Positions 1 through 64,000 of a DNA stretch of 64,000 nucleotides are shown in pieces. Within the stretch, counting starts at the first letter, position 1. Each line of letters opens with the position of its first letter. This DNA comes from Cyanobacteria bacterium P01_F01_bin.150. GTDB lineage: Bacteria > Cyanobacteriota > Cyanobacteriia > CAKZMO01. Location of the stretch: the NCBI GenBank assembly GCA_039189765.1, contig JBCCYL010000019.1, positions 1 to 64,000 on the forward strand, in the 5' to 3' direction. Both the position numbers and the translations under genes were made by a program. The notes below the pieces were generated by a model. It searched no databases. It was not told where the DNA came from and saw nothing but the letters and a program-made list of their open reading frames with translations.

Positions 1-133
1 GAGTTGGGGAGTTGGGGAGTTGGGGAGTTGGGGAGTTGGGGAGTTGGGGAGTTGGGGAGTTGGGGAGTTGGGGAGTTGGGGAGTTGGGGAGTTGGGGAGT
101 TGGGGAGTTGGGGAGTTGGGGAGTTGGGGAGTT
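1..133. repeat. Tandem octamer repeat (GAGTTGGG)n, ~16 copies, runs off the window edge
   Basis: Directly visible perfect 8-bp periodicity; cyanobacterial STRR-like repeat. Confidence 0.95.
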
Positions 134-292
134 AGGGGGTTAGTTGCTTCTGTCTTGCCGCCAGAGATCTATGAAATCTCCCCCACTTTCAAAGAGGATG
201 GGGGAGTGTGCCCTAAATTAGTTCACAGGTGCAACGAGGCGGATATTGAAATTCCTTGTTAGCTGAGGAGTGATAAGAAGTTCGCTCCCACA

Positions 293-3200
293 CTATTGGG
301 ACTTACTAGGAATCGACCAGAATTTAATCTTGCCGACTGTTACTGGGAGCTGATCTGCAACATCAATGGTAAACCGATAGACTTTGCGCGATCGCCGCCC
401 ATTTTCGGGGTCAAAGAAGGTCAGTTTCACGTCCCAACAGTCGCTATTCATTCGACAGAACGGGCTTTTTTCCACCTCAATCGTATCGAGCTGGCGTTCG
501 TTGGCAATGGCTTCAGCAAAGGTCGTGGTGGCCTGGAAAATATTAGTGGTGGCAAAGTTGAGGGCGCGATCGCGAGATAGCTGACCCACATTATGCAAAT
601 CGTTGTACACCCGATTCAAAAAGCTAGTCAATGCTTGCCGCAAAAGGTTTTCATCGACTTCAGCATCTGTTTCCTCTCTATCTAAAACCGACGCCAGCGC
701 CGACTCCACCAACGCATTTACCGTCCATCCATACATCCCTCGTACATTACGCACCGTGACCACTGGGACAATCTCACCTGAAAACAGCTCGACCGTGCGA
801 TTAGTCCGACGGGCAGGGACGCTAATGCGTTCGACAAACTCCAGGCTAGTTGGCGGCTGTTGTTGGCCATTCAGCATGAGCAAGAACATCTCATAAATAT
901 CCGCTGCAAATGGCCCTTTGGGGTCTAGAGCATACACCGTATTTTGGTCCAAACTCAGGGTCCAAATTAAAGATTTCCCTTCTTCAGGATGACGATCCAG
1001 ATGTTCGATCATTTGCTGTACATCATAAGGATCGGGCGGCACCATCACACCGTTGAGTTCCACCGGGGCCATAAGCTGCTTAAAGCTATCCCGTCGAGTC
1101 TCATCGCCGAAGTCGTAGTTTAGAGTACCTAGGGCGTAGACGTGGCCGGAGTGGGCGGTGGAAGGGGTGATGGTGGAAGGGGAAGCGGAGGGGCGGAGGG
1201 GCGGAGGGGCGGAGGCAGGACGAGGGGACGAGGGGACGAGGGGATGGGGGGACGAGGGCGTTACTGTAGGCTGGGTTGAGGCACGAAACCCAACGGAAGC
1301 AGAAACAGCAGGCGCTATACCCTCTGCTCCCCCTCTCCCAGTCTCCCAGTCTCCCAGTCCCCCAGTCCCCCAGTCTCCCAGTCCCCCAGTCCCCCACTCT
1401 CCCCTCCGCTGAGTACGCACAACCTGATCGCCAGCAAACGAGACAGTAACAGATTCACCAAAAAGAATGCCCATGGCTCCGGGAAGGTTCACTTTACCCC
1501 GGAGGCAGCGTTCGGGTTCGGCGGTGTCTTCGGCGGTGCAGGGGATGGCGGTATTGAGGAGGGCCATGCGAATCGCTTCTGCATCGACGGGTTTGCCTTC
1601 CTGGAGTTGGAGGCTCATGAGCAGGGCGCAGAGGCCGCTCATCACTGGGGCGGACATGCTGGTGCCTTTGAGGCGGACGGGGTCTTCGTTGGCGGGTTGG
1701 GCACCGAGGATTTCACCGCCGGGGGCCATAATGCCTTCCAGTTCATTGTTGCCGCCCCAGTTGCTAAATTTGTAGGGGGTGCCATCGGGTTTGAGTGCAC
1801 CGACGGAGAGGACGCCGGGTAAAGATGCGGGCATGCACCAGCATTCGCCTTTGTTGTTGCCTGCGGGAGCCACAATCAAAATATTGTTGTCCTGACATTT
1901 CTTCAGTGCCTGCATCAACAGTTCTTCGCCTTCACCCGTTTGGGTAGGCCGACAGGCTGCACAGTGGATAATATTTGCGCCCAGGTCTAAGGCCAGTTCA
2001 AAGGCACGGGCTAGGTTGAGGGGAGAGATAAATTCTTCGTCCTCGCCTGTGGTATTCAGTGGCACGTTGATGGCGGTACAGTTAGGGGCTAAGCCAGGGG
2101 AGGGGGTATTTTCCTGGCCCACCATGGTGCTGGTAATGTGGCAGGCGTGGTTGTCACCACGGATGCGTTTTAAGGTGGCTTCAGAAAAGGTGGCTTTGAG
2201 GACTTCGGCTTTTTCGTCCTTCTCTAAATTGTCGTTATTATCAATTTCCTGATACTTGAGGTAGTCTTCAACGGCGACTGGCTCAGTCTTTTCGTGCCAG
2301 TAGGGGAAAACTTTGGAAATATTGCCGCCCTGGAAGCAAGAGAGGCTGTGGTCAGGGTTGCCGTCGAGGATAACGAGGGTGATGCGAGGGTCGCCGAGGG
2401 TGCGATCGCGCAGGTCGCTGAGGCCGGGGATGCGATCGTCGAGGTCGTGGGGGTGTTGGGGGACGGGGGGATGGGGGGATGGGGAGACGGGGGGGCTAGG
2501 GGGCGGAGGGGCGGAGGGGGTGATGGCTGTGGGTTGGGTGGAGGAAGGAAACTCAACGGGGGCAGAGGGGCAGAGGGGCAGAGGGGCGGAGGGAGTAGCT
2601 ATGGCGATCGCCTCTACTTCCTCTGACATACCAACGTTTACCCCTACAGGGATAGCATCATCACCATCGATCAGATCAACGGTAGAGTCCGAAACCTGGA
2701 CCTCCCCATTCTTAATATCTGCCTCCCCTGCTCCCCTGCTCCCCTGCTCCCCTGCTCCCCTGCTCCCCTGCCCACTGGCTTCTACCTTAGAGTTAGGCAG
2801 AGAACCCAGCATAAACTCACCGACGGAGGATTCGACGATGTAGTCTAGACCAGTGGCTTGGGCAAAGCGATCGCTATCCCCTGCCCCTAATGAACGGGGC
2901 GCGAGTCCCATATTGGTGGCCACCAAATAAAGATTTTGATAGAGTACTCCCACATGCTTGAGCACCAGGGCATAGGCTAGGGAGCGATACTTGCGGAATA
3001 AACGACCGAACCGGGCAGTTATGACCAGCAATACCTGCGGGATGCCTTGCTCTCCACTGGACTGATGGGCATCGGTAATCAAAGCGCTGATATCAGCGTC
3101 TGAGGCATCCAGTTGGGCCAGGTGGTGGTTGAGGGGATCGTAATGATAGAGTCCTGGGTTGACCCCGTTGCAGCGACGGACCACCGGATAAATTTCCAGT

Positions 3201-4255
3201 TCGTACATGGCTCCCCCACAAGGATAGGGGCGGCGGGTTAGGTCGCCCCATTCAAAGTCAGGACCAAACTGTTGTTTAAGCAGTTCGGCTTGATCGGTGT
3301 CCAGCGTATAAATTTCCTTGACACGGGCAGTGCGGTAAAGCAGCTCACTGAGCTGGTCGATGGTGATGGGATGGTGGTCGTCGTACTCGCGGATAGATTC
3401 CCGTTTTTCGATGGCGGTGGTGAGGGTTTTATCGTGCTGGCGAATAGCGTCAATACTGAGCTGGGGCAGGGGTACAATCTGACCACTCATGGGAGGCTTG
3501 ACCACAGGAAAATCAGACCAGATATCCAGGCTTCCTTCTATGTCTCCGGTGGGATAATCGTGGCGACCCTGGCGGCTGCGGCTATGGAATAGGAGATTGT
3601 GGAAGTCCCAAAGCTTTAGGGCAGTAGATTCAGCTTCAACGGTGAGGAATCCAGTGGCCCAGAGGAGATTGAGAAACTGGTAGGCGGTTTCTGGGCCGAT
3701 TTGAGGCGGTGGCGTGAGCTGGCGCAGGGACTGGGGCTGGGCGAGTTGGGCCAAGACCGCGCTGGCTCTCCAATCCAGTAGTTTCACTCGATATTTCGAC
3801 AGGGGTGATTCCAAGACCATTGCCCCTTTATGGCTGTGCTGATAGGCAAACCGCGACAGACAGACTTCAGCATTGCTCCAGTGGGGAGCAGTGAGATTAA
3901 GCTGAGCGGTTTCCACCATGGGAATGGCGGTGGCGAGGGGCAAGACCGAGTAGTTTAACCAGCCCCGCTGATCCAATTGCTGGAGAGTGACGGCAAATTC
4001 TTCCCCTGTGGCAGTACCATCTCGCTGGCTTAAGGCTTGGACCAAGGCATCCGTGGTGGCATTGCCCTCTTGCAGTTGAGCGAGAATATCTCCCATGCCC
4101 GTTGCCGCTGGCAGAGTTAGCATGAAGCCATGATTTGGAGCCGCCTCACCAGGGGATGGGCGATCGCTGCCCCCATGACTCAAGATATACCCATTATCAT
4201 TGGTACTCACTTGAATTGTAGAGTTAAGGGAAACCGCAAACGGATAAACAGGCAT
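293..4255 (-). CDS. patG: Cyanobactin PatG-type protein: azoline oxidase + subtilisin-like macrocyclase + C-terminal DUF
   Basis: SagB/ThcOx-type oxidase motifs (RRPYPCGGAMYELEIY, FRKYRSLAY); S8 protease triad D(ILDG)/H(HACHITS)/S(GTSMSAP) with helical insertion before HACH as in PatG macrocyclases; C-terminal PatA/PatG DUF (KSPFCRMNSDCWDVKLTFFDPEN). Confidence 0.95.
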   Translation of the reverse strand: MPVYPFAVSLNSTIQVSTNDNGYILSHGGSDRPSPGEAAPNHGFMLTLPAATGMGDILAQLQEGNATTDALVQALSQRDGTATGEEFAVTLQQLDQRGWLNYSVLPLATAIPMVETAQLNLTAPHWSNAEVCLSRFAYQHSHKGAMVLESPLSKYRVKLLDWRASAVLAQLAQPQSLRQLTPPPQIGPETAYQFLNLLWATGFLTVEAESTALKLWDFHNLLFHSRSRQGRHDYPTGDIEGSLDIWSDFPVVKPPMSGQIVPLPQLSIDAIRQHDKTLTTAIEKRESIREYDDHHPITIDQLSELLYRTARVKEIYTLDTDQAELLKQQFGPDFEWGDLTRRPYPCGGAMYELEIYPVVRRCNGVNPGLYHYDPLNHHLAQLDASDADISALITDAHQSSGEQGIPQVLLVITARFGRLFRKYRSLAYALVLKHVGVLYQNLYLVATNMGLAPRSLGAGDSDRFAQATGLDYIVESSVGEFMLGSLPNSKVEASGQGSRGAGEQGSRGAGEADIKNGEVQVSDSTVDLIDGDDAIPVGVNVGMSEEVEAIAIATPSAPLPLCPSAPVEFPSSTQPTAITPSAPPPPSPPVSPSPHPPVPQHPHDLDDRIPGLSDLRDRTLGDPRITLVILDGNPDHSLSCFQGGNISKVFPYWHEKTEPVAVEDYLKYQEIDNNDNLEKDEKAEVLKATFSEATLKRIRGDNHACHITSTMVGQENTPSPGLAPNCTAINVPLNTTGEDEEFISPLNLARAFELALDLGANIIHCAACRPTQTGEGEELLMQALKKCQDNNILIVAPAGNNKGECWCMPASLPGVLSVGALKPDGTPYKFSNWGGNNELEGIMAPGGEILGAQPANEDPVRLKGTSMSAPVMSGLCALLMSLQLQEGKPVDAEAIRMALLNTAIPCTAEDTAEPERCLRGKVNLPGAMGILFGESVTVSFAGDQVVRTQRRGEWGTGGLGDWGTGGLGDWETGRGGAEGIAPAVSASVGFRASTQPTVTPSSPHPLVPSSPRPASAPPPLRPSASPSTITPSTAHSGHVYALGTLNYDFGDETRRDSFKQLMAPVELNGVMVPPDPYDVQQMIEHLDRHPEEGKSLIWTLSLDQNTVYALDPKGPFAADIYEMFLLMLNGQQQPPTSLEFVERISVPARRTNRTVELFSGEIVPVVTVRNVRGMYGWTVNALVESALASVLDREETDAEVDENLLRQALTSFLNRVYNDLHNVGQLSRDRALNFATTNIFQATTTFAEAIANERQLDTIEVEKSPFCRMNSDCWDVKLTFFDPENGRRSRKVYRFTIDVADQLPVTVGKIKFWSIPSKSQ
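1266..1294. repeat. GTAG-type REP-like palindrome inside a patG linker
   Basis: GTAGGCTGGGTTGAGGCACGAAACCCAAC; degenerate second copy near 2527-2557. Confidence 0.6.
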
Positions 4256-4276
4256 GATGGTTAAGGGAGTAAAAGG

Positions 4277-5053
4277 ATGACAGCCGCAATCGGAGAAATT
4301 ATTAGAAATGGAATAGTATTTGATGTTAAAAATTGGACAAAATCAACGTCACCTGAACAAGATTTTTTACAAACTGCTGATGCTATTTTTGATGTCCTAA
4401 AACAACGGGATATTAACTACTTATTGGTTGGAGGGGTCGCTCTATTAAGTTATGTCGATGGCCGCAATACATAGGATATTGATTTGATTTTAGACCGATC
4501 TGATCTTGACTCCGTTCCTGAAATTAGTGTTAAGAATGAAAACAAAGATTTTATTCATAGCACCTTTGAACAACTACAGGTTGATATTTTACTAACTCAA
4601 AATAAACTGTTTAGATATATTTTAGAAAAATTTTCGTCTGCAAGAAAATTTGGCGATCGCACCGTCCAATGTGTCACTGTTGAGGGACTTTTGATTCTGA
4701 AGTGCTATGCATTACCCTCTCTTTACCGACAGGGAAATTTTAGCCGAGCCAGTATCTACGAAAATGACATCTTGTTACTCCTCTTAAACTATGACGTTAA
4801 GCCTAAAACTATTCTCTCTCAATTGTCTGGCCATCTTTTACCCACTGACTTAAAAGAAGTTAAAGATATTTTGAGTGATATTCAATCCCGAATTCGGCGT
4901 TTTTCTCAACAACAGAGGGCGATGGGGGGATGGGGAGACAGGGAGATGGGGGGACGGGGAGATGGGGGGAACAAGGGGACGGGGAATATCGATAATCAGT
5001 TCATATACACTATTTTGTGCTACCCTGGACATCAGAATTTAGGAACACGATAA
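4277..5053 (+). pseudogene. Nucleotidyltransferase-family gene interrupted by an in-frame TAG
   Basis: ORFs 4277-4474 and 4484-5053 are in the same frame; joined they read LVGGVAL...GRNT*DIDL, the GG..R.T.DID nucleotidyltransferase motif split by the stop at 4472-4474. Confidence 0.75.
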
Positions 5054-5096
5054 TAATGGTAAGTAAGCAATAGATTTGATTTAGTCAAGAGGCGAT

Positions 5097-5399
5097 ATGG
5101 CACAAACACTGATTGATATCGGTAGCTTGATTACATCCAACCCTAAAATTCAGGGAGGACGCCCTATTGTGGTGGGCACTGGAACCACAGTTGGGCGTAT
5201 TGTGACTCTCTATAAACAGGGATATAGCGCAGATGATATTGTGGCTGACAAGGATTACTTAACCCTGGCACAGGTGTATGCGGCTCTTGCTTACTACCAT
5301 GCCAACCCCCAAGCCATCGAGACAGATCTGACTGAAGAAGCAGTGGAATATGATCGATTGGTCAAGCTTAAAAATGATTCAACCTCCGTATTTTCATGA
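5097..5399 (+). CDS. DUF433-family antitoxin
   Basis: ITSNPKIQGGRPIVVGT...LTLAQVYAALAYY signature; overlaps next gene (ATGA). Confidence 0.9.
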   Translation: MAQTLIDIGSLITSNPKIQGGRPIVVGTGTTVGRIVTLYKQGYSADDIVADKDYLTLAQVYAALAYYHANPQAIETDLTEEAVEYDRLVKLKNDSTSVFS

Positions 5400-5761
5400 C
5401 AGAAATTTGCTTGTATCTCGACGAAGATGCTACCAGCAATCGATTACTCAGATCACTGCGTAGTCGTGGTGCCAATGTGTTATCAACAGTTGAGGCTGAT
5501 ATGTTATCGCAACCCGATGAAAAGCAATTGGAATGGGCGTTGGCAAATAGGCGAGTCATTTACAGTTTCAATGTGAGAGATTTTTATCGATTACACACAG
5601 AGTGGTTAACAGAAGAAAAACAACACGCAGGAATTATCCTTAGTAAACAATCTCTTTCTATTGGCGATCAGGTCAAAGGATTACTAAAGCTTATTGCGAC
5701 GAAATCAGCGGAGGAGTTGGAAAGCCAGGTAGAATTTTTAAGTGCATGGATCAATCAGTAA
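5396..5761 (+). CDS. DUF5615/PIN-like toxin
   Basis: LYLDED, PDEKQLEWA..RVIYSFNVRDF, HAGII motifs; translationally coupled to DUF433. Confidence 0.85.
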   Translation: MTEICLYLDEDATSNRLLRSLRSRGANVLSTVEADMLSQPDEKQLEWALANRRVIYSFNVRDFYRLHTEWLTEEKQHAGIILSKQSLSIGDQVKGLLKLIATKSAEELESQVEFLSAWINQ

Positions 5762-5818
5762 ATCATCATCAACGCTCTCCAAAATCCCCCAGTCTCCCAC
5801 TCCCCCACTCCCCCACTC

Positions 5819-8185
5819 CTAAAACGGCATTGCCATAGAATTCATCTCCGCTTCAGTTGTTGGGGTATCGAGCCAACCCAGTTGCACGGGCACATCGTAA
5901 AGGCGACCGGGACCAAAGCGAGACCAGAAATGGCGCATTCCAGGCACGATGACTTTGACTACGTTTAGACCGATATCGGGGCGGGTTTGATCCAGCACTA
6001 GGGTTTCTAAGCCTGCTGCGCGGACAATATTGACGCAGGTCATGACATCGTCGCGGATGTCATTGCCCCAGCGTTTGGGATAGTCGGCCACGGTTTTGAG
6101 GGGCTGATCGGGGTCGGGGGCTAGATAGGGCTGGTTCTCCAGGGTGGCCTCTAGGAGCCAGGTTTTGGCATCGCCGTCGAGTTGGTCATCGGGGACTTTA
6201 TCTAGCTCTAGGCCCAGTTGGTTGACTTCGGTGAGGGCGCGAAGCACGGCGATGGTGGGATCGAGGTGTGCGCCAAAGCCGAGGATTAGCCGCTCGGAGT
6301 CGCCGACGAGGCGTTGGGAGACTCCGGCAAAAGCAGGAATGCCGAGGTCGGCGGTGAGATCCAGGACCCACAGTTTGCGATCGTTGTCGGCATAGAACTG
6401 CTGCAATTCGAGGAAATAGGGTTCGTCAAAACTGGTGAGGTCCACCGCAGGACGACGCAGGCGGTTATACCACCATAGGGCCACCGCATCGCGCTCGACT
6501 AGTTCCATAAACCCTTGTAAAATTGCTTCTTCCAGGGTGTTTCCGGCGGCGTTGCCGTTGGAGTCGGCTTTACAGAATTTCTGACCTTTGGGCAGGGGAT
6601 AGTCGTAGTAACAAAAGGCGGTGGGCAAATATTTATGGTGCTGTTCGGTGAGGGACCAAACGGGGGTCCAATCGATGGATTGGGATGGATCGAAGCGTTG
6701 GGATACCCAATCGTGGGCCGCTTGGCGATTTTGGTTAACCTCCTTACGGTTGGCATATTGGTCGTCGCTAAAACAGAGGCACACTTCGGGGTTGATGGCG
6801 CGATCGCCCAACTCTCCCAATGTCGCCCGCGTCTTCGGTTCGTCCCCCTGATAAATGCCGGAATAGCGCTCCACCGCTTCACAGAACCCGCTGGCCTGGG
6901 ACTGCTGATCGGTTTTGCCCTTGCCGGAGCTTTTATGCTTGAGGTTACTGCGCAGACCCCGCAGGGAGGTGGCGCTGCCAAAGCTATGGCCTGCGCTGTA
7001 GGTATGCACCAGGGGATTGGCCGGATCGGAGACGCGCACTAGATTGGTGACGATACCGGAAATCGGGCTAATCAGATGTTTGTAGGTTTCGACGGTTTGG
7101 CTGGGGGTAACGGCCCGGTGGCCACCGTCGCGGGTATAGTGCTTTTGGCGAGATTCTAGTTTGAGGGGCAGGAAGCCTCGCTCTTGGAGTAAATTGGCAT
7201 TGCCACAGCAGGGGCACTGGGGCCGATGGGGCAGGGCATGGGTTTGGATGTCGAGGGTGGTTTGATTAAAGGTGCGAATATTGCCTTCTAATGTGGGAAT
7301 GGACCCATCACAGTCCTCTACTTTCACCAACCACTTGGCAATTTCCGTCGCTGCTAACTGCAATCCAGTCTGCAACGTAGACGGCAGAGTGGCCCGTGCG
7401 GTGGGGAGACAGCCCACCAGATCGAGCCGTGAGGGAACGGGGGTGCTGCCGTTGGTGCCCTGTTCCTGGGCGCGCTGCTGCCGTAGTTTTTGGCGCAGCA
7501 CCGAGGTTTCCACTTCGCGATTGCCCCGAAGTCGCTGGTTGAGGCATTGCCAACAGCCCGTTTCTCCAGGGACAAAAATCGGCCCCAACCACACTACGCT
7601 GCCCATGGGTTTTATCAGCAGCCACGGTTGTTGAGCGTCTAATGCTTGTTGATCAATCTCCGCCAGCTCTGGTTGCAGATAATCATCGGTAATCACGACG
7701 TTGAGCGTTGGGGAGTTGGGAGTTGGGGAGTTGGGAGTTGGAGCGTCAGTGTTCTGCACCTGCACGCCAATATTCTGTAAGGCAGCGGTCAGAGTTGCCA
7801 AGGTTTGATCATTAATGCTGTTCCCCACCACCGTTAGCGTCACTCGTTGTTCTCGTAAGGCATGGGCGGCAGTGGTGGGCGATACTCCCAGCTCTGTCCA
7901 AAAGGCGGCGATTTCTGGCGATAATTCGGGGACCGCTTCCGTTAGATAGCCCTTCTCGTTTAAGCGATTAAGGACAAAATCAATATAGTCAGGAGGAACG
8001 TCTCCATCGAGGATTTTAACAATATCATCTAAAGTATTTTTTCCGTCAAGCAGGGGCAGGATTTGGCAGTAAAGCTGTCCGGTGAGGGCGTGGCTGGCCT
8101 GTTCGCTGAGGAGATAGACCTGCTTGGGTTCGATAATCTCAACGCGATAGTGGGGTTTGATTTGGGGAATGGTGGTTGGGTTCAT
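5819..8185 (-). CDS. patD: Cyanobactin heterocyclase (PatD/TruD family; leader-binding/E1-like + YcaO)
   Basis: N-terminus PQIKPHYRVEIIEPKQVYLL; YcaO motifs SGKGKT, EAVERYSG, SNGNAAGNTLEEAILQGFMELVERDA; C-terminal MPF. Confidence 0.95.
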   Translation of the reverse strand: MNPTTIPQIKPHYRVEIIEPKQVYLLSEQASHALTGQLYCQILPLLDGKNTLDDIVKILDGDVPPDYIDFVLNRLNEKGYLTEAVPELSPEIAAFWTELGVSPTTAAHALREQRVTLTVVGNSINDQTLATLTAALQNIGVQVQNTDAPTPNSPTPNSPTLNVVITDDYLQPELAEIDQQALDAQQPWLLIKPMGSVVWLGPIFVPGETGCWQCLNQRLRGNREVETSVLRQKLRQQRAQEQGTNGSTPVPSRLDLVGCLPTARATLPSTLQTGLQLAATEIAKWLVKVEDCDGSIPTLEGNIRTFNQTTLDIQTHALPHRPQCPCCGNANLLQERGFLPLKLESRQKHYTRDGGHRAVTPSQTVETYKHLISPISGIVTNLVRVSDPANPLVHTYSAGHSFGSATSLRGLRSNLKHKSSGKGKTDQQSQASGFCEAVERYSGIYQGDEPKTRATLGELGDRAINPEVCLCFSDDQYANRKEVNQNRQAAHDWVSQRFDPSQSIDWTPVWSLTEQHHKYLPTAFCYYDYPLPKGQKFCKADSNGNAAGNTLEEAILQGFMELVERDAVALWWYNRLRRPAVDLTSFDEPYFLELQQFYADNDRKLWVLDLTADLGIPAFAGVSQRLVGDSERLILGFGAHLDPTIAVLRALTEVNQLGLELDKVPDDQLDGDAKTWLLEATLENQPYLAPDPDQPLKTVADYPKRWGNDIRDDVMTCVNIVRAAGLETLVLDQTRPDIGLNVVKVIVPGMRHFWSRFGPGRLYDVPVQLGWLDTPTTEAEMNSMAMPF

Positions 8186-8257
8186 TTTGGTTGTTTGTTA
8201 TGTTTCGGGATGGGGAGACGGGGGGACGGGGAGACGGGGGGACGGGGAGCAGATTGC

Positions 8258-8288
8258 GTAGGGTGCATTAGCGACAGCGTAATGCACC
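8258..8288. repeat. GTAG-type REP-like hairpin between precursor E1 and patD
   Basis: GTAG-GGTGCATTA-gcgacagcg-TAATGCACC. Confidence 0.7.
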
Positions 8289-8308
8289 TTTTTGGCTATG
8301 TCGTGCAA

Positions 8309-8491
8309 CTACTCGTCATCTCCGTCGAAAGAACATTGCTGTTGGTTGGAACATGCTCCCTGGTTGGCTGGTCGCACACCCGCGCCACTAAGAGTGTCTT
8401 CTGAAAGCTCTAGCAACTCGCTGGGCAATTGCCCCGTGGGGATACGAGCAACGGGCTTTTTGGGATTAGGTGTAATTGTTTTCTTGTTCAT
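8309..8491 (-). CDS. patE: Cyanobactin precursor peptide E1 (probable core NQGACSNQQQC)
   Basis: Leader MNKKTITPNPKKPVARIPTGQLPSELLELSEDTL, RSII-like GVRPA, follower SFDGDDE; start taken at the MNKK ATG with a GGAGAG RBS. Confidence 0.92.
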   Translation of the reverse strand: MNKKTITPNPKKPVARIPTGQLPSELLELSEDTLSGAGVRPANQGACSNQQQCSFDGDDE

Positions 8492-8542
8492 GGGATTTCT
8501 CTCCATTCAAGCTTGATTGATAACAATATTGACAATAATTAT

Positions 8543-9895
8543 GGTTCATCAGGAGAAAGTATGCCTAATCAATATCTAAATGCCAACACATTAAGCACCT
8601 TAACCGGAAATTGCCAAAGTTTCTGAAACCATAACCGAGTCGTTTTATCAACTTCAACCTATTATTTAGTCCTTCCACTACTCCACTCGTTGTCCGAGTC
8701 TCAAAGTAAGCCGTTATTTCTGAAAACCAACGGTAAAGTGTTCCAATGCTATCCTTAAACGTCTCTTGGGCATCTTCCATCCAATCCATTAAGGCTAATG
8801 CACCATTCGTCCAATCATAATGATTGTCGAATATTTTTCTGAAATCTTCTCTTTGCTGATGCATTTCCGCTAGTAGTGGAAATGCTCTCTTTACCTCGAC
8901 TAACTTATCTTTCTGCTTATCCGTCAAGTTCTCTTCTGGCTTAATCAACGCATACTTACTGCCTTTAAGAATATCTTCTAAACGCGCTCTCTCCTTTTCA
9001 TCTTTAATATCTTGCAATCCTTTCTTCTCTGAAATTCTTGCCTTATTTAGCTCATCATTAATGATCTTAGAAACATGAAATCTATCCGCCACTATTTCCG
9101 CATTAGGCATCCGCTTTTTTACTAAAGTTCGATAGTTACCTGTTAAATCTATACTGACTTCCTTAATTTGGCTGAGAATCCCATCTTCCCAAGTGTCTAG
9201 CTCTTTATTGATGGCGGCATGCGTTCGACCTTCAATCAACCCAATGACTTCATTTCTATCTAGATCAACGATGACAACTACATAATCTTTATGTCCCTTT
9301 CTTAACGCAATTTCATCTATCCCTATCCGTCTTAAATTGCTAAGGTCAAAGTTCCATTTTTTTTACTCATGTATTCCAACATAGATTCAACAACGTCATC
9401 CGTAACATGATTATGTTTGGCGACGTTATGAATATCTCCATGAATCAGCTCCTTAATCACCTTCTCCGCCAAACGGTTTGTATATTGTCTGCGTTCTCCA
9501 ATAAACTCTAATGATTCACTAAAGGGTTTCTTGCATGTTTTACATTTGAATTGACGACGGTTATATCTAATAAAGACATCCTGTCCGCTGATCGGTAAAT
9601 CCTGGGCAAGATGGCAATGATTTTGGTGAACACTTCTACTGATTTTTCCACAGTGAGGGCAGGTAGCTTCTCGACTTAAATGACGAATTTCTAGAGCAAT
9701 AAAGTCACCATCATTCCGATATCCTGTAACCTCTACTCCCTCTATATTCAGTAATTCTGTTAATAATGAAATCATTCGTGGAATACTCACATATTATTTT
9801 TTAACATGCCAACTATTATAATAGTTGGACCTCCTCTCTTAAAAGGGATACAGCTATTTCAGAGGGAATTTAAGCATAGCAGGTACTGATGAGCC
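8543..9895 (-). mobile_element. ISL3-family insertion sequence, 1353 bp
   Basis: Imperfect terminal IRs GGTTCATCAG..TATGCCTAA / GGCTCATCAG..TATGCTTAA; 8-bp target duplication ATAATTAT at 8535-8542 and 9896-9903. Confidence 0.92.
8565..9790 (-). CDS. ISL3 transposase in two frames joined by a -1 shift at an A8 run (~9357-9364)
   Basis: Zn-finger CPHC/CKTC in ORF 9332-9790; shifted frame reads KWNFDLSNLRRIGIDEIALRKGH into ORF 8565-9239 with SIDL, ADRFHV, EGLNNRLKLIKRLGYGFRNF. Confidence 0.88.
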
Positions 9896-10049
9896 ATAAT
9901 TATTTAGGACGATCGCTTAATGATGCAGAAGATTGGTCCATGTTAAGACGATATTATGAATATTTTCGTGAAAATACACAACACAAAAGTCACAATATTT
10001 TAAGTTAAAAAGTTAAGCCAAAATAACAGAAAAAGCAACAAAACTAGCA

Positions 10050-10616
10050 ATGCCTAGAAAACCGAGAATCCTAAAACAGGGATACAGCTACCATGTCACG
10101 ATACGGTGCAATAATCGAGAATTTAGACTGCATCAACAAGAGTGTCGTGAGGTATTTTTGTATGCGATAAAACAAGGACTCACTAAGTTTGATTTTAAGC
10201 TGTATGCCCTGTGCATCATGAGTAATCATGTGCATTATCTATTGGAACCCAAACAGGCAAGAGAGTTGCCACATATTATGCATTTCCTCAATTGGTATAC
10301 AGCGATGTGTTTTAATCGGATGCTAAACCGGACGGGGCATTTCTGGGAAAAACGATACTTTTCCGATGGCTTTCCACCTGATGATAAAGAACGAGCCTTA
10401 AATACGTTGCGCTATATCCATGCCAACCCCAAAGCAGCGAAAATTTGCTCGGGTTTTTTCTATGATTTTAGTAACTATGGCACCTACGAGCGACTTACTA
10501 ATGATGGTCTAACTCAATGGCAAAGTGAGGGGATGGGGAGATTGGGAGACGGGGAGATTGGGAGACGGGGAGATTATGTTGATCATTGGTTGGCTGGTTC
10601 GATAGGTAATAAATGA
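10050..10616 (+). pseudogene. REP-associated tyrosine (RAYT/IS200-like Y1) transposase, apparently 3'-truncated
   Basis: YHVTIRCNNR, HUH motif MSNHVHYL, GHFWEKRY, LRYIHANP; after ~10525 the ORF runs into G-rich repeats. Confidence 0.75.
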
Positions 10617-10960
10617 GTGGGCGATCGCCTTTTTCCAGCAATGAGCTGAAGGGCGATCGCGTCTTTTGTTAGTCCTTAAAACCGGAGTAAGAAGCCCAAG
10701 AAATGGGGAGATAAGAGCAATCGCAGCTTGCCCCAGGATTGCAGTAATTGCGCAAGAGACAAAACGCGATCGCCCAGTCCCCCAGTCCCCCAGTCCAGAA
10801 GTGGGAGCGGAGGAAGTGGCGAGAGTGATGCATCTCAATCGAAATCTCCCTCCACTTTCACCCCGTCTCCCAGTCCCCTTGTCCCCCAGTCAATCCCCCC
10901 CCTGGCGCTTAGAACGGGAGGTTTGAGACTTGAACTAAGAAGTGATATGATTAGCCCAGC

Positions 10961-11137
10961 CTACTCGTCGTCCCCATCAAAAGAACAATATAATCCTATA
11001 CAAAATCCATCCGTACAACACACAACACCCGCAAGAGTTTCTTCTGAAAGCCCTAGCAGCAAAGCGCTAGGCAGTTCACCTGTAGGAGTACGGTCAACAG
11101 GTTGCTGAGGATTGGGAGTGATAGTCTTCTTGTTCAT
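10961..11137 (-). CDS. patE: Cyanobactin precursor peptide E2, 58 aa, absent from ORF track (probable core TDGFCIGLYC)
   Basis: Hand translation: MNKKTITPNPQQPVDRTPTGELPSALLLGLSEETLAGVVCCTDGFCIGLYCSFDGDDE*; AAGGAGAG RBS identical to E3. Confidence 0.92.
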   Translation of the reverse strand: MNKKTITPNPQQPVDRTPTGELPSALLLGLSEETLAGVVCCTDGFCIGLYCSFDGDDE

Positions 11138-11693
11138 GAGATTTCTCTCCTTTGAATTTCAGTTTACAACAAGATGATCGCTTAGGGCGATCGGTCCTTT
11201 CTGCGCGCAGTACGCGGAGAAACTTGATGTGATGACGGTGTGGAGGTGTGGAGGTGTCACGAAATCTTTGGCAGGGGGAATGGGAAAGGCAGGGGGGCAG
11301 AGGAAGCGGAGGGGAGTGTGTTGTTCATGGGTTGGATGATCCGAGGATGAAGGAGTGGGCGATCGCACTTTTTTCAGCAGTGGACTGAGAAGTGCGATCG
11401 CGTCTTTTGTTAGTCCTTAAAACCGGAGTAAGAAGTCCAAGAAATGGGGAGATAAGAGCAATCGCAGCTTGCCCCAGGATTGCAGTAATTGCGCAAGAGA
11501 CAAAACGCGATCGCCCAGTCCCCCAGTCCAGAAGTGGGAGCGGAGGAAGTGGCGAGAGTGATGCATCTCAATCGAAATCTCCCTCCACTTTCACCCCGTC
11601 TCCCAGTCCCCTTGTCCCCCAGTCAATCCCCCCCCTGGCGCTCAGAACGGGAGGTTTGAGACTTGAACTAAGAAGTGATATGACTAGTCCAGT

Positions 11694-11882
11694 CTACTCG
11701 TCGTCCCCATCAAAAGAACATTGCATACAATCACAAAATCTCGGTAACCCATCAGCAGCGGGTAGTACATCCGCGCCACACAGGGTGTCTTCTGAAAGCT
11801 CTAGCAAAGCGCTAGGCAGTTGACCTGTAGGAGTACGGTCAACGGGTTGCTGAGGATTGGGCGAAATAGTCTTCTTGTTCAT
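11694..11882 (-). CDS. patE: Cyanobactin precursor peptide E3 (probable core ADGLPRFCDCMQC)
   Basis: Leader ...LPSALLELSEDTL, RSII-like DVLPA, follower SFDGDDE. Confidence 0.92.
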   Translation of the reverse strand: MNKKTISPNPQQPVDRTPTGQLPSALLELSEDTLCGADVLPAADGLPRFCDCMQCSFDGDDE

Positions 11883-12102
11883 GAGATTTCTCTCCTTTGA
11901 ATTTTAGTTTACAACAAGATGATCGCTTAGGGCGATCGGTCCTTTCTGCGCGCAGGACGCGGAGAAACTTTGGTGACGGTTGGCGGGTCACGAATTCTTT
12001 TCTGAGACTGGGGGACGAGGGGACTGGGTGATGGGGAGATTGTGTTGATCATGGGTTTGATGGTTCATAAATGACGTGGGGATGTGGGGGAACGGGAAGT
12101 TT

Positions 12103-12483
12103 TTAGAGGAGCCAGTTGTTTGGAGTATTGATCATTTTGACGAGGCTTCCTAGAACTCGGTTGTAGCCTTGGTAGAGGTCTTTGGCGATCGCCACGTCCA
12201 AATATCCACATTTGACGGCAAACTTTAACCACACTTGGGTTTCCGCCGCCTCAGCTTCCGCATCACTTAGTTTGGCAATAAACGCAGCCCGATACCGACG
12301 TTTTCTCCAGGCTTCCGCTAAGTTAGCGCAAACAGACCGAGACGATCGCCGAATCTGATCCGTCAACGAGTACCGCTCCTCAACCGGAAACACCTTAGAC
12401 ACTTCAAAAATCCGCATCGCCGCTCCAAATGCCACTTGATAAACCTCTAGATCTTCGTGAGTCTTGATCTTTTTCTGATCCAT
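12103..12483 (-). CDS. Four-helix-bundle protein (23S rRNA intervening-sequence protein family)
   Basis: HEDLEVYQ..FPVEERYSLTDQIRRSSRSVCANLAEAW motif. Confidence 0.9.
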   Translation of the reverse strand: MDQKKIKTHEDLEVYQVAFGAAMRIFEVSKVFPVEERYSLTDQIRRSSRSVCANLAEAWRKRRYRAAFIAKLSDAEAEAAETQVWLKFAVKCGYLDVAIAKDLYQGYNRVLGSLVKMINTPNNWLL

Positions 12484-12489
12484 TGTTTT

Positions 12490-12598
12490 GGGACGAGGGG
12501 ATGGGGGGATGGGGAGACGAGGGGATAGGGGGATGGGGAGACGAGGGGATAGGGGGATGGGGAGACGAGGGGATAGGGGGATGGGGCGACGAGGGGAT
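12490..12598. repeat. G-rich 24-bp tandem repeat (~4.5 copies)
   Basis: Unit GACGAGGGGATAGGGGGATGGGGA. Confidence 0.9.
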
Positions 12599-13335
12599 TG
12601 TGTTGTTGATGGGTTTGATAATGCGGTAGATGGTGAAGGAATGGGCGATTGACTTTTTCGAGTAGTGAACTGAAAAGGGCGATCGCATCTTTATTTAGTC
12701 TTTAAACCAGGGAAATCAATCCAGAAAATAAGAGGAAAGAAACGATTACAACTTGACCTAAACTTGGATAAAGCATGCAAGCGGCAAAACGCGATCGCCC
12801 CTTGAAATTTCGCTAAGCTGTGGCCCCTGAAATCGCTAAGCGAACAGCAGCTACCTTGGTGAACTAGGCACGTAGAGTAATCAGTAAACTTTAAGTAAGA
12901 TCCTAAATAAATAACTTCAATAAAAGCAATCTGGTAACGCATCACTTTAGAACAGTATTTAGTTATGAACTTAGCGACTAGTCAAACGGTTTATCTTGCC
13001 GATTAGCTTACAACAAAGCACAAGTAAAGATAGTCTCAAGATATAAGTTTTTAAGTTTATTTGGGCATAATTTCTATAAAAGCATAGAAAAACAAAATCC
13101 TGGTAAAATCTCTTCTTTTTTTACAATTATAAAAATATGTTTATATTGACCGTTGGGGGAAAGATACGGCGATCGCCACTACGCAATATTTATGGGCGAT
13201 ATGTGACTATTGCCAATCATATTTGCCAATTTGATGAGCTGTTACAACCATATGAAGGATTTTAGATGAGGCATACACATTAATCTATGGTGAAGCATGG
13301 TTTAATGTCTGTCTGTTCCTATACCTATTGCTTCC

Positions 13336-13950
13336 ATGTCTCCTGCGCTTAAATTTGCCATTATTGCGGCTCATTTTTCTGTCTATATTGTGTCCGCCAT
13401 CAGCGTCTGGATATTTTCTCGCCGCAGTCAGTTCTACCAAACTACGGTGAAATTGCGATCGCTCCCCTTCATCTACTGTGGTTACGCCAGCTTTGCGATC
13501 GCCGCCAGCTACGAAATCGCTGAACATATGGCCGACGATTGGATCTATAGGAGCCAAATCTCCGGTCTCAACCGTCTGTTTTATACCTTTATCGTGGCAG
13601 GCGTTAGTCTAATTGCCATGGGCCTCAAAAAAGCCTGGTGGACTGACCTATTGCTAATCGCCAGCGTTATTATCACCGCCGTCACCTACGGCATCAACGA
13701 TAGCAAGAGCTTTATTCAAATCAGCCAGCTAATCGCCGCAGCGATTTTTGTCTACCACTGGTATGTCACCATGCGGGACTGGCGAGTATTTTTATATGTA
13801 GTCTTCTCCAATATTCTGGCCCTAGCCGCTGGTATCGTTTTGATTGCCACCGGAAATCAGGTCTGGCATGTATTTATTGGTCCCCTGTCGGCGATCGCCC
13901 TGCTAATTCTGGGCTACGTCGCCTGGGTCCGCCCCTACCGCAACGTATAG
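13336..13950 (+). CDS. Hypothetical multi-pass membrane protein
   Basis: 204-aa ORF with ~7 hydrophobic segments. Confidence 0.75.
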   Translation: MSPALKFAIIAAHFSVYIVSAISVWIFSRRSQFYQTTVKLRSLPFIYCGYASFAIAASYEIAEHMADDWIYRSQISGLNRLFYTFIVAGVSLIAMGLKKAWWTDLLLIASVIITAVTYGINDSKSFIQISQLIAAAIFVYHWYVTMRDWRVFLYVVFSNILALAAGIVLIATGNQVWHVFIGPLSAIALLILGYVAWVRPYRNV

Positions 13951-13967
13951 GTTTCAAACAGCATACT

Positions 13968-14975
13968 ATGCATATTCAGCTTTGGATTTTACTGGCAACG
14001 ACCATCTATCAGGCGATCGCCCTCCTGCTTGAAAACCAAACGCCACCCCCCGGCCAACGCATCGATATCGGTGGCTACAAGCTGCATTTATATGGTTCAC
14101 CGCCCCTTGACGCAACAGATCCCAGGGTTCTTCAAGAACCCTGGGATCTTAAGTCCACTATGCCTACGATTGTCTTAGACCACAGCTTAGGCGGCATTGA
14201 AGGCTACCTGCTAATCGATGCCCTGTCAGAACTAGCCCCTGTATATGCCTATGATCGGGCGGGCTATGGCTGGAGTGATTTTAGCCCCCATCGTCGGACA
14301 AGCGATCGCATCGTGGATGAACTAGACACCCTTCTTACCCGCGCTCAGATTAAGCCACCGTATGTGCTAGTGGGAGACTCCTTCGGCAGTTACAATATGC
14401 GCCTTTACGCCCATCGATTCCCCAAAAAAGTTGTGGGACTGGTGCTAACCGATGGCCTCCACGAGTCGGGAATGCTGGCTATGCCGTGGCAGCTAAAAGC
14501 AGTGCATTACCTATTTATTTCTGGCTTTTTAATGTCCATCGTGGGCAGTATCTTGGGTATCGTGCGGGTCTTCAATACCGTTGGCATGTTTCACTTAATC
14601 AAACCATCGTTGCGACGGTGTTCGCCCCAAGCCTTAAAAGCCGTAACCCGATCCTTCTGTCGGCCCAAACACTGGATCACCATGACCCAAGAACTGTGGT
14701 TTATGGCAACCAGTGGGCAACAAATAAAAACCGCCGATAGCTTGGGAGATCTGCCGTTGGTCAGCATCAAAGCCCGAGGATTTTTTCTGCCGTCTCCTAT
14801 TATGAGTTTGTTGCCGCTAGCCATGATCGAGCGATTACGGGAGGGGATGCATAAACGATTGCTTCAGCTTTCAACGCGCAGCCTTCAGATCAAGGCAGAC
14901 CACAGCGATCACTTTGTTTGGGTCGAACAACCACAGGTCATGATAGATGCGGTTAAGCTAGTTATAAATCAGTGA
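13968..14975 (+). CDS. Alpha/beta-fold hydrolase
   Basis: YDRAGYGWSD, nucleophile elbow GDSFG, C-terminal SDHFV. Confidence 0.88.
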   Translation: MHIQLWILLATTIYQAIALLLENQTPPPGQRIDIGGYKLHLYGSPPLDATDPRVLQEPWDLKSTMPTIVLDHSLGGIEGYLLIDALSELAPVYAYDRAGYGWSDFSPHRRTSDRIVDELDTLLTRAQIKPPYVLVGDSFGSYNMRLYAHRFPKKVVGLVLTDGLHESGMLAMPWQLKAVHYLFISGFLMSIVGSILGIVRVFNTVGMFHLIKPSLRRCSPQALKAVTRSFCRPKHWITMTQELWFMATSGQQIKTADSLGDLPLVSIKARGFFLPSPIMSLLPLAMIERLREGMHKRLLQLSTRSLQIKADHSDHFVWVEQPQVMIDAVKLVINQ

Positions 14976-15073
14976 TATTAGCTTGAAGCAAGGCATTTAT
15001 CCTACATGAATCGGTTTTTAAATGGTTTACTAAAGCCATCCACCCGCTTAGAACATCAGCAGTCCTAGAGATC

Positions 15074-16171
15074 ATGTCACAACCCAGCCTTTATATTGCC
15101 ATCACCAATCATGGTTTTGGCCACACTACCCGTAGTTCTGCCCTTGTCGATCATTTGCAACAGCAATGCCCTGACCTAAAAGTAATCGTAGCATCCACAG
15201 CTCCCCAATGGCTGATTAACTCTTATATTCGCAGCGATTATATCTACCGACCCCAGGCCTTTGATATTGGGGTGATTCAAAGTGACAGCGTCACAATGGA
15301 TAAAGAAGCGACCCTAGAAAAATTGCAGCAAATTCAAAAGCATCAAGACGAACTAATTTGTGACGAAGCAGAGTTCTTAAAGCAGCACAATGTGGGATTG
15401 GTCATCGGTGATATTCCTCCCCTTGCAACAAAAATTGCCCACGCAGCCGGAGTTCCCTGCTGGATGGCCAGTAATTTCGGCTGGGACTTTATTTATCGAG
15501 ATTGGGGAAACGACCTCAATGGGGCATTTGTAGAAATTACCGAGTGGATTGCAGACTGCTTCAGCGAGTGCGATCGCCTCTTTCGTCTACCCTTTTACGA
15601 AGCAATGTCCGCCTTCCCTACAGTTGAAGATGTGGGGCTAACAGCAGGCAGCCCCCGCTACGATAATGACGAACTGCGCCAGATCTTCGACATAACGGCA
15701 CCCAAAGAAAAAACCGTTCTCCTCACATTTGGTGGTTTAGGGTTAGCAGAAGTGCCCTATGAGGCCCTCCGTGCTCGAACAGACTGGCAGTTTATTACTT
15801 TTGACCATCAGCCCCCATCGGACTTCCCAAACTTGCTTAAAGTTACCGATCGCACCTATCGCCCGGTGGACTTTATGCCCCTTTGTGGTCAAATTGTTTC
15901 CAAGCCAGGATATAGCACCTTTGCCGAAGCGTGCCGGGTAGAGGTACCTGTCACGTCTGTAGAACGCCGCGATTTTGCAGAAGCGCCAGTATTAGTAAAA
16001 GGGCTTAAAGAGCACGCACACCATAAGCTCTTGACCATAGAGGAACTATATGCGGGAGATTGGGCCTTTTTAGATACACCGTTTAATCCACCCCAAACCC
16101 AACAAAAATTTAGGAAAGATGGTAATGAGACAATTGTCCAAGCCATTCTTCAACACTTTGAGCGTTTCTAA
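15074..16171 (+). CDS. GT-B glycosyltransferase-like protein
   Basis: NHGFGHTTR N-terminal motif, VSKPGYSTFAEA. Confidence 0.8.
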   Translation: MSQPSLYIAITNHGFGHTTRSSALVDHLQQQCPDLKVIVASTAPQWLINSYIRSDYIYRPQAFDIGVIQSDSVTMDKEATLEKLQQIQKHQDELICDEAEFLKQHNVGLVIGDIPPLATKIAHAAGVPCWMASNFGWDFIYRDWGNDLNGAFVEITEWIADCFSECDRLFRLPFYEAMSAFPTVEDVGLTAGSPRYDNDELRQIFDITAPKEKTVLLTFGGLGLAEVPYEALRARTDWQFITFDHQPPSDFPNLLKVTDRTYRPVDFMPLCGQIVSKPGYSTFAEACRVEVPVTSVERRDFAEAPVLVKGLKEHAHHKLLTIEELYAGDWAFLDTPFNPPQTQQKFRKDGNETIVQAILQHFERF

Positions 16172-16216
16172 GAAATGCTCAGTAGTCTCTCGAACGCTTC
16201 ATGACTCACATCAGAT

Positions 16217-16895
16217 TTAAGGGATGGTTGTTGCTCCATTTTCTAACTCAGTAACTAAGATATCCTCAGGTTCAAAGTGATCCAGCAGCAAGGATGATTG
16301 GGTTGAGATAATGATTTGTGTATCCACTGCCGCCGATTTAATCATAGATGCCAGCATCGAGATGGCGTGGGGATGCAAACCCAGTTCCGGCTCATCTAAC
16401 AAGATAATATAGGGCCGTTCTTCGGGCAGTTGGAGTAATAGCACTGCTAAGCAAATAAACCGCAGCGTCCCATCAGAAAGAGACGATACATCAAAATATT
16501 GATCGGAAGATGTATGTATCCACTCCAGGCGAATCTTATTTTCCTTGAGCCGTAGGGGTTCCAGCTGAAAATCTTGCAGAAAAGGAGGTATCTAGTTCAT
16601 TGGGTTGAAGGGTAATCGCATATTTAACTTCGCAAAAATCAAAGCTGAGAACAGTTTCTTGCGTAAATTTAGCTCCAAAGTGCAAAATGCGATTGGCTCC
16701 ACCTTTGTAGCTCGTGTATGGTTGAAGCCTCCCACTTCCTATCGCTGTGGCACATGCAAAGGCTTCAATAAAATTTGATTTACCTGAACCGTTGGCACCC
16801 ACTAAAATATTAATTGGGTTAAGCCTTAGGTCTGTAATTTCCCGAATGCTTCGGAACCCCTTGATTGAAATGGATTCTAAGATGTTGTTATCCAT
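16217..16895 (-). pseudogene. AAA/ABC-type ATPase (AAA_21-like) remnant with internal deletion and frameshift
   Basis: Walker A GANGSGKS in 16536-16895; LSDGTLRF and LLDEPELGLHP...STQS in another frame only ~300 bp away; ends abruptly. Confidence 0.75.
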
Positions 16896-17095
16896 AGTGG
16901 CGATCGCGAAAGCAGCAGGCTATTCCTCAAGTACTAAAGCCATAATAATCGAAGCCACCTCTTGATTGTCGTTCTTAACCTAATTAAAGTAAATACCCGA
17001 TTGGAGACCTACATATCCGTAATCGATGAGCATCAAGAAGAAGATCACACTAGTCCACATACCTTTGGGATTCTGTTCTGGGTGGAGAAAATTTT

Positions 17096-18451
17096 ATGCC
17101 CCAAGCTAATGACCGTCTTTCAAACACAACTCCTTATTCTGTTGGCTCTGGAACTTTGAAGTCCATTGAAAGCTACAGAAAGAAAGAAAGCCGCGAAAAT
17201 CCTTTTCAGTTCTCAGATTTGGAGACGAGGCTTCAGCAATCTGAATCGTCACCTCTAAATCATATTAATTTTGAGTCTGTGAATGAGCCTGACTGTGCGC
17301 ATGAGGACAACGACGATAGCAAAGAAGAGGCATCCCTCTTGCAGTCAGAACTGAGCCAGGAGAATGGCCTCGATATTGATGACAGAGTATTCTTTTCCGA
17401 AGAGGGCATGGTCAAGTGGCGAGATATTAGCAAATATGTTTTAATTCCTGGAGCTATCGGCGGTGCTGGCCGATGGATTCGTAGAGAGATGCAGTTACAA
17501 CGCCAGGTTCCTCCCCCCGTAGCCTCAAATTTCTGGTCGTCCCATAGTTTCTATTACAGCACAACCTTAGGGGTGATTGCTGCCATTATTGGCAATTTTG
17601 TGTTGGCACGATTGCTGTTAAAGATCGACAAAAATAAATTAACGTACATGGGCTTATCCCTGGTTTTTGGACTGTTCTACAGCTCCGTTTTTGCCATGGG
17701 AGGCCAAACTGTTTTAAGTTCTGAAGACAAGCTTGGCCACAATCAAGGTGTGGCAACAACATCGGATCAGCAAGAGGTCCAACAAGCGGCTCTTGTATCC
17801 AATAAAGTAATCGCCGCCAGCAGCGACGATCCGGATGTGAAAGAAGAGGCAATCCAAGTGAGTGAGACGATCGCCCTTCGTAGCACCCATGCCAGCGTAC
17901 AAAATGAAGCCATTGAGACGAGCAAAGCGATCGCCCTCCACAGCGATAATGCCAGCGTACAGGGCGAAGCGTTGGAAGCCAGTCGGGCAATCGCCACTCG
18001 CGAAGAAGTTGATGAAGTCGTACAGCAAAATGCCATTGCTGCCAGTGAAGCGATCGCCACCAGGAGCACTGACGATGGGGTAAAGCAGGAAGCCATTGCC
18101 ACCAGTGAGGCGATCGCCACTGGCGACACCAGCAACGCCAACGTCCAGCAAGAAGCGATCGAATCCAGTAAGAAAATTGCCATCAATGAAACGGTCGAGG
18201 TTCGAGAACAAGCCATTAATTCAACTGCTGCCATTTTAGAGATTGCGACCGATATCGAGATTCAAAATGCAGCCGTTCAGTCGATTCGTGAATTAACGAT
18301 CACACCGGAAGCGACTCAGACCGATCAGAACCTTTACCAGACTGCCCTAAAGGCATTGGGCCAAATTGATACTGAGAGGCTCGATCCATCTGTAGTTGTT
18401 CAGATTAATGAATCTAAAGAAGAATTTGAGGAGGCTCTCCAGCTTAATTAG
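17096..18451 (+). CDS. Membrane protein with C-terminal ~19-21-aa helical (HEAT-like) tandem repeats
   Basis: Three hydrophobic segments, then repeats of V(Q/K)xEAI..S.AIA. Confidence 0.75.
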   Translation: MPQANDRLSNTTPYSVGSGTLKSIESYRKKESRENPFQFSDLETRLQQSESSPLNHINFESVNEPDCAHEDNDDSKEEASLLQSELSQENGLDIDDRVFFSEEGMVKWRDISKYVLIPGAIGGAGRWIRREMQLQRQVPPPVASNFWSSHSFYYSTTLGVIAAIIGNFVLARLLLKIDKNKLTYMGLSLVFGLFYSSVFAMGGQTVLSSEDKLGHNQGVATTSDQQEVQQAALVSNKVIAASSDDPDVKEEAIQVSETIALRSTHASVQNEAIETSKAIALHSDNASVQGEALEASRAIATREEVDEVVQQNAIAASEAIATRSTDDGVKQEAIATSEAIATGDTSNANVQQEAIESSKKIAINETVEVREQAINSTAAILEIATDIEIQNAAVQSIRELTITPEATQTDQNLYQTALKALGQIDTERLDPSVVVQINESKEEFEEALQLN

Positions 18452-18488
18452 CCATCTGGAAAACAGGCTTAACCCTGAGCCTCTGGAG

Positions 18489-19052
18489 TTACAAATCTAT
18501 GGGGCTATTGGTAGATTGGCTACCCTTCTCCCCATGGATTTCTTCTAACTGAAATTGATGCTGGTCATCCAAAACCCAAGAAAACACGTCAGATGCTTTT
18601 CCAGCAGGGACCGAAACAATGATGTAGGAATACTCTGGCCATGCACAGGCGCGATCGCACTCTGACGGCACGGCTGGATGATCGGGATGGGAATGATAAA
18701 TTCCAATAATATTCAGTCCATTATTTCTGGCGTACTTTTGGGCCGCCAGCATATCTTTTGGATCAATCCAATAGCGACGTCTTGTGGTTAGGGGCTGCTC
18801 TTGCCCACCGCTGATCGGAGTATCAAGCTGAGCATCGGATAACCGATTTCGTTCAGCCTCTACCATAGCCGATTGGGCCTCATCATCCCATGCATTTTTG
18901 ACGGGCCACAGCTCCACCAGCGTTTTTAACAGCGGTTCCTTTGCTTCACTTGCATCCACATGCCCCAACATCAGCCCACAACACTCATGGGGGTAAGTCT
19001 CTTCGGCATGTTTTTCAATAGATTGAAGATGACCAGGCTGAAGTAAAAGCAT
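18489..19052 (-). CDS. JAB/Mov34 (JAMM) metallopeptidase
   Basis: YPHECCGL and YHSHPDHPAVPSECD motifs; start uncertain (19052 or 19070). Confidence 0.88.
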   Translation of the reverse strand: MLLLQPGHLQSIEKHAEETYPHECCGLMLGHVDASEAKEPLLKTLVELWPVKNAWDDEAQSAMVEAERNRLSDAQLDTPISGGQEQPLTTRRRYWIDPKDMLAAQKYARNNGLNIIGIYHSHPDHPAVPSECDRACAWPEYSYIIVSVPAGKASDVFSWVLDDQHQFQLEEIHGEKGSQSTNSPIDL

Positions 19053-19165
19053 CGGTAAATATCCAAACAATGGGTATCAACTTTAGGCGGGTAGTGTGGA
19101 CGTGGAGCGCCCACACTACCGTTCATTTTATGTCCAGATAAAACCCAAAAGTCAAACCAAGAAAT

Positions 19166-19732
19166 TTAACGGCAGGTGCCTAAAGAAGCTAGATCGCGAT
19201 CGCGATTATTCCATCCTTCCACATAGGGTGCATTCGGATTACGGGCTGCAGCTCTTTCAGTGATAACGTGACAGGCCAGATCATCATCAGAATGATGCCA
19301 GTAGAGACTTGAAAAATATTGCCACGCCCCAACGCCATGCAGAAATGCAGTGTCAAAACAAACGGTGCGGGCAAAGTTAGACGAAAATCCATCACAACCC
19401 GCTGGAAGCCAAAAATCGTAGTAAGCCCACTCCTTTGCTTCTGCTTCCGATGACGGTAACGTATCAAAAAAAGTAGACGAATAGCCATGCACGGTATGTC
19501 CGCCATATTCAGCTTCAAAGCTGGCAACGCCACAATCCCATGTACAAGTAAAATCCCAGGCATCGTCATAGCGAGAGCTATTGGGTTGGGCATCCTCCGG
19601 CCAATAAAATGCCTGGGCAGGTTGGACAGAGAGAAGACTCGTACATGTGGAAAGGGCGATCGCTATTCCAGCCCCATACAGACCTTTAGCTAAAAAACCT
19701 TTCGTCAACTCTTTAGCTGATGGTAATTTCAT
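19166..19732 (-). CDS. Secreted protein, glycoside hydrolase family 108 (lysozyme)-like
   Basis: Signal peptide ending AQA; GGHTVHG, EAKEWAYYDFWLPAGCD, FDTAFLHGVG and GWNNR resemble GH108 motifs; AGGAG RBS. Confidence 0.6.
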   Translation of the reverse strand: MKLPSAKELTKGFLAKGLYGAGIAIALSTCTSLLSVQPAQAFYWPEDAQPNSSRYDDAWDFTCTWDCGVASFEAEYGGHTVHGYSSTFFDTLPSSEAEAKEWAYYDFWLPAGCDGFSSNFARTVCFDTAFLHGVGAWQYFSSLYWHHSDDDLACHVITERAAARNPNAPYVEGWNNRDRDLASLGTCR

Positions 19733-19868
19733 AGTAAGACTCCTGATTTGTGTTTAAGTTTGACGCTGCCAAAAAGGCAAAAGAACTCATGGGGGCGGAA
19801 GTGTAATCGAGATATTGAGAGAAACTGGAGCAGATAAGGCTGCCAGAAAAGGACGAATTAAGGACGAA

Positions 19869-20300
19869 TTATTGAAGGGTGAATTCGACGCTAAAGCCCC
19901 AATCCGTTTGAGAAGACGATCGTCCAGCACTATCGGATTCATAGCCCCCTTCATCTCCTTCGCTAGAGGTAGTTCCTTTTTGCATACACGCTGTAACCAC
20001 CGCCTCATCACCCCATTCCAAACAAGTGCTCAGAGCATCTCCAAGCCATTGCAAACACACTTGGGGTCCCCCAGAACCCACTTGAGAACACCCTGTAATC
20101 ATCAATCCACTCAGATCATCCGCAGGCTGCTCAACAAAAGGGTCGGGATTTAAGAAACCGCTACTCAATTGAATAGAAGTAGACGCTTGGTGTGAACCAG
20201 AGACAGGCCGAAGGACAGCCGTAGCGGTCAAAGGCCAGGCTAATACACAGGCCAATGTCGTCACAGAAGAAATACTAGACAGCATGACGCGATTCAACAT
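19869..20300 (-). CDS. Hypothetical secreted protein with four Cys in the mature region
   Basis: GAGGAG RBS before ATG 20300; signal-like N-terminus ending ATA. Confidence 0.6.
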   Translation of the reverse strand: MLNRVMLSSISSVTTLACVLAWPLTATAVLRPVSGSHQASTSIQLSSGFLNPDPFVEQPADDLSGLMITGCSQVGSGGPQVCLQWLGDALSTCLEWGDEAVVTACMQKGTTSSEGDEGGYESDSAGRSSSQTDWGFSVEFTLQ

Positions 20301-20674
20301 AGTTGAACTCCTCTCTAAACATTTTATGAGTTGAACAAACAATAAATAGAGCGTTTCAGGCATTAACTTGAGGCGATTCATAGAAGCACTTTAAGCTCTA
20401 CGTTTTTGTGTTAGAGCCTTGGATAGGCCTATTTCCTCTGCTGCACAAAAGAAATAGGCTCAACCCTAGGTCTGTAGCGCTATTCACCTCTACTGCTGTT
20501 GATCATGTTTTGCCTTAAAACGTAATTTTCTTAAGCCCAAGCAAATAGATTTATCTAAATAGATGCGACCTTCCTTCGTCGAAAAGGCTCTATACAAAGG
20601 AAGAGTACAGCCAAAATAAATCAACAAAAAATGCTTGTTAAATTCAATATAAGAGGGTTTTTAAAAATGGAGTA

Positions 20675-20691
20675 TAGGGTTTTAACCCCTC
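20675..20691. promoter_or_regulatory. HetR-box-like palindrome
   Basis: TAGGGTTTTAACCCCTC, 14/17 identical to the Anabaena hetP HetR site GAGGGGTCTAACCCCTC as I recall it. Confidence 0.55.
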
Positions 20692-21108
20692 ACTTTTAGC
20701 AAAATATTCAATTCCTTTTAGAGTGAAAAGTGATGCGTTTGAAAGATTCACAGAAAGAATATTACCTATCCATAAACCTCTCAACCCTAATTGGTATAGG
20801 CATTGCAATCTCAATCAATCAACCAAAACAGCTCAAATAAATTCATCAACATCAGTTAGGCAAAAGTCTATCAATATCTTAATTACTTAGGAATTAACTC
20901 ATAGTTAATTCCCACTCAATAGGAGAAAGGTCACGAATCTAGAATCTCTTCTTAATTTGAAAACTTGTACTACAAATTAAGAAGAGCTGCAATCAATGAT
21001 GGCTTAGGATACCCATGCTGACATTCCTACCCAACGCTGATGCTCGAATAACATATTTTTATATTAGAAATAATGTCAAAAATACTGAAAATTAAGAATG
21101 TAAGAAAA

Positions 21109-21121
21109 TGGGCTACACCCA
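21109..21121. promoter_or_regulatory. HetR-box-like palindrome
   Basis: TGGGCTACACCCA = GGG-N5-CCC. Confidence 0.45.
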
Positions 21122-21224
21122 CCTGCTCTCAATATCGGCATATTTCTTATTAGAAAATTCCTAATTGTGCCAATTCAGAAATTCATCATGCGATGAGCAA
21201 TGACTAGGGGGAGCTTACATATAG

Positions 21225-21235
21225 GGGTGAGACCC
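21225..21235. promoter_or_regulatory. HetR-box-like palindrome
   Basis: GGGTGAGACCC = GGG-N5-CCC. Confidence 0.45.
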
Positions 21236-21488
21236 TGCACATAATTAATGTACATAGAATTACTTACTTGAGATTTTGAATTTTCAAAAAGGCTAGGATT
21301 AAAATCAGCAAATAATTTAGGTTATTTGCATGATCATATTTTTAGAAATTCAAAACGTTAAGATGCGTAACAGAAAAAAATGGCTACTTTAACGTGATTT
21401 ATAAAATCACCATAACCCTTGGTTAAAGGGAGCTTAAAGCTATTTTGTTTTTTTAGAAACAGATTGATTGATTCATTCTTAAGCAAGT

Positions 21489-21505
21489 AAGGGGTTCTAC
21501 CCCTA
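21489..21505. promoter_or_regulatory. HetR-box-like palindrome
   Basis: AAGGGGTTCTACCCCTA with perfect AGGGGT/ACCCCT arms and 3-bp centre. Confidence 0.6.
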
Positions 21506-22098
21506 TACTCCCAGACAAATTTATTCGGTATTTGTTAATTACGGTCGAGTTAGTTATTTATAAAAAAAACAAAAGCAACTCAACCTTCGTTCTCTCTTGT
21601 AAAGTTCAAAATGAATTAGCCATATTTTCAGCTAATCATTTGGCAATGCCCTCATTTCCTAAAGGCATTGTAAACAGAGATTTGCCCTGTCTAAACTTCA
21701 TAGTTTTTCCGCCATTGAGATTACTCATTAGGACGATTAAAAAGATCTGTCAATAGTTCTCTCTTTCAATTGCTGTTGATAGTCCTCTTTGCTATGTAAT
21801 TTAGATACATTTTCTGAAAGCTAATAATGAGGCGATCGCCATTCAGGTGACGTCATTTAATCTGCTGTCAGAAATGAAATTTTGATTAAAAATATGGATG
21901 AGATGGCTTTTATTGATTTATTTGCCAGTCAATTTCATGTCCATTTTAATCGCAATTGTTCACTAACAAATGCACATAGGAGAAACAAATGAATACAGTT
22001 AGAGTTCACCTGGTTAGAAGAGCTGATGATCGAGGTTCAGGCAGATAGATAATATTCGATTATCCAATTTCACAGACATTAGTTATTCGGAGAAAACT

Positions 22099-22290
22099 AT
22101 GACTTTTTTATCAATTATCAAGACCGTTTTCCATATCTATTGTTCCAGCATTCTTTTTGGCAGCATATCGATGAAACCAGTATCCCCCCATACTGTGAAA
22201 AGCCCATTCAATCCTTCCCCCGTAATGATGGCAACGCATACCGATATGGCACCTACTGCACCACCAAAGGATCGGGGTTCAGGACGTTAG
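22099..22290 (+). CDS. patX: PatX/PatS-like RGSGR peptide precursor (putative HetR inhibitor)
   Basis: 63 aa, GGAG RBS, hydrophobic N-terminus, Pro-rich stretch, ends PTAPPKDRGSGR*; 57 bp upstream of hetR. Confidence 0.8.
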   Translation: MTFLSIIKTVFHIYCSSILFGSISMKPVSPHTVKSPFNPSPVMMATHTDMAPTAPPKDRGSGR

Positions 22291-22341
22291 AACCGCCCTA
22301 TGCAATGTCTAGAAAACTCGTGAAAGTATGTTTAGAGGTAA

Positions 22342-23253
<912 letters not shown>

Positions 23254-23309
23254 TGGCTAACACTAGCTGATGTTCAGCCCTTAGCCCCTTCTACTCCGCT
23301 TGCTCGGCG

Positions 23310-24311
23310 TTAGAATTGCTTCAAAAATCGGAGGTCGCTATTGTACAACCGACGGATATCGTCAATTTGATGCAGCACCATGGCAAAACGCTCAACTCCA
23401 AAACCTGCGGCAAAACCCGTGTACACCTCTGGGTCGTACCCCACATTTTGCAAAACATTGGGGTCCACCATGCCGCAGCCCAGCACCTCCAGCCAACGGC
23501 CACGCCAGCGCACATCGACTTCCGCAGACGGTTCGGTAAACGGGAAGAAGCTAGGACGGAAGCGGACCTCAATATCCCCAAACATCGCTTCCAAGAAGAC
23601 CTTGATTGTGCCCCTCAAATCAGTGAAGGTCAATCCTTTATCCACCGCTAAAATCTCTATTTGATGAAAGACAGCTGAGTGGGTAGCATCTACCGTATCC
23701 CGACGATATACCCGGCCAGGAGCAGCAATTCTAATCGGAGGCTCATTATTTTCCATGTAGCGGATTTGCACAGAGGAGGTGTGGGTCCGCAATAAATTAC
23801 CATCCGGTAAATAGAACGTATCCTGCATATCCCTTGCGGGGTGATCAGCGGGTGTATTCAGAGCCTCAAAATTGTAATAGTCGCTCTCCATCTGGGGACC
23901 CTGAGCGACCGTATAGCCCAGACCTGTAAAAACTTCTAGGGCACGCTCAATCGTACTCGTTAAGGGATGGATACGTCCTTGGGGCTTGTAAACACCAGGC
24001 ATTGTGACATCCAGGGTCTCAGCCGCAAGTTGGGCCTGAATCTGAGCCTGTTCGAGGGCAGTGCGGGATGCTTCTAAAGCGGTTTGAAGGGCAGTCTTTA
24101 CCTGATTGGCTAATGCTCCAATGACAGGCCGTTGCTGATCGTCCAGCTTACCCATCCCCTTGAGGACAATCGATAGTTCTCCCTTTTTCCCAAGATATTT
24201 AATGCGGAGTTCTTCCAGCACATCCAGGGTATTGGCAGACGCGATCGCCGCTTGGGCATCTTTTTGGAGTACTTTGAGTTGTTGTTCGAGTTCGTTGGGC
24301 GAGCTGGTCAT
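23310..24311 (-). CDS. pheS: Phenylalanine--tRNA ligase alpha subunit
   Basis: [39 protein letters not shown]; start set at MTSSPN. Confidence 0.97.
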
Positions 24312-24411
24312 GCGGCTAGTTATATACAAATAGAAGAAGACGTAAAAAGTATAAACCCTGCTATTACAATATCGGACATAGCCATACCCAAGAAATAGAA
24401 AATAAACGCCA

Positions 24412-25245
24412 ATGAGACTTTTAGTTAGCAACGACGATGGCATCTTCGCTCAAGGCATTAAGATTCTTGCCAATACTTTAGCGGCCGCTGGTCATGAAGT
24501 TGTTGTTGTTTGTCCCGATCGAGAACGCTCAGCGACAGGCCATGGGTTGACATTACATAAGCCCATTCGAGCCGAGGAAATCAATTCTGTATTTGATGCT
24601 GACGTGAAAGCATGGGCCTGCTCTGGAACGCCATCGGACTGCGTAAAGCTAGCGTTAGGCGCTATCTTAGATACTCCCCCTGATTTGGTCCTATCAGGAA
24701 TTAATCATGGTCCCAACTTAGGGACTGATGTGCTGTATTCAGGGACAGTTTCAGCTGCAATGGAAGGCGTCATTGAAAATTTATCAGGCATTGCTTTTAG
24801 CTTAGCTAGCTTTTCTGCCAGTGAATTTAAGCCCGCTGCCAACTTTGCAAAATCTCTAGTAGCCTACATCGCTCAAAATCCCCTAAATGAGCCGACTTTG
24901 CTCAATGTCAATATTCCCCCCGTGCAGGAACATCAGATTAAGGGAGTGAGTTTTACCCGGCAGGGAATTCGACGCTACGAAGATCTTTTTGAGAAGCGAG
25001 TCGACCCACGGGGAAAAACCTATTATTGGCTAGCGGGAGAAGTAGTAGAGGATGATGATGGGGATTTGGACCGTCTTCCAAAGTGGGGTTTAGACTTGCC
25101 TCACCTGGAATGGCTCCAAAAAATAAGTACAGACGTTCAAGCCATTCGCAATCATTATATATCCATCACGCCTTTACAATATAATCTTAGCAATGTAACA
25201 GGTTTGACTAACTTACAACATTGGAAGATACATTTTCCTGTATAG
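24412..25245 (+). CDS. surE: 5'/3'-nucleotidase SurE
   Basis: [33 protein letters not shown]. Confidence 0.97.
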
Positions 25246-25470
25246 AGGGTAGCATTACTGTAATTGCACTTTAGGGATGCAAGACATATACTGTCGGGCA
25301 TGGCTATAGTAAGTAAAGCAAGATTTGCCTCAGCAGCATGTCATTTAGTGAATTTATATATTTTTATTTGAGAAGTTGCTGGCAAAGATGGGTTCACTAG
25401 AGTTAATGTAGAGCACGTTCTACTAGAGGCCCAATATCAGGTACTAGTTGGAGTCTGGCGAAAAACGCTC

Positions 25471-26331
25471 ATGGCAGAGAAGCTAAACCACCAATTCAAA
25501 GTCCGCTTTTGGGGCGTTCGTGGCAGCATTGCATGCCCCGGACCCAAGACTGTTCGTTATGGCGGTAATACTTCTTGTATTGAGATGCATGTGGCAGGGC
25601 AACGTATTATTTTTGATGCTGGCACAGGAATAAGAGAGCTGGGACAGTCTTTACTTAAAGATATGCCGCTGAAAGCTAGCATGTTCTTTACCCACTCTCA
25701 TTGGGATCACATTCAAGGCTTTCCGTTTTTTGCTCCAGCCTTTGTTCCCGGTAACCAGTTTGATATCTACGGAATGATTGCGCCCAACGGTGCCACAATT
25801 GAACAGCGTCTCAACGCTCAGATGTTGCACCCTAATTTTCCAGTGCCACTCCAAATTATGGGTGCTAACCTAAATTTCTTCGATATTGATAAAGAAGAAA
25901 CGGTCACCCTTGATAACGGCGTTCGTGTCGAAAACTCTCTACTTAATCATCCCGGTGAAGCCATCGGGTATCGAGTATGCTGGAATGGCCATGCAGCAGC
26001 CTATGTTTCAGACACCGAGCACTTTACAGATCGCCTTGATGAAAATGTTATTCGTCTCTCACAGGATGCAGATGTTCTAATCTATGATGCAACCTATACA
26101 AATGAGGAATATTACAGCGAGAAAAGTAGCAAAGTCGGTTGGGGGCACTCTACCTGGCAAGAGGCTGTGAAAGTCGCAAAGGCAGCCAATGCTAAGCGGC
26201 TTGTGCTATTTCATCACGATCCCGTTCATGATGATGAGTTTATGGACAATATCAAAGACCTGACAGCCGCCCAATTTCCAAATGGAATGGTGGCCTGGGA
26301 AGGGTTAGAGATAGACCTATTAGACTCCTAA
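25471..26331 (+). CDS. MBL-fold metallo-hydrolase
   Basis: FWGVRGS, THSHWDHIQG, LFHHDP. Confidence 0.92.
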   Translation: MAEKLNHQFKVRFWGVRGSIACPGPKTVRYGGNTSCIEMHVAGQRIIFDAGTGIRELGQSLLKDMPLKASMFFTHSHWDHIQGFPFFAPAFVPGNQFDIYGMIAPNGATIEQRLNAQMLHPNFPVPLQIMGANLNFFDIDKEETVTLDNGVRVENSLLNHPGEAIGYRVCWNGHAAAYVSDTEHFTDRLDENVIRLSQDADVLIYDATYTNEEYYSEKSSKVGWGHSTWQEAVKVAKAANAKRLVLFHHDPVHDDEFMDNIKDLTAAQFPNGMVAWEGLEIDLLDS

Positions 26332-26396
26332 ATGAGCTTTTTTATGTCAGAATGTGAGGCGTAATATGATGCTGTGGGATAGCAATGCTCTAAAGC

Positions 26397-27329
26397 ATGG
26401 GAAATCAATCGCCAACTATTATTGCGCTGGGTAATTTTGATGGAATTCATCGTGGGCATCGTCAGGTAATTGACTCCATTTTGACGCAGTTTAAGGAATC
26501 TATCCAATCGAGTGCCAGGGTTGTCGTCTCGTTTGAACCCCATCCCCAAGAATTTTTTACAGGTATTCATCGCCCTTTGTTGACCCCATTGTCAGAGAAG
26601 CAGGATTATTTACGCTTGCTTGGGGTGGATGAATTGAGATTATTACCCTTTGATGCGGCTATGGCTCGACTGACCCCTAGAGAGTTTGTGGAATCTGTCC
26701 TAATTAAAGATTTAAATGTTCGGTCTATTAGTGTAGGTCAAAATTTTCGTTTTGGTCACCGCCGAGCAGGTAATACAGAAGATCTAAAAGCGATCGCCGC
26801 TGAACACGATATTCCAGTCTATATTGCACCACTGTATCGCTGTGGTAGCGAACGAGTGAGTAGTTCTGCTATCCGAAACGCATTAGACAAAGGGGATGTG
26901 AGTGCAGCCAAACGTCTTTTAGGTCGGCCTTATAGACTAATCGGGTCTGTGGTCAAAGGACAACAGTTGGGACGAACGCTCGGCTTTCCTACAGCCAACC
27001 TACACTTGCCCGATGATAAATTGAGGCCCAAGTATGGCGTATACGCCGTAAATGTGTTTATTCACGCCAATAATGGGTTTACCATGCCACAGGCATCTGA
27101 CCTGAAGCCATTGCCTGGAGTTATGAATATTGGTAATCGCCCCACTGTCGATGGATTCCAACAAACGACAGAAGTGCATCTATTGGATTGGCAAGGCGAT
27201 CTATATGGCAAGACAGTCACTGTTGAACTACTGTCCTTTTTAAGACCAGAACAACGATTTGATTCACTGGATGCTCTGAAAACACAAATTAGTCATGATT
27301 GTGAACAAGCGAGGTTGCTAAAGTTGTAA
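26397..27329 (+). CDS. ribF: Bifunctional riboflavin kinase/FAD synthetase
   Basis: GNFDGIHRGH, GRTLGFPTAN, NIGNRPTV. Confidence 0.97.
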   Translation: MGNQSPTIIALGNFDGIHRGHRQVIDSILTQFKESIQSSARVVVSFEPHPQEFFTGIHRPLLTPLSEKQDYLRLLGVDELRLLPFDAAMARLTPREFVESVLIKDLNVRSISVGQNFRFGHRRAGNTEDLKAIAAEHDIPVYIAPLYRCGSERVSSSAIRNALDKGDVSAAKRLLGRPYRLIGSVVKGQQLGRTLGFPTANLHLPDDKLRPKYGVYAVNVFIHANNGFTMPQASDLKPLPGVMNIGNRPTVDGFQQTTEVHLLDWQGDLYGKTVTVELLSFLRPEQRFDSLDALKTQISHDCEQARLLKL

Positions 27330-28309
27330 TGTCGGCACTTATTGTCATTTGTGGTCCCACTGCTACCGGGAAATCAGGGCTGGCGATCGCCATTGCCCAG
27401 CGAATTCGCGAGCAGGCCACTGAGCTGAAAACGTCGCATTCCAAGGCTAACTGGGGAAACTACACGGATGCGGTTATTCTTAGTGCAGACTCCCGCCAGA
27501 TTTATCGAAAGTTTGATATTGGCACAGCCAAACCATCAGCCGCTGAACAGGCCCAGGTCCCCCATTACCTAATTGATATTTGCGATCCAACGGTGACGTT
27601 AACCTTAGCCAATTATCAGGACCAAGCCCAAGCGTTGATTCAGAAATTTCATCATCCGACCGAGCAAATATCCTTATCAATGCCCCTATTGGTGGGTGGA
27701 ACCGGACTGTATATCAAATCGATTATTCGCGGACTTAAAATTCCTCGAGTAGCTCCCCAAGCAGAGTTGCGATCGCAGCTCACAGCCCTGGGACAACCCT
27801 ATGCCTATGCCCTTCTACAGCAAGTGGACGCGATCGCAGCTCAAATAATCCATCCCAATGATCAAGTGCGTACATTGAGAGCGCTAGAAGTGTTTTACGT
27901 GACAGGAAAACCAATTACAGATCAACAAGGAGAGAATCCACCTCATTATCCAGTTTTGCAAATTGGCCTAGACTGCGCCACTCTGAGTGACTTAGAGAGA
28001 CGCATTGCCCATCGTGTTGAGCAAATGGTGGAAAAGGGATTTGTCCAAGAAGTCGAGATTCTCTGCCAAATCTATGGAGCAGACTTACCGTTGATGAAGA
28101 CATTGGGCTACCAGGAATTTGCCCAGTTTTTGGCTGGCGATGTCTCATTACTGGACGCCAAGCACCTCACCGTACGCCACACTCGCCAGTTTGCCAAACG
28201 TCAGCGCACTTGGTTCCGCGCTGATTCCACTATTAACTGGTTTGATTCAGATGCACTGGATATTGTCGATCAAGTTTGGGAAAAAGTTCGAGATTTTTAT
28301 GTGAAATAG
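27329..28309 (+). CDS. miaA: tRNA dimethylallyltransferase
   Basis: GPTATGKS, DSRQIY, GTAKP, VGGTGLY, AKRQRTWFR. Confidence 0.97.
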   Translation: MSALIVICGPTATGKSGLAIAIAQRIREQATELKTSHSKANWGNYTDAVILSADSRQIYRKFDIGTAKPSAAEQAQVPHYLIDICDPTVTLTLANYQDQAQALIQKFHHPTEQISLSMPLLVGGTGLYIKSIIRGLKIPRVAPQAELRSQLTALGQPYAYALLQQVDAIAAQIIHPNDQVRTLRALEVFYVTGKPITDQQGENPPHYPVLQIGLDCATLSDLERRIAHRVEQMVEKGFVQEVEILCQIYGADLPLMKTLGYQEFAQFLAGDVSLLDAKHLTVRHTRQFAKRQRTWFRADSTINWFDSDALDIVDQVWEKVRDFYVK

Positions 28310-28321
28310 GTCAACCAAAAA

Positions 28322-28346
28322 CCCTGATTTTTCCAAAAAATCAGGG
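28322..28346. terminator. Hairpin between convergent miaA and RTX genes
   Basis: CCCTGATTTTT / AAAAATCAGGG inverted repeat; a second hairpin at ~28389-28428. Confidence 0.5.
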
Positions 28347-28445
28347 CTTCAACTCTAGCCGATGTCAAGATATGGTCGCATTGGTTAGGACGTGTTTGTG
28401 GAGGCACGACGCGCACTCACAAACACGTCTCCGGCTAGAAGAAGC

Positions 28446-31400
28446 TTAAAACCGGAAATTAGACTCATTAAGATCATTTACATCTACAGACTCTAGCCTG
28501 GCAATGGTCTTAAATCTCTGTCCAGTCCAGCCTTTAACGATGGCATCATCCCCTCGTTGAATAAAGTTCAAGTTCTCCATTGATCCGATGGTCTGAATTC
28601 TCCGTAAATCAATAACGTCCTTAATCAGTTCAAAGTCAGTAATCACATCGCGAAATTCATTGGTGGAACGATATCGGAACGTGTCTTGACCTTGTCCCCC
28701 CGTCATCGTGTCTCGACCTCTGCCGCCAATAATCAGGTCATCCCCCGCACCACCATTGATGGTATCCCTGCTCTGCTGACCGTAGAGCCGATCATCTCCG
28801 TCACTGCCAATGATGACATCCCTGCCTCGACCACCAAATATACGGTCATCCCCATCACCACCATTGAGGTTGTCATTGCCAGAATTACCTCTAATTAGGT
28901 CGTTGCCACTACCACCATTAACCAGGTCATTTCCCTTTCCGCCAAAGAGACGGTCATCATTGGTACCGCCATTGATCACATCATTGCCCTCTGCCCCCCT
29001 AATCTCATCCTTCTGGCTACCACCATTTAGAACATCATTAGAACTGTCACCCAAAATAGCGTCAGGGTCGCTTAAACTCCTAATGGAACGAATTTGTTCC
29101 GGTGCAACAAGGGTAAAATTCGTGCGGATGGTCGCTGGATTGGAGATTAAGCCATCGTTGTCAGCCACAGTGTATTGGACCGCAGTGGGATTACCTTGAA
29201 AACCAGCTTCAGAGGTAAAAGTAATTAATCCAGTGGAAAGGTCAATATCCCACGTTCCCTCCCCAGGCACCGTCAGGGTCTTGCCGTCAGGCGTTAGGCT
29301 AGAGCCTTGGGGCACATTTACAAAAACGACGGTTGTGGGGTCTAGTGAACCATCCACATCCACATCATTGGTTAAGGGATCAATACTGCCTTGGCTGACA
29401 TTTGTCACCGTTAGGACATCATCACTGGCCGTCGGTGCAACTAACTGACCAGGAGTGAAGTAATTGATGCGAACGGTTGCTGCATTAGAAATAGCTCCTG
29501 TATTGTCCCGAACCGTATAGCCCACAGCCGTGGGATTGCCAGTAAATCCTGGAACAGGAGTAAAGGTGATTTCGCCTGTGGTTGAGTTAACGGTCCACGT
29601 TCCTTGACCAGGTACTGTTAGGCTCTTGCCATCAGAAGACACCGTGCTACCAGCCGGAGGATTGGTTAAAACCACGGTGGTTGGGTCTAAGCCACCATCA
29701 TCTGTATCATTCAGCAATGGATTAATGGTAACTGGGGTACCCGCAGGAGCCGTGGTTGTATCATCACCTGCGGTGGGAGGGATGATCGTTGCTTCATAGT
29801 CAATACTCACCGTGGCTGCACCAGATGTTGCCCCCTCCGTATCTTGAACGGTATAGGAAATGGGAGTGGGATCGCTGGTAAAGCCAGGAAAAGGAGTAAA
29901 AGTAATTGCGCCTGTGGTGGGGTTGACGCCCCAAATTCCTTGGTTAGGGACCGTCAAGCTCTTACCATCGGCAGACACTGTGCTGCCCGCAGGGGGATTG
30001 GTCAAAACAACGGTTGTGGGGTCTAAGCCAACATCATCTGTATCGTTTAGCAACGGGTTAATAGTGACTGGGGTACCCACAGGAGCCGTGGTTGTATCAT
30101 TGGTGGCAACAGGCGGTACGATAGCCCGATCAAGACTCCGGTAGTCGGCATCAAGAGCATTTGCATCGTTATTTTTAAGAACAGTGATTGGGGTATCAAC
30201 AATACCATCAGGGTCCACATAGGACGCTCCAACCCCATCGTCAATTCCATCCTTATTGCTATCCTGATTCTGAAGTGTTAAGCCGGATTCAGCAATATCA
30301 TTGAGGCCATCATTATCTGAATCGAGATCCAGGTAGTCTGGCTGATCAATTCCATCAGTATTTTCGGGCGGAACAAACTGTCCCCCAAAGATCGACCCAG
30401 CCGAGTCAAAGGCATCCAGGACACCATCCTGATCTAAGTCTGAATTTGCTGTGCCATTGCTGGTGTATCCCGCAGTGGGCTGAGCCTCAATTACATCCGG
30501 AATGCCATCATTATCAGCATCCAGATCGAGATAGTTTGGAATACCGTCCGCATCAAAGTCCGGAGCAATAGTGATAGTATTTGCCCCATCGACGGCATCT
30601 GCTAAGCCGTCTCCATCCAGATCACTGGGGTTAGGAGTCGTGGAAATCCCATTGGCGATATCATCGCGAATACCGTCATTGTTTTGGTCAATTAACGCGG
30701 CATTCTGACCGCTTTCAACCAAGTCACTAATGCCATCATTATCTGAATCGAGGTCTACACGGTTGGGAATCCCATCACCATCCGTATCAATAGACGTTTG
30801 CAGCGTGTTATTTCCGAAAATAAAGACTTTTCCGTCTGCAGCATCTGATCCATTCTGCTCAGGAATGACGCGAATAGACGAAATTGCCGACCCCACTGGA
30901 GCCAAATCATCAAGGGGGTAAACCGCAATCCCCAGTTCTTGAGTCCGGAGATTATTTCTACTATCACGATACTCAACATTAACGCCTGTTTTAATGTAGT
31001 CGCCAGTAGGAACGCTAATGGCAGCGGCAAGGGGATTGCCGTTCGCATCAAATGCCTGAAGCTGGACCGCATTGTTGGAGTTGCGCTCGGTAAAGGCAAC
31101 AAACATACCACTGGTTGCAATGACGGGAATGTCATACCCTAACTCAAAGAAGTCAGAGCCTGAAACTCCTGTGTCAATACCTTGATAATAGTTCAAGTCT
31201 CGGCTGGCAAAGGGCGCAATGGCATCTGCATTCCAGTTGGCAGAAGAGCCAAAGTCAGTTTCTTGGTCGCCGTTATTGATCACATAAATGCCGCTAGCAT
31301 TTGCAGCTGAAATAGTTGTAAAGCCAGACTGATAGGAACTAGGGGTGGTTAACTCGGTGTAAGTGATGCCTTCAACGGAGATTGAATTTAGAACAGTTCC

Positions 31401-32117
31401 AGTCACCCCAAAGTCGACGACTGCATCCGCATAAGCGCCGTCCTGGCCGCTATCGGTGGGTGCCGGTCCCTCTAGTTCATCTGGGATCCCATCATTGTCA
31501 TCGTCTAAATCAACATCATCGTCGATCCCGTCGCCATCTGTATCCACTAAAACGCCAGCATAGGTGGCCAAAATCTCTTCTGAGAAAGGCACTAGATCGT
31601 TACCAATGGCCAAAGCCTGACCGTCATTGTTTGGAGCAGAGTAGGCGATCGCATTAAGCTCCCAGCTACCCCCAAGGTCTGCATTGCCGACTTTCGAGGT
31701 AGAACCATAAATAGCAGCACCGGTAAGCTGATGGAGTTTCGATAAAAGTTCTTCTCCTGCATCCCCAGCCGCTGCATTACAAGCATAGAGATATAGATGG
31801 GAGGTTGAAGCTCTATGGCTAAACCAAGATTGAATTTGCGGCCCATACTGTTCCAAGTGACTAAGACTTAGCTGAGTATTTCCCAGGGATACCCAGCCTG
31901 GTGAACCGTGGGCCACAATATGTAGGTCTAAGGACTGAGCATATCCTTCATACCCTGCCAATACCTCGGTAATTTGTTGAATGCCATCCTGATGTGGCTT
32001 AAGAATATGAACTTGTACATGGGGTAAGACATTGACCTCAAGCTGCTCATAATTTTCAACGGATGCATCAATAAATACAATAGAGGTTGTCAGATCTGTG
32101 GAGTTCAACATGAACAA
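28446..32117 (-). CDS. Large secreted adhesin-like protein: DUF4347, Asp-rich Ca-binding repeats, three CshA/Ig-like repeats, RTX nonapeptides
   Basis: LHIVAHGSPG/LYACN (DUF4347); DTDGDGI..DLDSDNDGI; PTA.DD...PLLND...GTW repeats; GGxGND repeats. Confidence 0.88.
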   Translation of the reverse strand: MFMLNSTDLTTSIVFIDASVENYEQLEVNVLPHVQVHILKPHQDGIQQITEVLAGYEGYAQSLDLHIVAHGSPGWVSLGNTQLSLSHLEQYGPQIQSWFSHRASTSHLYLYACNAAAGDAGEELLSKLHQLTGAAIYGSTSKVGNADLGGSWELNAIAYSAPNNDGQALAIGNDLVPFSEEILATYAGVLVDTDGDGIDDDVDLDDDNDGIPDELEGPAPTDSGQDGAYADAVVDFGVTGTVLNSISVEGITYTELTTPSSYQSGFTTISAANASGIYVINNGDQETDFGSSANWNADAIAPFASRDLNYYQGIDTGVSGSDFFELGYDIPVIATSGMFVAFTERNSNNAVQLQAFDANGNPLAAAISVPTGDYIKTGVNVEYRDSRNNLRTQELGIAVYPLDDLAPVGSAISSIRVIPEQNGSDAADGKVFIFGNNTLQTSIDTDGDGIPNRVDLDSDNDGISDLVESGQNAALIDQNNDGIRDDIANGISTTPNPSDLDGDGLADAVDGANTITIAPDFDADGIPNYLDLDADNDGIPDVIEAQPTAGYTSNGTANSDLDQDGVLDAFDSAGSIFGGQFVPPENTDGIDQPDYLDLDSDNDGLNDIAESGLTLQNQDSNKDGIDDGVGASYVDPDGIVDTPITVLKNNDANALDADYRSLDRAIVPPVATNDTTTAPVGTPVTINPLLNDTDDVGLDPTTVVLTNPPAGSTVSADGKSLTVPNQGIWGVNPTTGAITFTPFPGFTSDPTPISYTVQDTEGATSGAATVSIDYEATIIPPTAGDDTTTAPAGTPVTINPLLNDTDDGGLDPTTVVLTNPPAGSTVSSDGKSLTVPGQGTWTVNSTTGEITFTPVPGFTGNPTAVGYTVRDNTGAISNAATVRINYFTPGQLVAPTASDDVLTVTNVSQGSIDPLTNDVDVDGSLDPTTVVFVNVPQGSSLTPDGKTLTVPGEGTWDIDLSTGLITFTSEAGFQGNPTAVQYTVADNDGLISNPATIRTNFTLVAPEQIRSIRSLSDPDAILGDSSNDVLNGGSQKDEIRGAEGNDVINGGTNDDRLFGGKGNDLVNGGSGNDLIRGNSGNDNLNGGDGDDRIFGGRGRDVIIGSDGDDRLYGQQSRDTINGGAGDDLIIGGRGRDTMTGGQGQDTFRYRSTNEFRDVITDFELIKDVIDLRRIQTIGSMENLNFIQRGDDAIVKGWTGQRFKTIARLESVDVNDLNESNFRF

Positions 32118-32759
32118 TACTTCCTTACTTATAATATATCGGTATCAAATATGAACAGGGATATAGTCCTACGCTGAGTGGCTAAATTTAGAATGGCGAT
32201 CGCGCTAATTCTGAGCGCATGAGAAGACCTCAGGGTTATCACCATGTAGTGATTTCTAGCAATCAATAGCCAATCAGCACTTTTACTGTGAAAAATAATG
32301 ATAGTTAGGTAAAATTCGTGTTAACTTGCACCCCTACACAGCCGATAATACTGAAAAACACGGATGAATTCACGTGCAAAAAGATACCTTTACTGTTTAT
32401 TGATACTGAGAATGATTCAGTTCATCTTGCGTTCACATCACCTCATTGAAAGTACCTAAAGGCACTCCGCATCAATGACTGAATATGAGGGATTAACTCT
32501 AGGCTCGTATGGGCAGGACGCTCTCACGCAACTGTTAATTCTGTTTCGGATGCAAACGAAGCTCCAAAATAAGCACCATACGTAAAAGCGATCGCCTCTA
32601 CTGCATTGGGGCGATCGCTAGACTTAAAAAATTGACTGTTTCCACGATTTAAGAATTAAGATCTCATAAGGAAATCGTAGAAAATTCTTGAAATCCATTC
32701 TAAAATCTAGACTATAAACTTATGCTCTTAATATAAGATACGTCCAAAAAGGAGAAGAT

Positions 32760-32927
32760 ATGGCTCAGGTTACTGTCAATCAAGAGGAAAGCATAGAGGC
32801 TGCGTTGCGCCGTTTCAAGCGACAGGTTTCAAAGGCTGGAATTTTTTCTGACCTCAAGCGTACAAGACATTATGAAACGCCTGCTGAAAAGCGCAAGCGT
32901 AAAGCAACAAGCCGCCGAAGACGGTAA
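32760..32927 (+). CDS. rpsU: 30S ribosomal protein S21 (55 aa, absent from ORF track)
   Basis: Hand translation [64 protein letters not shown]. Confidence 0.95.
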
Positions 32928-33044
32928 GGTTCTTTTTTTGCTTGCCTAATCTGTACTTAGCCATAATTTGTGTTTCATATCGATCGTTAATTCGGCGAAT
33001 CGTCTTAGTCGAGTGGTGGGAGGGCTTTGCTCTCCTACCGTTCT

Positions 33045-36000
33045 TTAAGGTGTACTTTGAGAAAGCGGAGCTACAGTTCCTAAATCTGTCAGGAACTGCA
33101 AAGCTTTTGCCGTATATTGAGCACAAGTCCGGGGAGACATTTCATAGAACGCTTGCCACGCATTAGCTTTTTCCTCATGGTATCTGTGATCGTGGCCGGT
33201 ATGCCGATCCAGCCACGATAAACGAACCGCGTGGCCAACAAGGACATCAAAAACGATGTTATCGTCTAGATGCAAATCTGGATTTTGCTTGACCAAAGCC
33301 GCAACCTCGGCCAAAGCTTCTACGGTAAGCTGACGATATTCAGGCGCTTGAATTTTATTCAACAAGTGCTCTACCCTTAGGGCAAAATCTTTCTCCTCAG
33401 GAGTTGTATCAGACAGCATCAGTTGGCTATCCAATCGGTTTCGTCGTTCCAATTTATCTCCAATCACCACCCCTTTGCAGTGATGTAAAAGTTGCCAAAC
33501 GTTGGGGTAAAAATCTTTAGGCACCATATTTAACGCGCCGTCTCGCTGACGTTGCTTGCGCCAGCTCCCACCAACAGGCTCCAGTTCCTCGTCAGTCTTC
33601 GCAGCAATGGACTCAGGCAGAATCTGCCATTGGATTCCCACTGGTTGATCCCCCTGGTTGCGCAGATGCAAAGACTCACGCTTAAAGAGGGTTTGATTAA
33701 ATCCTCCATAACCTTCTAGCACTTGCAGGAGGCGAGATTTAACATCAAAAGGGCTAAGCCGCATTAGCGTCTCGTAAGCTTCATCTTGGGACAACTCTTG
33801 CTCTTCAGCGATCGCACTGGTAATCAACAAAATCAGATAGCCCACCCGCAGCGTTAGGAGTCCATCAAACAATGCTGGATTTGTTTTAATCAGAACGCTG
33901 AGGTAAATTAACAGCTCTTGAGTGAGGGGGCGATCGCGCACATCCTCTCCACAAAATTCTTTGATTTTTTCCATCACCACTTCATGGGATGTGGGTTCAG
34001 TAATGAGCGATGCTTGAGAATAGGATTTACCCACTGAAATTTGCTTTTGTCGGATGACAATATCGGTCACCGCATCAGACAGGGCAATATCCACTTTTTC
34101 TAAAACCCCCGCAGCCCGGCGAATAATCGCCCAGAGTTCCCATTGGGCGGCCTGCTCATAGACTTCATTCAGTAGTGTCCGGAGCGTTACCATCGAATGG
34201 GGACCGTTAAGTTTGGTATCAAAGCTCAAACCCTTCAGGCGGACCAAATTTTCAAGCACCTCAATATGTTCGTAGAGGTTAGTGGACTGACGTAGGATTC
34301 GAATCAGCTGCATTTCATCTGTTTCACGTTCCAGAAAAAATTCCTGATGTTGGCTGAGGGGAACAGAGCGGCTGCGATCGCAGTGCAAATAGATCCTCCT
34401 TCGAGACGCCTGCGGCATTGCCTCCGATGCCAACTGCACGTCATCGGCCAAGGCAATGCGCTCTGTTTTCGCCGTTAAGACAAGTTGATGCAGCGCTCCC
34501 AATCGTACAGGCGTTCCCTCACAGTCACCATCCCGTAGCTGCTTCATCAAGCCCAGCACCGGAGAATCCTCTATCTTTTCCGCATGGCCCATTTCAAACA
34601 TCCCCTGGGTCAACAGTAGAGTGACGGTGGGACGTCCCAAGCTGTGCCAATGACGGTAAATATAGGCTAGTTCTCCTTTAATCTGAGCCACTAAGAAGTG
34701 ATAATCTAAGGTCAGATAAAACTGTTGAGCATCCAAAAATGCGGGTAAAAAAACCACCCGTTCCCCTCGAATTTGAAAAAAACGAGATGTGGTCAAACTA
34801 CGCAGTCGTCGCTCTGGTCGCCCTGTCAGTTTCAATGCATGATTTTCGCCAATCTTGGTGTAAAGCGCTGACAGTTTATTAGCAGAACGGATTTGAACGG
34901 ATTCCAACTGTTGTGGAGTTTGAGTCGCAATGCCGTAGCAAGCCAACTCGGCCTGTAGGTCTTCGTTTTCCGCCAGAAGTGCAACTTGCACAATAGGACG
35001 ACGACGCTGGCCCAAGCGCTGATGCTGGCCCAGCGGATCAATATCACCGATAGAAATTAGTTCATCCTGGAGCATCCGACCCAATAAATACAAGCTTTGG
35101 GCCCAGACCAGCGGCACGTTCTCATTCGGTAAGCGCGCCTGGCTCGAAGGGTCCTCACGCTCTGCATCAATACACTGCTTCGGAACGTAGTAAAGTTCGG
35201 GCAACAGCCCAAACTCCCCGTCTTTCACCAATAGATGGTCTAAGCGAGTTCGATAGGATTGTGCCGCAGCGCGATCGCCCCTAAAAATGGCATCCAATAA
35301 CAGGTACGTAAAAAATAGAGGCCATTCACACTCAATATGCTCAAACTGCTGTAGCTCACCAGGCTCATAATGCAAACGACTAATATCTTCAATTACCGTT
35401 TGGTGACCATCTCGCAAAAATCGTTTACATCCATAGCGCCCCTGCAGCTTGGTGATAATTTTTTCTCGGGTTTTCTCCGCCACTGTTGGATCGTCTACAG
35501 CAAACGCTGGAAAGCCAATAATGCTTAATAGTGCCCCATCCACCTCTTTAGACCCCGACTCCCGAGGCAGAAGGGATTCAAGTGTAATTCTGGCCCGAGC
35601 AATTTCGTCCGGCAGCACATAGATAACTGAAGCAGGCCCACCTCGCATCCCAAATAAATTTAGGCCACTCATCGCTTCCAATGCCGCCTTCGCCATTCCT
35701 ACAGAGCTGGCATTCAGTTCTGGCTTGCCGTGGTTGGTCTTATTGCCTCGTTCCCAGATACCATAGTCGGGAGTTCGATAGGTGCGCCCAATGTAGTACA
35801 CCAGATTCTGAACAAAATCCACTTCATCCAAGGTTTGGATAATGGCCAACCCAGACGTCGTCATTTGGGCCAGCATCAGTAGAAAAAGAGACGTAGCATC
35901 CAACTGTAAGTGGCCCCACTCCGCATCCCCTACCACTGGTTCGCCCGTTTGAGAATGATATTTGGCATGGAGGGCGTCCAGAGGGGCTTGAGTCTCCTTA

Positions 36001-36440
36001 AATTGCTCAACTTTAGACGCTTGCCGCATCATGGCCACCAACAAACCTCGCATCAGCTTAATTACGCTATGCTCCAGCTCGTAGGCTCGTCCCCGATTGC
36101 CTTCATCTACTTTGCGATAGGCTAATGCCAAGCCCCACACTGCTAAAATGCTGTACACGTTATCTCTCACCCAGGCATCCGTGTAGTCCCCATGCACTGT
36201 AATAGCCGTACTGGCTGGTAGTAGTCCTACAATTGGCGTTTGACGGGACAGAATAAGATGCCTTACTTCTTGATAATAGGCATCCAGGATTGTCTCTGTA
36301 TCTCCGCTTTGACTTAAGCGATCAGTGTGAAGAGGATTTAGAACTGTACTGCTTGCCGTAGGTTTCTTAGAAGTTGGCACTGGGTCAGAGGAGTGGGTCA
36401 TAGCATCATGATTGACAACTGATGAGGGCTGCACCTGCAA
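33045..36440 (-). CDS. GH15-like / phosphorylase kinase alpha-beta-like protein
   Basis: AWVRDNVYS, WGHLQLDA, PDYGIWERGNK, ECEWPLF; true start may be slightly downstream. Confidence 0.88.
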   Translation of the reverse strand: MQVQPSSVVNHDAMTHSSDPVPTSKKPTASSTVLNPLHTDRLSQSGDTETILDAYYQEVRHLILSRQTPIVGLLPASTAITVHGDYTDAWVRDNVYSILAVWGLALAYRKVDEGNRGRAYELEHSVIKLMRGLLVAMMRQASKVEQFKETQAPLDALHAKYHSQTGEPVVGDAEWGHLQLDATSLFLLMLAQMTTSGLAIIQTLDEVDFVQNLVYYIGRTYRTPDYGIWERGNKTNHGKPELNASSVGMAKAALEAMSGLNLFGMRGGPASVIYVLPDEIARARITLESLLPRESGSKEVDGALLSIIGFPAFAVDDPTVAEKTREKIITKLQGRYGCKRFLRDGHQTVIEDISRLHYEPGELQQFEHIECEWPLFFTYLLLDAIFRGDRAAAQSYRTRLDHLLVKDGEFGLLPELYYVPKQCIDAEREDPSSQARLPNENVPLVWAQSLYLLGRMLQDELISIGDIDPLGQHQRLGQRRRPIVQVALLAENEDLQAELACYGIATQTPQQLESVQIRSANKLSALYTKIGENHALKLTGRPERRLRSLTTSRFFQIRGERVVFLPAFLDAQQFYLTLDYHFLVAQIKGELAYIYRHWHSLGRPTVTLLLTQGMFEMGHAEKIEDSPVLGLMKQLRDGDCEGTPVRLGALHQLVLTAKTERIALADDVQLASEAMPQASRRRIYLHCDRSRSVPLSQHQEFFLERETDEMQLIRILRQSTNLYEHIEVLENLVRLKGLSFDTKLNGPHSMVTLRTLLNEVYEQAAQWELWAIIRRAAGVLEKVDIALSDAVTDIVIRQKQISVGKSYSQASLITEPTSHEVVMEKIKEFCGEDVRDRPLTQELLIYLSVLIKTNPALFDGLLTLRVGYLILLITSAIAEEQELSQDEAYETLMRLSPFDVKSRLLQVLEGYGGFNQTLFKRESLHLRNQGDQPVGIQWQILPESIAAKTDEELEPVGGSWRKQRQRDGALNMVPKDFYPNVWQLLHHCKGVVIGDKLERRNRLDSQLMLSDTTPEEKDFALRVEHLLNKIQAPEYRQLTVEALAEVAALVKQNPDLHLDDNIVFDVLVGHAVRLSWLDRHTGHDHRYHEEKANAWQAFYEMSPRTCAQYTAKALQFLTDLGTVAPLSQSTP

Positions 36441-36684
36441 GCCCTGACCTATAGTAACCTGTCATGAAAACGGTCTCGTATTCCAAAGAGGCCAATTGGG
36501 TATCCACTTTAGGCGGCTGGAGTGGGTGCGTCGCGCCTACACCACTGTTAATTCTGTTTCGCATTAAAACGAAACCCTCTCAATTTTATGCGAGTGAGTG
36601 TTTCGCATTAAAACGAAACCCGGTATCCTGTTGAGGAAAGAACGTCCTTAGAAATGTTTATTTATCGTGTCTCATAACAAATAA

Positions 36685-37464
36685 TTGGGTTTAGTAATGG
36701 TTCAGATGAAGGATCAATCAGCAGGTGTTTCTCTTATCCAGCCTCCACAACCCACACATGCGGTGCTGGGATTACCATTGCATATTTTGGGCAACTATAC
36801 CCAATGGCTATCGGACTGCATTACCCAGAAACTAGGAGTACATGTCGTCACCCTAAATGCAGAAATGGCAATGCAAGCAGATCAAGAGAGGGCTTTAGCT
36901 GATGTCATTCACAAAGCAGAAATGGTGGTGCCAGACGGAGCAGGCGTTGTCCTTTACCAGCGTTTGCGCGGACACAAAATTCAGCGATGTCCTGGAATTG
37001 AGCTGGCAGAGTCAGTGATTCGTGCCAGCAGCACAATAGGTGCGTCAACACCTCTGTTCTTCTTTGGTGGTGCACCAGGCATTGCAGAAGCGGCGGCGGC
37101 AAAATGGCGTAAGGAACTACCTGCAATAGCGATCGCGGGCATCCAACATGGTTTTATTTCTGACGATGAAGAAGCATTGTTTTGTCAACAATTGCAAGAC
37201 GCTAATCCAGCAGTCATTCTGGTAGGGCTAGGCGTCCCTCGCCAGGAATTCTGGATTGCTAAACATCGATATCTGTGCCCAAATGCAGTCTGGATGGGAG
37301 TAGGGGGCAGTTTTGATGTATGGGCCGGAACCAAAAATCGCGCCCCTAAGTTTTTACGAGAGAACTCTTTGGAGTGGACCTACCGACTGTACAAGGAGCC
37401 TTGGCGCTGGCGACGGATGTTGGCCTTACCCAAATTTGTGTGGCGAGCAATCTGGGAACGCTAA
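36685..37464 (+). CDS. WecB/TagA/CpsF glycosyltransferase
   Basis: VVTLNAE, PDGAG, GLGVPRQE, GVGGSFD, EWTYRL. Confidence 0.92.
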   Translation: MGLVMVQMKDQSAGVSLIQPPQPTHAVLGLPLHILGNYTQWLSDCITQKLGVHVVTLNAEMAMQADQERALADVIHKAEMVVPDGAGVVLYQRLRGHKIQRCPGIELAESVIRASSTIGASTPLFFFGGAPGIAEAAAAKWRKELPAIAIAGIQHGFISDDEEALFCQQLQDANPAVILVGLGVPRQEFWIAKHRYLCPNAVWMGVGGSFDVWAGTKNRAPKFLRENSLEWTYRLYKEPWRWRRMLALPKFVWRAIWER

Positions 37465-37588
37465 GGGACTTGCGAGAAAATAACATACCAATTTCGCGTA
37501 GGATGGGCAATACGAACGGGGGCAAATCAGCTAAACATTTCTATGGGCACGTCCTATTGTCCTTTGCCCATCCTACTTTCCTAGCTAA

Positions 37589-38230
37589 TTAAAGCGGCTT
37601 GACTTTGACCCTTTGCACTAAAGCACCTTCATGCCAGTATCCAGGATTGCTGACTCTGACCAAATCGCCAGGGTTGGCCTGTCCTTCCAAAAGCTGATGT
37701 TGTTTAGGATCATAGGGCAATTCAGCTCCAACAGAAGCAATGACTTCCACTCCCCACTGCTTTAACAGCAGCTCCACCGGGCGAACCAGAGGGATAAGAC
37801 GAGTCGCTGGCAAATTAGCATTGGATTGAGCAGCATGGGTAGCCGCAGGCCAGTAGGTCATCCACGATTCCAGAACCTGTAAGCTAGTTCGCTGAAAGCT
37901 ATGCTTGAGGCTAGCCTCTTGACTTTCTAGCTGGTCTTTGAGCCGCTTATATTCCAATTGAAGATTGGTTTGTTGCGGAGGCAATGCCTTTTTAGCTTCG
38001 TTAGCCTCAACGAGGGACATTCCTGAACACTTATCAGTCAAGGTTTCAACCGAAATATTAAGCGCCTTGCTAATGCGTAGAAGTGTGCCTAATCGAAGTT
38101 GAAGAATACGACCTTGGCGAATTTGATGAATATACCAGGAAGAAACGTTGGCTTGTTGTGCCAGCACGTGAAAGCTAGGGATGTTGGCCTGTGCCATGAG
38201 CGATCGCAGTTCTTGAGTGTAATTCGCCAT
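37589..38230 (-). CDS. XRE-type HTH / GrpE-like protein
   Basis: N-terminal HTH-like segment, coiled coil, YDPKQHQ...PGY...VKV GrpE-like C-terminus. Confidence 0.7.
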   Translation of the reverse strand: MANYTQELRSLMAQANIPSFHVLAQQANVSSWYIHQIRQGRILQLRLGTLLRISKALNISVETLTDKCSGMSLVEANEAKKALPPQQTNLQLEYKRLKDQLESQEASLKHSFQRTSLQVLESWMTYWPAATHAAQSNANLPATRLIPLVRPVELLLKQWGVEVIASVGAELPYDPKQHQLLEGQANPGDLVRVSNPGYWHEGALVQRVKVKPL

Positions 38231-38390
38231 GACAACCTATGAGTCCTCCAATCCAGATTTACTGTGACAATTCCCTATGACAATGCTCTGTGACAATTAA
38301 CCATGGCAGTGGCAGCACTAAACGCATAGAATGATGCCTGGCCCGCAGCCACCCATTCATCATAAACTGTCAGATACCCAATGGGCGGGC

Positions 38391-38651
38391 CTATGCCAAA
38401 TGCATTTTAAGAACCGCTTTGGGCGCACGACGGATGCGGCAGCGGATCGTTTCATGCCCCAGTCGGCTGCAGGCTTCATAACGATGACATCCTGAAAAGC
38501 CATAAAATCGGCCTTCTACTTCCAAAACATCAATCGGTTCCTGAAGTCCAATGTCCTGAATCGAAGCCATTAACTGTTTGACCTTATCAGGATTATTCTG
38601 ACGGTACAAAGGCCGGTGAATAGAGTTTAGGGGAAGATTTTCAATTCTCAT
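38391..38651 (-). CDS. srxA: Sulfiredoxin (ParB/Srx fold)
   Basis: PIDVL..FSGCHRYEA motif. Confidence 0.88.
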   Translation of the reverse strand: MRIENLPLNSIHRPLYRQNNPDKVKQLMASIQDIGLQEPIDVLEVEGRFYGFSGCHRYEACSRLGHETIRCRIRRAPKAVLKMHLA

Positions 38652-39178
38652 TAGATTTATTCAAACGATCGTTACAGATGGACTTAAAAGCGATCAACTT
38701 TAGGCAGGCAGCGTAGGCACGTCGTGCCCATCTTACCGTTACTTTATTTCACCTTAAAACGAAATCTGACTGTCAAATCTAAAGCGGCATATTAGTCGTG
38801 AAGACCAACATACCGCGAATTACAGCCTAAATTAAAAAGAGAGAGAAGGGGAAACGAGTCTCGAACGATGCGCTGTTTGTTTTAGAAGGGAAAAACGAAC
38901 TGTGTACTTTGAGCTGACAAGAAAATTAGCTAACCAATGTCCTAGGAAAAATGCCTTAGGCAAGAAAGGAGGCTCTTCTATCAGATAAATCAGGAACTTC
39001 AGCACGACTGGCAGAAATCGATAATCAGGAACTTCAGCACGACTGGCAGAAGGAGTGTTGCACAGTTCCCGTTAGCCTGGTTCATGGTCTATCCTCTAAA
39101 TTATTTGCAGTAACTTTGAGGTCAACCATCAACCGGGCTAGGGGAAACTTTAGGGAAAGAATCGACGTGGAGAGAATC

Positions 39179-40399
39179 TTAGCTATCTGCTGCTGCTCCC
39201 TCATCTTTAATGCAGTTCAACATCCGAAGCGTTGCAGCTGCCGCATAGTTGCGCTTAGTGTTGCTATCGGGATAGAAGTTTCTACCCGTCTCATTGAGAG
39301 GAGACGCAACACCGCAGTAGGAGGACATTTGGTCAATCACAGGAGACGCCCAGTGAGTCGAAGTGTCAGCGAAATCAAACGCGTCTTGCTTGGGCCATAG
39401 GGTCTGATCCAACTGCTTGAGAGACTTACCATATTCAGACGCACGACGCAGAATTGCCATCAATTCAGCACGAGTTACAACCTGACCGGGGCGGAAAGAG
39501 CCATCTTGGTAGCCGCTAACGATGTTGTTATCTTTAGCAAACTGAATCTTGGCTGCGCTCCAGCGAGATGTACTTACGTCGGGGTAGGGGTTGCCACTAA
39601 CTTGCGTAGGAACGTTCAGGTCAACGTCAGGAAGCTTATCCAAAGACTCTAGAACCATGGAAACAATTTGCTCACGAGTCAGGGACTGCTGGGGCCGGAA
39701 GGTATTATCCTCGAAGAACCCTGCAACAAAGCCCAAGTCAACCGCATCCTGGATTTCCTTAGCGTATACATCACCTTGAATATCAGGGAAGCTGTAAGCA
39801 ATCTGATTATCGCCATTGCCCGCATCAGGGTCGATGATGATGGGAGCATCACTATCGTAGGTGAGATAGACATGGCCCAATACTTGATCGTTGTAAGTAC
39901 GCTTCGTAAATTTCCAACCGGGTTCTAGATTTAACTTGGCAAATCCATCCGTTGTGCCGTTGGCCCTAGCAATTTCTAATTCCTCAGCATTGCGGTTGTC
40001 CGGTGCACCAATTAAAACTAAATCATCCTCACGCTCTACCACCCTTAGGCTATAGTTAAGCGCTAAATCCTGGCCATCAACGCGAATCGAATAACCATTG
40101 CTGTCGGTGCTGCGTCCGCAAATTCCGGTAAAGTCAAAGTTGACGAGTAGAGGGTCAATAATAGTAGGCGCGGCACCGACTTCATCCCAGCACTGACGAG
40201 TATTGGAGACTTGCTCAACGACCAACAGTTGATGAGCGGATTCGCCTCGGGGAGCAGCGATCGCAATAAAGCTATCTTGATTGACTTCAGATTGGCCAAA
40301 TGTAGCACTACTTACAGTTTCCATTGTTCCAAAGGCACCCAAGGTAGCAGCGGCGATAGTAGCGACAGCAGCAAGTTGACGACGGATAGAAAAAGTCAT
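39179..40399 (-). CDS. DUF3747 and S-layer homology (SLH) domain protein
   Basis: Signal peptide; FDFTGICGRSTDSNGYS; SLH motifs TFRP..LTRE and SFRPGQVVTRAE. Confidence 0.85.
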   Translation of the reverse strand: MTFSIRRQLAAVATIAAATLGAFGTMETVSSATFGQSEVNQDSFIAIAAPRGESAHQLLVVEQVSNTRQCWDEVGAAPTIIDPLLVNFDFTGICGRSTDSNGYSIRVDGQDLALNYSLRVVEREDDLVLIGAPDNRNAEELEIARANGTTDGFAKLNLEPGWKFTKRTYNDQVLGHVYLTYDSDAPIIIDPDAGNGDNQIAYSFPDIQGDVYAKEIQDAVDLGFVAGFFEDNTFRPQQSLTREQIVSMVLESLDKLPDVDLNVPTQVSGNPYPDVSTSRWSAAKIQFAKDNNIVSGYQDGSFRPGQVVTRAELMAILRRASEYGKSLKQLDQTLWPKQDAFDFADTSTHWASPVIDQMSSYCGVASPLNETGRNFYPDSNTKRNYAAAATLRMLNCIKDEGAAADS

Positions 40400-40954
40400 T
40401 GTTGTTGTTCCTTAATGTGTGAAAGTTGGCAGATGTAAATTTGGAAAAAGAAGGAATTCGTTGCATGCTAGTGGCCATTAGAGTGGAAAGCTTGGCTTAT
40501 AGAGTGTTGCCAATGGCGTTGCTCGTAAAGCGTTGCTCTTTAGTTGGGCTTAGCGTTGTGCGTTCGTGTCCTTCGCTATGACCCTAGTATTAGGCAACTG
40601 CCAAGTCTAGTTGGGAGCGATCGTTTTACTTCGTTGATTGTCCTGCTTGTTTTTTCAATTTAGGGAAATATATGGGGAACCTAAAAGTTCCCTCAAGAGT
40701 AGACCCAATCAAGGAAATAGCTATTTATTTTGAGAATGACTTAATGCGTTGACGTTGACCGATCTGGTAACTGTCTACAGAATTGGCACATTTACCATAC
40801 GCCACTGTCCATCAAACTGGCACATCAAACGATGACTTGAAAAATAGGCCGTAAAATAGTGGGTGGCACTTGAGGCACGAGGGTCGATAAATCAGATCAA
40901 TTCCTGTTGAAAGGGGTGAGGCTAGTCATAAACAGCATTAGCGGGATGGATAAC

Positions 40955-41212
40955 ATGAATAAACTCACCGGGCAGATAGCAATGGTTAGAGCAGTTCCGG
41001 GCAATCCGAACAGCAATGCAGAACCGTGGATTAAGGTTGAGGGTCAAGAATGGCAGCATTATAAAGAGAGTACTGTCTGGCAGGCACTCCCAGCCTTAGA
41101 ATATGTCCCCAAAAATTCCAGCCCAGGGATGGAAGCATTTCTAAGACTGACCCGTGCAGGATTTACGGTGGTAAAAGGCGCATTTTTAACCGCGCAAGAT
41201 TTGCCTCAATAA
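40955..41212 (+). CDS. Hypothetical protein
   Basis: Short ORF with protein-like composition, convergent with lexA-like gene; start uncertain. Confidence 0.5.
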   Translation: MNKLTGQIAMVRAVPGNPNSNAEPWIKVEGQEWQHYKESTVWQALPALEYVPKNSSPGMEAFLRLTRAGFTVVKGAFLTAQDLPQ

Positions 41213-41258
41213 TCAGACCGGCAAACTACTGCCAGCTCCGGGGCTTGCATCTAGAACG

Positions 41259-41888
41259 CTAGACCAATCCCCTCAACACTCCGACATAAATACCTTGGAT
41301 ATCGACCCTTGTCGCCGCCACAGCCGTGGGATTGTACTGGGGATTAGCAGGCTTGAGGGTCACAACCTCACCATCAATGTGGTAATACTTTAGCGTCGTT
41401 TTACTCTCGACCCGAGCCGCCACAATAGTGCCATTTTTAATTCGCTTAACATCATCCGGCAGGGTCAAGATCACCACATCTTGATTTGCAATCATTGCGC
41501 CAATCATGCTGTCCCCGATGACGCGCAAAGCAAAAAACTTGGAAATATCGTGGGTAGACCATTTAGAGTGACGCAGAAGCTTGGATAAATCAAAGGTCTC
41601 CTCAACCGCCTCATCAGGAAATACTTCCATTAAGCTCTGTGCAGAAATAAAGCCCTTAATAGATGTCACGTTAGATGGCTGCAAAATTTGAAACGATCTC
41701 GCCCGACGCGGGGTCCAAGCCAGCCATCCTCGATCCTTTAAGGTATTAAGATGGTGCTGTACAGGCGAAGTCGATCGATACCCCATGGCATCTCTAACCT
41801 CTCGTACGGAGGGGGAGTATTCGTGCTGATTGATAAATGCTTCAATCCAGGCAAAAATTTTCTCGGGAGACGTGCGAGCTTTAGACAT
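41259..41888 (-). CDS. lexA: LexA-family repressor (atypical cleavage site)
   Basis: PSVREV...STSPVQHHL wHTH; S24 peptidase GDSMIG and TTLK. Confidence 0.85.
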   Translation of the reverse strand: MSKARTSPEKIFAWIEAFINQHEYSPSVREVRDAMGYRSTSPVQHHLNTLKDRGWLAWTPRRARSFQILQPSNVTSIKGFISAQSLMEVFPDEAVEETFDLSKLLRHSKWSTHDISKFFALRVIGDSMIGAMIANQDVVILTLPDDVKRIKNGTIVAARVESKTTLKYYHIDGEVVTLKPANPQYNPTAVAATRVDIQGIYVGVLRGLV

Positions 41889-42125
41889 GGGGACAATCCC
41901 TAGATGGCAATTCTATTGTACTATGCCCTGAAGCCAATTCAAAGCTTCGTGTTTTGCTTTCAATCGAAACACAATTATTGGATAGTGGGGACGATTCATG
42001 CCCCCATTACCGCACTAAAATTGATACCCTGAGCTCCCAAATGCATAACGCTTTCATAACGTTTTAGATTAGAGAATTTGACTGAACGTTCCATGATTAT
42101 TGGCCACCGACTGAATCGTTTTACC

Positions 42126-43451
42126 ATGCCTACCCGTATATTTGGAATCTTGGCCCTGCTACTTTGGTTAAGCTGTAGCAGTTGTGCCTCATCCCAAGCC
42201 CAGGCAGAAGAACGATTGTTTTTACCCCTCACCGTTGAGTTTTTGGATGAGTATATTTTGCCAGCATCCGATTATGATGGCACAACCGTGGGGGGACTGT
42301 CGGCGATCGCCTATGATCGTCAGCAAGATTTACTCTACGCCCTCTCAGACGATCGAGGGAACTTTGCTTCTCCCAGATTCTATACCCTACGCCTCCATGC
42401 TACTGAGGATACGAAATCGTCTAATAATTTAGAGTTTGCCAGCTCCCTAGAGAATGGTGCCTCTAATACAGAACCCAACTTTGTCATTTCCTCAATCGAT
42501 ATCGAAGCCGTTACAACATTAACGCAAGAAAATGGCGATGCGTTTCCAACAGATACGATTGATCCAGAAGGATTAGTATTGTCCCCTAATCGAACCCTAT
42601 TTATTGCCAGCGAAGGGGTAACGAGTGAGCGTCTTGCGCCCTGGGTGGATGAGTTTGACCTCAGCACTGGTCAACGATTGCGCCGTTTACCGATTCCTCG
42701 CCAATATCAACCAGCGGCCCCTGCTGAAGCAGCATCAGAGAACCCAAATACCAGTCAGGCTGATAGTTCCATCAATAGTCCCCCAATAGGAGTCCAAAAT
42801 AATAAGGGGTTTGAAGCCCTCGCTCTCAGTGCCTCAGGCATGGGAGTCGGAAATGATGAACCCTTTCGGGTATTTGCGGGCCTTGAAAACCCATTAATTC
42901 AAGATTCCGATATCGTAGCTACCGAAGCTCTCCAACCAGGGCGTATCATTCACTATGTCGTTAGCCCTGATCGAGCTTTTATATTAGCTGAGCATGTTTA
43001 TCCCATCGATCCACTGCCATTTGGAGCCGTGACCACTGGCTTGGTCGAACTGTTGGCCTTGGGGCCAAGTGGTGATTTCTTGAGCTTGGAACGCTCCTAT
43101 GGCCTGGGGGGTACCCGAGCCAAACTATTCCAAACCACCTTTGCCGATGCCACCGATACCATCAGCCTCTTGCGGCTTGCCCCCAATGCAGTTCCAGCCT
43201 CTGAGGGAGTGTTGGCAGACGATAGTCCCCAAGCTTGGCTAGATGGGATTCAACCAATGCGCAAGAAACTGGTGCTTGACCTTTATGATTTGGGTATTAC
43301 CCTCGATAATTTAGAAGGCATGACGCTGGGACCTAGACTTTCAGACGGTAGCCAAAGCCTACTTTTAATGAGCGACAACAATTTCAACTCCGACGAACAG
43401 GTCACCCAATTTCTATTGTTTCGCATCAAGGGACTGCCACCGATGCTTTAG
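42126..43451 (+). CDS. Esterase-like activity of phytase family protein
   Basis: GGLSAI, LSDDRG, DPEGL, NKGFEAL, DNLEGM, SDNNF; signal/lipoprotein-like N-terminus; start uncertain. Confidence 0.85.
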   Translation: MPTRIFGILALLLWLSCSSCASSQAQAEERLFLPLTVEFLDEYILPASDYDGTTVGGLSAIAYDRQQDLLYALSDDRGNFASPRFYTLRLHATEDTKSSNNLEFASSLENGASNTEPNFVISSIDIEAVTTLTQENGDAFPTDTIDPEGLVLSPNRTLFIASEGVTSERLAPWVDEFDLSTGQRLRRLPIPRQYQPAAPAEAASENPNTSQADSSINSPPIGVQNNKGFEALALSASGMGVGNDEPFRVFAGLENPLIQDSDIVATEALQPGRIIHYVVSPDRAFILAEHVYPIDPLPFGAVTTGLVELLALGPSGDFLSLERSYGLGGTRAKLFQTTFADATDTISLLRLAPNAVPASEGVLADDSPQAWLDGIQPMRKKLVLDLYDLGITLDNLEGMTLGPRLSDGSQSLLLMSDNNFNSDEQVTQFLLFRIKGLPPML

Positions 43452-43454
43452 TAT

Positions 43455-44543
43455 CTAGTGGCGTTCGATCGCGAGTTGGACAAGGCGGTCTACCAGTTCA
43501 GGAAACGGAATGCCCGTCGCGTCCCAGAGCATCGGGTACATGCTGGTAGCGGTAAATCCCGGCATTGTATTAATCTCGTTAATTAAGACGTCCCCCGTTG
43601 ACTCCACATAGAAAAAATCGACGCGGCTCAGACCGGCACAATCCAAAGATTGAAAGGCCTGAATAGCTCGCTCCTGAATTGTATTAACAATCGCCTCTGG
43701 TAGGGGAGCGGGAATATGGAGCTGGGCCAACCCCTCAGTATACTTTGTTTCATAATCGTAAAAATCACTATCGAAGGTGATTTCGCCGATTACTGACGCC
43801 TCAGGATGATCGTTACCCAGCACCGCACATTCAACTTCCCGCGCATTTACTCCAGCTTCTACAATCAGCCGCCGATCGTAGGTCGCAGCTTCATCTAAGG
43901 CTTTCTCAAGTTCATCGCGCGATCGCACCTTAAAAATTCCCACCGAGGAGCCAAGATTGGCAGGCTTAACAAAACAGGGGTAGCCAATTTTTTCTTCAAG
44001 GCGATCGCACACCTTTGGAAAAACACAGGCATTTGACCATACTTCTGCCCGAGTCACCGCTGCATACTTTACCTGGGGCAAATCCGCCTGGGCAAAGGCC
44101 ATCTTCATCGCTAGCTTATCCATACCCATAGAAGATGCTAGCAGTCCTGGCCCCACATGGGGCACATTCATAAGCTGGAACAGCCCTTGCATCGAGCCGT
44201 CTTCACCATTAGGTCCATGGAGAATCGGAAACCACACCGCCACATCTGATGCCTCTGCGGGAAACTTCCAATGTTCTTGAGACGTTTTAGAAGCCTTAGT
44301 AGAGTCAGTTGTGGTCTCTTGGTCTGGTGCCACACCCGCTGTCAATACAGCTTGAGACGCATCACGGGATTGCCAAACGCCGCTGCGATTAATATAAAAG
44401 GGACGGACATCGTATTTGCGAGGGTTGTCGTCGGATTGGAGTCCAGATGCGATCGCTTGAGCCGACCGAATAGATACATCGTGCTCACCGGACTGGCCAC
44501 CAAACAGTAGACCAACAATGATTTTTCCCGATGTCTGTGCCAT
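43455..44543 (-). CDS. ddl: D-alanine--D-alanine ligase
   Basis: [37 protein letters not shown]. Confidence 0.97.
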
Positions 44544-44619
44544 TAACCGCCTTCCCTCTAAACAAAATGTAACGACACTCTACCAAAATTCAGGTAGCGT
44601 AAGCGTCCATTTATTTAAT

Positions 44620-45192
44620 TTAGGAGGGGACGGCACATTCCTCGTTTGATCCAGTTCGAGTTGCTCCCAACAACGATCGAATAATCACACACTTTTTCAC
44701 ACCATCTTTATCTGGAATTCGAACATTAATGTAGATAGGTAAATTCACATCAGCAATTCCGCCTGTAGAGGTAAAGCTAATGGAATTTTCAAGCTTAGTC
44801 CATTGTGGATTGTTGTCATCATCAGTTGTCGATTCCAAAACCTCTAGAGCAACCATTCCATCCAAATCACCTTCTCCTATCTTAGATGAAATACCGTTAC
44901 TGTTAATGTAGGAGGTGTTTGTGTTTTCATCAAACTCAAATTTAAGGGTACGCGTTCTGCGAGTTCGCTTTGCGTCTGCTTGGGCAGAGCGAATCGATTG
45001 CAGCACTTGGTCGGTGGCGCGGTTAGCTCGTTGGCGATTGGCGAAGGCTAGCCAGCTGGGGGCGGCGATCGCCGCCAAGATTCCCAGAATAGCAACTACA
45101 ACAATCACCTCTAAAATCGTCATCCCTTTAGTAGAAGACGATTTTAATAAAGAGTAATTTTTTATCAGTCTCATATGCTTCAGAACCTCCAT
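44620..45192 (-). CDS. Type IV minor pilin/pseudopilin (HpsD-like)
   Basis: Prepilin site KG|MTILEVIVVV; last gene of the hpsA run. Confidence 0.85.
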   Translation of the reverse strand: MEVLKHMRLIKNYSLLKSSSTKGMTILEVIVVVAILGILAAIAAPSWLAFANRQRANRATDQVLQSIRSAQADAKRTRRTRTLKFEFDENTNTSYINSNGISSKIGEGDLDGMVALEVLESTTDDDNNPQWTKLENSISFTSTGGIADVNLPIYINVRIPDKDGVKKCVIIRSLLGATRTGSNEECAVPS

Positions 45193-45247
45193 AGATTGAT
45201 CGTGCGGTTTTTCTAAATTGCACAGTGAGTAAGTTGCGATCGCTGTC

Positions 45248-46195
45248 CTAATTCCCTTCGAGTAATCCTCTTGAAAAAACTCTAGCTTCTAAAGATGGAA
45301 GAAAAGACGTATCGGTCATCAGCCCAGACCGACCTTTGGCATTTCCATGGAGAAACAACACAACATCTTGATTACCAAAACCTGCCGCAGTAGCAGAAGA
45401 GCGGGTATTAATACACGCATAAAAACCACCTGCAGGGGTAGCAGAGGGGGTCGCCTCATAACCGGTTGAACAGGGTGGTGTAAAAGCGCCAGCAGAATAA
45501 TCGACAAAGTCAATCAGTATTTCTGGCTCAGGCAACGTTACGTTTGTTTCCTCAAAAGGCCACCCTGAGTCATCATCTGGTGCAGCTCTAACAAAGCTAA
45601 TTAGTGTTTGGCCAACAGGACTGACATAATTACTGGTCGCTGAGCCATCTTCAACCAATTCATACCGTAAGATACCGCCTTTACCTTGCCAAAGATCATC
45701 ACTGGTATTTTGGCTGAAGGCATAGATGACTAAAGAGTATGAATGACCAGAGAAGCAAGCAACACGCTCCTGCACCGTAGCCCGTGGGTTTACACAATCT
45801 TCTTTAATGGTCTGGGAGAGCGGTTGTTGCTTCCAAAACGCTAGGACAGGTGTCGGAGCAGTAGCTTCATTCGGATGGTCGGGCAATGTTACCAAAGCAC
45901 TAACATTTGCCCACTCTGTAGGCGTATAGACGTGCAATGCTTGCTTGATTTCAGTAGACATAAAATCTAACGCTAATTGCAAATCGCGTTGCGTTTCTGT
46001 TCGATTTGATTCCCTTGTATCAGACGTTAACAGTTCATTTGTCAAATATAGTAAGCCGGTGATGATACCGCCTGCGATTAACACTGTGACTAATAGTTCG
46101 ATCAGGGTAAAGCCTTGCTTTCTTTTTAATTGCGGCTTGCTACAGTAAATAAATATGAAATGACCGTAAAACGTTTTCAGTTTTTCTAAAGACAT
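45248..46195 (-). CDS. Type IV pseudopilin (HpsC-like)
   Basis: QG|FTLIELLVTV; PVLAFWK motif; synteny. Confidence 0.85.
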   Translation of the reverse strand: MSLEKLKTFYGHFIFIYCSKPQLKRKQGFTLIELLVTVLIAGGIITGLLYLTNELLTSDTRESNRTETQRDLQLALDFMSTEIKQALHVYTPTEWANVSALVTLPDHPNEATAPTPVLAFWKQQPLSQTIKEDCVNPRATVQERVACFSGHSYSLVIYAFSQNTSDDLWQGKGGILRYELVEDGSATSNYVSPVGQTLISFVRAAPDDDSGWPFEETNVTLPEPEILIDFVDYSAGAFTPPCSTGYEATPSATPAGGFYACINTRSSATAAGFGNQDVVLFLHGNAKGRSGLMTDTSFLPSLEARVFSRGLLEGN

Positions 46196-46258
46196 TGTCT
46201 TAACCTCAGCAGACGGATAGGGCAGATAGTTTTTCGATCCCGATACAAGGCATGAGTA

Positions 46259-46996
46259 TTACTTGCAATCAGCATCATCCAATGAATAAAATTGACAGAT
46301 AGAGTTATCTGCGTCTCCCTGATTGACACTGGTGAAAAGAACCGCTAAAGGTCTACGGCTCTGATTGCCTTGCCCCGTAGTATATTTCAATGATGCTTCT
46401 TGAACATCTTCATCAGTTAAATTACCTAGATTAGCTTTGACACTAGCTGCAAAAACCCTCACGCCAATCTGGAATTTATCCGGTTGTGCTACACCTGCCT
46501 CAGAAGGATCTTCCGTGCGAAAAACCTGCATATAAAAATCAGCAGTACAATCTGCATCCATATCGACAGGCACAAGTGTTAATGCATCGGCAAGCGGTTT
46601 TCCTTCATATTGATTGCAGGATGATTTAACGGATTTCATTGGCGTATTTACATCATCTGTTTTCGGTGGAGCAACATCTTCTAATCCCCCACTGATGGCA
46701 AACGGAAGGTTTAATGCTTTATTATGCTGATCTTGTTCAACCAAGGTGCGAACCCGATCAATTTCTGATTGAGCGACTTGTAGTGCTTGTTCTGCGCGCC
46801 GATTTTGCACTCGCGTTGCAGCCGTTAAAAACATGGGAGGAAGCATCATTGCCCCGGTTATCGCAATAACGACAATAGCGACTAGCGCCTCGATCAAGGA
46901 TAAACCCTGATCAGACGTAACATTATATTTTTTATGGCCTAAACGGGTAGAAAAACTCAAGGATTTCAAGAACAAGGGAATTTTTGATTTAAGCAT
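46259..46996 (-). CDS. Type IV pseudopilin (HpsB-like)
   Basis: QG|LSLIEALVAI; ATRVQNRRAEQA; synteny. Confidence 0.85.
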   Translation of the reverse strand: MLKSKIPLFLKSLSFSTRLGHKKYNVTSDQGLSLIEALVAIVVIAITGAMMLPPMFLTAATRVQNRRAEQALQVAQSEIDRVRTLVEQDQHNKALNLPFAISGGLEDVAPPKTDDVNTPMKSVKSSCNQYEGKPLADALTLVPVDMDADCTADFYMQVFRTEDPSEAGVAQPDKFQIGVRVFAASVKANLGNLTDEDVQEASLKYTTGQGNQSRRPLAVLFTSVNQGDADNSICQFYSLDDADCK

Positions 46997-47160
46997 GGGA
47001 AAAAAGAGAAATTAGAAATCTTTAAAGCAATAGCCCTCAGCATTTTTTGAGGAATCACGATCAATCCAACTTAGTTGGTCGTTCATTTTAGGTGAGTATT
47101 GAGGACATAAAATGCCCTCAATACAGCTAATCTTGTTTCGCCTCAAAACGCACTCTCATG

Positions 47161-50100
47161 TTAAGGCGCTGGGCATATGGCACCTTCTCCTTCCAGCGTC
47201 CGGCAAAGATTATAGATGTAGGGATCATTAACAGGGGGTTCAGTATAAAACTCGCTGCGACTAGAATCCGGAGAAATCAACCGACTTGCGATGGGACCTG
47301 CCGGAGCAAATTGAAGCGCCACATCATAGCCCCATGCGCGTCCGGGCGGATTGTAGTACTCGTGGAAAATTGCCTGAGTTGTATCCTCAGTTAAAGACGA
47401 AGTAGGAGTACTAGTAACAGGACGAGGTTCCCATACTAGTTGATCGTAGGGAGCTGTTGCCAAACGGCTAAAGTCTAATTGATAGAAAGCTCCCTGAATA
47501 ATGGCAGAAACAGAACCATTATCATCCTCCCATGATTCAATAAAGCGGGGGAAATTATGAAGACCTCCATAGGACTGAGTTTCGCGGGATGGAATAATCC
47601 GACTGTACAAACCCGCATTGACTGTTGTCCTAGTCCCAGGGAGAAGACGATTGTCTCGATTCCCCCTGATCCCACCAAAATTGCCAGCAAATTCACCTGT
47701 TCCTCCAGAGACTGCCGGATTACCACTAGGGCGTATAACATATGGTGTTGAGGTTCCTCCTCCTTGCCTAACCCATGATGCATCAGCAGGCAATGGTTGG
47801 TTTAGATAAGACGTCGTCTCAAGGGAAGAATTGCATCCATACTTCGTATCGACATTGGACACTTGCTTGGTCGTACTACCGACAAACTCAAAGATATCTG
47901 CAACACTACCATCACAAAAATTGTTAGACAGGATGGTCACGGCATCAGACATAACTTCAGCAGAACGCCAGCTATCTCCATCGGGTGTCGCAAAATTTTC
48001 ATCTAGCTTGGTAGGGTCGGCTCCTCTACCATAGAAATCATCGTAGGTCGCCAAATCTAGCTTGTCTGTAAATTCTTGAAGTTGCTTGTTTGGATCTTCT
48101 AGATTGCTGCCAAGAGACTGGTGCCAGTTAAAATCACCGGAAATATATACCGGATCGTCAGAAATAAAGGCTATGCCTACACCATTATCATCATCTCGAT
48201 CAAGACGCTTGCCTCGCTTCAAGCGGAAGCCATAGGGCCTCCGATCGGGGTCAGCATAGTAGTCAATTGGCTTTAAACTAATCCCATTTGTAGCCAGAGG
48301 TGGATCTGTGGCATCCTCACTCATCAACGCAAAGTCAGGATCCGCAGCGTTCATTTGGCAATCACCAGTACTCTGCAAGATGATATCGTTGCTGCATGTG
48401 CCTGCACTAGCCCCTCCAGTGGCGGGGCGCACAATAGAGTCTTCTCGTAAAGCATCTTCACGGAAGGCATAAATAATTCCTCCTTCGCCGACTGTCGGAT
48501 CTCCGAGGGGTAACCAATAGTCACCGGTTCCAAATTCTGACTGCCTTAGGAGATCCATGTTCAAATCCAGGGTTCGGACAGACATCAGTTGGCGGCCATC
48601 ATACAGGGCTGAATCTTTGAAGCCAACTCGAACGGTCCGAGTGCCTGTTGCACCAGGACTACATACCTCATCTTCACAGACGATCAAGACATCCCCATTA
48701 TTATTGGGGGCATTACCGGCATACCCAACACCAGCGGGATTAAGGTCAGAAGGCAGTGCCCAGGAACCTCGTGCTTTGGGCTTGAGGGCGATTGCAGCTG
48801 GATTAACCTCTGCATAATTGTATGAGGCATTTTCCCCGCTGATATAACCGTCATAAGGGCGTGCAACTTCATCCCCTCTAGTTGTATCAGCGTGGGAGTC
48901 TTCAGGAAAGAGAGAATAAAGAATCGGATATTTATGACCACTGGGACAAAGAGCTGCTAGCGCAGGCAAGTCTAATGCAGCCATTTCGGCTGGACAAAAG
49001 TTCAGATCTGATGCAGATGGCTCATAACCACTATTTAGATCTAGTTCAACCTGTTCTTTGGTCGCAATAAAACGAGCGAGCGTCGAGTTAGGATCGAACG
49101 TTGTGTTTAGGCTCTTCAGAAGTGACTCATTGATCTCACCATAGTTAAATGTTGTCAAGTAGTTAACGTTGTATGCCAACATACCCAACATACAGGCAGA
49201 CGTTTGGAGAGTCGTCTTATCCGCTGGGCTTAAACTGGCGTAGTTACTTGAACCATCTAAAATTCGACGGAGAATCGAAAAATCACCCCACTTCGCCATT
49301 TCAGGATAGGGATGCTGCACCCCATCCGTCTGAATAGCATTGAAGGAGGGTGCTCCACCGTTAGGATCACCTGCAAAATGGGCTAAATTCTTTAGTGCTT
49401 TGCTCATCGCACTAGACGAATCTGATAAGTTAAAATTACCCGCAGTAAAGCTAGGAGCCTCAAATTCCCATCCATTGGTCCCGTAGCCATTGAAAAAGTC
49501 ACTAATCATTAGGGGATAGGCTGGATTTGTTCCCCCTTCCGCCAAATTCAAAAATGTTGCAGCATTTTCCAGCGTTTCAGGCGTTCCTGGATGGACAGTT
49601 GTGGCCAAACAGGCCAATGGCTGGTCATTATCTGTTGCAGACCCTCTAGGATTAGCGTGATAGACAGCGGTTGCTTGAACCGCAGATAAGTTGTCATCCC
49701 AGGTGCGCCGCTGCCGAGCTTCATGACAGCGACCTTCATTATTTCCACCTACATCACAGCTAGTGCCATCAAAGACCTCCAGAGGCTCAGATAATTCTAG
49801 GCGTTGACCAACGATAACCCGCATGCCCTCAACGCGTGCGCGATTCTCCCAATACCCATCCAAAGCAACACCTGTGGGATCATCGGGATAAGCCGTAGAA
49901 CCAGAAGCAAAAATTTCTGCATTGTCGGCTGCTGTAAGAACATCCCCAGCATTCTTCCCCAAATCCGCAAGGGTCACTAAACCATCGCCTTCTGTGTCGT
50001 AGGCTGGAGCTGGACCCGCACGATTATCGGCTCTATAAACATCATCCGCCTGAGTTGTATCACTCTCATTAGTCACAATTTGGGAGTCAAACCGGTTAGC

Positions 50101-51609
50101 TCGATTATCCACCTCTGTGTCAGCAGGTTCCCAGTCTCCTTCCTGTACAGCTTTTGCATAGTCATCATCCTTTCCCGATGCCAGCCCTCTGGGAGTGAGC
50201 TTATTCTCGGTGATTAAACTAACCGCATCTGGAGCTAATAATGAACTAATCGTGGTCGGATCATTCTTTTTTACTGAATGATTGCCTTGATTAACTTGGG
50301 CCTTCTCTTCTACAGTTCTGAGTGGAACTTTGCCAATTTCTTGAAAAACATGGAGGTTGGCTTGATTTCCCTCATCTTTATCGTCTACTCGTCCACTGAT
50401 AATTTGACCATTGGTTTCACCAAAGACAATTTCTGAGTCCTCCGCTGATGTGTTTAAGCAGGAGTGTTCAGAACTAATTAGAAATGCTTCGAACTTAGCA
50501 GGCTTGCCAATCAAAATGTTGCTATCAGTGTGAATCGCTCCATTCCAATTAAACTTTGGACCAGGGAATACTTCGAAGTCGTTGCGGAACCATGCTCCCC
50601 ACTTATTGCCGGTATTAATCTTTCGATCTTGATGAAACTCAATAGTTGCCACTGTTCCTGTACTGTCAACCATCAAATCCCCATTTGGATCTTCTGGCTC
50701 AATCGCAGGAACAACAACAGCATTGACTTGAAAATTCTTAACTCTTTCTGCAGTGCTTGTAGAACCCTGTAGCCATCCAGCGATAGGATTTGAAGTGATG
50801 TTCTTACATTTGGGACCTTTAGCCGCCAAACTAAGAGGCCCATGACGAACCTGTAGAGAATTCGCCCGATTTTGAACCGCTGGATCCCTCGTATCCTCTA
50901 GTTCATCAATGTCGGCAGGTGTATCGAACAGGATTGAATAAGCAACCCAGGCATCAGGCAACCCATTGCCATCGGTATCAGCTTTAAATTTCCATGCATT
51001 GTCGTCTCCGTCTCCATCCAGATCTATACGCTCTTCTTCTGAGTTAAATGAGGTTTCATCATCGTCAGGAAACGTATATGGATCGGTAACAGGAGTCCCA
51101 TCTAAAAGCAGGGGCTTGTAAGCAGGTAAGGTGATACCATCATTTAGCATCATCGCATGGAGCCTGTCTTCACCATTGACTCGTTTCTTTAAAAAACGAT
51201 CATCTTTGTCAAAAAGAAGCTCAAGTTTTGCTTTTGCTCGATCAATCGCTGGCGTAGCCGCATTGTAAATCACTTGTTGCTGTCTCTGCCCAATAGTTTG
51301 TTGCGTTCTAGAGAGCGTTCTAAGACTGATAGAACCAACGGCTAAAGACACAACCAAGAGGAGCAAAACTGTAGTTGGCAGAATAAATCCCGCCGAGCGC
51401 TGTAGACGCGGATGATTTATCGTAAAACGGAACAAAAATCTAATAAGTTGGCCCACTAGACGAGCCATTAGTCTTGTGCAACCACCTGAATCAGAATTGA
51501 TAACGCACTTCAACCAATTCTGAATTGCCAGGAACTGCTTACGAATCAACATAGTGATGTCACCTTCTGCAAAGAGCACCGAATAAGTAAAAACAAACAG
51601 CACAGACAA
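47161..51609 (-). CDS. hpsA: Hormogonium polysaccharide biosynthesis protein HpsA
   Basis: AGFILPTTVLLLLVV, IYNAATPAIDRAKAKLE, NKWGAWFRND, YGGLHNFPRFIE; followed by three pseudopilins; start may be ~51552. Confidence 0.85.
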   Translation of the reverse strand: MSVLFVFTYSVLFAEGDITMLIRKQFLAIQNWLKCVINSDSGGCTRLMARLVGQLIRFLFRFTINHPRLQRSAGFILPTTVLLLLVVSLAVGSISLRTLSRTQQTIGQRQQQVIYNAATPAIDRAKAKLELLFDKDDRFLKKRVNGEDRLHAMMLNDGITLPAYKPLLLDGTPVTDPYTFPDDDETSFNSEEERIDLDGDGDDNAWKFKADTDGNGLPDAWVAYSILFDTPADIDELEDTRDPAVQNRANSLQVRHGPLSLAAKGPKCKNITSNPIAGWLQGSTSTAERVKNFQVNAVVVPAIEPEDPNGDLMVDSTGTVATIEFHQDRKINTGNKWGAWFRNDFEVFPGPKFNWNGAIHTDSNILIGKPAKFEAFLISSEHSCLNTSAEDSEIVFGETNGQIISGRVDDKDEGNQANLHVFQEIGKVPLRTVEEKAQVNQGNHSVKKNDPTTISSLLAPDAVSLITENKLTPRGLASGKDDDYAKAVQEGDWEPADTEVDNRANRFDSQIVTNESDTTQADDVYRADNRAGPAPAYDTEGDGLVTLADLGKNAGDVLTAADNAEIFASGSTAYPDDPTGVALDGYWENRARVEGMRVIVGQRLELSEPLEVFDGTSCDVGGNNEGRCHEARQRRTWDDNLSAVQATAVYHANPRGSATDNDQPLACLATTVHPGTPETLENAATFLNLAEGGTNPAYPLMISDFFNGYGTNGWEFEAPSFTAGNFNLSDSSSAMSKALKNLAHFAGDPNGGAPSFNAIQTDGVQHPYPEMAKWGDFSILRRILDGSSNYASLSPADKTTLQTSACMLGMLAYNVNYLTTFNYGEINESLLKSLNTTFDPNSTLARFIATKEQVELDLNSGYEPSASDLNFCPAEMAALDLPALAALCPSGHKYPILYSLFPEDSHADTTRGDEVARPYDGYISGENASYNYAEVNPAAIALKPKARGSWALPSDLNPAGVGYAGNAPNNNGDVLIVCEDEVCSPGATGTRTVRVGFKDSALYDGRQLMSVRTLDLNMDLLRQSEFGTGDYWLPLGDPTVGEGGIIYAFREDALREDSIVRPATGGASAGTCSNDIILQSTGDCQMNAADPDFALMSEDATDPPLATNGISLKPIDYYADPDRRPYGFRLKRGKRLDRDDDNGVGIAFISDDPVYISGDFNWHQSLGSNLEDPNKQLQEFTDKLDLATYDDFYGRGADPTKLDENFATPDGDSWRSAEVMSDAVTILSNNFCDGSVADIFEFVGSTTKQVSNVDTKYGCNSSLETTSYLNQPLPADASWVRQGGGTSTPYVIRPSGNPAVSGGTGEFAGNFGGIRGNRDNRLLPGTRTTVNAGLYSRIIPSRETQSYGGLHNFPRFIESWEDDNGSVSAIIQGAFYQLDFSRLATAPYDQLVWEPRPVTSTPTSSLTEDTTQAIFHEYYNPPGRAWGYDVALQFAPAGPIASRLISPDSSRSEFYTEPPVNDPYIYNLCRTLEGEGAICPAP

Positions 51610-52432
51610 GAGCTGTTACGCAAACTCCACCATTAACTTTTATGTCTGCGCCTCTAAATCTCTGAATATAAAAAGTTGAGTCAAATTTAGTTCAGACTCA
51701 AATGCGAAACTATTCAATTTATTCACCCCTAGGTCGTAAAAAGAAGATTTGCACTACTCTCAATCCGTAAGTGAGTCTCCGTATAAACCGAGACAACATG
51801 CTTAGAGGTGTGTCTCACACAACATCACTTTGCGATCGCCAAGGCTCAACCGCCAGTGAAAAATTTAGCCTAGTCTAAAAGCAGAAATGCACCGATAAGA
51901 GTATAGCGCATTTTACCGAGTTTTTACTGAGAGAGGCTCAGGCATAAGCTCTTATTTATGCTTACTTCATAAAAAATATCCGGATGACTTGTAGGAATTA
52001 TGTAGACGTAAACTTATCTTTAAATGTTCCACAGGCATGAAAGGAGGAGGATTACAAAGTCTTGCATGGTCGCAAGTACGTAGTGATCGGTGTAGCTTTG
52101 GATACTTTCGGGTTAGGCTGTAGAACTCAAGTCAGCGTTACTTTTAATGATTGGTCAGTAGAGGCTCCATGATTCAGCATATTCGCGTTGATTGTCGATC
52201 TAAAATGCCAGAATGATATATTGAGTTCGTCTAAACTGCTTTTCAGTGAGGTTTGTCTCAATTCCTAGTAACGCATTCCCCCTCTCTGTCCATACGTGCT
52301 TTTCTGGACAGTTGTTCATGTATTAGCAGCGATTTAGAGTCCCGAGACAAAAGGTGAGTTTGGTGAGTTTAGCGACTAATATTTAGATGAAAGGGTATTA
52401 CTACCCAAATCGAGTATTGTGATGCGAGACTA

Positions 52433-52473
52433 GATTATCCCGTAATACCTAGTTGAGGTATTACGGGATAATC
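52433..52473. promoter_or_regulatory. Perfect 18-bp inverted repeat just upstream of the Hint gene RBS
   Basis: GATTATCCCGTAATACCT-agttg-AGGTATTACGGGATAATC. Confidence 0.5.
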
Positions 52474-52495
52474 CAAAGTTTATATAAGGAGTTAA

Positions 52496-53725
52496 TTGGC
52501 GATGGCAGCAGCTGGTGATATCGCGTTTGTTGGTTTTAATGCTGATGGAAATGATGGTTTCTCTATTGTTGTTGTCTCTGAATTGGACGGCTCAGCGGAA
52601 CCACTCGAAATCAACTTTACTGATAATGAGTGGGAGGGTTCGGCTTTTGCCGATTTAAATGAAGGCATTTTGTCATGGACAATTGACGGTGTAATCCCAG
52701 CCAACACCGTCATAAATTTTACTAATGTTTCTACAACGCCTGAGATCAGTAGTGATTTGGAAACATCTGTTGGAACCGTCACTGGTTTGATGAATATTAC
52801 AACCGCCAATGAGGCTCTATATGCGGTTGAGGGAATCGTGAGTGAGATTGAGGCTCCAACCAGTTTTCTTGCGGCGATCGCAAACGATTCCGACATCTTA
52901 AATTTAGACAATACTGGTTTAACGCTAGGCCAAACGGCTGTGGAAATTAGCGGAGATGCAGATTTTTTAGTCTACATAGGCGATCGGAATATGAATGCGT
53001 CTGAGCTTCTTGCCAGTATTAATAATTCTGCGAATTGGGAAATTGAAGATGGTCCAGGAGATCAGAGTAATGATGGTATTGGTCGAGACTTACCGTTTGA
53101 ATCTGAACCATTTGAATGTTTTTTGACAGGAACTCGGTTATTGACAGACATAGGGGAAAAGCGGGTGGAGGAGTTGGCGATTGGCGATCGCCTTCAAACC
53201 CTTGATGGCACCCTAGAGAAAATCAAATGGATCGGCATCCAAACCTGCTACAACAACGATAAAACGAATCATCCTCTACGAACCTACCCGATTAAGGTCA
53301 AAGCAGGAGCACTAGGGCCAAACTGCCCCATTCGAGATCTGTATGTTTCTCCTGACCATGCGCTCTTGGTGGAGGGGATTTTAGTCAACGCTGGGGCAAT
53401 GGAAAATGGTGATTCTATTGTGCAAATTCAGCCTACAGACGAAGCCTTTATTTACTATCACATCGAACTAGAACGTCATAGCATTTTGATTGCAGATGGT
53501 GCACCTGCAGAGAGTTATCTACCTCAAAAGCAAGACCGCAACACCTTTGATAATGGTGCAGAATACAGGGCAATGTATCCCGATAGCAATATGCAGGCCC
53601 TCCTGCCAATGAACTATCCACGAGTCAGCAGCAAGCGCCAATTACCTCGCTTTATCGCAAAGCATATTGCAAAGTGTATTTCCACACATAAAGGGCGAGC
53701 GCAAACCACTAAAACTCACGTATAG
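52496..53725 (+). CDS. Hint-domain (bacterial intein-like, Hint_2) protein
   Basis: E|CFLTGTRLLT, LYVSPDHAL, YYHIELERHSILIADGAPAESY; acidic N-terminal domain AGDIAFVGFNADG. Confidence 0.88.
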   Translation: MAMAAAGDIAFVGFNADGNDGFSIVVVSELDGSAEPLEINFTDNEWEGSAFADLNEGILSWTIDGVIPANTVINFTNVSTTPEISSDLETSVGTVTGLMNITTANEALYAVEGIVSEIEAPTSFLAAIANDSDILNLDNTGLTLGQTAVEISGDADFLVYIGDRNMNASELLASINNSANWEIEDGPGDQSNDGIGRDLPFESEPFECFLTGTRLLTDIGEKRVEELAIGDRLQTLDGTLEKIKWIGIQTCYNNDKTNHPLRTYPIKVKAGALGPNCPIRDLYVSPDHALLVEGILVNAGAMENGDSIVQIQPTDEAFIYYHIELERHSILIADGAPAESYLPQKQDRNTFDNGAEYRAMYPDSNMQALLPMNYPRVSSKRQLPRFIAKHIAKCISTHKGRAQTTKTHV

Positions 53726-53822
53726 TGGCTTTCTAAAAAATAATTGAGGGGATAATCACTCAAGGCTTGTCCCCTCACATGCAAAAACTGAGGAATGACT
53801 GCCGCAAGAGACTAGACCCGTA

Positions 53823-55118
53823 TCACTCATCCTCTGGTAATCGTCCATACCAAGGGCTAACTTCTACAACGCCTGTGGTTCGAAAGACAACTCGAAACTG
53901 ACCGACAGAGGTCTGAAAGCTGTTTGCTGCGCTTACTGGAACGGTATCAAAGTCGCTTAAAGGAATGGTATCCACCCATTTTGTCGCCAGTTCATTTACG
54001 GGCTTAAAACCTACCATATCACCACTTTCAGTTACGCCCACACGATAAATTAAATCGTCGGCCAGGTCTTCAGGACGTTTCCACGCCTGATCAATGCGAT
54101 TCCTAAGCTGAAGCGTTAAAGTATCTAGTTGATCTGGGTCCGCAATGGGCTGGGCTGTTCCCAAAATCTTATCAATTTCCGCAGCATCCGGTTGCTCCGA
54201 AAGCACAGCTTTCGGAGCACTATCAACCGTGGCATCCCTTTCATCGTCAATGATAACAGCGTTAGCTTCACTATCCGTTGCCGCTGAGACTATATTCCCA
54301 CTATCCCGAGCCTGACCACTGGCAGATGTCACATCATTAGCGTTAGAGGCAGAAGCCGTTTGCCCAGGGGTAATAGAGGAACCAGAGGATGCATCAGACC
54401 CAGCATCCCCAGCATCTATCTCTTCTTCCTCCGTGACGGGTGGATCGTCTCCGGTCCCAGAGGTATTAGGAGTTGTGCCATCAGACTCTAGACCTGGAGC
54501 CAACTCCTCAGTGACGGGTCGAGGCTCAATTTCTGGTGGATTAATTTTAGGCACTGGCAGGAGGAAGAGGGCGATCGCTGCTACAGCCAAACTAGACACA
54601 CCAAGGGCCGCAGGTAATAACTTGTCAGCAACTGGTTCCTGAGTTGCGACGTAGCGCCGTGGCAAAGGAGATAGATCGACCCCCAACGCAGGTAACGTTT
54701 GATCATCCGCCACAAGCTGGTCCACCGTTTCAACTAAGTCAAAAAGCTGAATGGTCTTCAAATCGACCTGATACTTACTCGGATCAGACTCGCTAGCAGC
54801 TTGATTGACCGTAAGGCGATGTAAATCTTCTCCAAGGGGCTGTAGCTGAACCCGTGCGACAGATTTAGTCTTGGATGCTTCAGGGCGGGTAATACCGCTT
54901 AAGACTTCTTGCACATATTGGCTGACGGCATAGACTAATCCATCCAGCAATTCTTGGCCCCCTGTTAACGGAGTGTCGTATCCAGCAAAGTGACACTCCA
55001 CACTGGTAACCGCTGAAATCAGAGGATTTTCTTTGTCTGCAATAGCTCCATTGCTGTCAGCAGGGCCTTCTAACACCAACTTGCAATTGGGTCGATTGTA
55101 TTGGCGTTGAATGGTCAT
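53823..55118 (-). CDS. DUF4335-family protein
   Basis: RQYNRPNCKLVLEG, QLFDLVETVDQ, one TM segment; coupled to DUF3038. Confidence 0.75.
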   Translation of the reverse strand: MTIQRQYNRPNCKLVLEGPADSNGAIADKENPLISAVTSVECHFAGYDTPLTGGQELLDGLVYAVSQYVQEVLSGITRPEASKTKSVARVQLQPLGEDLHRLTVNQAASESDPSKYQVDLKTIQLFDLVETVDQLVADDQTLPALGVDLSPLPRRYVATQEPVADKLLPAALGVSSLAVAAIALFLLPVPKINPPEIEPRPVTEELAPGLESDGTTPNTSGTGDDPPVTEEEEIDAGDAGSDASSGSSITPGQTASASNANDVTSASGQARDSGNIVSAATDSEANAVIIDDERDATVDSAPKAVLSEQPDAAEIDKILGTAQPIADPDQLDTLTLQLRNRIDQAWKRPEDLADDLIYRVGVTESGDMVGFKPVNELATKWVDTIPLSDFDTVPVSAANSFQTSVGQFRVVFRTTGVVEVSPWYGRLPEDE

Positions 55119-55726
55119 GCGACTTCTCCATCAAAGAGGCTACTCCAAATCCGCTGTGGGCCAGCAGTGCCCGTACAGAATAGTAGTTTACGAAGCAAAT
55201 CTATGGCAAGCTGATTCAGTTTCTCATCCGTATCATAGGCCATAACGCCGGTACGATTGGGGTTCATGCGGGCACGAAAATGAGTACGGAACCGATTCAA
55301 ATAGGCGGCCAACCAAGGAAACTGCTTTAGCTCTAGACTTTGATCCTGCTGCTGTTGGTGCGATCGCAATAGCTGTAGCAAGATCACCGTTGCATTAGAC
55401 TGCTTAGCCCAATAACACGCAATAATCACTAAAGCCTTCGCCTCATCTAAGGTTAAGGGTCTCCGTTGGCTATTGCGGCGCAGTGGATTTGTACTTCTTA
55501 GCTGCCAGAGCACTACCCTGCTTTTGATAATATCTTGTAGTTCAAGTTCTTTTGTTATTTTTAAAAACGATTGAGCCCCAGTCAAATCAATGGCTTCAAT
55601 AGCTAGCAACAGTAGATCGAGCTGCAATCGCACCCGACGAGGACAGGACTTGTCCAAAATAGGTGGATTGGGGAGAGTATCCAGAATAGCTGGAACCGAA
55701 GGGGACGATGAGCTTGACACTTGCAT
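55115..55726 (-). CDS. DUF3038-family protein
   Basis: LDLLLLAIEAI, WQLRSTNPLR, LLFCTGTAG.QR.W.SLFDGE. Confidence 0.8.
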   Translation of the reverse strand: MQVSSSSSPSVPAILDTLPNPPILDKSCPRRVRLQLDLLLLAIEAIDLTGAQSFLKITKELELQDIIKSRVVLWQLRSTNPLRRNSQRRPLTLDEAKALVIIACYWAKQSNATVILLQLLRSHQQQQDQSLELKQFPWLAAYLNRFRTHFRARMNPNRTGVMAYDTDEKLNQLAIDLLRKLLFCTGTAGPQRIWSSLFDGEVA

Positions 55727-55950
55727 AAACAGGAATAGATAGAAAGTTTAACGCTGTATTGAACAGTCGATAACCGATAAAAATGTCAGTACTAGAAATC
55801 AGATAGTTTCCAATACACAACAGACTTAAATCTACCAGTTTAAGGTACCCAAACAGGGTAGACCACCCATCAATAAAAAGATTGTCCCAGTGATCTACCC
55901 TTTACCTTCAAAGCCATTTATGAACGGCAAAGTTCAAAGCCATGCAAACA

Positions 55951-56235
55951 TCAGCCTTCAACCTTAACCCCGTTCCAGAAGGCGACATAGCCTTCGATGT
56001 TCTTTGCTTTTTCTTTTGCTTCTGGGTAATACCATGCCGCATTTGAGTTAACCTGACCTTCTACTGCGATATCGTAATAACTGGCTATCCCTTTCCAGAA
56101 ACAGCTAGTGCGCTTATCGCTAGGAGTTAAATACTCCATTTTGACGGCATCGGCAGGAAAGTATTGATTCCCCTCAACTACCTCACACTGATCACTTTCT
56201 GCAATAACGGCACCATTCCAAACTGCTCTAGGCAT
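55951..56235 (-). CDS. DUF427-family protein
   Basis: VEGNQYFP, CFWKGIASYY, AAWYYP. Confidence 0.88.
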   Translation of the reverse strand: MPRAVWNGAVIAESDQCEVVEGNQYFPADAVKMEYLTPSDKRTSCFWKGIASYYDIAVEGQVNSNAAWYYPEAKEKAKNIEGYVAFWNGVKVEG

Positions 56236-56519
56236 TGTTTACTCCTGAAACATTTTTTATAAAGTCAATCGAGAATCTGGCTGAACTATTGCTTATTGTA
56301 ACGGTCGAATGAGTAGGCTAGGGCGTGAAAGCATAAATCCCCATTAAAATAGCTCCAGGTTTGGCACGCAAGTGTTTGCATCCGGTAGGATAAACTCGAT
56401 GACTGATTTTAAGCCCGATCTTTAGAATTTTGAGCTTTGAAGACCTCTTCTTTGAGCTTTGTACAGCTTTCCGTTTACAGGATTAGTTAGACCGTTCACA
56501 GGCAACCCAGGCAGCAATT

Positions 56520-58532
56520 ATGACACCGTCATCATCACCTATTTCTCAAAAAGCATCTTCCCAGGACACTTCTTTCCAAAAGTCTCCTCTCCATCAATCC
56601 ATCGACTATCGCTTTGCTAAAGCTATTCCAGACATATGGGCGGTGACCGCTGAGAAATTTGGCGATCGCATCACTGCCCTCAATGATCCCCATTCGAAGC
56701 CAACGGTGACGTTTACCTACGCTCAACTCCACAGCGCAATTCAGCAGTTTGCCTCTGGATTGCAGGCATTGGGTGTGGTGAAGGGCGATCGCATTGCCCT
56801 GTTTTCCGACAACAGCCCATATTGGTTTATTGCGGATCAGGGAACGATGACAGCTGGGGCCGTAAATGCAGTCCGTAGCTCCCAGGCCGATCGAGATGAG
56901 CTGCTGTATATCTTAGAAAATAGCGGTAGCACTGGACTAGTCGTCCAAAATGTAGCCACTTTTAAGCTGCTTGCTGATGCGCTGGATGACTACCCCATCG
57001 GCTTCGTCATTATGTTATCCAATGAAGATGCGCCGACTCATAACAATCTAAAAATTCTTAATTGGACCCAATTTCAAACCCTAGGAGCTAGCCAAGATCT
57101 TCAGCCCGTTGAGCAATCACCAGATGATCTGGCAACCCTAATCTATACCTCTGGCACCAGTGGTCGCCCCAAGGGTGTAATGCTGAATCACAGCAATTTG
57201 CTACACCAAGTCAATACGGTCCCGACTGTGGTTACCCTAACACCAGGAGAGCGGGTATTAAGCCTATTGCCTAGCTGGCATTCCTATGAGCGGACCTTTG
57301 AATATTTTGTACTCTCCCAAGGCTGTAGCCAAATCTACACATCAATTCGCTACATTAAAAAGGACCTCAAAGCTTACAAGCCCCAGTATATGGTTGGCGT
57401 TCCTCGCATCTGGGAATCCATTTATGAAGGGGTACAAAAACAACTGCGGGAACAACCCCAAAATAAACAGGCTCTAGTTAATTTCTTCTTGGGTAAGAGC
57501 CAAGCCTACATTAAAGCAAGACGAAAAGCCCAAAATGTTGATACAGAGGCGTTGGATGCATCTGCAATGGAGCGGTTTATAGCCCGGCTTCAATGTTTGT
57601 TGCTAGCTCCTTTGCATTGGTTGGGCGATCGCCTAGTCTACAAGACTATCCGAGAAGCGACTGGAGGTGAAGTGAAGTTCCTGATCAGTGGCGGCGGTTC
57701 CTTTGCCAAACACCTCGATCTGTTTTTTGAGCTGATTAACGTCAATATTCTCCAGGGCTATGGCCTAACCGAAACGTCTCCAATCGCGACCGTGCGTCTG
57801 CCAAAACAAAACCTGCGTGGCACGTCAGGGCCACCGCTACCTGAAACCGAGATCCGGATTGCGGATTTGGAGTCGGGCCAGCCATTGCCCAGGGGCCAGA
57901 AAGGCGCAATTTTGATTCGCGGCCCCCAAGTAATGCAAGGTTACTATAAAAATCCAGAGGCCACAGCCAAAGCCCTTGATTCCGAAGGCTGGTTTAATAG
58001 CGGTGACTTGGGCTGGGTGGCACCCAAAGGAGACTTGACGATTACAGGTCGAGCAAAAGATACGATAGTACTGACCAGTGGTGAAAATATTGAACCCCAG
58101 CCTCTAGAAGATGCCTGCACCCGCAGTGCCTACGTGGACCAGATGATGGTGGTGGGGCAAGACCAAAAAGTATTAGGTGCGTTAATTGTCCCTAATCTCA
58201 CGGCCCTAGGCCAGTGGGCTGCTAGCCAACAATTACAGTTAAATCTCCCAGATGATTGTCAGCTAGAGCTGCCGGAGTCTGGCATTGTGGGCAGTGAAGG
58301 AGGGGCAGCGATCGCCCTCAACGATGCCCAAGTTCAAGCCCTTTTCAAGGCCGAACTGATCCGAGAGGTTAAAGACCGTCCAGGCTACCGTCCTGACGAT
58401 CGCATCGGGCCATTTATTCTAATTGACGAACCCTTCTCCCCCGATCGGGGCACGATGACTCAAACTCTGAAAATTAAGCGTCCGGTCGTTACTCAAAAGT
58501 ATCAGGGCACAATCGACAAGTTGTTTGTCTAA
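56520..58532 (+). CDS. Long-chain acyl-ACP/CoA synthetase
   Basis: YTSGTSGRPKGV, GYGLTETSP, WFNSGDLG, GRAKD. Confidence 0.92.
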   Translation: MTPSSSPISQKASSQDTSFQKSPLHQSIDYRFAKAIPDIWAVTAEKFGDRITALNDPHSKPTVTFTYAQLHSAIQQFASGLQALGVVKGDRIALFSDNSPYWFIADQGTMTAGAVNAVRSSQADRDELLYILENSGSTGLVVQNVATFKLLADALDDYPIGFVIMLSNEDAPTHNNLKILNWTQFQTLGASQDLQPVEQSPDDLATLIYTSGTSGRPKGVMLNHSNLLHQVNTVPTVVTLTPGERVLSLLPSWHSYERTFEYFVLSQGCSQIYTSIRYIKKDLKAYKPQYMVGVPRIWESIYEGVQKQLREQPQNKQALVNFFLGKSQAYIKARRKAQNVDTEALDASAMERFIARLQCLLLAPLHWLGDRLVYKTIREATGGEVKFLISGGGSFAKHLDLFFELINVNILQGYGLTETSPIATVRLPKQNLRGTSGPPLPETEIRIADLESGQPLPRGQKGAILIRGPQVMQGYYKNPEATAKALDSEGWFNSGDLGWVAPKGDLTITGRAKDTIVLTSGENIEPQPLEDACTRSAYVDQMMVVGQDQKVLGALIVPNLTALGQWAASQQLQLNLPDDCQLELPESGIVGSEGGAAIALNDAQVQALFKAELIREVKDRPGYRPDDRIGPFILIDEPFSPDRGTMTQTLKIKRPVVTQKYQGTIDKLFV

Positions 58533-58543
58533 ATGCTCTAGAA

Positions 58544-58580
58544 CGTTTTTGTGGGGGCGCAAAGTGCCCCCACAAAAACG
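58544..58580. terminator. Hairpin between convergent genes
   Basis: CGTTTTTGTGGGGGCGC-aaa-GTGCCCCCACAAAAACG. Confidence 0.65.
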
Positions 58581-58594
58581 CCTTCGTCCTATTG

Positions 58595-59224
58595 CTAAAT
58601 CATTTTGTCATCTAACGATGAAACACAGAATAGAAGGCACCCTTGAGTTGTCCGCGGCTGATGGGCTGTATCGGCATGGGAAAAAATGCGATCGCCCGGT
58701 GAATAGACCTGCTCATCGACTACAAAATCTCCTGCCAATACCAAAACTTCCTCTCCTGCCGCATGATGATGATTCGGAAAGACTTCGGCGGTTGTCGCTC
58801 TGACAAAAAAGGCTACTGAGCGTGAGTCCTGATCGATCTCGTAGATCGCCATTGCTCCATTTTCCATCCCTGGCAACAGTTGCCAAGCTAGCCCTTCCGA
58901 TTTTTGCTTAAGATCATTGATGGATTGTGTCAATAAATGGAAGAGGCTGGACTGGGCCTGCGATGAAGGCGTTTCCTCAATCCGCTCAAATAGACGGGTC
59001 TTTAAATCGGATGATAAGGGAACAGGAGGAGTACTGTAGGGAATGGCGGCGATCGCAGCTTGTAATTCAGCCATTTCTTCTGCTAAGGTCGCATCGCTAA
59101 TATCGTTCTTGATGCTTACATCAGTTGCATCGCCATCCGTGAGGAAATTCAGGGCATAATCAGTGGCCCGGTCAGTAAATTCAGCGTTGCTAGCGTCCTG
59201 TGGTGTCATATCTGGAGCATTCAT
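58595..59224 (-). CDS. Anti-sigma factor with ChrR-like cupin domain
   Basis: DYAL..L anti-sigma N-terminus; PNHHHAAGEEVLVLAG...HQP cupin; follows ECF sigma. Confidence 0.8.
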   Translation of the reverse strand: MNAPDMTPQDASNAEFTDRATDYALNFLTDGDATDVSIKNDISDATLAEEMAELQAAIAAIPYSTPPVPLSSDLKTRLFERIEETPSSQAQSSLFHLLTQSINDLKQKSEGLAWQLLPGMENGAMAIYEIDQDSRSVAFFVRATTAEVFPNHHHAAGEEVLVLAGDFVVDEQVYSPGDRIFSHADTAHQPRTTQGCLLFCVSSLDDKMI

Positions 59225-59312
59225 ACTGGCTTACGCTCTTCCCCTACTTCAATATACGAAAAATATGATGAATTGGTTCTGTGATGTCGTTTTTAGTGGC
59301 GAGGTACATGCA

Positions 59313-59873
59313 TTAGTTCATGTCTAGAAGTCCGCGTAATTTACTGAGTCCAAGCCGCACTCGCGTTTTAACTGTTCCCACAGAGGTTCCCATTTTGTTT
59401 GCGATTTCCGACTGACTCATGCCTTGGTAATAAGCGAACTCAATTACCTGGCGTTGTTCTAGCGGTAGCTCATCCATGGCAGATAAGACGCGATCGCGCC
59501 GTTCGCTAATCATCAGCATTTCATCCGGTGTCCCACTAGTGCTAGCCATGTCAGACTTTGCTTCAATTGCGGACGCTTCGAATGCTGATGCATATTTCTG
59601 GCGTTTTCTCCAGCGATCGATAGCACGGCTACGGACCATTAAAAATAGCCATCCGTCCACGCGGCCTCGTTTCGCATTGTAGGTCGCTGCTTTTTTCCAA
59701 ACATAACTCAATACGTCTAAAACAACTTCCTCGGCTTCCTCGGCAGAACCCAGAACTTTAAACGCCAAACTATACATGATCCGAGCATAGCGATCATAAA
59801 GTTGGCTAAGGGCAGATTGATCCTGCTCAATAATTTTTTGAAGCAGACTAACGTCGTCAATCGATTGGTACAC
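59313..59873 (-). CDS. ECF RNA polymerase sigma-70 factor
   Basis: LYDRY, RSRAIDR, SQSEIA..GTVKTRVRLGL. Confidence 0.93.
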   Translation of the reverse strand: MYQSIDDVSLLQKIIEQDQSALSQLYDRYARIMYSLAFKVLGSAEEAEEVVLDVLSYVWKKAATYNAKRGRVDGWLFLMVRSRAIDRWRKRQKYASAFEASAIEAKSDMASTSGTPDEMLMISERRDRVLSAMDELPLEQRQVIEFAYYQGMSQSEIANKMGTSVGTVKTRVRLGLSKLRGLLDMN

Positions 59874-60228
59874 CGTTGTTTTACGTTTAATTAGAAAAAA
59901 AGATTGGGCAACAGAGATCCAAATTTAAAATTCGGACGTATACCCTTACAGATGACTCAAAAACAAGTTTTTCCATCGCTGGGTTGGAGTTAGCCTGGGA
60001 CACCATTCGGTCTCTTGAGGGCAAAATGCTCCAGTCTCAGTCACATCCAATTTGTTTACATTCTCTCCTATTGCGGGACAGGGTGACGGAGTCGTTTACC
60101 TATATTTTCAAGCATAGACGGTTAATTCTGCATGAGCAGGATTTCCGTTTACGCCAAACACAATGATGGTAAGCCCTCCATGCCATCACTAACAACGAGT
60201 CATTCAATGCAAAGGAAATATTTAAGCT

Positions 60229-61482
60229 ATGACTGCACACAAAGAAATCATGCCTAACCTACGCCAACGTTCCATCAAGACTTTATGCCGCATTGGCGGT
60301 GCATTATTGGGAGCCACTATTCTAGCGACTGGTGTTGCGGGCTATCTTCAAGCATCAGACCATGATGATGGAGAAGTAGATCTGAAGGGACGTAATCTGA
60401 ACTTGACTGATTTGTATGTGTTTCGGGAAAAAGATCAAAATCCCCAAGCAAAGCAGGACGACTTAGTTTTAATTATGAATACTAATCCCCGTTCGGTTGC
60501 GCGCCAACAGTATTATTTCAGTCCAAACGCCCGGTATGAGTTTCACATTAGCCAAGTGGCTAACAAAAACAGTCCAGTAACAGGTAAAGCTGATGTCACA
60601 TTACGCTTTGAGTTTGATGCTCCTGATGCAAACCAAGAACAAACCGTAAAGATCACAAGTATTCGCGATGGTCGTAGTCATACCACCCGCACAAAAACGA
60701 CTGCGCTGTTAGACTCCACTCCAAATATCAACAATGTGTCCATTGGAGGCACACCCATGACAGTGTTTGCAGGCTTACGAGAAGATCCATTCTTCTTTGA
60801 TGTAGAGCAGTTTTTCCGAGTCCGAGCCGGAGCTTTGGGCACTGGACCTGCCGTAGGATTCCGGCCTGCGGATAAAGCGGTGGATTTTACCCGTGGCTAT
60901 AACGTCAACGCGATCGCCATTCGGGTTCCCATCGAGTTCCTTCAGGGCAATAGCTCCGCCACCACTTTTGATGTCTGGGAAACCATTTCGGTCAAAGGTG
61001 AGGATGGCCAATATCAACAGGTGGAACGCCTAGCCCGCCCTGCCATTAATGAGGGACTACTGACCAGTAATGATTTATTAAATACTCTAAATGCGATCGG
61101 GCCAGACTTCGAAGCTGCAGCCCTAGCAGGACAAAAAGCTGCGGCAGATGCAGCCCAACCGATTCTGGAAGAAGCAGGCCAAACCCTCAAAGCGTTAGGC
61201 AATGACGGTGAACGGACGATTGCATTGTTGCAGGCATTTTTGCCCGATGTTATGCGGATTGATACCACCCAACCCAGCGGCTATGGTAATGAGCTAAACG
61301 ACAAAAGCAGTCCAGTTCGAGGTCGCATGCTAAAAGATGATGTAGTGGACATTACATTGAGTGTGTTGACCAATGGTGCGGTGACTACAGACAACGTCTC
61401 CTACGACGGCACACCCGGTAATCCCTCCCAAGGTCACCAACCGTTGGAACCCACTTTTCCCTACTTGGCATTGCCTAATTAA
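60229..61482 (+). CDS. DUF4331-family secreted protein
   Basis: ASDHDDG, LTDLYVF, FAGLREDPFFFD, RLARPAINE, FPYLA. Confidence 0.88.
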   Translation: MTAHKEIMPNLRQRSIKTLCRIGGALLGATILATGVAGYLQASDHDDGEVDLKGRNLNLTDLYVFREKDQNPQAKQDDLVLIMNTNPRSVARQQYYFSPNARYEFHISQVANKNSPVTGKADVTLRFEFDAPDANQEQTVKITSIRDGRSHTTRTKTTALLDSTPNINNVSIGGTPMTVFAGLREDPFFFDVEQFFRVRAGALGTGPAVGFRPADKAVDFTRGYNVNAIAIRVPIEFLQGNSSATTFDVWETISVKGEDGQYQQVERLARPAINEGLLTSNDLLNTLNAIGPDFEAAALAGQKAAADAAQPILEEAGQTLKALGNDGERTIALLQAFLPDVMRIDTTQPSGYGNELNDKSSPVRGRMLKDDVVDITLSVLTNGAVTTDNVSYDGTPGNPSQGHQPLEPTFPYLALPN

Positions 61483-61594
61483 GCCGGCGTTATAGTCCGT
61501 TTGCCCTAGTGCCTAAACTCTGGCGGGGCACCGCCTGGGATGTTGATTCTGAGGTGCTCTAACAGAAATCCATTCCTACAGCTTTTGCGTCGGA

Positions 61595-61720
61595 ACCCAC
61601 CCCTAGCCCCTCCAAGGAGGGGGACCGGAACCCCTAGCCCCTCCAAGGAGGGGGACCGGAACGTAGCGGAAGTCTTCATACACGTCCAATTCCCCTCTCG
61701 GGAGGGGCTAGGGGTGGGTC
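61595..61720. repeat. Palindromic MITE/REP-like element with internal direct repeat
   Basis: ACCCACCCCTAGCCCCTCC... inverted against GGAGGGGCTAGGGGTGGGT; CCCCTAGCCCCTCCAAGGAGGGGACCGGAA duplicated. Confidence 0.7.
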
Positions 61721-61858
61721 AATCGAGACAAAGCAAGGACGAAAGACTGCGTGGCCTTCTGGAGTCAGAGTCTCTAGTTTGGGTTCCCAGTCTCCAGCTA
61801 GGAACCAGATGGAGAGCACTAAAAGGTCTGAATTGCCATTTATTTTCTTTCACCCATC

Positions 61859-63205
61859 ATGTTATTTTTTCAAAATCGCCCTTGGCAGAAGCGACTAGCA
61901 CTGCTGTCGCTCAGTGCTACATGCTTGGCGGCTGTGCTGGGGCATCGGCTGTGGTCGGCGCATTTAAGTTGGGCTATTCCCTACCCTTACACCCTGCATT
62001 CAAACGATCCTGAAACAGCTACCCAAACGCTCAATCAGGAAATTGCCTTCTATCGCGATCGCATCCAACAAAGTCCCTCTGACGGACTCGATCGCGCCGC
62101 CCTAGCCCAAACCTATCTCAAAATGGCAAGGGCCACTGGCCAGTCCACTTGGTACCTTTTGGCGGAACAATCTGCTCGTCAATCCCTCACCAATCTCTCC
62201 ACTAACAACCCAGGTGCCACAATGGCCCTAGCTCAAATTGCCGAAGCCAAACATGATTTTAATCAATCGATCGCGTTGGCTAAAGAGGTCCTTGCACTAT
62301 CCCCAAACCATGAAGAAGCCAAAGCACTGCTTGTGACGTCTTATCTTGCCATTGGAGAAACTGCAAAGGCTCATCAAATTGCTAATCAACTAGTGGAGCA
62401 ATTGCCCACGTTGGGGTCTTTTACGCTAAGGGCTTTGACCCATGATGCTCTTTGTTTAAAGGAAGACGCGATCGCCGATTTCCACCAAGCCCTGGCTCTA
62501 GAAGAACCCCAGGAAACAGGGAGTTCTGCCTGGGCTCGTACTCTGCTCGGGCGATTTTATGCAGAGCAAGGTGAATTGGCGCAGGCAAAGCAACTATATC
62601 AAGATGCGCTGAGGCTTGTGCCTCGTTATCCCCTGGCATTAATTAACTTAGCCAAACTTGAAACTCAGCAGGGGCACTATCGTAAGGCTCAGCAACGATA
62701 CAGTCGAGTGTTTACCTCTGAAGACTATCCTGCAGCCTTTGATCATGTTGCCACTCAAGGACTTGCCCGCATTAAATTGCTCCAGGGCGATCGTCAAGCT
62801 GCGGAAGAAAAATGGGCGATCGCAGAACAACAGTTTCGCACTCACCAAGATCTAGACTCCTTTGGTCATCGACAAGAATTAGCCCGTTTGCTGCTAACCC
62901 GTGGTCATCAGGAGGATCTTCCCGAAGCATTGGCCTTGATGGAGCAAGAGATAACCCTCCGTCGCGATCATAAAACACTCAGTCTTATGGCTTGGGTACT
63001 CTCTCGTCAAGGTCAGTGGGACAAGGCTCAATCAGTGATTAAAGAGGCGATCGCCCAGAAATCCTGTCATACTGAAACCTTGTATCGGGCCGCCGCCATT
63101 GAGGAGTCCCTTGGCAATACCGACCAAGCCGTTCGATATCAACAACAAGCTCAAGCGATTAACCCAGCGTTCGACGACCGTGCTCAACGCCTATCAGGCT
63201 TGTGA
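61859..63205 (+). CDS. Tetratricopeptide-repeat protein
   Basis: N-terminal hydrophobic anchor and multiple TPR-like helical repeats. Confidence 0.85.
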   Translation: MLFFQNRPWQKRLALLSLSATCLAAVLGHRLWSAHLSWAIPYPYTLHSNDPETATQTLNQEIAFYRDRIQQSPSDGLDRAALAQTYLKMARATGQSTWYLLAEQSARQSLTNLSTNNPGATMALAQIAEAKHDFNQSIALAKEVLALSPNHEEAKALLVTSYLAIGETAKAHQIANQLVEQLPTLGSFTLRALTHDALCLKEDAIADFHQALALEEPQETGSSAWARTLLGRFYAEQGELAQAKQLYQDALRLVPRYPLALINLAKLETQQGHYRKAQQRYSRVFTSEDYPAAFDHVATQGLARIKLLQGDRQAAEEKWAIAEQQFRTHQDLDSFGHRQELARLLLTRGHQEDLPEALALMEQEITLRRDHKTLSLMAWVLSRQGQWDKAQSVIKEAIAQKSCHTETLYRAAAIEESLGNTDQAVRYQQQAQAINPAFDDRAQRLSGL

Positions 63206-63239
63206 ATTCAATATTGTTGACAACATCCAAATTTAGCCC

Positions 63240-63495
63240 CTACCTCGTTCCCAGAGCGGTAGGGTGCTGTGGAGCAAAGCGAAACCACCTCCCATGACAT
63301 AGACCATTGCCTGTAAGAGGTGCGTTATCACGTACCCTACACCGAATACTGCGAGGCAAGCTCGTATTCCCTCATTCCCAGTGTTTCCTCATTCCCAGTG
63401 TCACGCTGGAAATGCCCACTTGAGACTCTGGCTCAAGTAGGGCAGCGGAGCCAGAGTCTCCTCAAAAGGCACCCAGCCGGAGTCTGGGCACCAGC
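63240..63495. repeat. Cluster of REP/MITE-like palindromes
   Basis: GTAGGGTGC...GTACCCTAC; GAGACTCTGGCTC / GAGCCAGAGTCTC; CTCATTCCCAGTGT duplicated. Confidence 0.55.
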
Positions 63496-63538
63496 GGCTC
63501 CATCCTCAAGTACATTCTCACTCTATCCCCAATACTTT

Positions 63539-64000
63539 ATGTCCCATCTATTCGTCACCCACCGTCTTAGAGGCAAACGTTGGCAATATCTGCGTCTTAG
63601 TTTAATCGCTATTTTTTTAAGCTTGGTGTTAACTAGTTTTGGCGCGATCGCCAGCCATGCTCACTGGGCAGACCTGGCCACGATTGAAATTGATGTCCAG
63701 TCCTTACACGTAGACGCAACCATTACCCTACCCACCCAATGGGTATCCTTCGCAGATCAAAATCAAGACCAGCGATTATCTCCGGCTGAAATTCAAAACT
63801 CCCGTAATGCGTTAGAAACCTTTTTAAGCGATCGCCTCCCCTTCACCAATCGCCAGCAACCCGCAGACTCGATCGAGCTGATCATCCCTGAAAGTCTTTT
63901 GAACGATAATGCCGAAACGTCCCGTCCTGCCCTTCCGAATTCGACATCTTCCGCTGCACCAAGCAATACCCATAGTTCTTTAAACTTGCGATATCAGTGG
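63539..64000 (+). CDS. Partial secreted/membrane protein, possibly HupE/UreJ or nickel-transporter-associated; runs off window
   Basis: ATG 63539; hand translation MSHLFVTHRLRGKRWQYLRLSLIAIFLSLVLTSFGAIASHAHWADLA...; EF-hand-like DQNQDQRLS; follows DUF4331-TPR. Confidence 0.55.
   Translation, partial: MSHLFVTHRLRGKRWQYLRLSLIAIFLSLVLTSFGAIASHAHWADLATIEIDVQSLHVDATITLPTQWVSFADQNQDQRLSPAEIQNSRNALETFLSDRLPFTNRQQPADSIELIIPESLLNDNAETSRPALPNSTSSAAPSNTHSSLNLRYQW

Follow-up and report, generated by a model that had tools for sequence, protein, structure and literature searches.

The PatD and PatG steps of cyanobactin biosynthesis are established chemistry. Macrocyclization requires a free N-terminus, which is produced by PatA, and PatG requires just that free N-terminus. 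The patB and patC genes are usual in cyanobactin clusters and are reported to be non-essential; PatF is reported to be essential for patellamides, yet in the available account it is absent from trichamide. As described in the accessible text, the arthrospiramide cluster (art) of Arthrospira/Limnospira platensis NIES-39 resembles the locus reported here in its several (six) single-product precursors, its D and oxidase-bearing G, and a transposase adjoining the E genes (PMC4663559). From the available portions of the published record, the cyanothecamide cluster (thc) of Cyanothece PCC 7425 resembles it in having nine single-product precursors for thiazole/thiazoline macrocycles, PatA sites that depart from the standard (SNCIG, for example), and a further precursor at another genomic location, while mon has five single-core precursor genes. 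The inactive pir cluster of Microcystis NIES-843 likewise features several single-core precursors, insertion sequences, and the loss of a working PatA (PMC3428304, available sections), and inactive cyanobactin clusters are, in the excerpts available, reported to be common. A likeness of another kind is found with the prochlorosins of marine picocyanobacteria, where tnpA-REP, or a C-terminal fragment of it, faces the procA precursor at a conserved distance, the leader being conserved and the core indel-rich (bioRxiv 10.1101/2020.03.09.984088).

The window analyzed here is the first 64,000 nucleotides of contig JBCCYL010000019.1 (C19) of Cyanobacteria bacterium P01_F01_bin.150. Its cyanobactin locus and immediate surroundings hold the following features:

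1..141, plus strand: tandem array of 8-nt repeats where the contig begins, with the assembly break close downstream of patG
293..4255, minus strand: patG, with azoline oxidase, subtilisin-like macrocyclase and PatG DUF domains, without kinase insert (Pfam/NCBIfam)
4277..5053, plus strand: nucleotidyltransferase-like gene with one internal TAG (read-through frame)
5097..5761, plus strand: DUF433 + DUF5615 pair, a toxin-antitoxin-like passenger (domain matches, G220 copies)
5819..8185, minus strand: patD heterocyclase with RRE, E1-like and YcaO domains (Pfam/NCBIfam)
8309..8491, minus strand: precursor E1 (PF19155 and TIGR03678 above cut-off)
8543..9895, minus strand: ISL3 element with 8-bp target duplication ATAATTAT (domain match, repeats)
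10050..10616, plus strand: TnpA-REP / RAYT-family HUH gene facing E2 (Y1_Tnp)
10648..11225, minus strand: duplicated precursor unit with E2 at 10961-11137 (repeat comparison)
10900..10926, plus strand: probable TnpA-REP 3'-end remnant (PWRLEREV-stop), a weak call from DNA profile and stop spacing
11389..11970, minus strand: duplicated precursor unit with E3 at 11694-11882 (repeat comparison)
11633..11659, plus strand: probable TnpA-REP 3'-end remnant (PWRSEREV-stop), a weak call on the same grounds
12103..12483, minus strand: four-helix-bundle (23S rRNA IVP-like) gene (Pfam/NCBIfam)

The minus-strand order given by the first-pass annotation, E3, E2, E1, patD, patG, is confirmed, with all five genes found and both enzyme frames intact. 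Absent from that annotation is the fact that the five genes are non-contiguous: the ISL3 element (8543-9895) and the TnpA-REP gene (10050-10616) lie between E2 and E1, and the DUF433/DUF5615 pair with the broken nucleotidyltransferase-like gene (4277-5761, plus strand) lies between patD and patG. The latter gene has no Pfam match in either half, and its family name is a tentative one based on a motif. The ISL3 element, which is present in a single copy in the genome at the same level of identity, ends 52 nt upstream of the E1 start. Promoter-like sites occur at chance level (15 versus 13.3 +/- 4.0), so we give no weight to a hybrid promoter that might exist at the ISL3 junction, and no known RNA families are found in 1-14000. 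Hairpins in the E2 and E3 5' regions (z about -2), at best candidate REP palindromes, are confined to this locus in the genome. Signs of decay surround the enzymes: ISL3 sits upstream of E1-patD, the TnpA-REP gene is truncated, one passenger gene is broken and the E2 site reads GVVCC. The four-helix-bundle gene occupies the place that patA/B/C or extra precursors take in relatives.

The closest enzymes are those of genome G220 (loci L023 and L024) and of Scytonema hyalinum WJT4-NPBG1 (L010), with 70-71% identity in PatD and 77-79% in the protease domain. G220 has the layout A-E, a break, then E-E-E-B-C-E-RAYT-D-x-DUF5615-DUF433-G, and so shares with the window both E-RAYT-D-DUF5615-DUF433-G and single-core SFDGDD followers; its DUF433/DUF5615 pair, 73% and 78% identical to ours, sits at the same cluster position. 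Unlike the window, G220 and L010 keep A, B and C, and the L010 PatG carries a kinase insert. Because the G220 layout matches, we read the window as the same cassette minus A-B-C, a half presumably lost from a G220-like ancestor. The gene order, which had been presented as special for being non-canonical, is no novelty: E lies upstream of D in loci L010, L012, L014, L015, L016, L017, L018, L019, L020, L021, L023 and L031. Nor does the other claimed peculiarity, multiple single-core precursor genes, survive the counts for art, thc and mon given above. Both traits being already described or common, neither makes the locus stand out.

The assignments of patD and patG are borne out. PatD (788 aa) is a YcaO protein whose best solved relatives are LynD and TruD, while PatG (1320 aa) carries ThcOx, nitroreductase, S8, PatG_D and PatG_C domains and scores 783 bits against TIGR03895; solved homologues settle the predicted folds. 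The heterocyclase and azoline oxidase that mark azole-type clusters are thus both present. In alignment with PatGmac, PatG keeps both the Asp/His/Ser triad and the helix insertion, and its Asp-to-His stretch spans 80 residues versus 40-43 in PatA types. By our own count in this alignment Lys598 is retained and Arg589 is replaced by Asp, as is also the case in L010 and L023. The oxidase Lys-Tyr motif is the same as in relatives, and a kinase insert of the dolichospermamide-cluster type was not found in the window PatG. Its gene stays in frame through six arrays of 8-nt repeats. Private changes number 8 in PatD (versus 6, 9 and 11 in clade neighbors), 1 in the PatG oxidase, 0 in the DUF portion, and 10 in the PatG protease (versus 1-8, the highest of 8 compared). 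Being mostly conservative and within the range of clade neighbors, such changes show, as judged from predicted proteins, enzymes free of decay.

All three precursors match PF19155 above cut-off; for TIGR03678, E1 and E3 lie above it and E2 below. Each holds a single core, as had been claimed; it ends in Cys and is followed by SFDGDDE, and the register gives lengths within the 10-13 residues first estimated. For E1, the predicted protease site is GVRPA and the core NQGACSNQQQC (11 aa, by register); for E3, the site is DVLPA and the core ADGLPRFCDCMQC (13 aa, by register). E2 has the core TDGFCIGLYC (10 aa, by register), the boundary of which is uncertain because its site reads GVVCC, which is atypical and unlike any consensus. 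The remark that these cores are not recognizable as a known cyanobactin also stands: no match over 5 residues occurs among the fetched homologues, and none of the cores was found in the literature searched. Of 84 precursor homologues, 74 have a single follower, always after Cys, while 2 have several and 8 none. The family includes members labelled Limnospira cyanobactin RiPPs, its cut sites are highly variable, and the window thus has, like art, several single-core precursor genes bearing the art-family leader and S(Y/F)(D/E)GD follower.

Leader and follower are kept in E1, E2 and E3. Between the E3 and E2 units the flanks are 94-96% identical, and the site plus core only 49%; the two look, on repeat comparison, like apparently recent duplicates with replaced cores. 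Collapsed precursor copies can be set aside, as no hidden fourth copy was found in the contigs of run X1, the one run containing this DNA, at the depth of E1-E3 (33-46), the depth of this organism; a single 3x contig with a related leader in that run probably comes from another organism. A DGR as the core diversifier was also rejected: there is no RT on C19, and the E2 and E3 cores differ, by eye, by indels and mixed changes. The four-helix-bundle gene scores below the Avd cut-off.

What the locus does not contain is patA, B, C or F, and no remnants of patA/B/C occur in window positions 1-20000. PatA is absent as well from the 74 kb of contig upstream and from C52, the start of which is the best matching free end for our contig start, making a C52-C19 join a candidate and C52 the likely adjoining contig. 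Searches for patC and for patF found neither gene, and the same searches gave nothing in controls either. Because PatA makes the N-terminus needed for macrocyclization, the earlier claim that the locus makes macrocycles has a gap. In the genome, which is 99% complete, only two proteins exceed the TIGR03895 cut-off, the window PatG and a PatA on contig C58, where the only patB-like gene also lies. Macrocycles would therefore need the C58 PatA in trans.

The C58 PatA retains its triad and sits in an independent, PatA-only cluster, the precursor leaders of which end in GVDAS. GVDAS, VRPA and VLPA share Val at P4 and a small residue at P1; the published consensus for the PatA site is G(L/V)E(A/P)S, and P1 is Ser, not Ala, in all C58 PatA substrates seen. 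Clusters of this type occur in 3 of 400 other genomes, a rarity that makes co-occurrence with an A-less cluster unlikely by chance. We rejected the idea that this protein is the relocated cognate, given that the tree places it outside the clade of D/G-linked PatA proteins (support 100) and that its cluster type is present in genomes G293, G387 and G414, all without PatG or PatD. The composition of C19 and C58 matches and gives no sign of contamination as an explanation for the two together.

We put at roughly 45% the proposal that this art/thc-like locus continues to produce thiazole macrocycles, with the C58 PatA as a borrowed protease. PatD would bind the leader and convert core Cys to thiazolines, the PatG oxidase domain would turn these into thiazoles, PatA would cleave after GVRPA (E1) and DVLPA (E3), and PatG would cut off SFDGDDE and join the core ends. 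Here we infer both leader cleavage in trans and expression. Counting against the proposal are the decay around the enzymes, the PatG protease with its highest number of private changes, the non-cognate nature of the C58 PatA and the Ser at P1 of its substrates, the intact D and G of the A-less genome G442, the reported frequency of inactive clusters and the missing patF. With all Cys as thiazoles, the predicted [M+H]+ values are 1122.38 for E1, 1380.47 for E3 and, provided its odd site is cut, 1033.39 for E2; the thiazoline forms of E1 and E3 are predicted at 1126.42 and 1386.52.

That the locus is instead a decaying remnant, its A-B-C half deleted and unreplaced, and yielding no macrocycle but at most leader-bearing heterocyclized intermediates, is a distinct possibility that we hold short of even odds. 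The missing cognate patA speaks for it, as do the perfect target duplication of the ISL3 element immediately upstream of E1-patD, the truncation of the TnpA-REP gene, the nonsense mutation in the passenger, and the finding of such a cluster in 0 of 16 same-family genomes. Precedents are the inactive pir cluster, as far as its published description is available, and the nearly complete genome G442, in which B-C-D-G is intact and neither a patA nor a precursor was found, so that intact D and G are no proof of function. Decay is harder to reconcile with 6.3 kb of enzyme genes and three precursors free of any frameshift or stop, with repeat arrays that remain in frame and substitutions that are mostly conservative, and with a rare second PatA within the same genome.

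Alternatively, an ordinary and complete cluster may have lost its cognate patA to a fragmented assembly of 350 contigs, none of them shorter than 1655 nt, with the contig ending 292 nt beyond patG; the G220 cluster, too, is split by an assembly break. We consider this improbable, as patA in relatives lies on the precursor side, which is here continuous for 74 kb, while C52, the only free end with the same pure repeat, has unrelated genes and the genome completeness is 99%. Less probable still, and very doubtful, is removal of the leader by a housekeeping protease or by a split pair on contig C64, in which an S8 gene precedes a PatG_D/PatG_C gene, after which PatG would cyclize or release cores with perhaps different N-terminal boundaries. 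A free N-terminus would suffice for PatG, and cut sites in the precursor family are very variable; the C64 match, however, falls well short of the family cut-off (120 against 421 bits) and has a different context, and nothing ties the pair to E1-E3.

The TnpA-REP gene of the window shows, in translation, the HUH motif HVH and the Y---NP motif YIHANP, together the signature of class 2 TnpA-Y1 in the available part of the source (PMC6006769). It scores 61 bits against NF047646, where the cut-off is 80 and full-length relatives also score 55-65, and it is 79% identical to the G220 cluster copy. Its homology ends near residue 157 of 188, short repeats following from there, and relatives span 250-275 aa; as predicted, the gene is truncated and lacks their C-terminal extension. 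Among relatives, a TnpA-REP 3' end lies ~30-35 nt from the stop in 26 of 40 single-core precursor genes and in none of the 5 multi-core genes, an arrangement like that described for prochlorosins and found in this analysis for GUN4-domain genes too. DNA profile and stop spacing weakly suggest that E2 and E3 keep remnants of such a tail, each 34 nt from its precursor's stop; equally high scores occur in 32 of 5000 random windows for the E2 remnant and in 46 of 5000 for that of E3. A protein profile of the tail did not detect these window remnants, and nhmmer matches were left uncounted because they overlap the precursors' own 3' ends.

A facing TnpA-REP gene may help single-core precursor genes to multiply. 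The bolder proposal, that TnpA-REP (RAYT) endonucleases copy and diversify single-core cyanobactin precursors, with E2 and E3 as a product matured by the borrowed PatA, strikes us as rather unlikely; each duplicated unit would then consist of a precursor together with the transposase-gene 3' end that faces it. Specificity of the family for RiPPs is not supported, as solo copies face other genes (GUN4-domain genes in 10/10 picked), and two solo copies in G318 fall within the cluster clade. The picocyanobacterial tnpA-REP belongs to the same protein family as the window copy (47% identity); in one case a Nif11-leader gene has such a copy facing it. No TnpA-REP/cyanobactin link appears in the literature searched.

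Three undescribed thiazole macrocycles from the E1-E3 cores would be a modest gain. If the C58 PatA does mature these precursors, one protease is common to two independent RiPP clusters, and clusters discarded as incomplete by genome mining may be active. More is at stake in the question of how cyanobactin precursor genes come to multiply while changing only their cores. The fixed facing arrangement at 30-35 nt, which spans heterocyclase-bearing and anacyclamide-type clusters, names a testable enzyme and target site and, if the bolder proposal is true, one ssDNA recombination system underlies hypervariable cores in two unrelated RiPP classes.

Set against the known systems, the window lacks A, B, C and F and places E before D, whereas art, as far as its account is available, keeps the standard order A to G and includes F (PMC4663559). 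The thc cluster, in the accessible record, has its own PatA, methyltransferase and transporter, all of them lacking in the window. The window combines intact D and G with the lack of A; pir, in the sections available, lacks both D and an oxidase, and its PatA and PatG are still present but broken (PMC3428304). The procA preprint concerns lanthipeptides and calls the tnpA-REP link unique to picocyanobacteria, a later note finding no strong evidence for or against causation (bioRxiv 10.1101/2020.03.09.984088). In the window the gene that TnpA-REP faces belongs to an unrelated RiPP class and the TnpA-REP copy is truncated, and the facing arrangement in cyanobactins extends a link thought unique to prochlorosins.

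The cyanobactin locus lies in a 10.6-Mb cyanobacterial assembly of 350 contigs (completeness 99%, contamination 4.7%), whose contig C19 begins with the window, and the locus has the following features.

11694-11882, minus strand: E3, precursor gene
10961-11137, minus strand: E2, precursor gene
8309-8491, minus strand: E1, precursor gene
5819-8185, minus strand: patD, heterocyclase
293-4255, minus strand: patG, oxidase-macrocyclase with oxidase, S8 and PatG DUF domains
8543-9895: ISL3 element, interrupting the cluster 52 nt upstream of E1 and bearing a target duplication of 8 bp

These coordinates bear out the minus-strand order E3, E2, E1, patD, patG proposed in the first-pass annotation, as well as its single-core precursors, each with one Cys-terminated core followed by SFDGDDE. 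The cores, which it did not recognize, indeed share no five-residue word with the fetched homologues, and three core fragments are absent from the papers searched outside subscription journals. The nearest matches of PatD are LynD and TruD, and the PatGmac alignment of PatG covers the triad and a helix insertion of the same length as in the closest relatives. A TnpA-REP-like gene further interrupts the cluster, as do a DUF433/DUF5615 pair and a passenger gene that is itself broken. The ISL3 transposase occupies two frames with an A run at their overlap, a layout suggestive of programmed frameshifting. The 5' regions of E2 and E3 (11138-11232 and 11883-11975) are conserved, contain two short hairpins at a z of about -2 and gave no match in an Rfam search. 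Five reverse-transcriptase matches occur elsewhere in the genome, on contigs C68, C2 and C48, three of them clustered on C68 (19541-23656).

Gene order and the presence of several single-core precursors had been offered as the grounds for interest, but both are ordinary. Of 84 homologues of the precursors, many labelled as Limnospira or Oscillatoria cyanobactin RiPPs, 74 have one follower (always after Cys), two have several and eight have none. Single-product precursor genes number six in art and nine in thc (PMC4663559), up to four in pir (PMC3428304) and five in mon (PMC11774001), according to the accessible parts of these papers, and E frequently precedes D among the fetched loci. The top PatG match among 400 sampled genomes is in G220, whose cluster reads A-E, contig break, E-E-E-B-C-E-RAYT-D-x-DUF5615-DUF433-G and whose passengers are 73-79% identical to those in the window; the gene order is inherited, not new. 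As patA is absent, the locus is not a complete cyanobactin cluster, and for that reason it is filed as a variant of the known ones. What merits follow-up is the lack of a PatA at the locus and the geometry of TnpA-REP.

Leader cutting by PatA leaves the amine required by PatG, as stated in the available text of three reports (PMC4663559, PMC10804404, PMC10885120). No remnant of patA, patB or patC was found in window positions 1-20000, nor any of these genes in the 74 kb upstream of the locus, and genome searches run without positive controls found neither patC nor patF. Of the free contig ends, only the start of contig C52 consists of the pure repeat with which C19, the window's contig, also begins, and the two are a candidate join; C52 carries unrelated genes, and that patA is present but unassembled seems improbable. 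Only two proteins in the genome exceed the TIGR03895 cut-off, the window PatG and the PatA of a cluster on contig C58; cutting by some other protease appears more improbable still. Elsewhere in the genome, an S8 protease and PatG_D/PatG_C domains are encoded by two adjacent genes (L036:268-3333, contig C64), downstream of a 340-aa gene that fits no known family. The PatG of a heterocyclase-bearing cluster in a Scytonema hyalinum assembly (L010:8288-12853) carries a protein kinase insert alongside its oxidase and macrocyclase, and such inserts are already described in the accessible part of PMC12639078.

L001:2968-12649 (G000:C58): PatA-only cluster with PatA, a patB-like gene, two precursors and an LCM-family methyltransferase, a patatin nearby

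The C58 precursors have leaders ending in GVDAS and amphipathic-looking cores led by Gly-Phe-Leu-Asp, with no follower; a protein search gave only three matches. This layout recurs in 3 of 400 genomes (G293, G387, G414), each with one such protease and without PatD and PatG, and in a tree PatAs of the C58 type split from D/G-linked PatAs with a support of 100. C58 is therefore an independent system, and its PatA is rejected as the window's lost half. The products are probably linear, membrane-active peptides, possibly C-terminally methylated, and no description of this cluster type was seen in the literature searched. Three further single-PatA loci (L053, L054 and L055, in G193, G244 and G106) form a clade of their own in the PatA tree.

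Our main reading, at a probability of about 0.45, is that the C58 PatA would cut the leaders of the window precursors in trans; that the locus is decaying is a serious possibility. Against activity, all C58 substrates have Ser at P1, the E2 site is GVVCC and E1-patD is cut off from the DNA upstream by an IS; in addition, G442, a nearly complete genome, keeps D and G intact in a B-C-D-G cluster (L013:7608-16119, its PatC-like ORF long at 328 aa with an inserted domain) with no patA or precursor found there; many cyanobactin clusters, moreover, are reported to be non-functional (PMC4558948, accessible part). Against decay, the enzyme frames are intact, and patG holds its reading frame through arrays of 8-nt repeats, six in all. 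The private substitutions, too, are for the most part conservative: eight in PatD (22 sequences compared; neighbours 6, 9 and 11), one in the PatG oxidase (20 compared), none in the PatG DUF (40 compared) and ten in the PatG protease, the highest of its set of eight. The E2 and E3 units, with flanks 94-96% identical and followers identical, match at only 49% across site plus core; E1 and E3 keep VxPA sites resembling the GVDAS of the C58 substrates; and the genome also holds the rare PatA-only cluster, which matches in composition.

The gene facing E2 belongs to a TnpA-REP-like family found, whole or as a fragment, in 20 of 33 clusters examined, the window counted and six (L092, L094-L097, L100) having been chosen because of a match. 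A draw of 400 genomes gave A/G clusters in 25, of which 21 were scored and 11 carry TnpA-REP, four of the scored clusters without it having no precursor detected in the fetched stretch. The cluster copy is the only match at E<=1e-20 in G220 and G443. Where the gene keeps its stop, 30-33 nt separate it from that of the precursor, in heterocyclase-bearing and anacyclamide-type clusters alike, and the tail is often repeated after each of several tandem precursors. A profile of the last 45 residues (threshold 25; best of 1000 random windows, 7.0), run on 48 of 53 precursor genes, detects an antisense tail downstream of 26 of the 40 single-core genes lying outside the window, or 19 of 33 once the seven training genes are removed, but at none of the 5 multi-core genes and none of the 3 window genes. 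These counts constitute no statistical test because kin are not independent. The window gene ends in repeats past about residue 157, and this truncated copy is sister (support 85) to a clade of cluster copies and two solo copies (support 99). On the downstream side of E2 and E3, 34 nt away, a TGA ends P-W-R-x-E-R-E-V, aligning with relatives' tails, and a DNA profile places that of E2 within the top 0.6% of random windows and that of E3 within the top 0.9% (E1 unranked), which weakly suggests tail remnants.

An active role for TnpA-REP at cyanobactin precursor genes is unlikely. Hitchhiking, whereby the tail of one old insertion was retained as a 3' region through tandem duplication, would account for much of the pattern with no need for enzyme activity. 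Solo copies, moreover, face genes of other kinds, with a GUN4 domain in 10 of 10 long facing genes picked from 23 or so solo loci, which counts against a RiPP-specific role; the family seems to be placed tail to tail at multiplied gene ends in general. At L067-L081 the GUN4 ends lie behind varied N-terminal domains (kinase, TIR and others). One picocyanobacterial copy faces a Nif11-leader gene.

In the accessible cyanobactin literature a transposase is mentioned only in passing, as lying between E and F of art and sph, and the available part of the pir report gives a 271-residue hypothetical ORF after pirE4 (PMC3428304). For tnpA-REP and prochlorosin genes, the same facing geometry, a conserved distance and C-terminal fragments have been described in a preprint, which calls the link unique to picocyanobacteria and in a later remark sees no strong evidence either way on causation (10.1101/2020.03.09.984088); the prochlorosin-linked proteins share 47% identity with the copy in G220. 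The window locus itself would work like the art and thc clusters.
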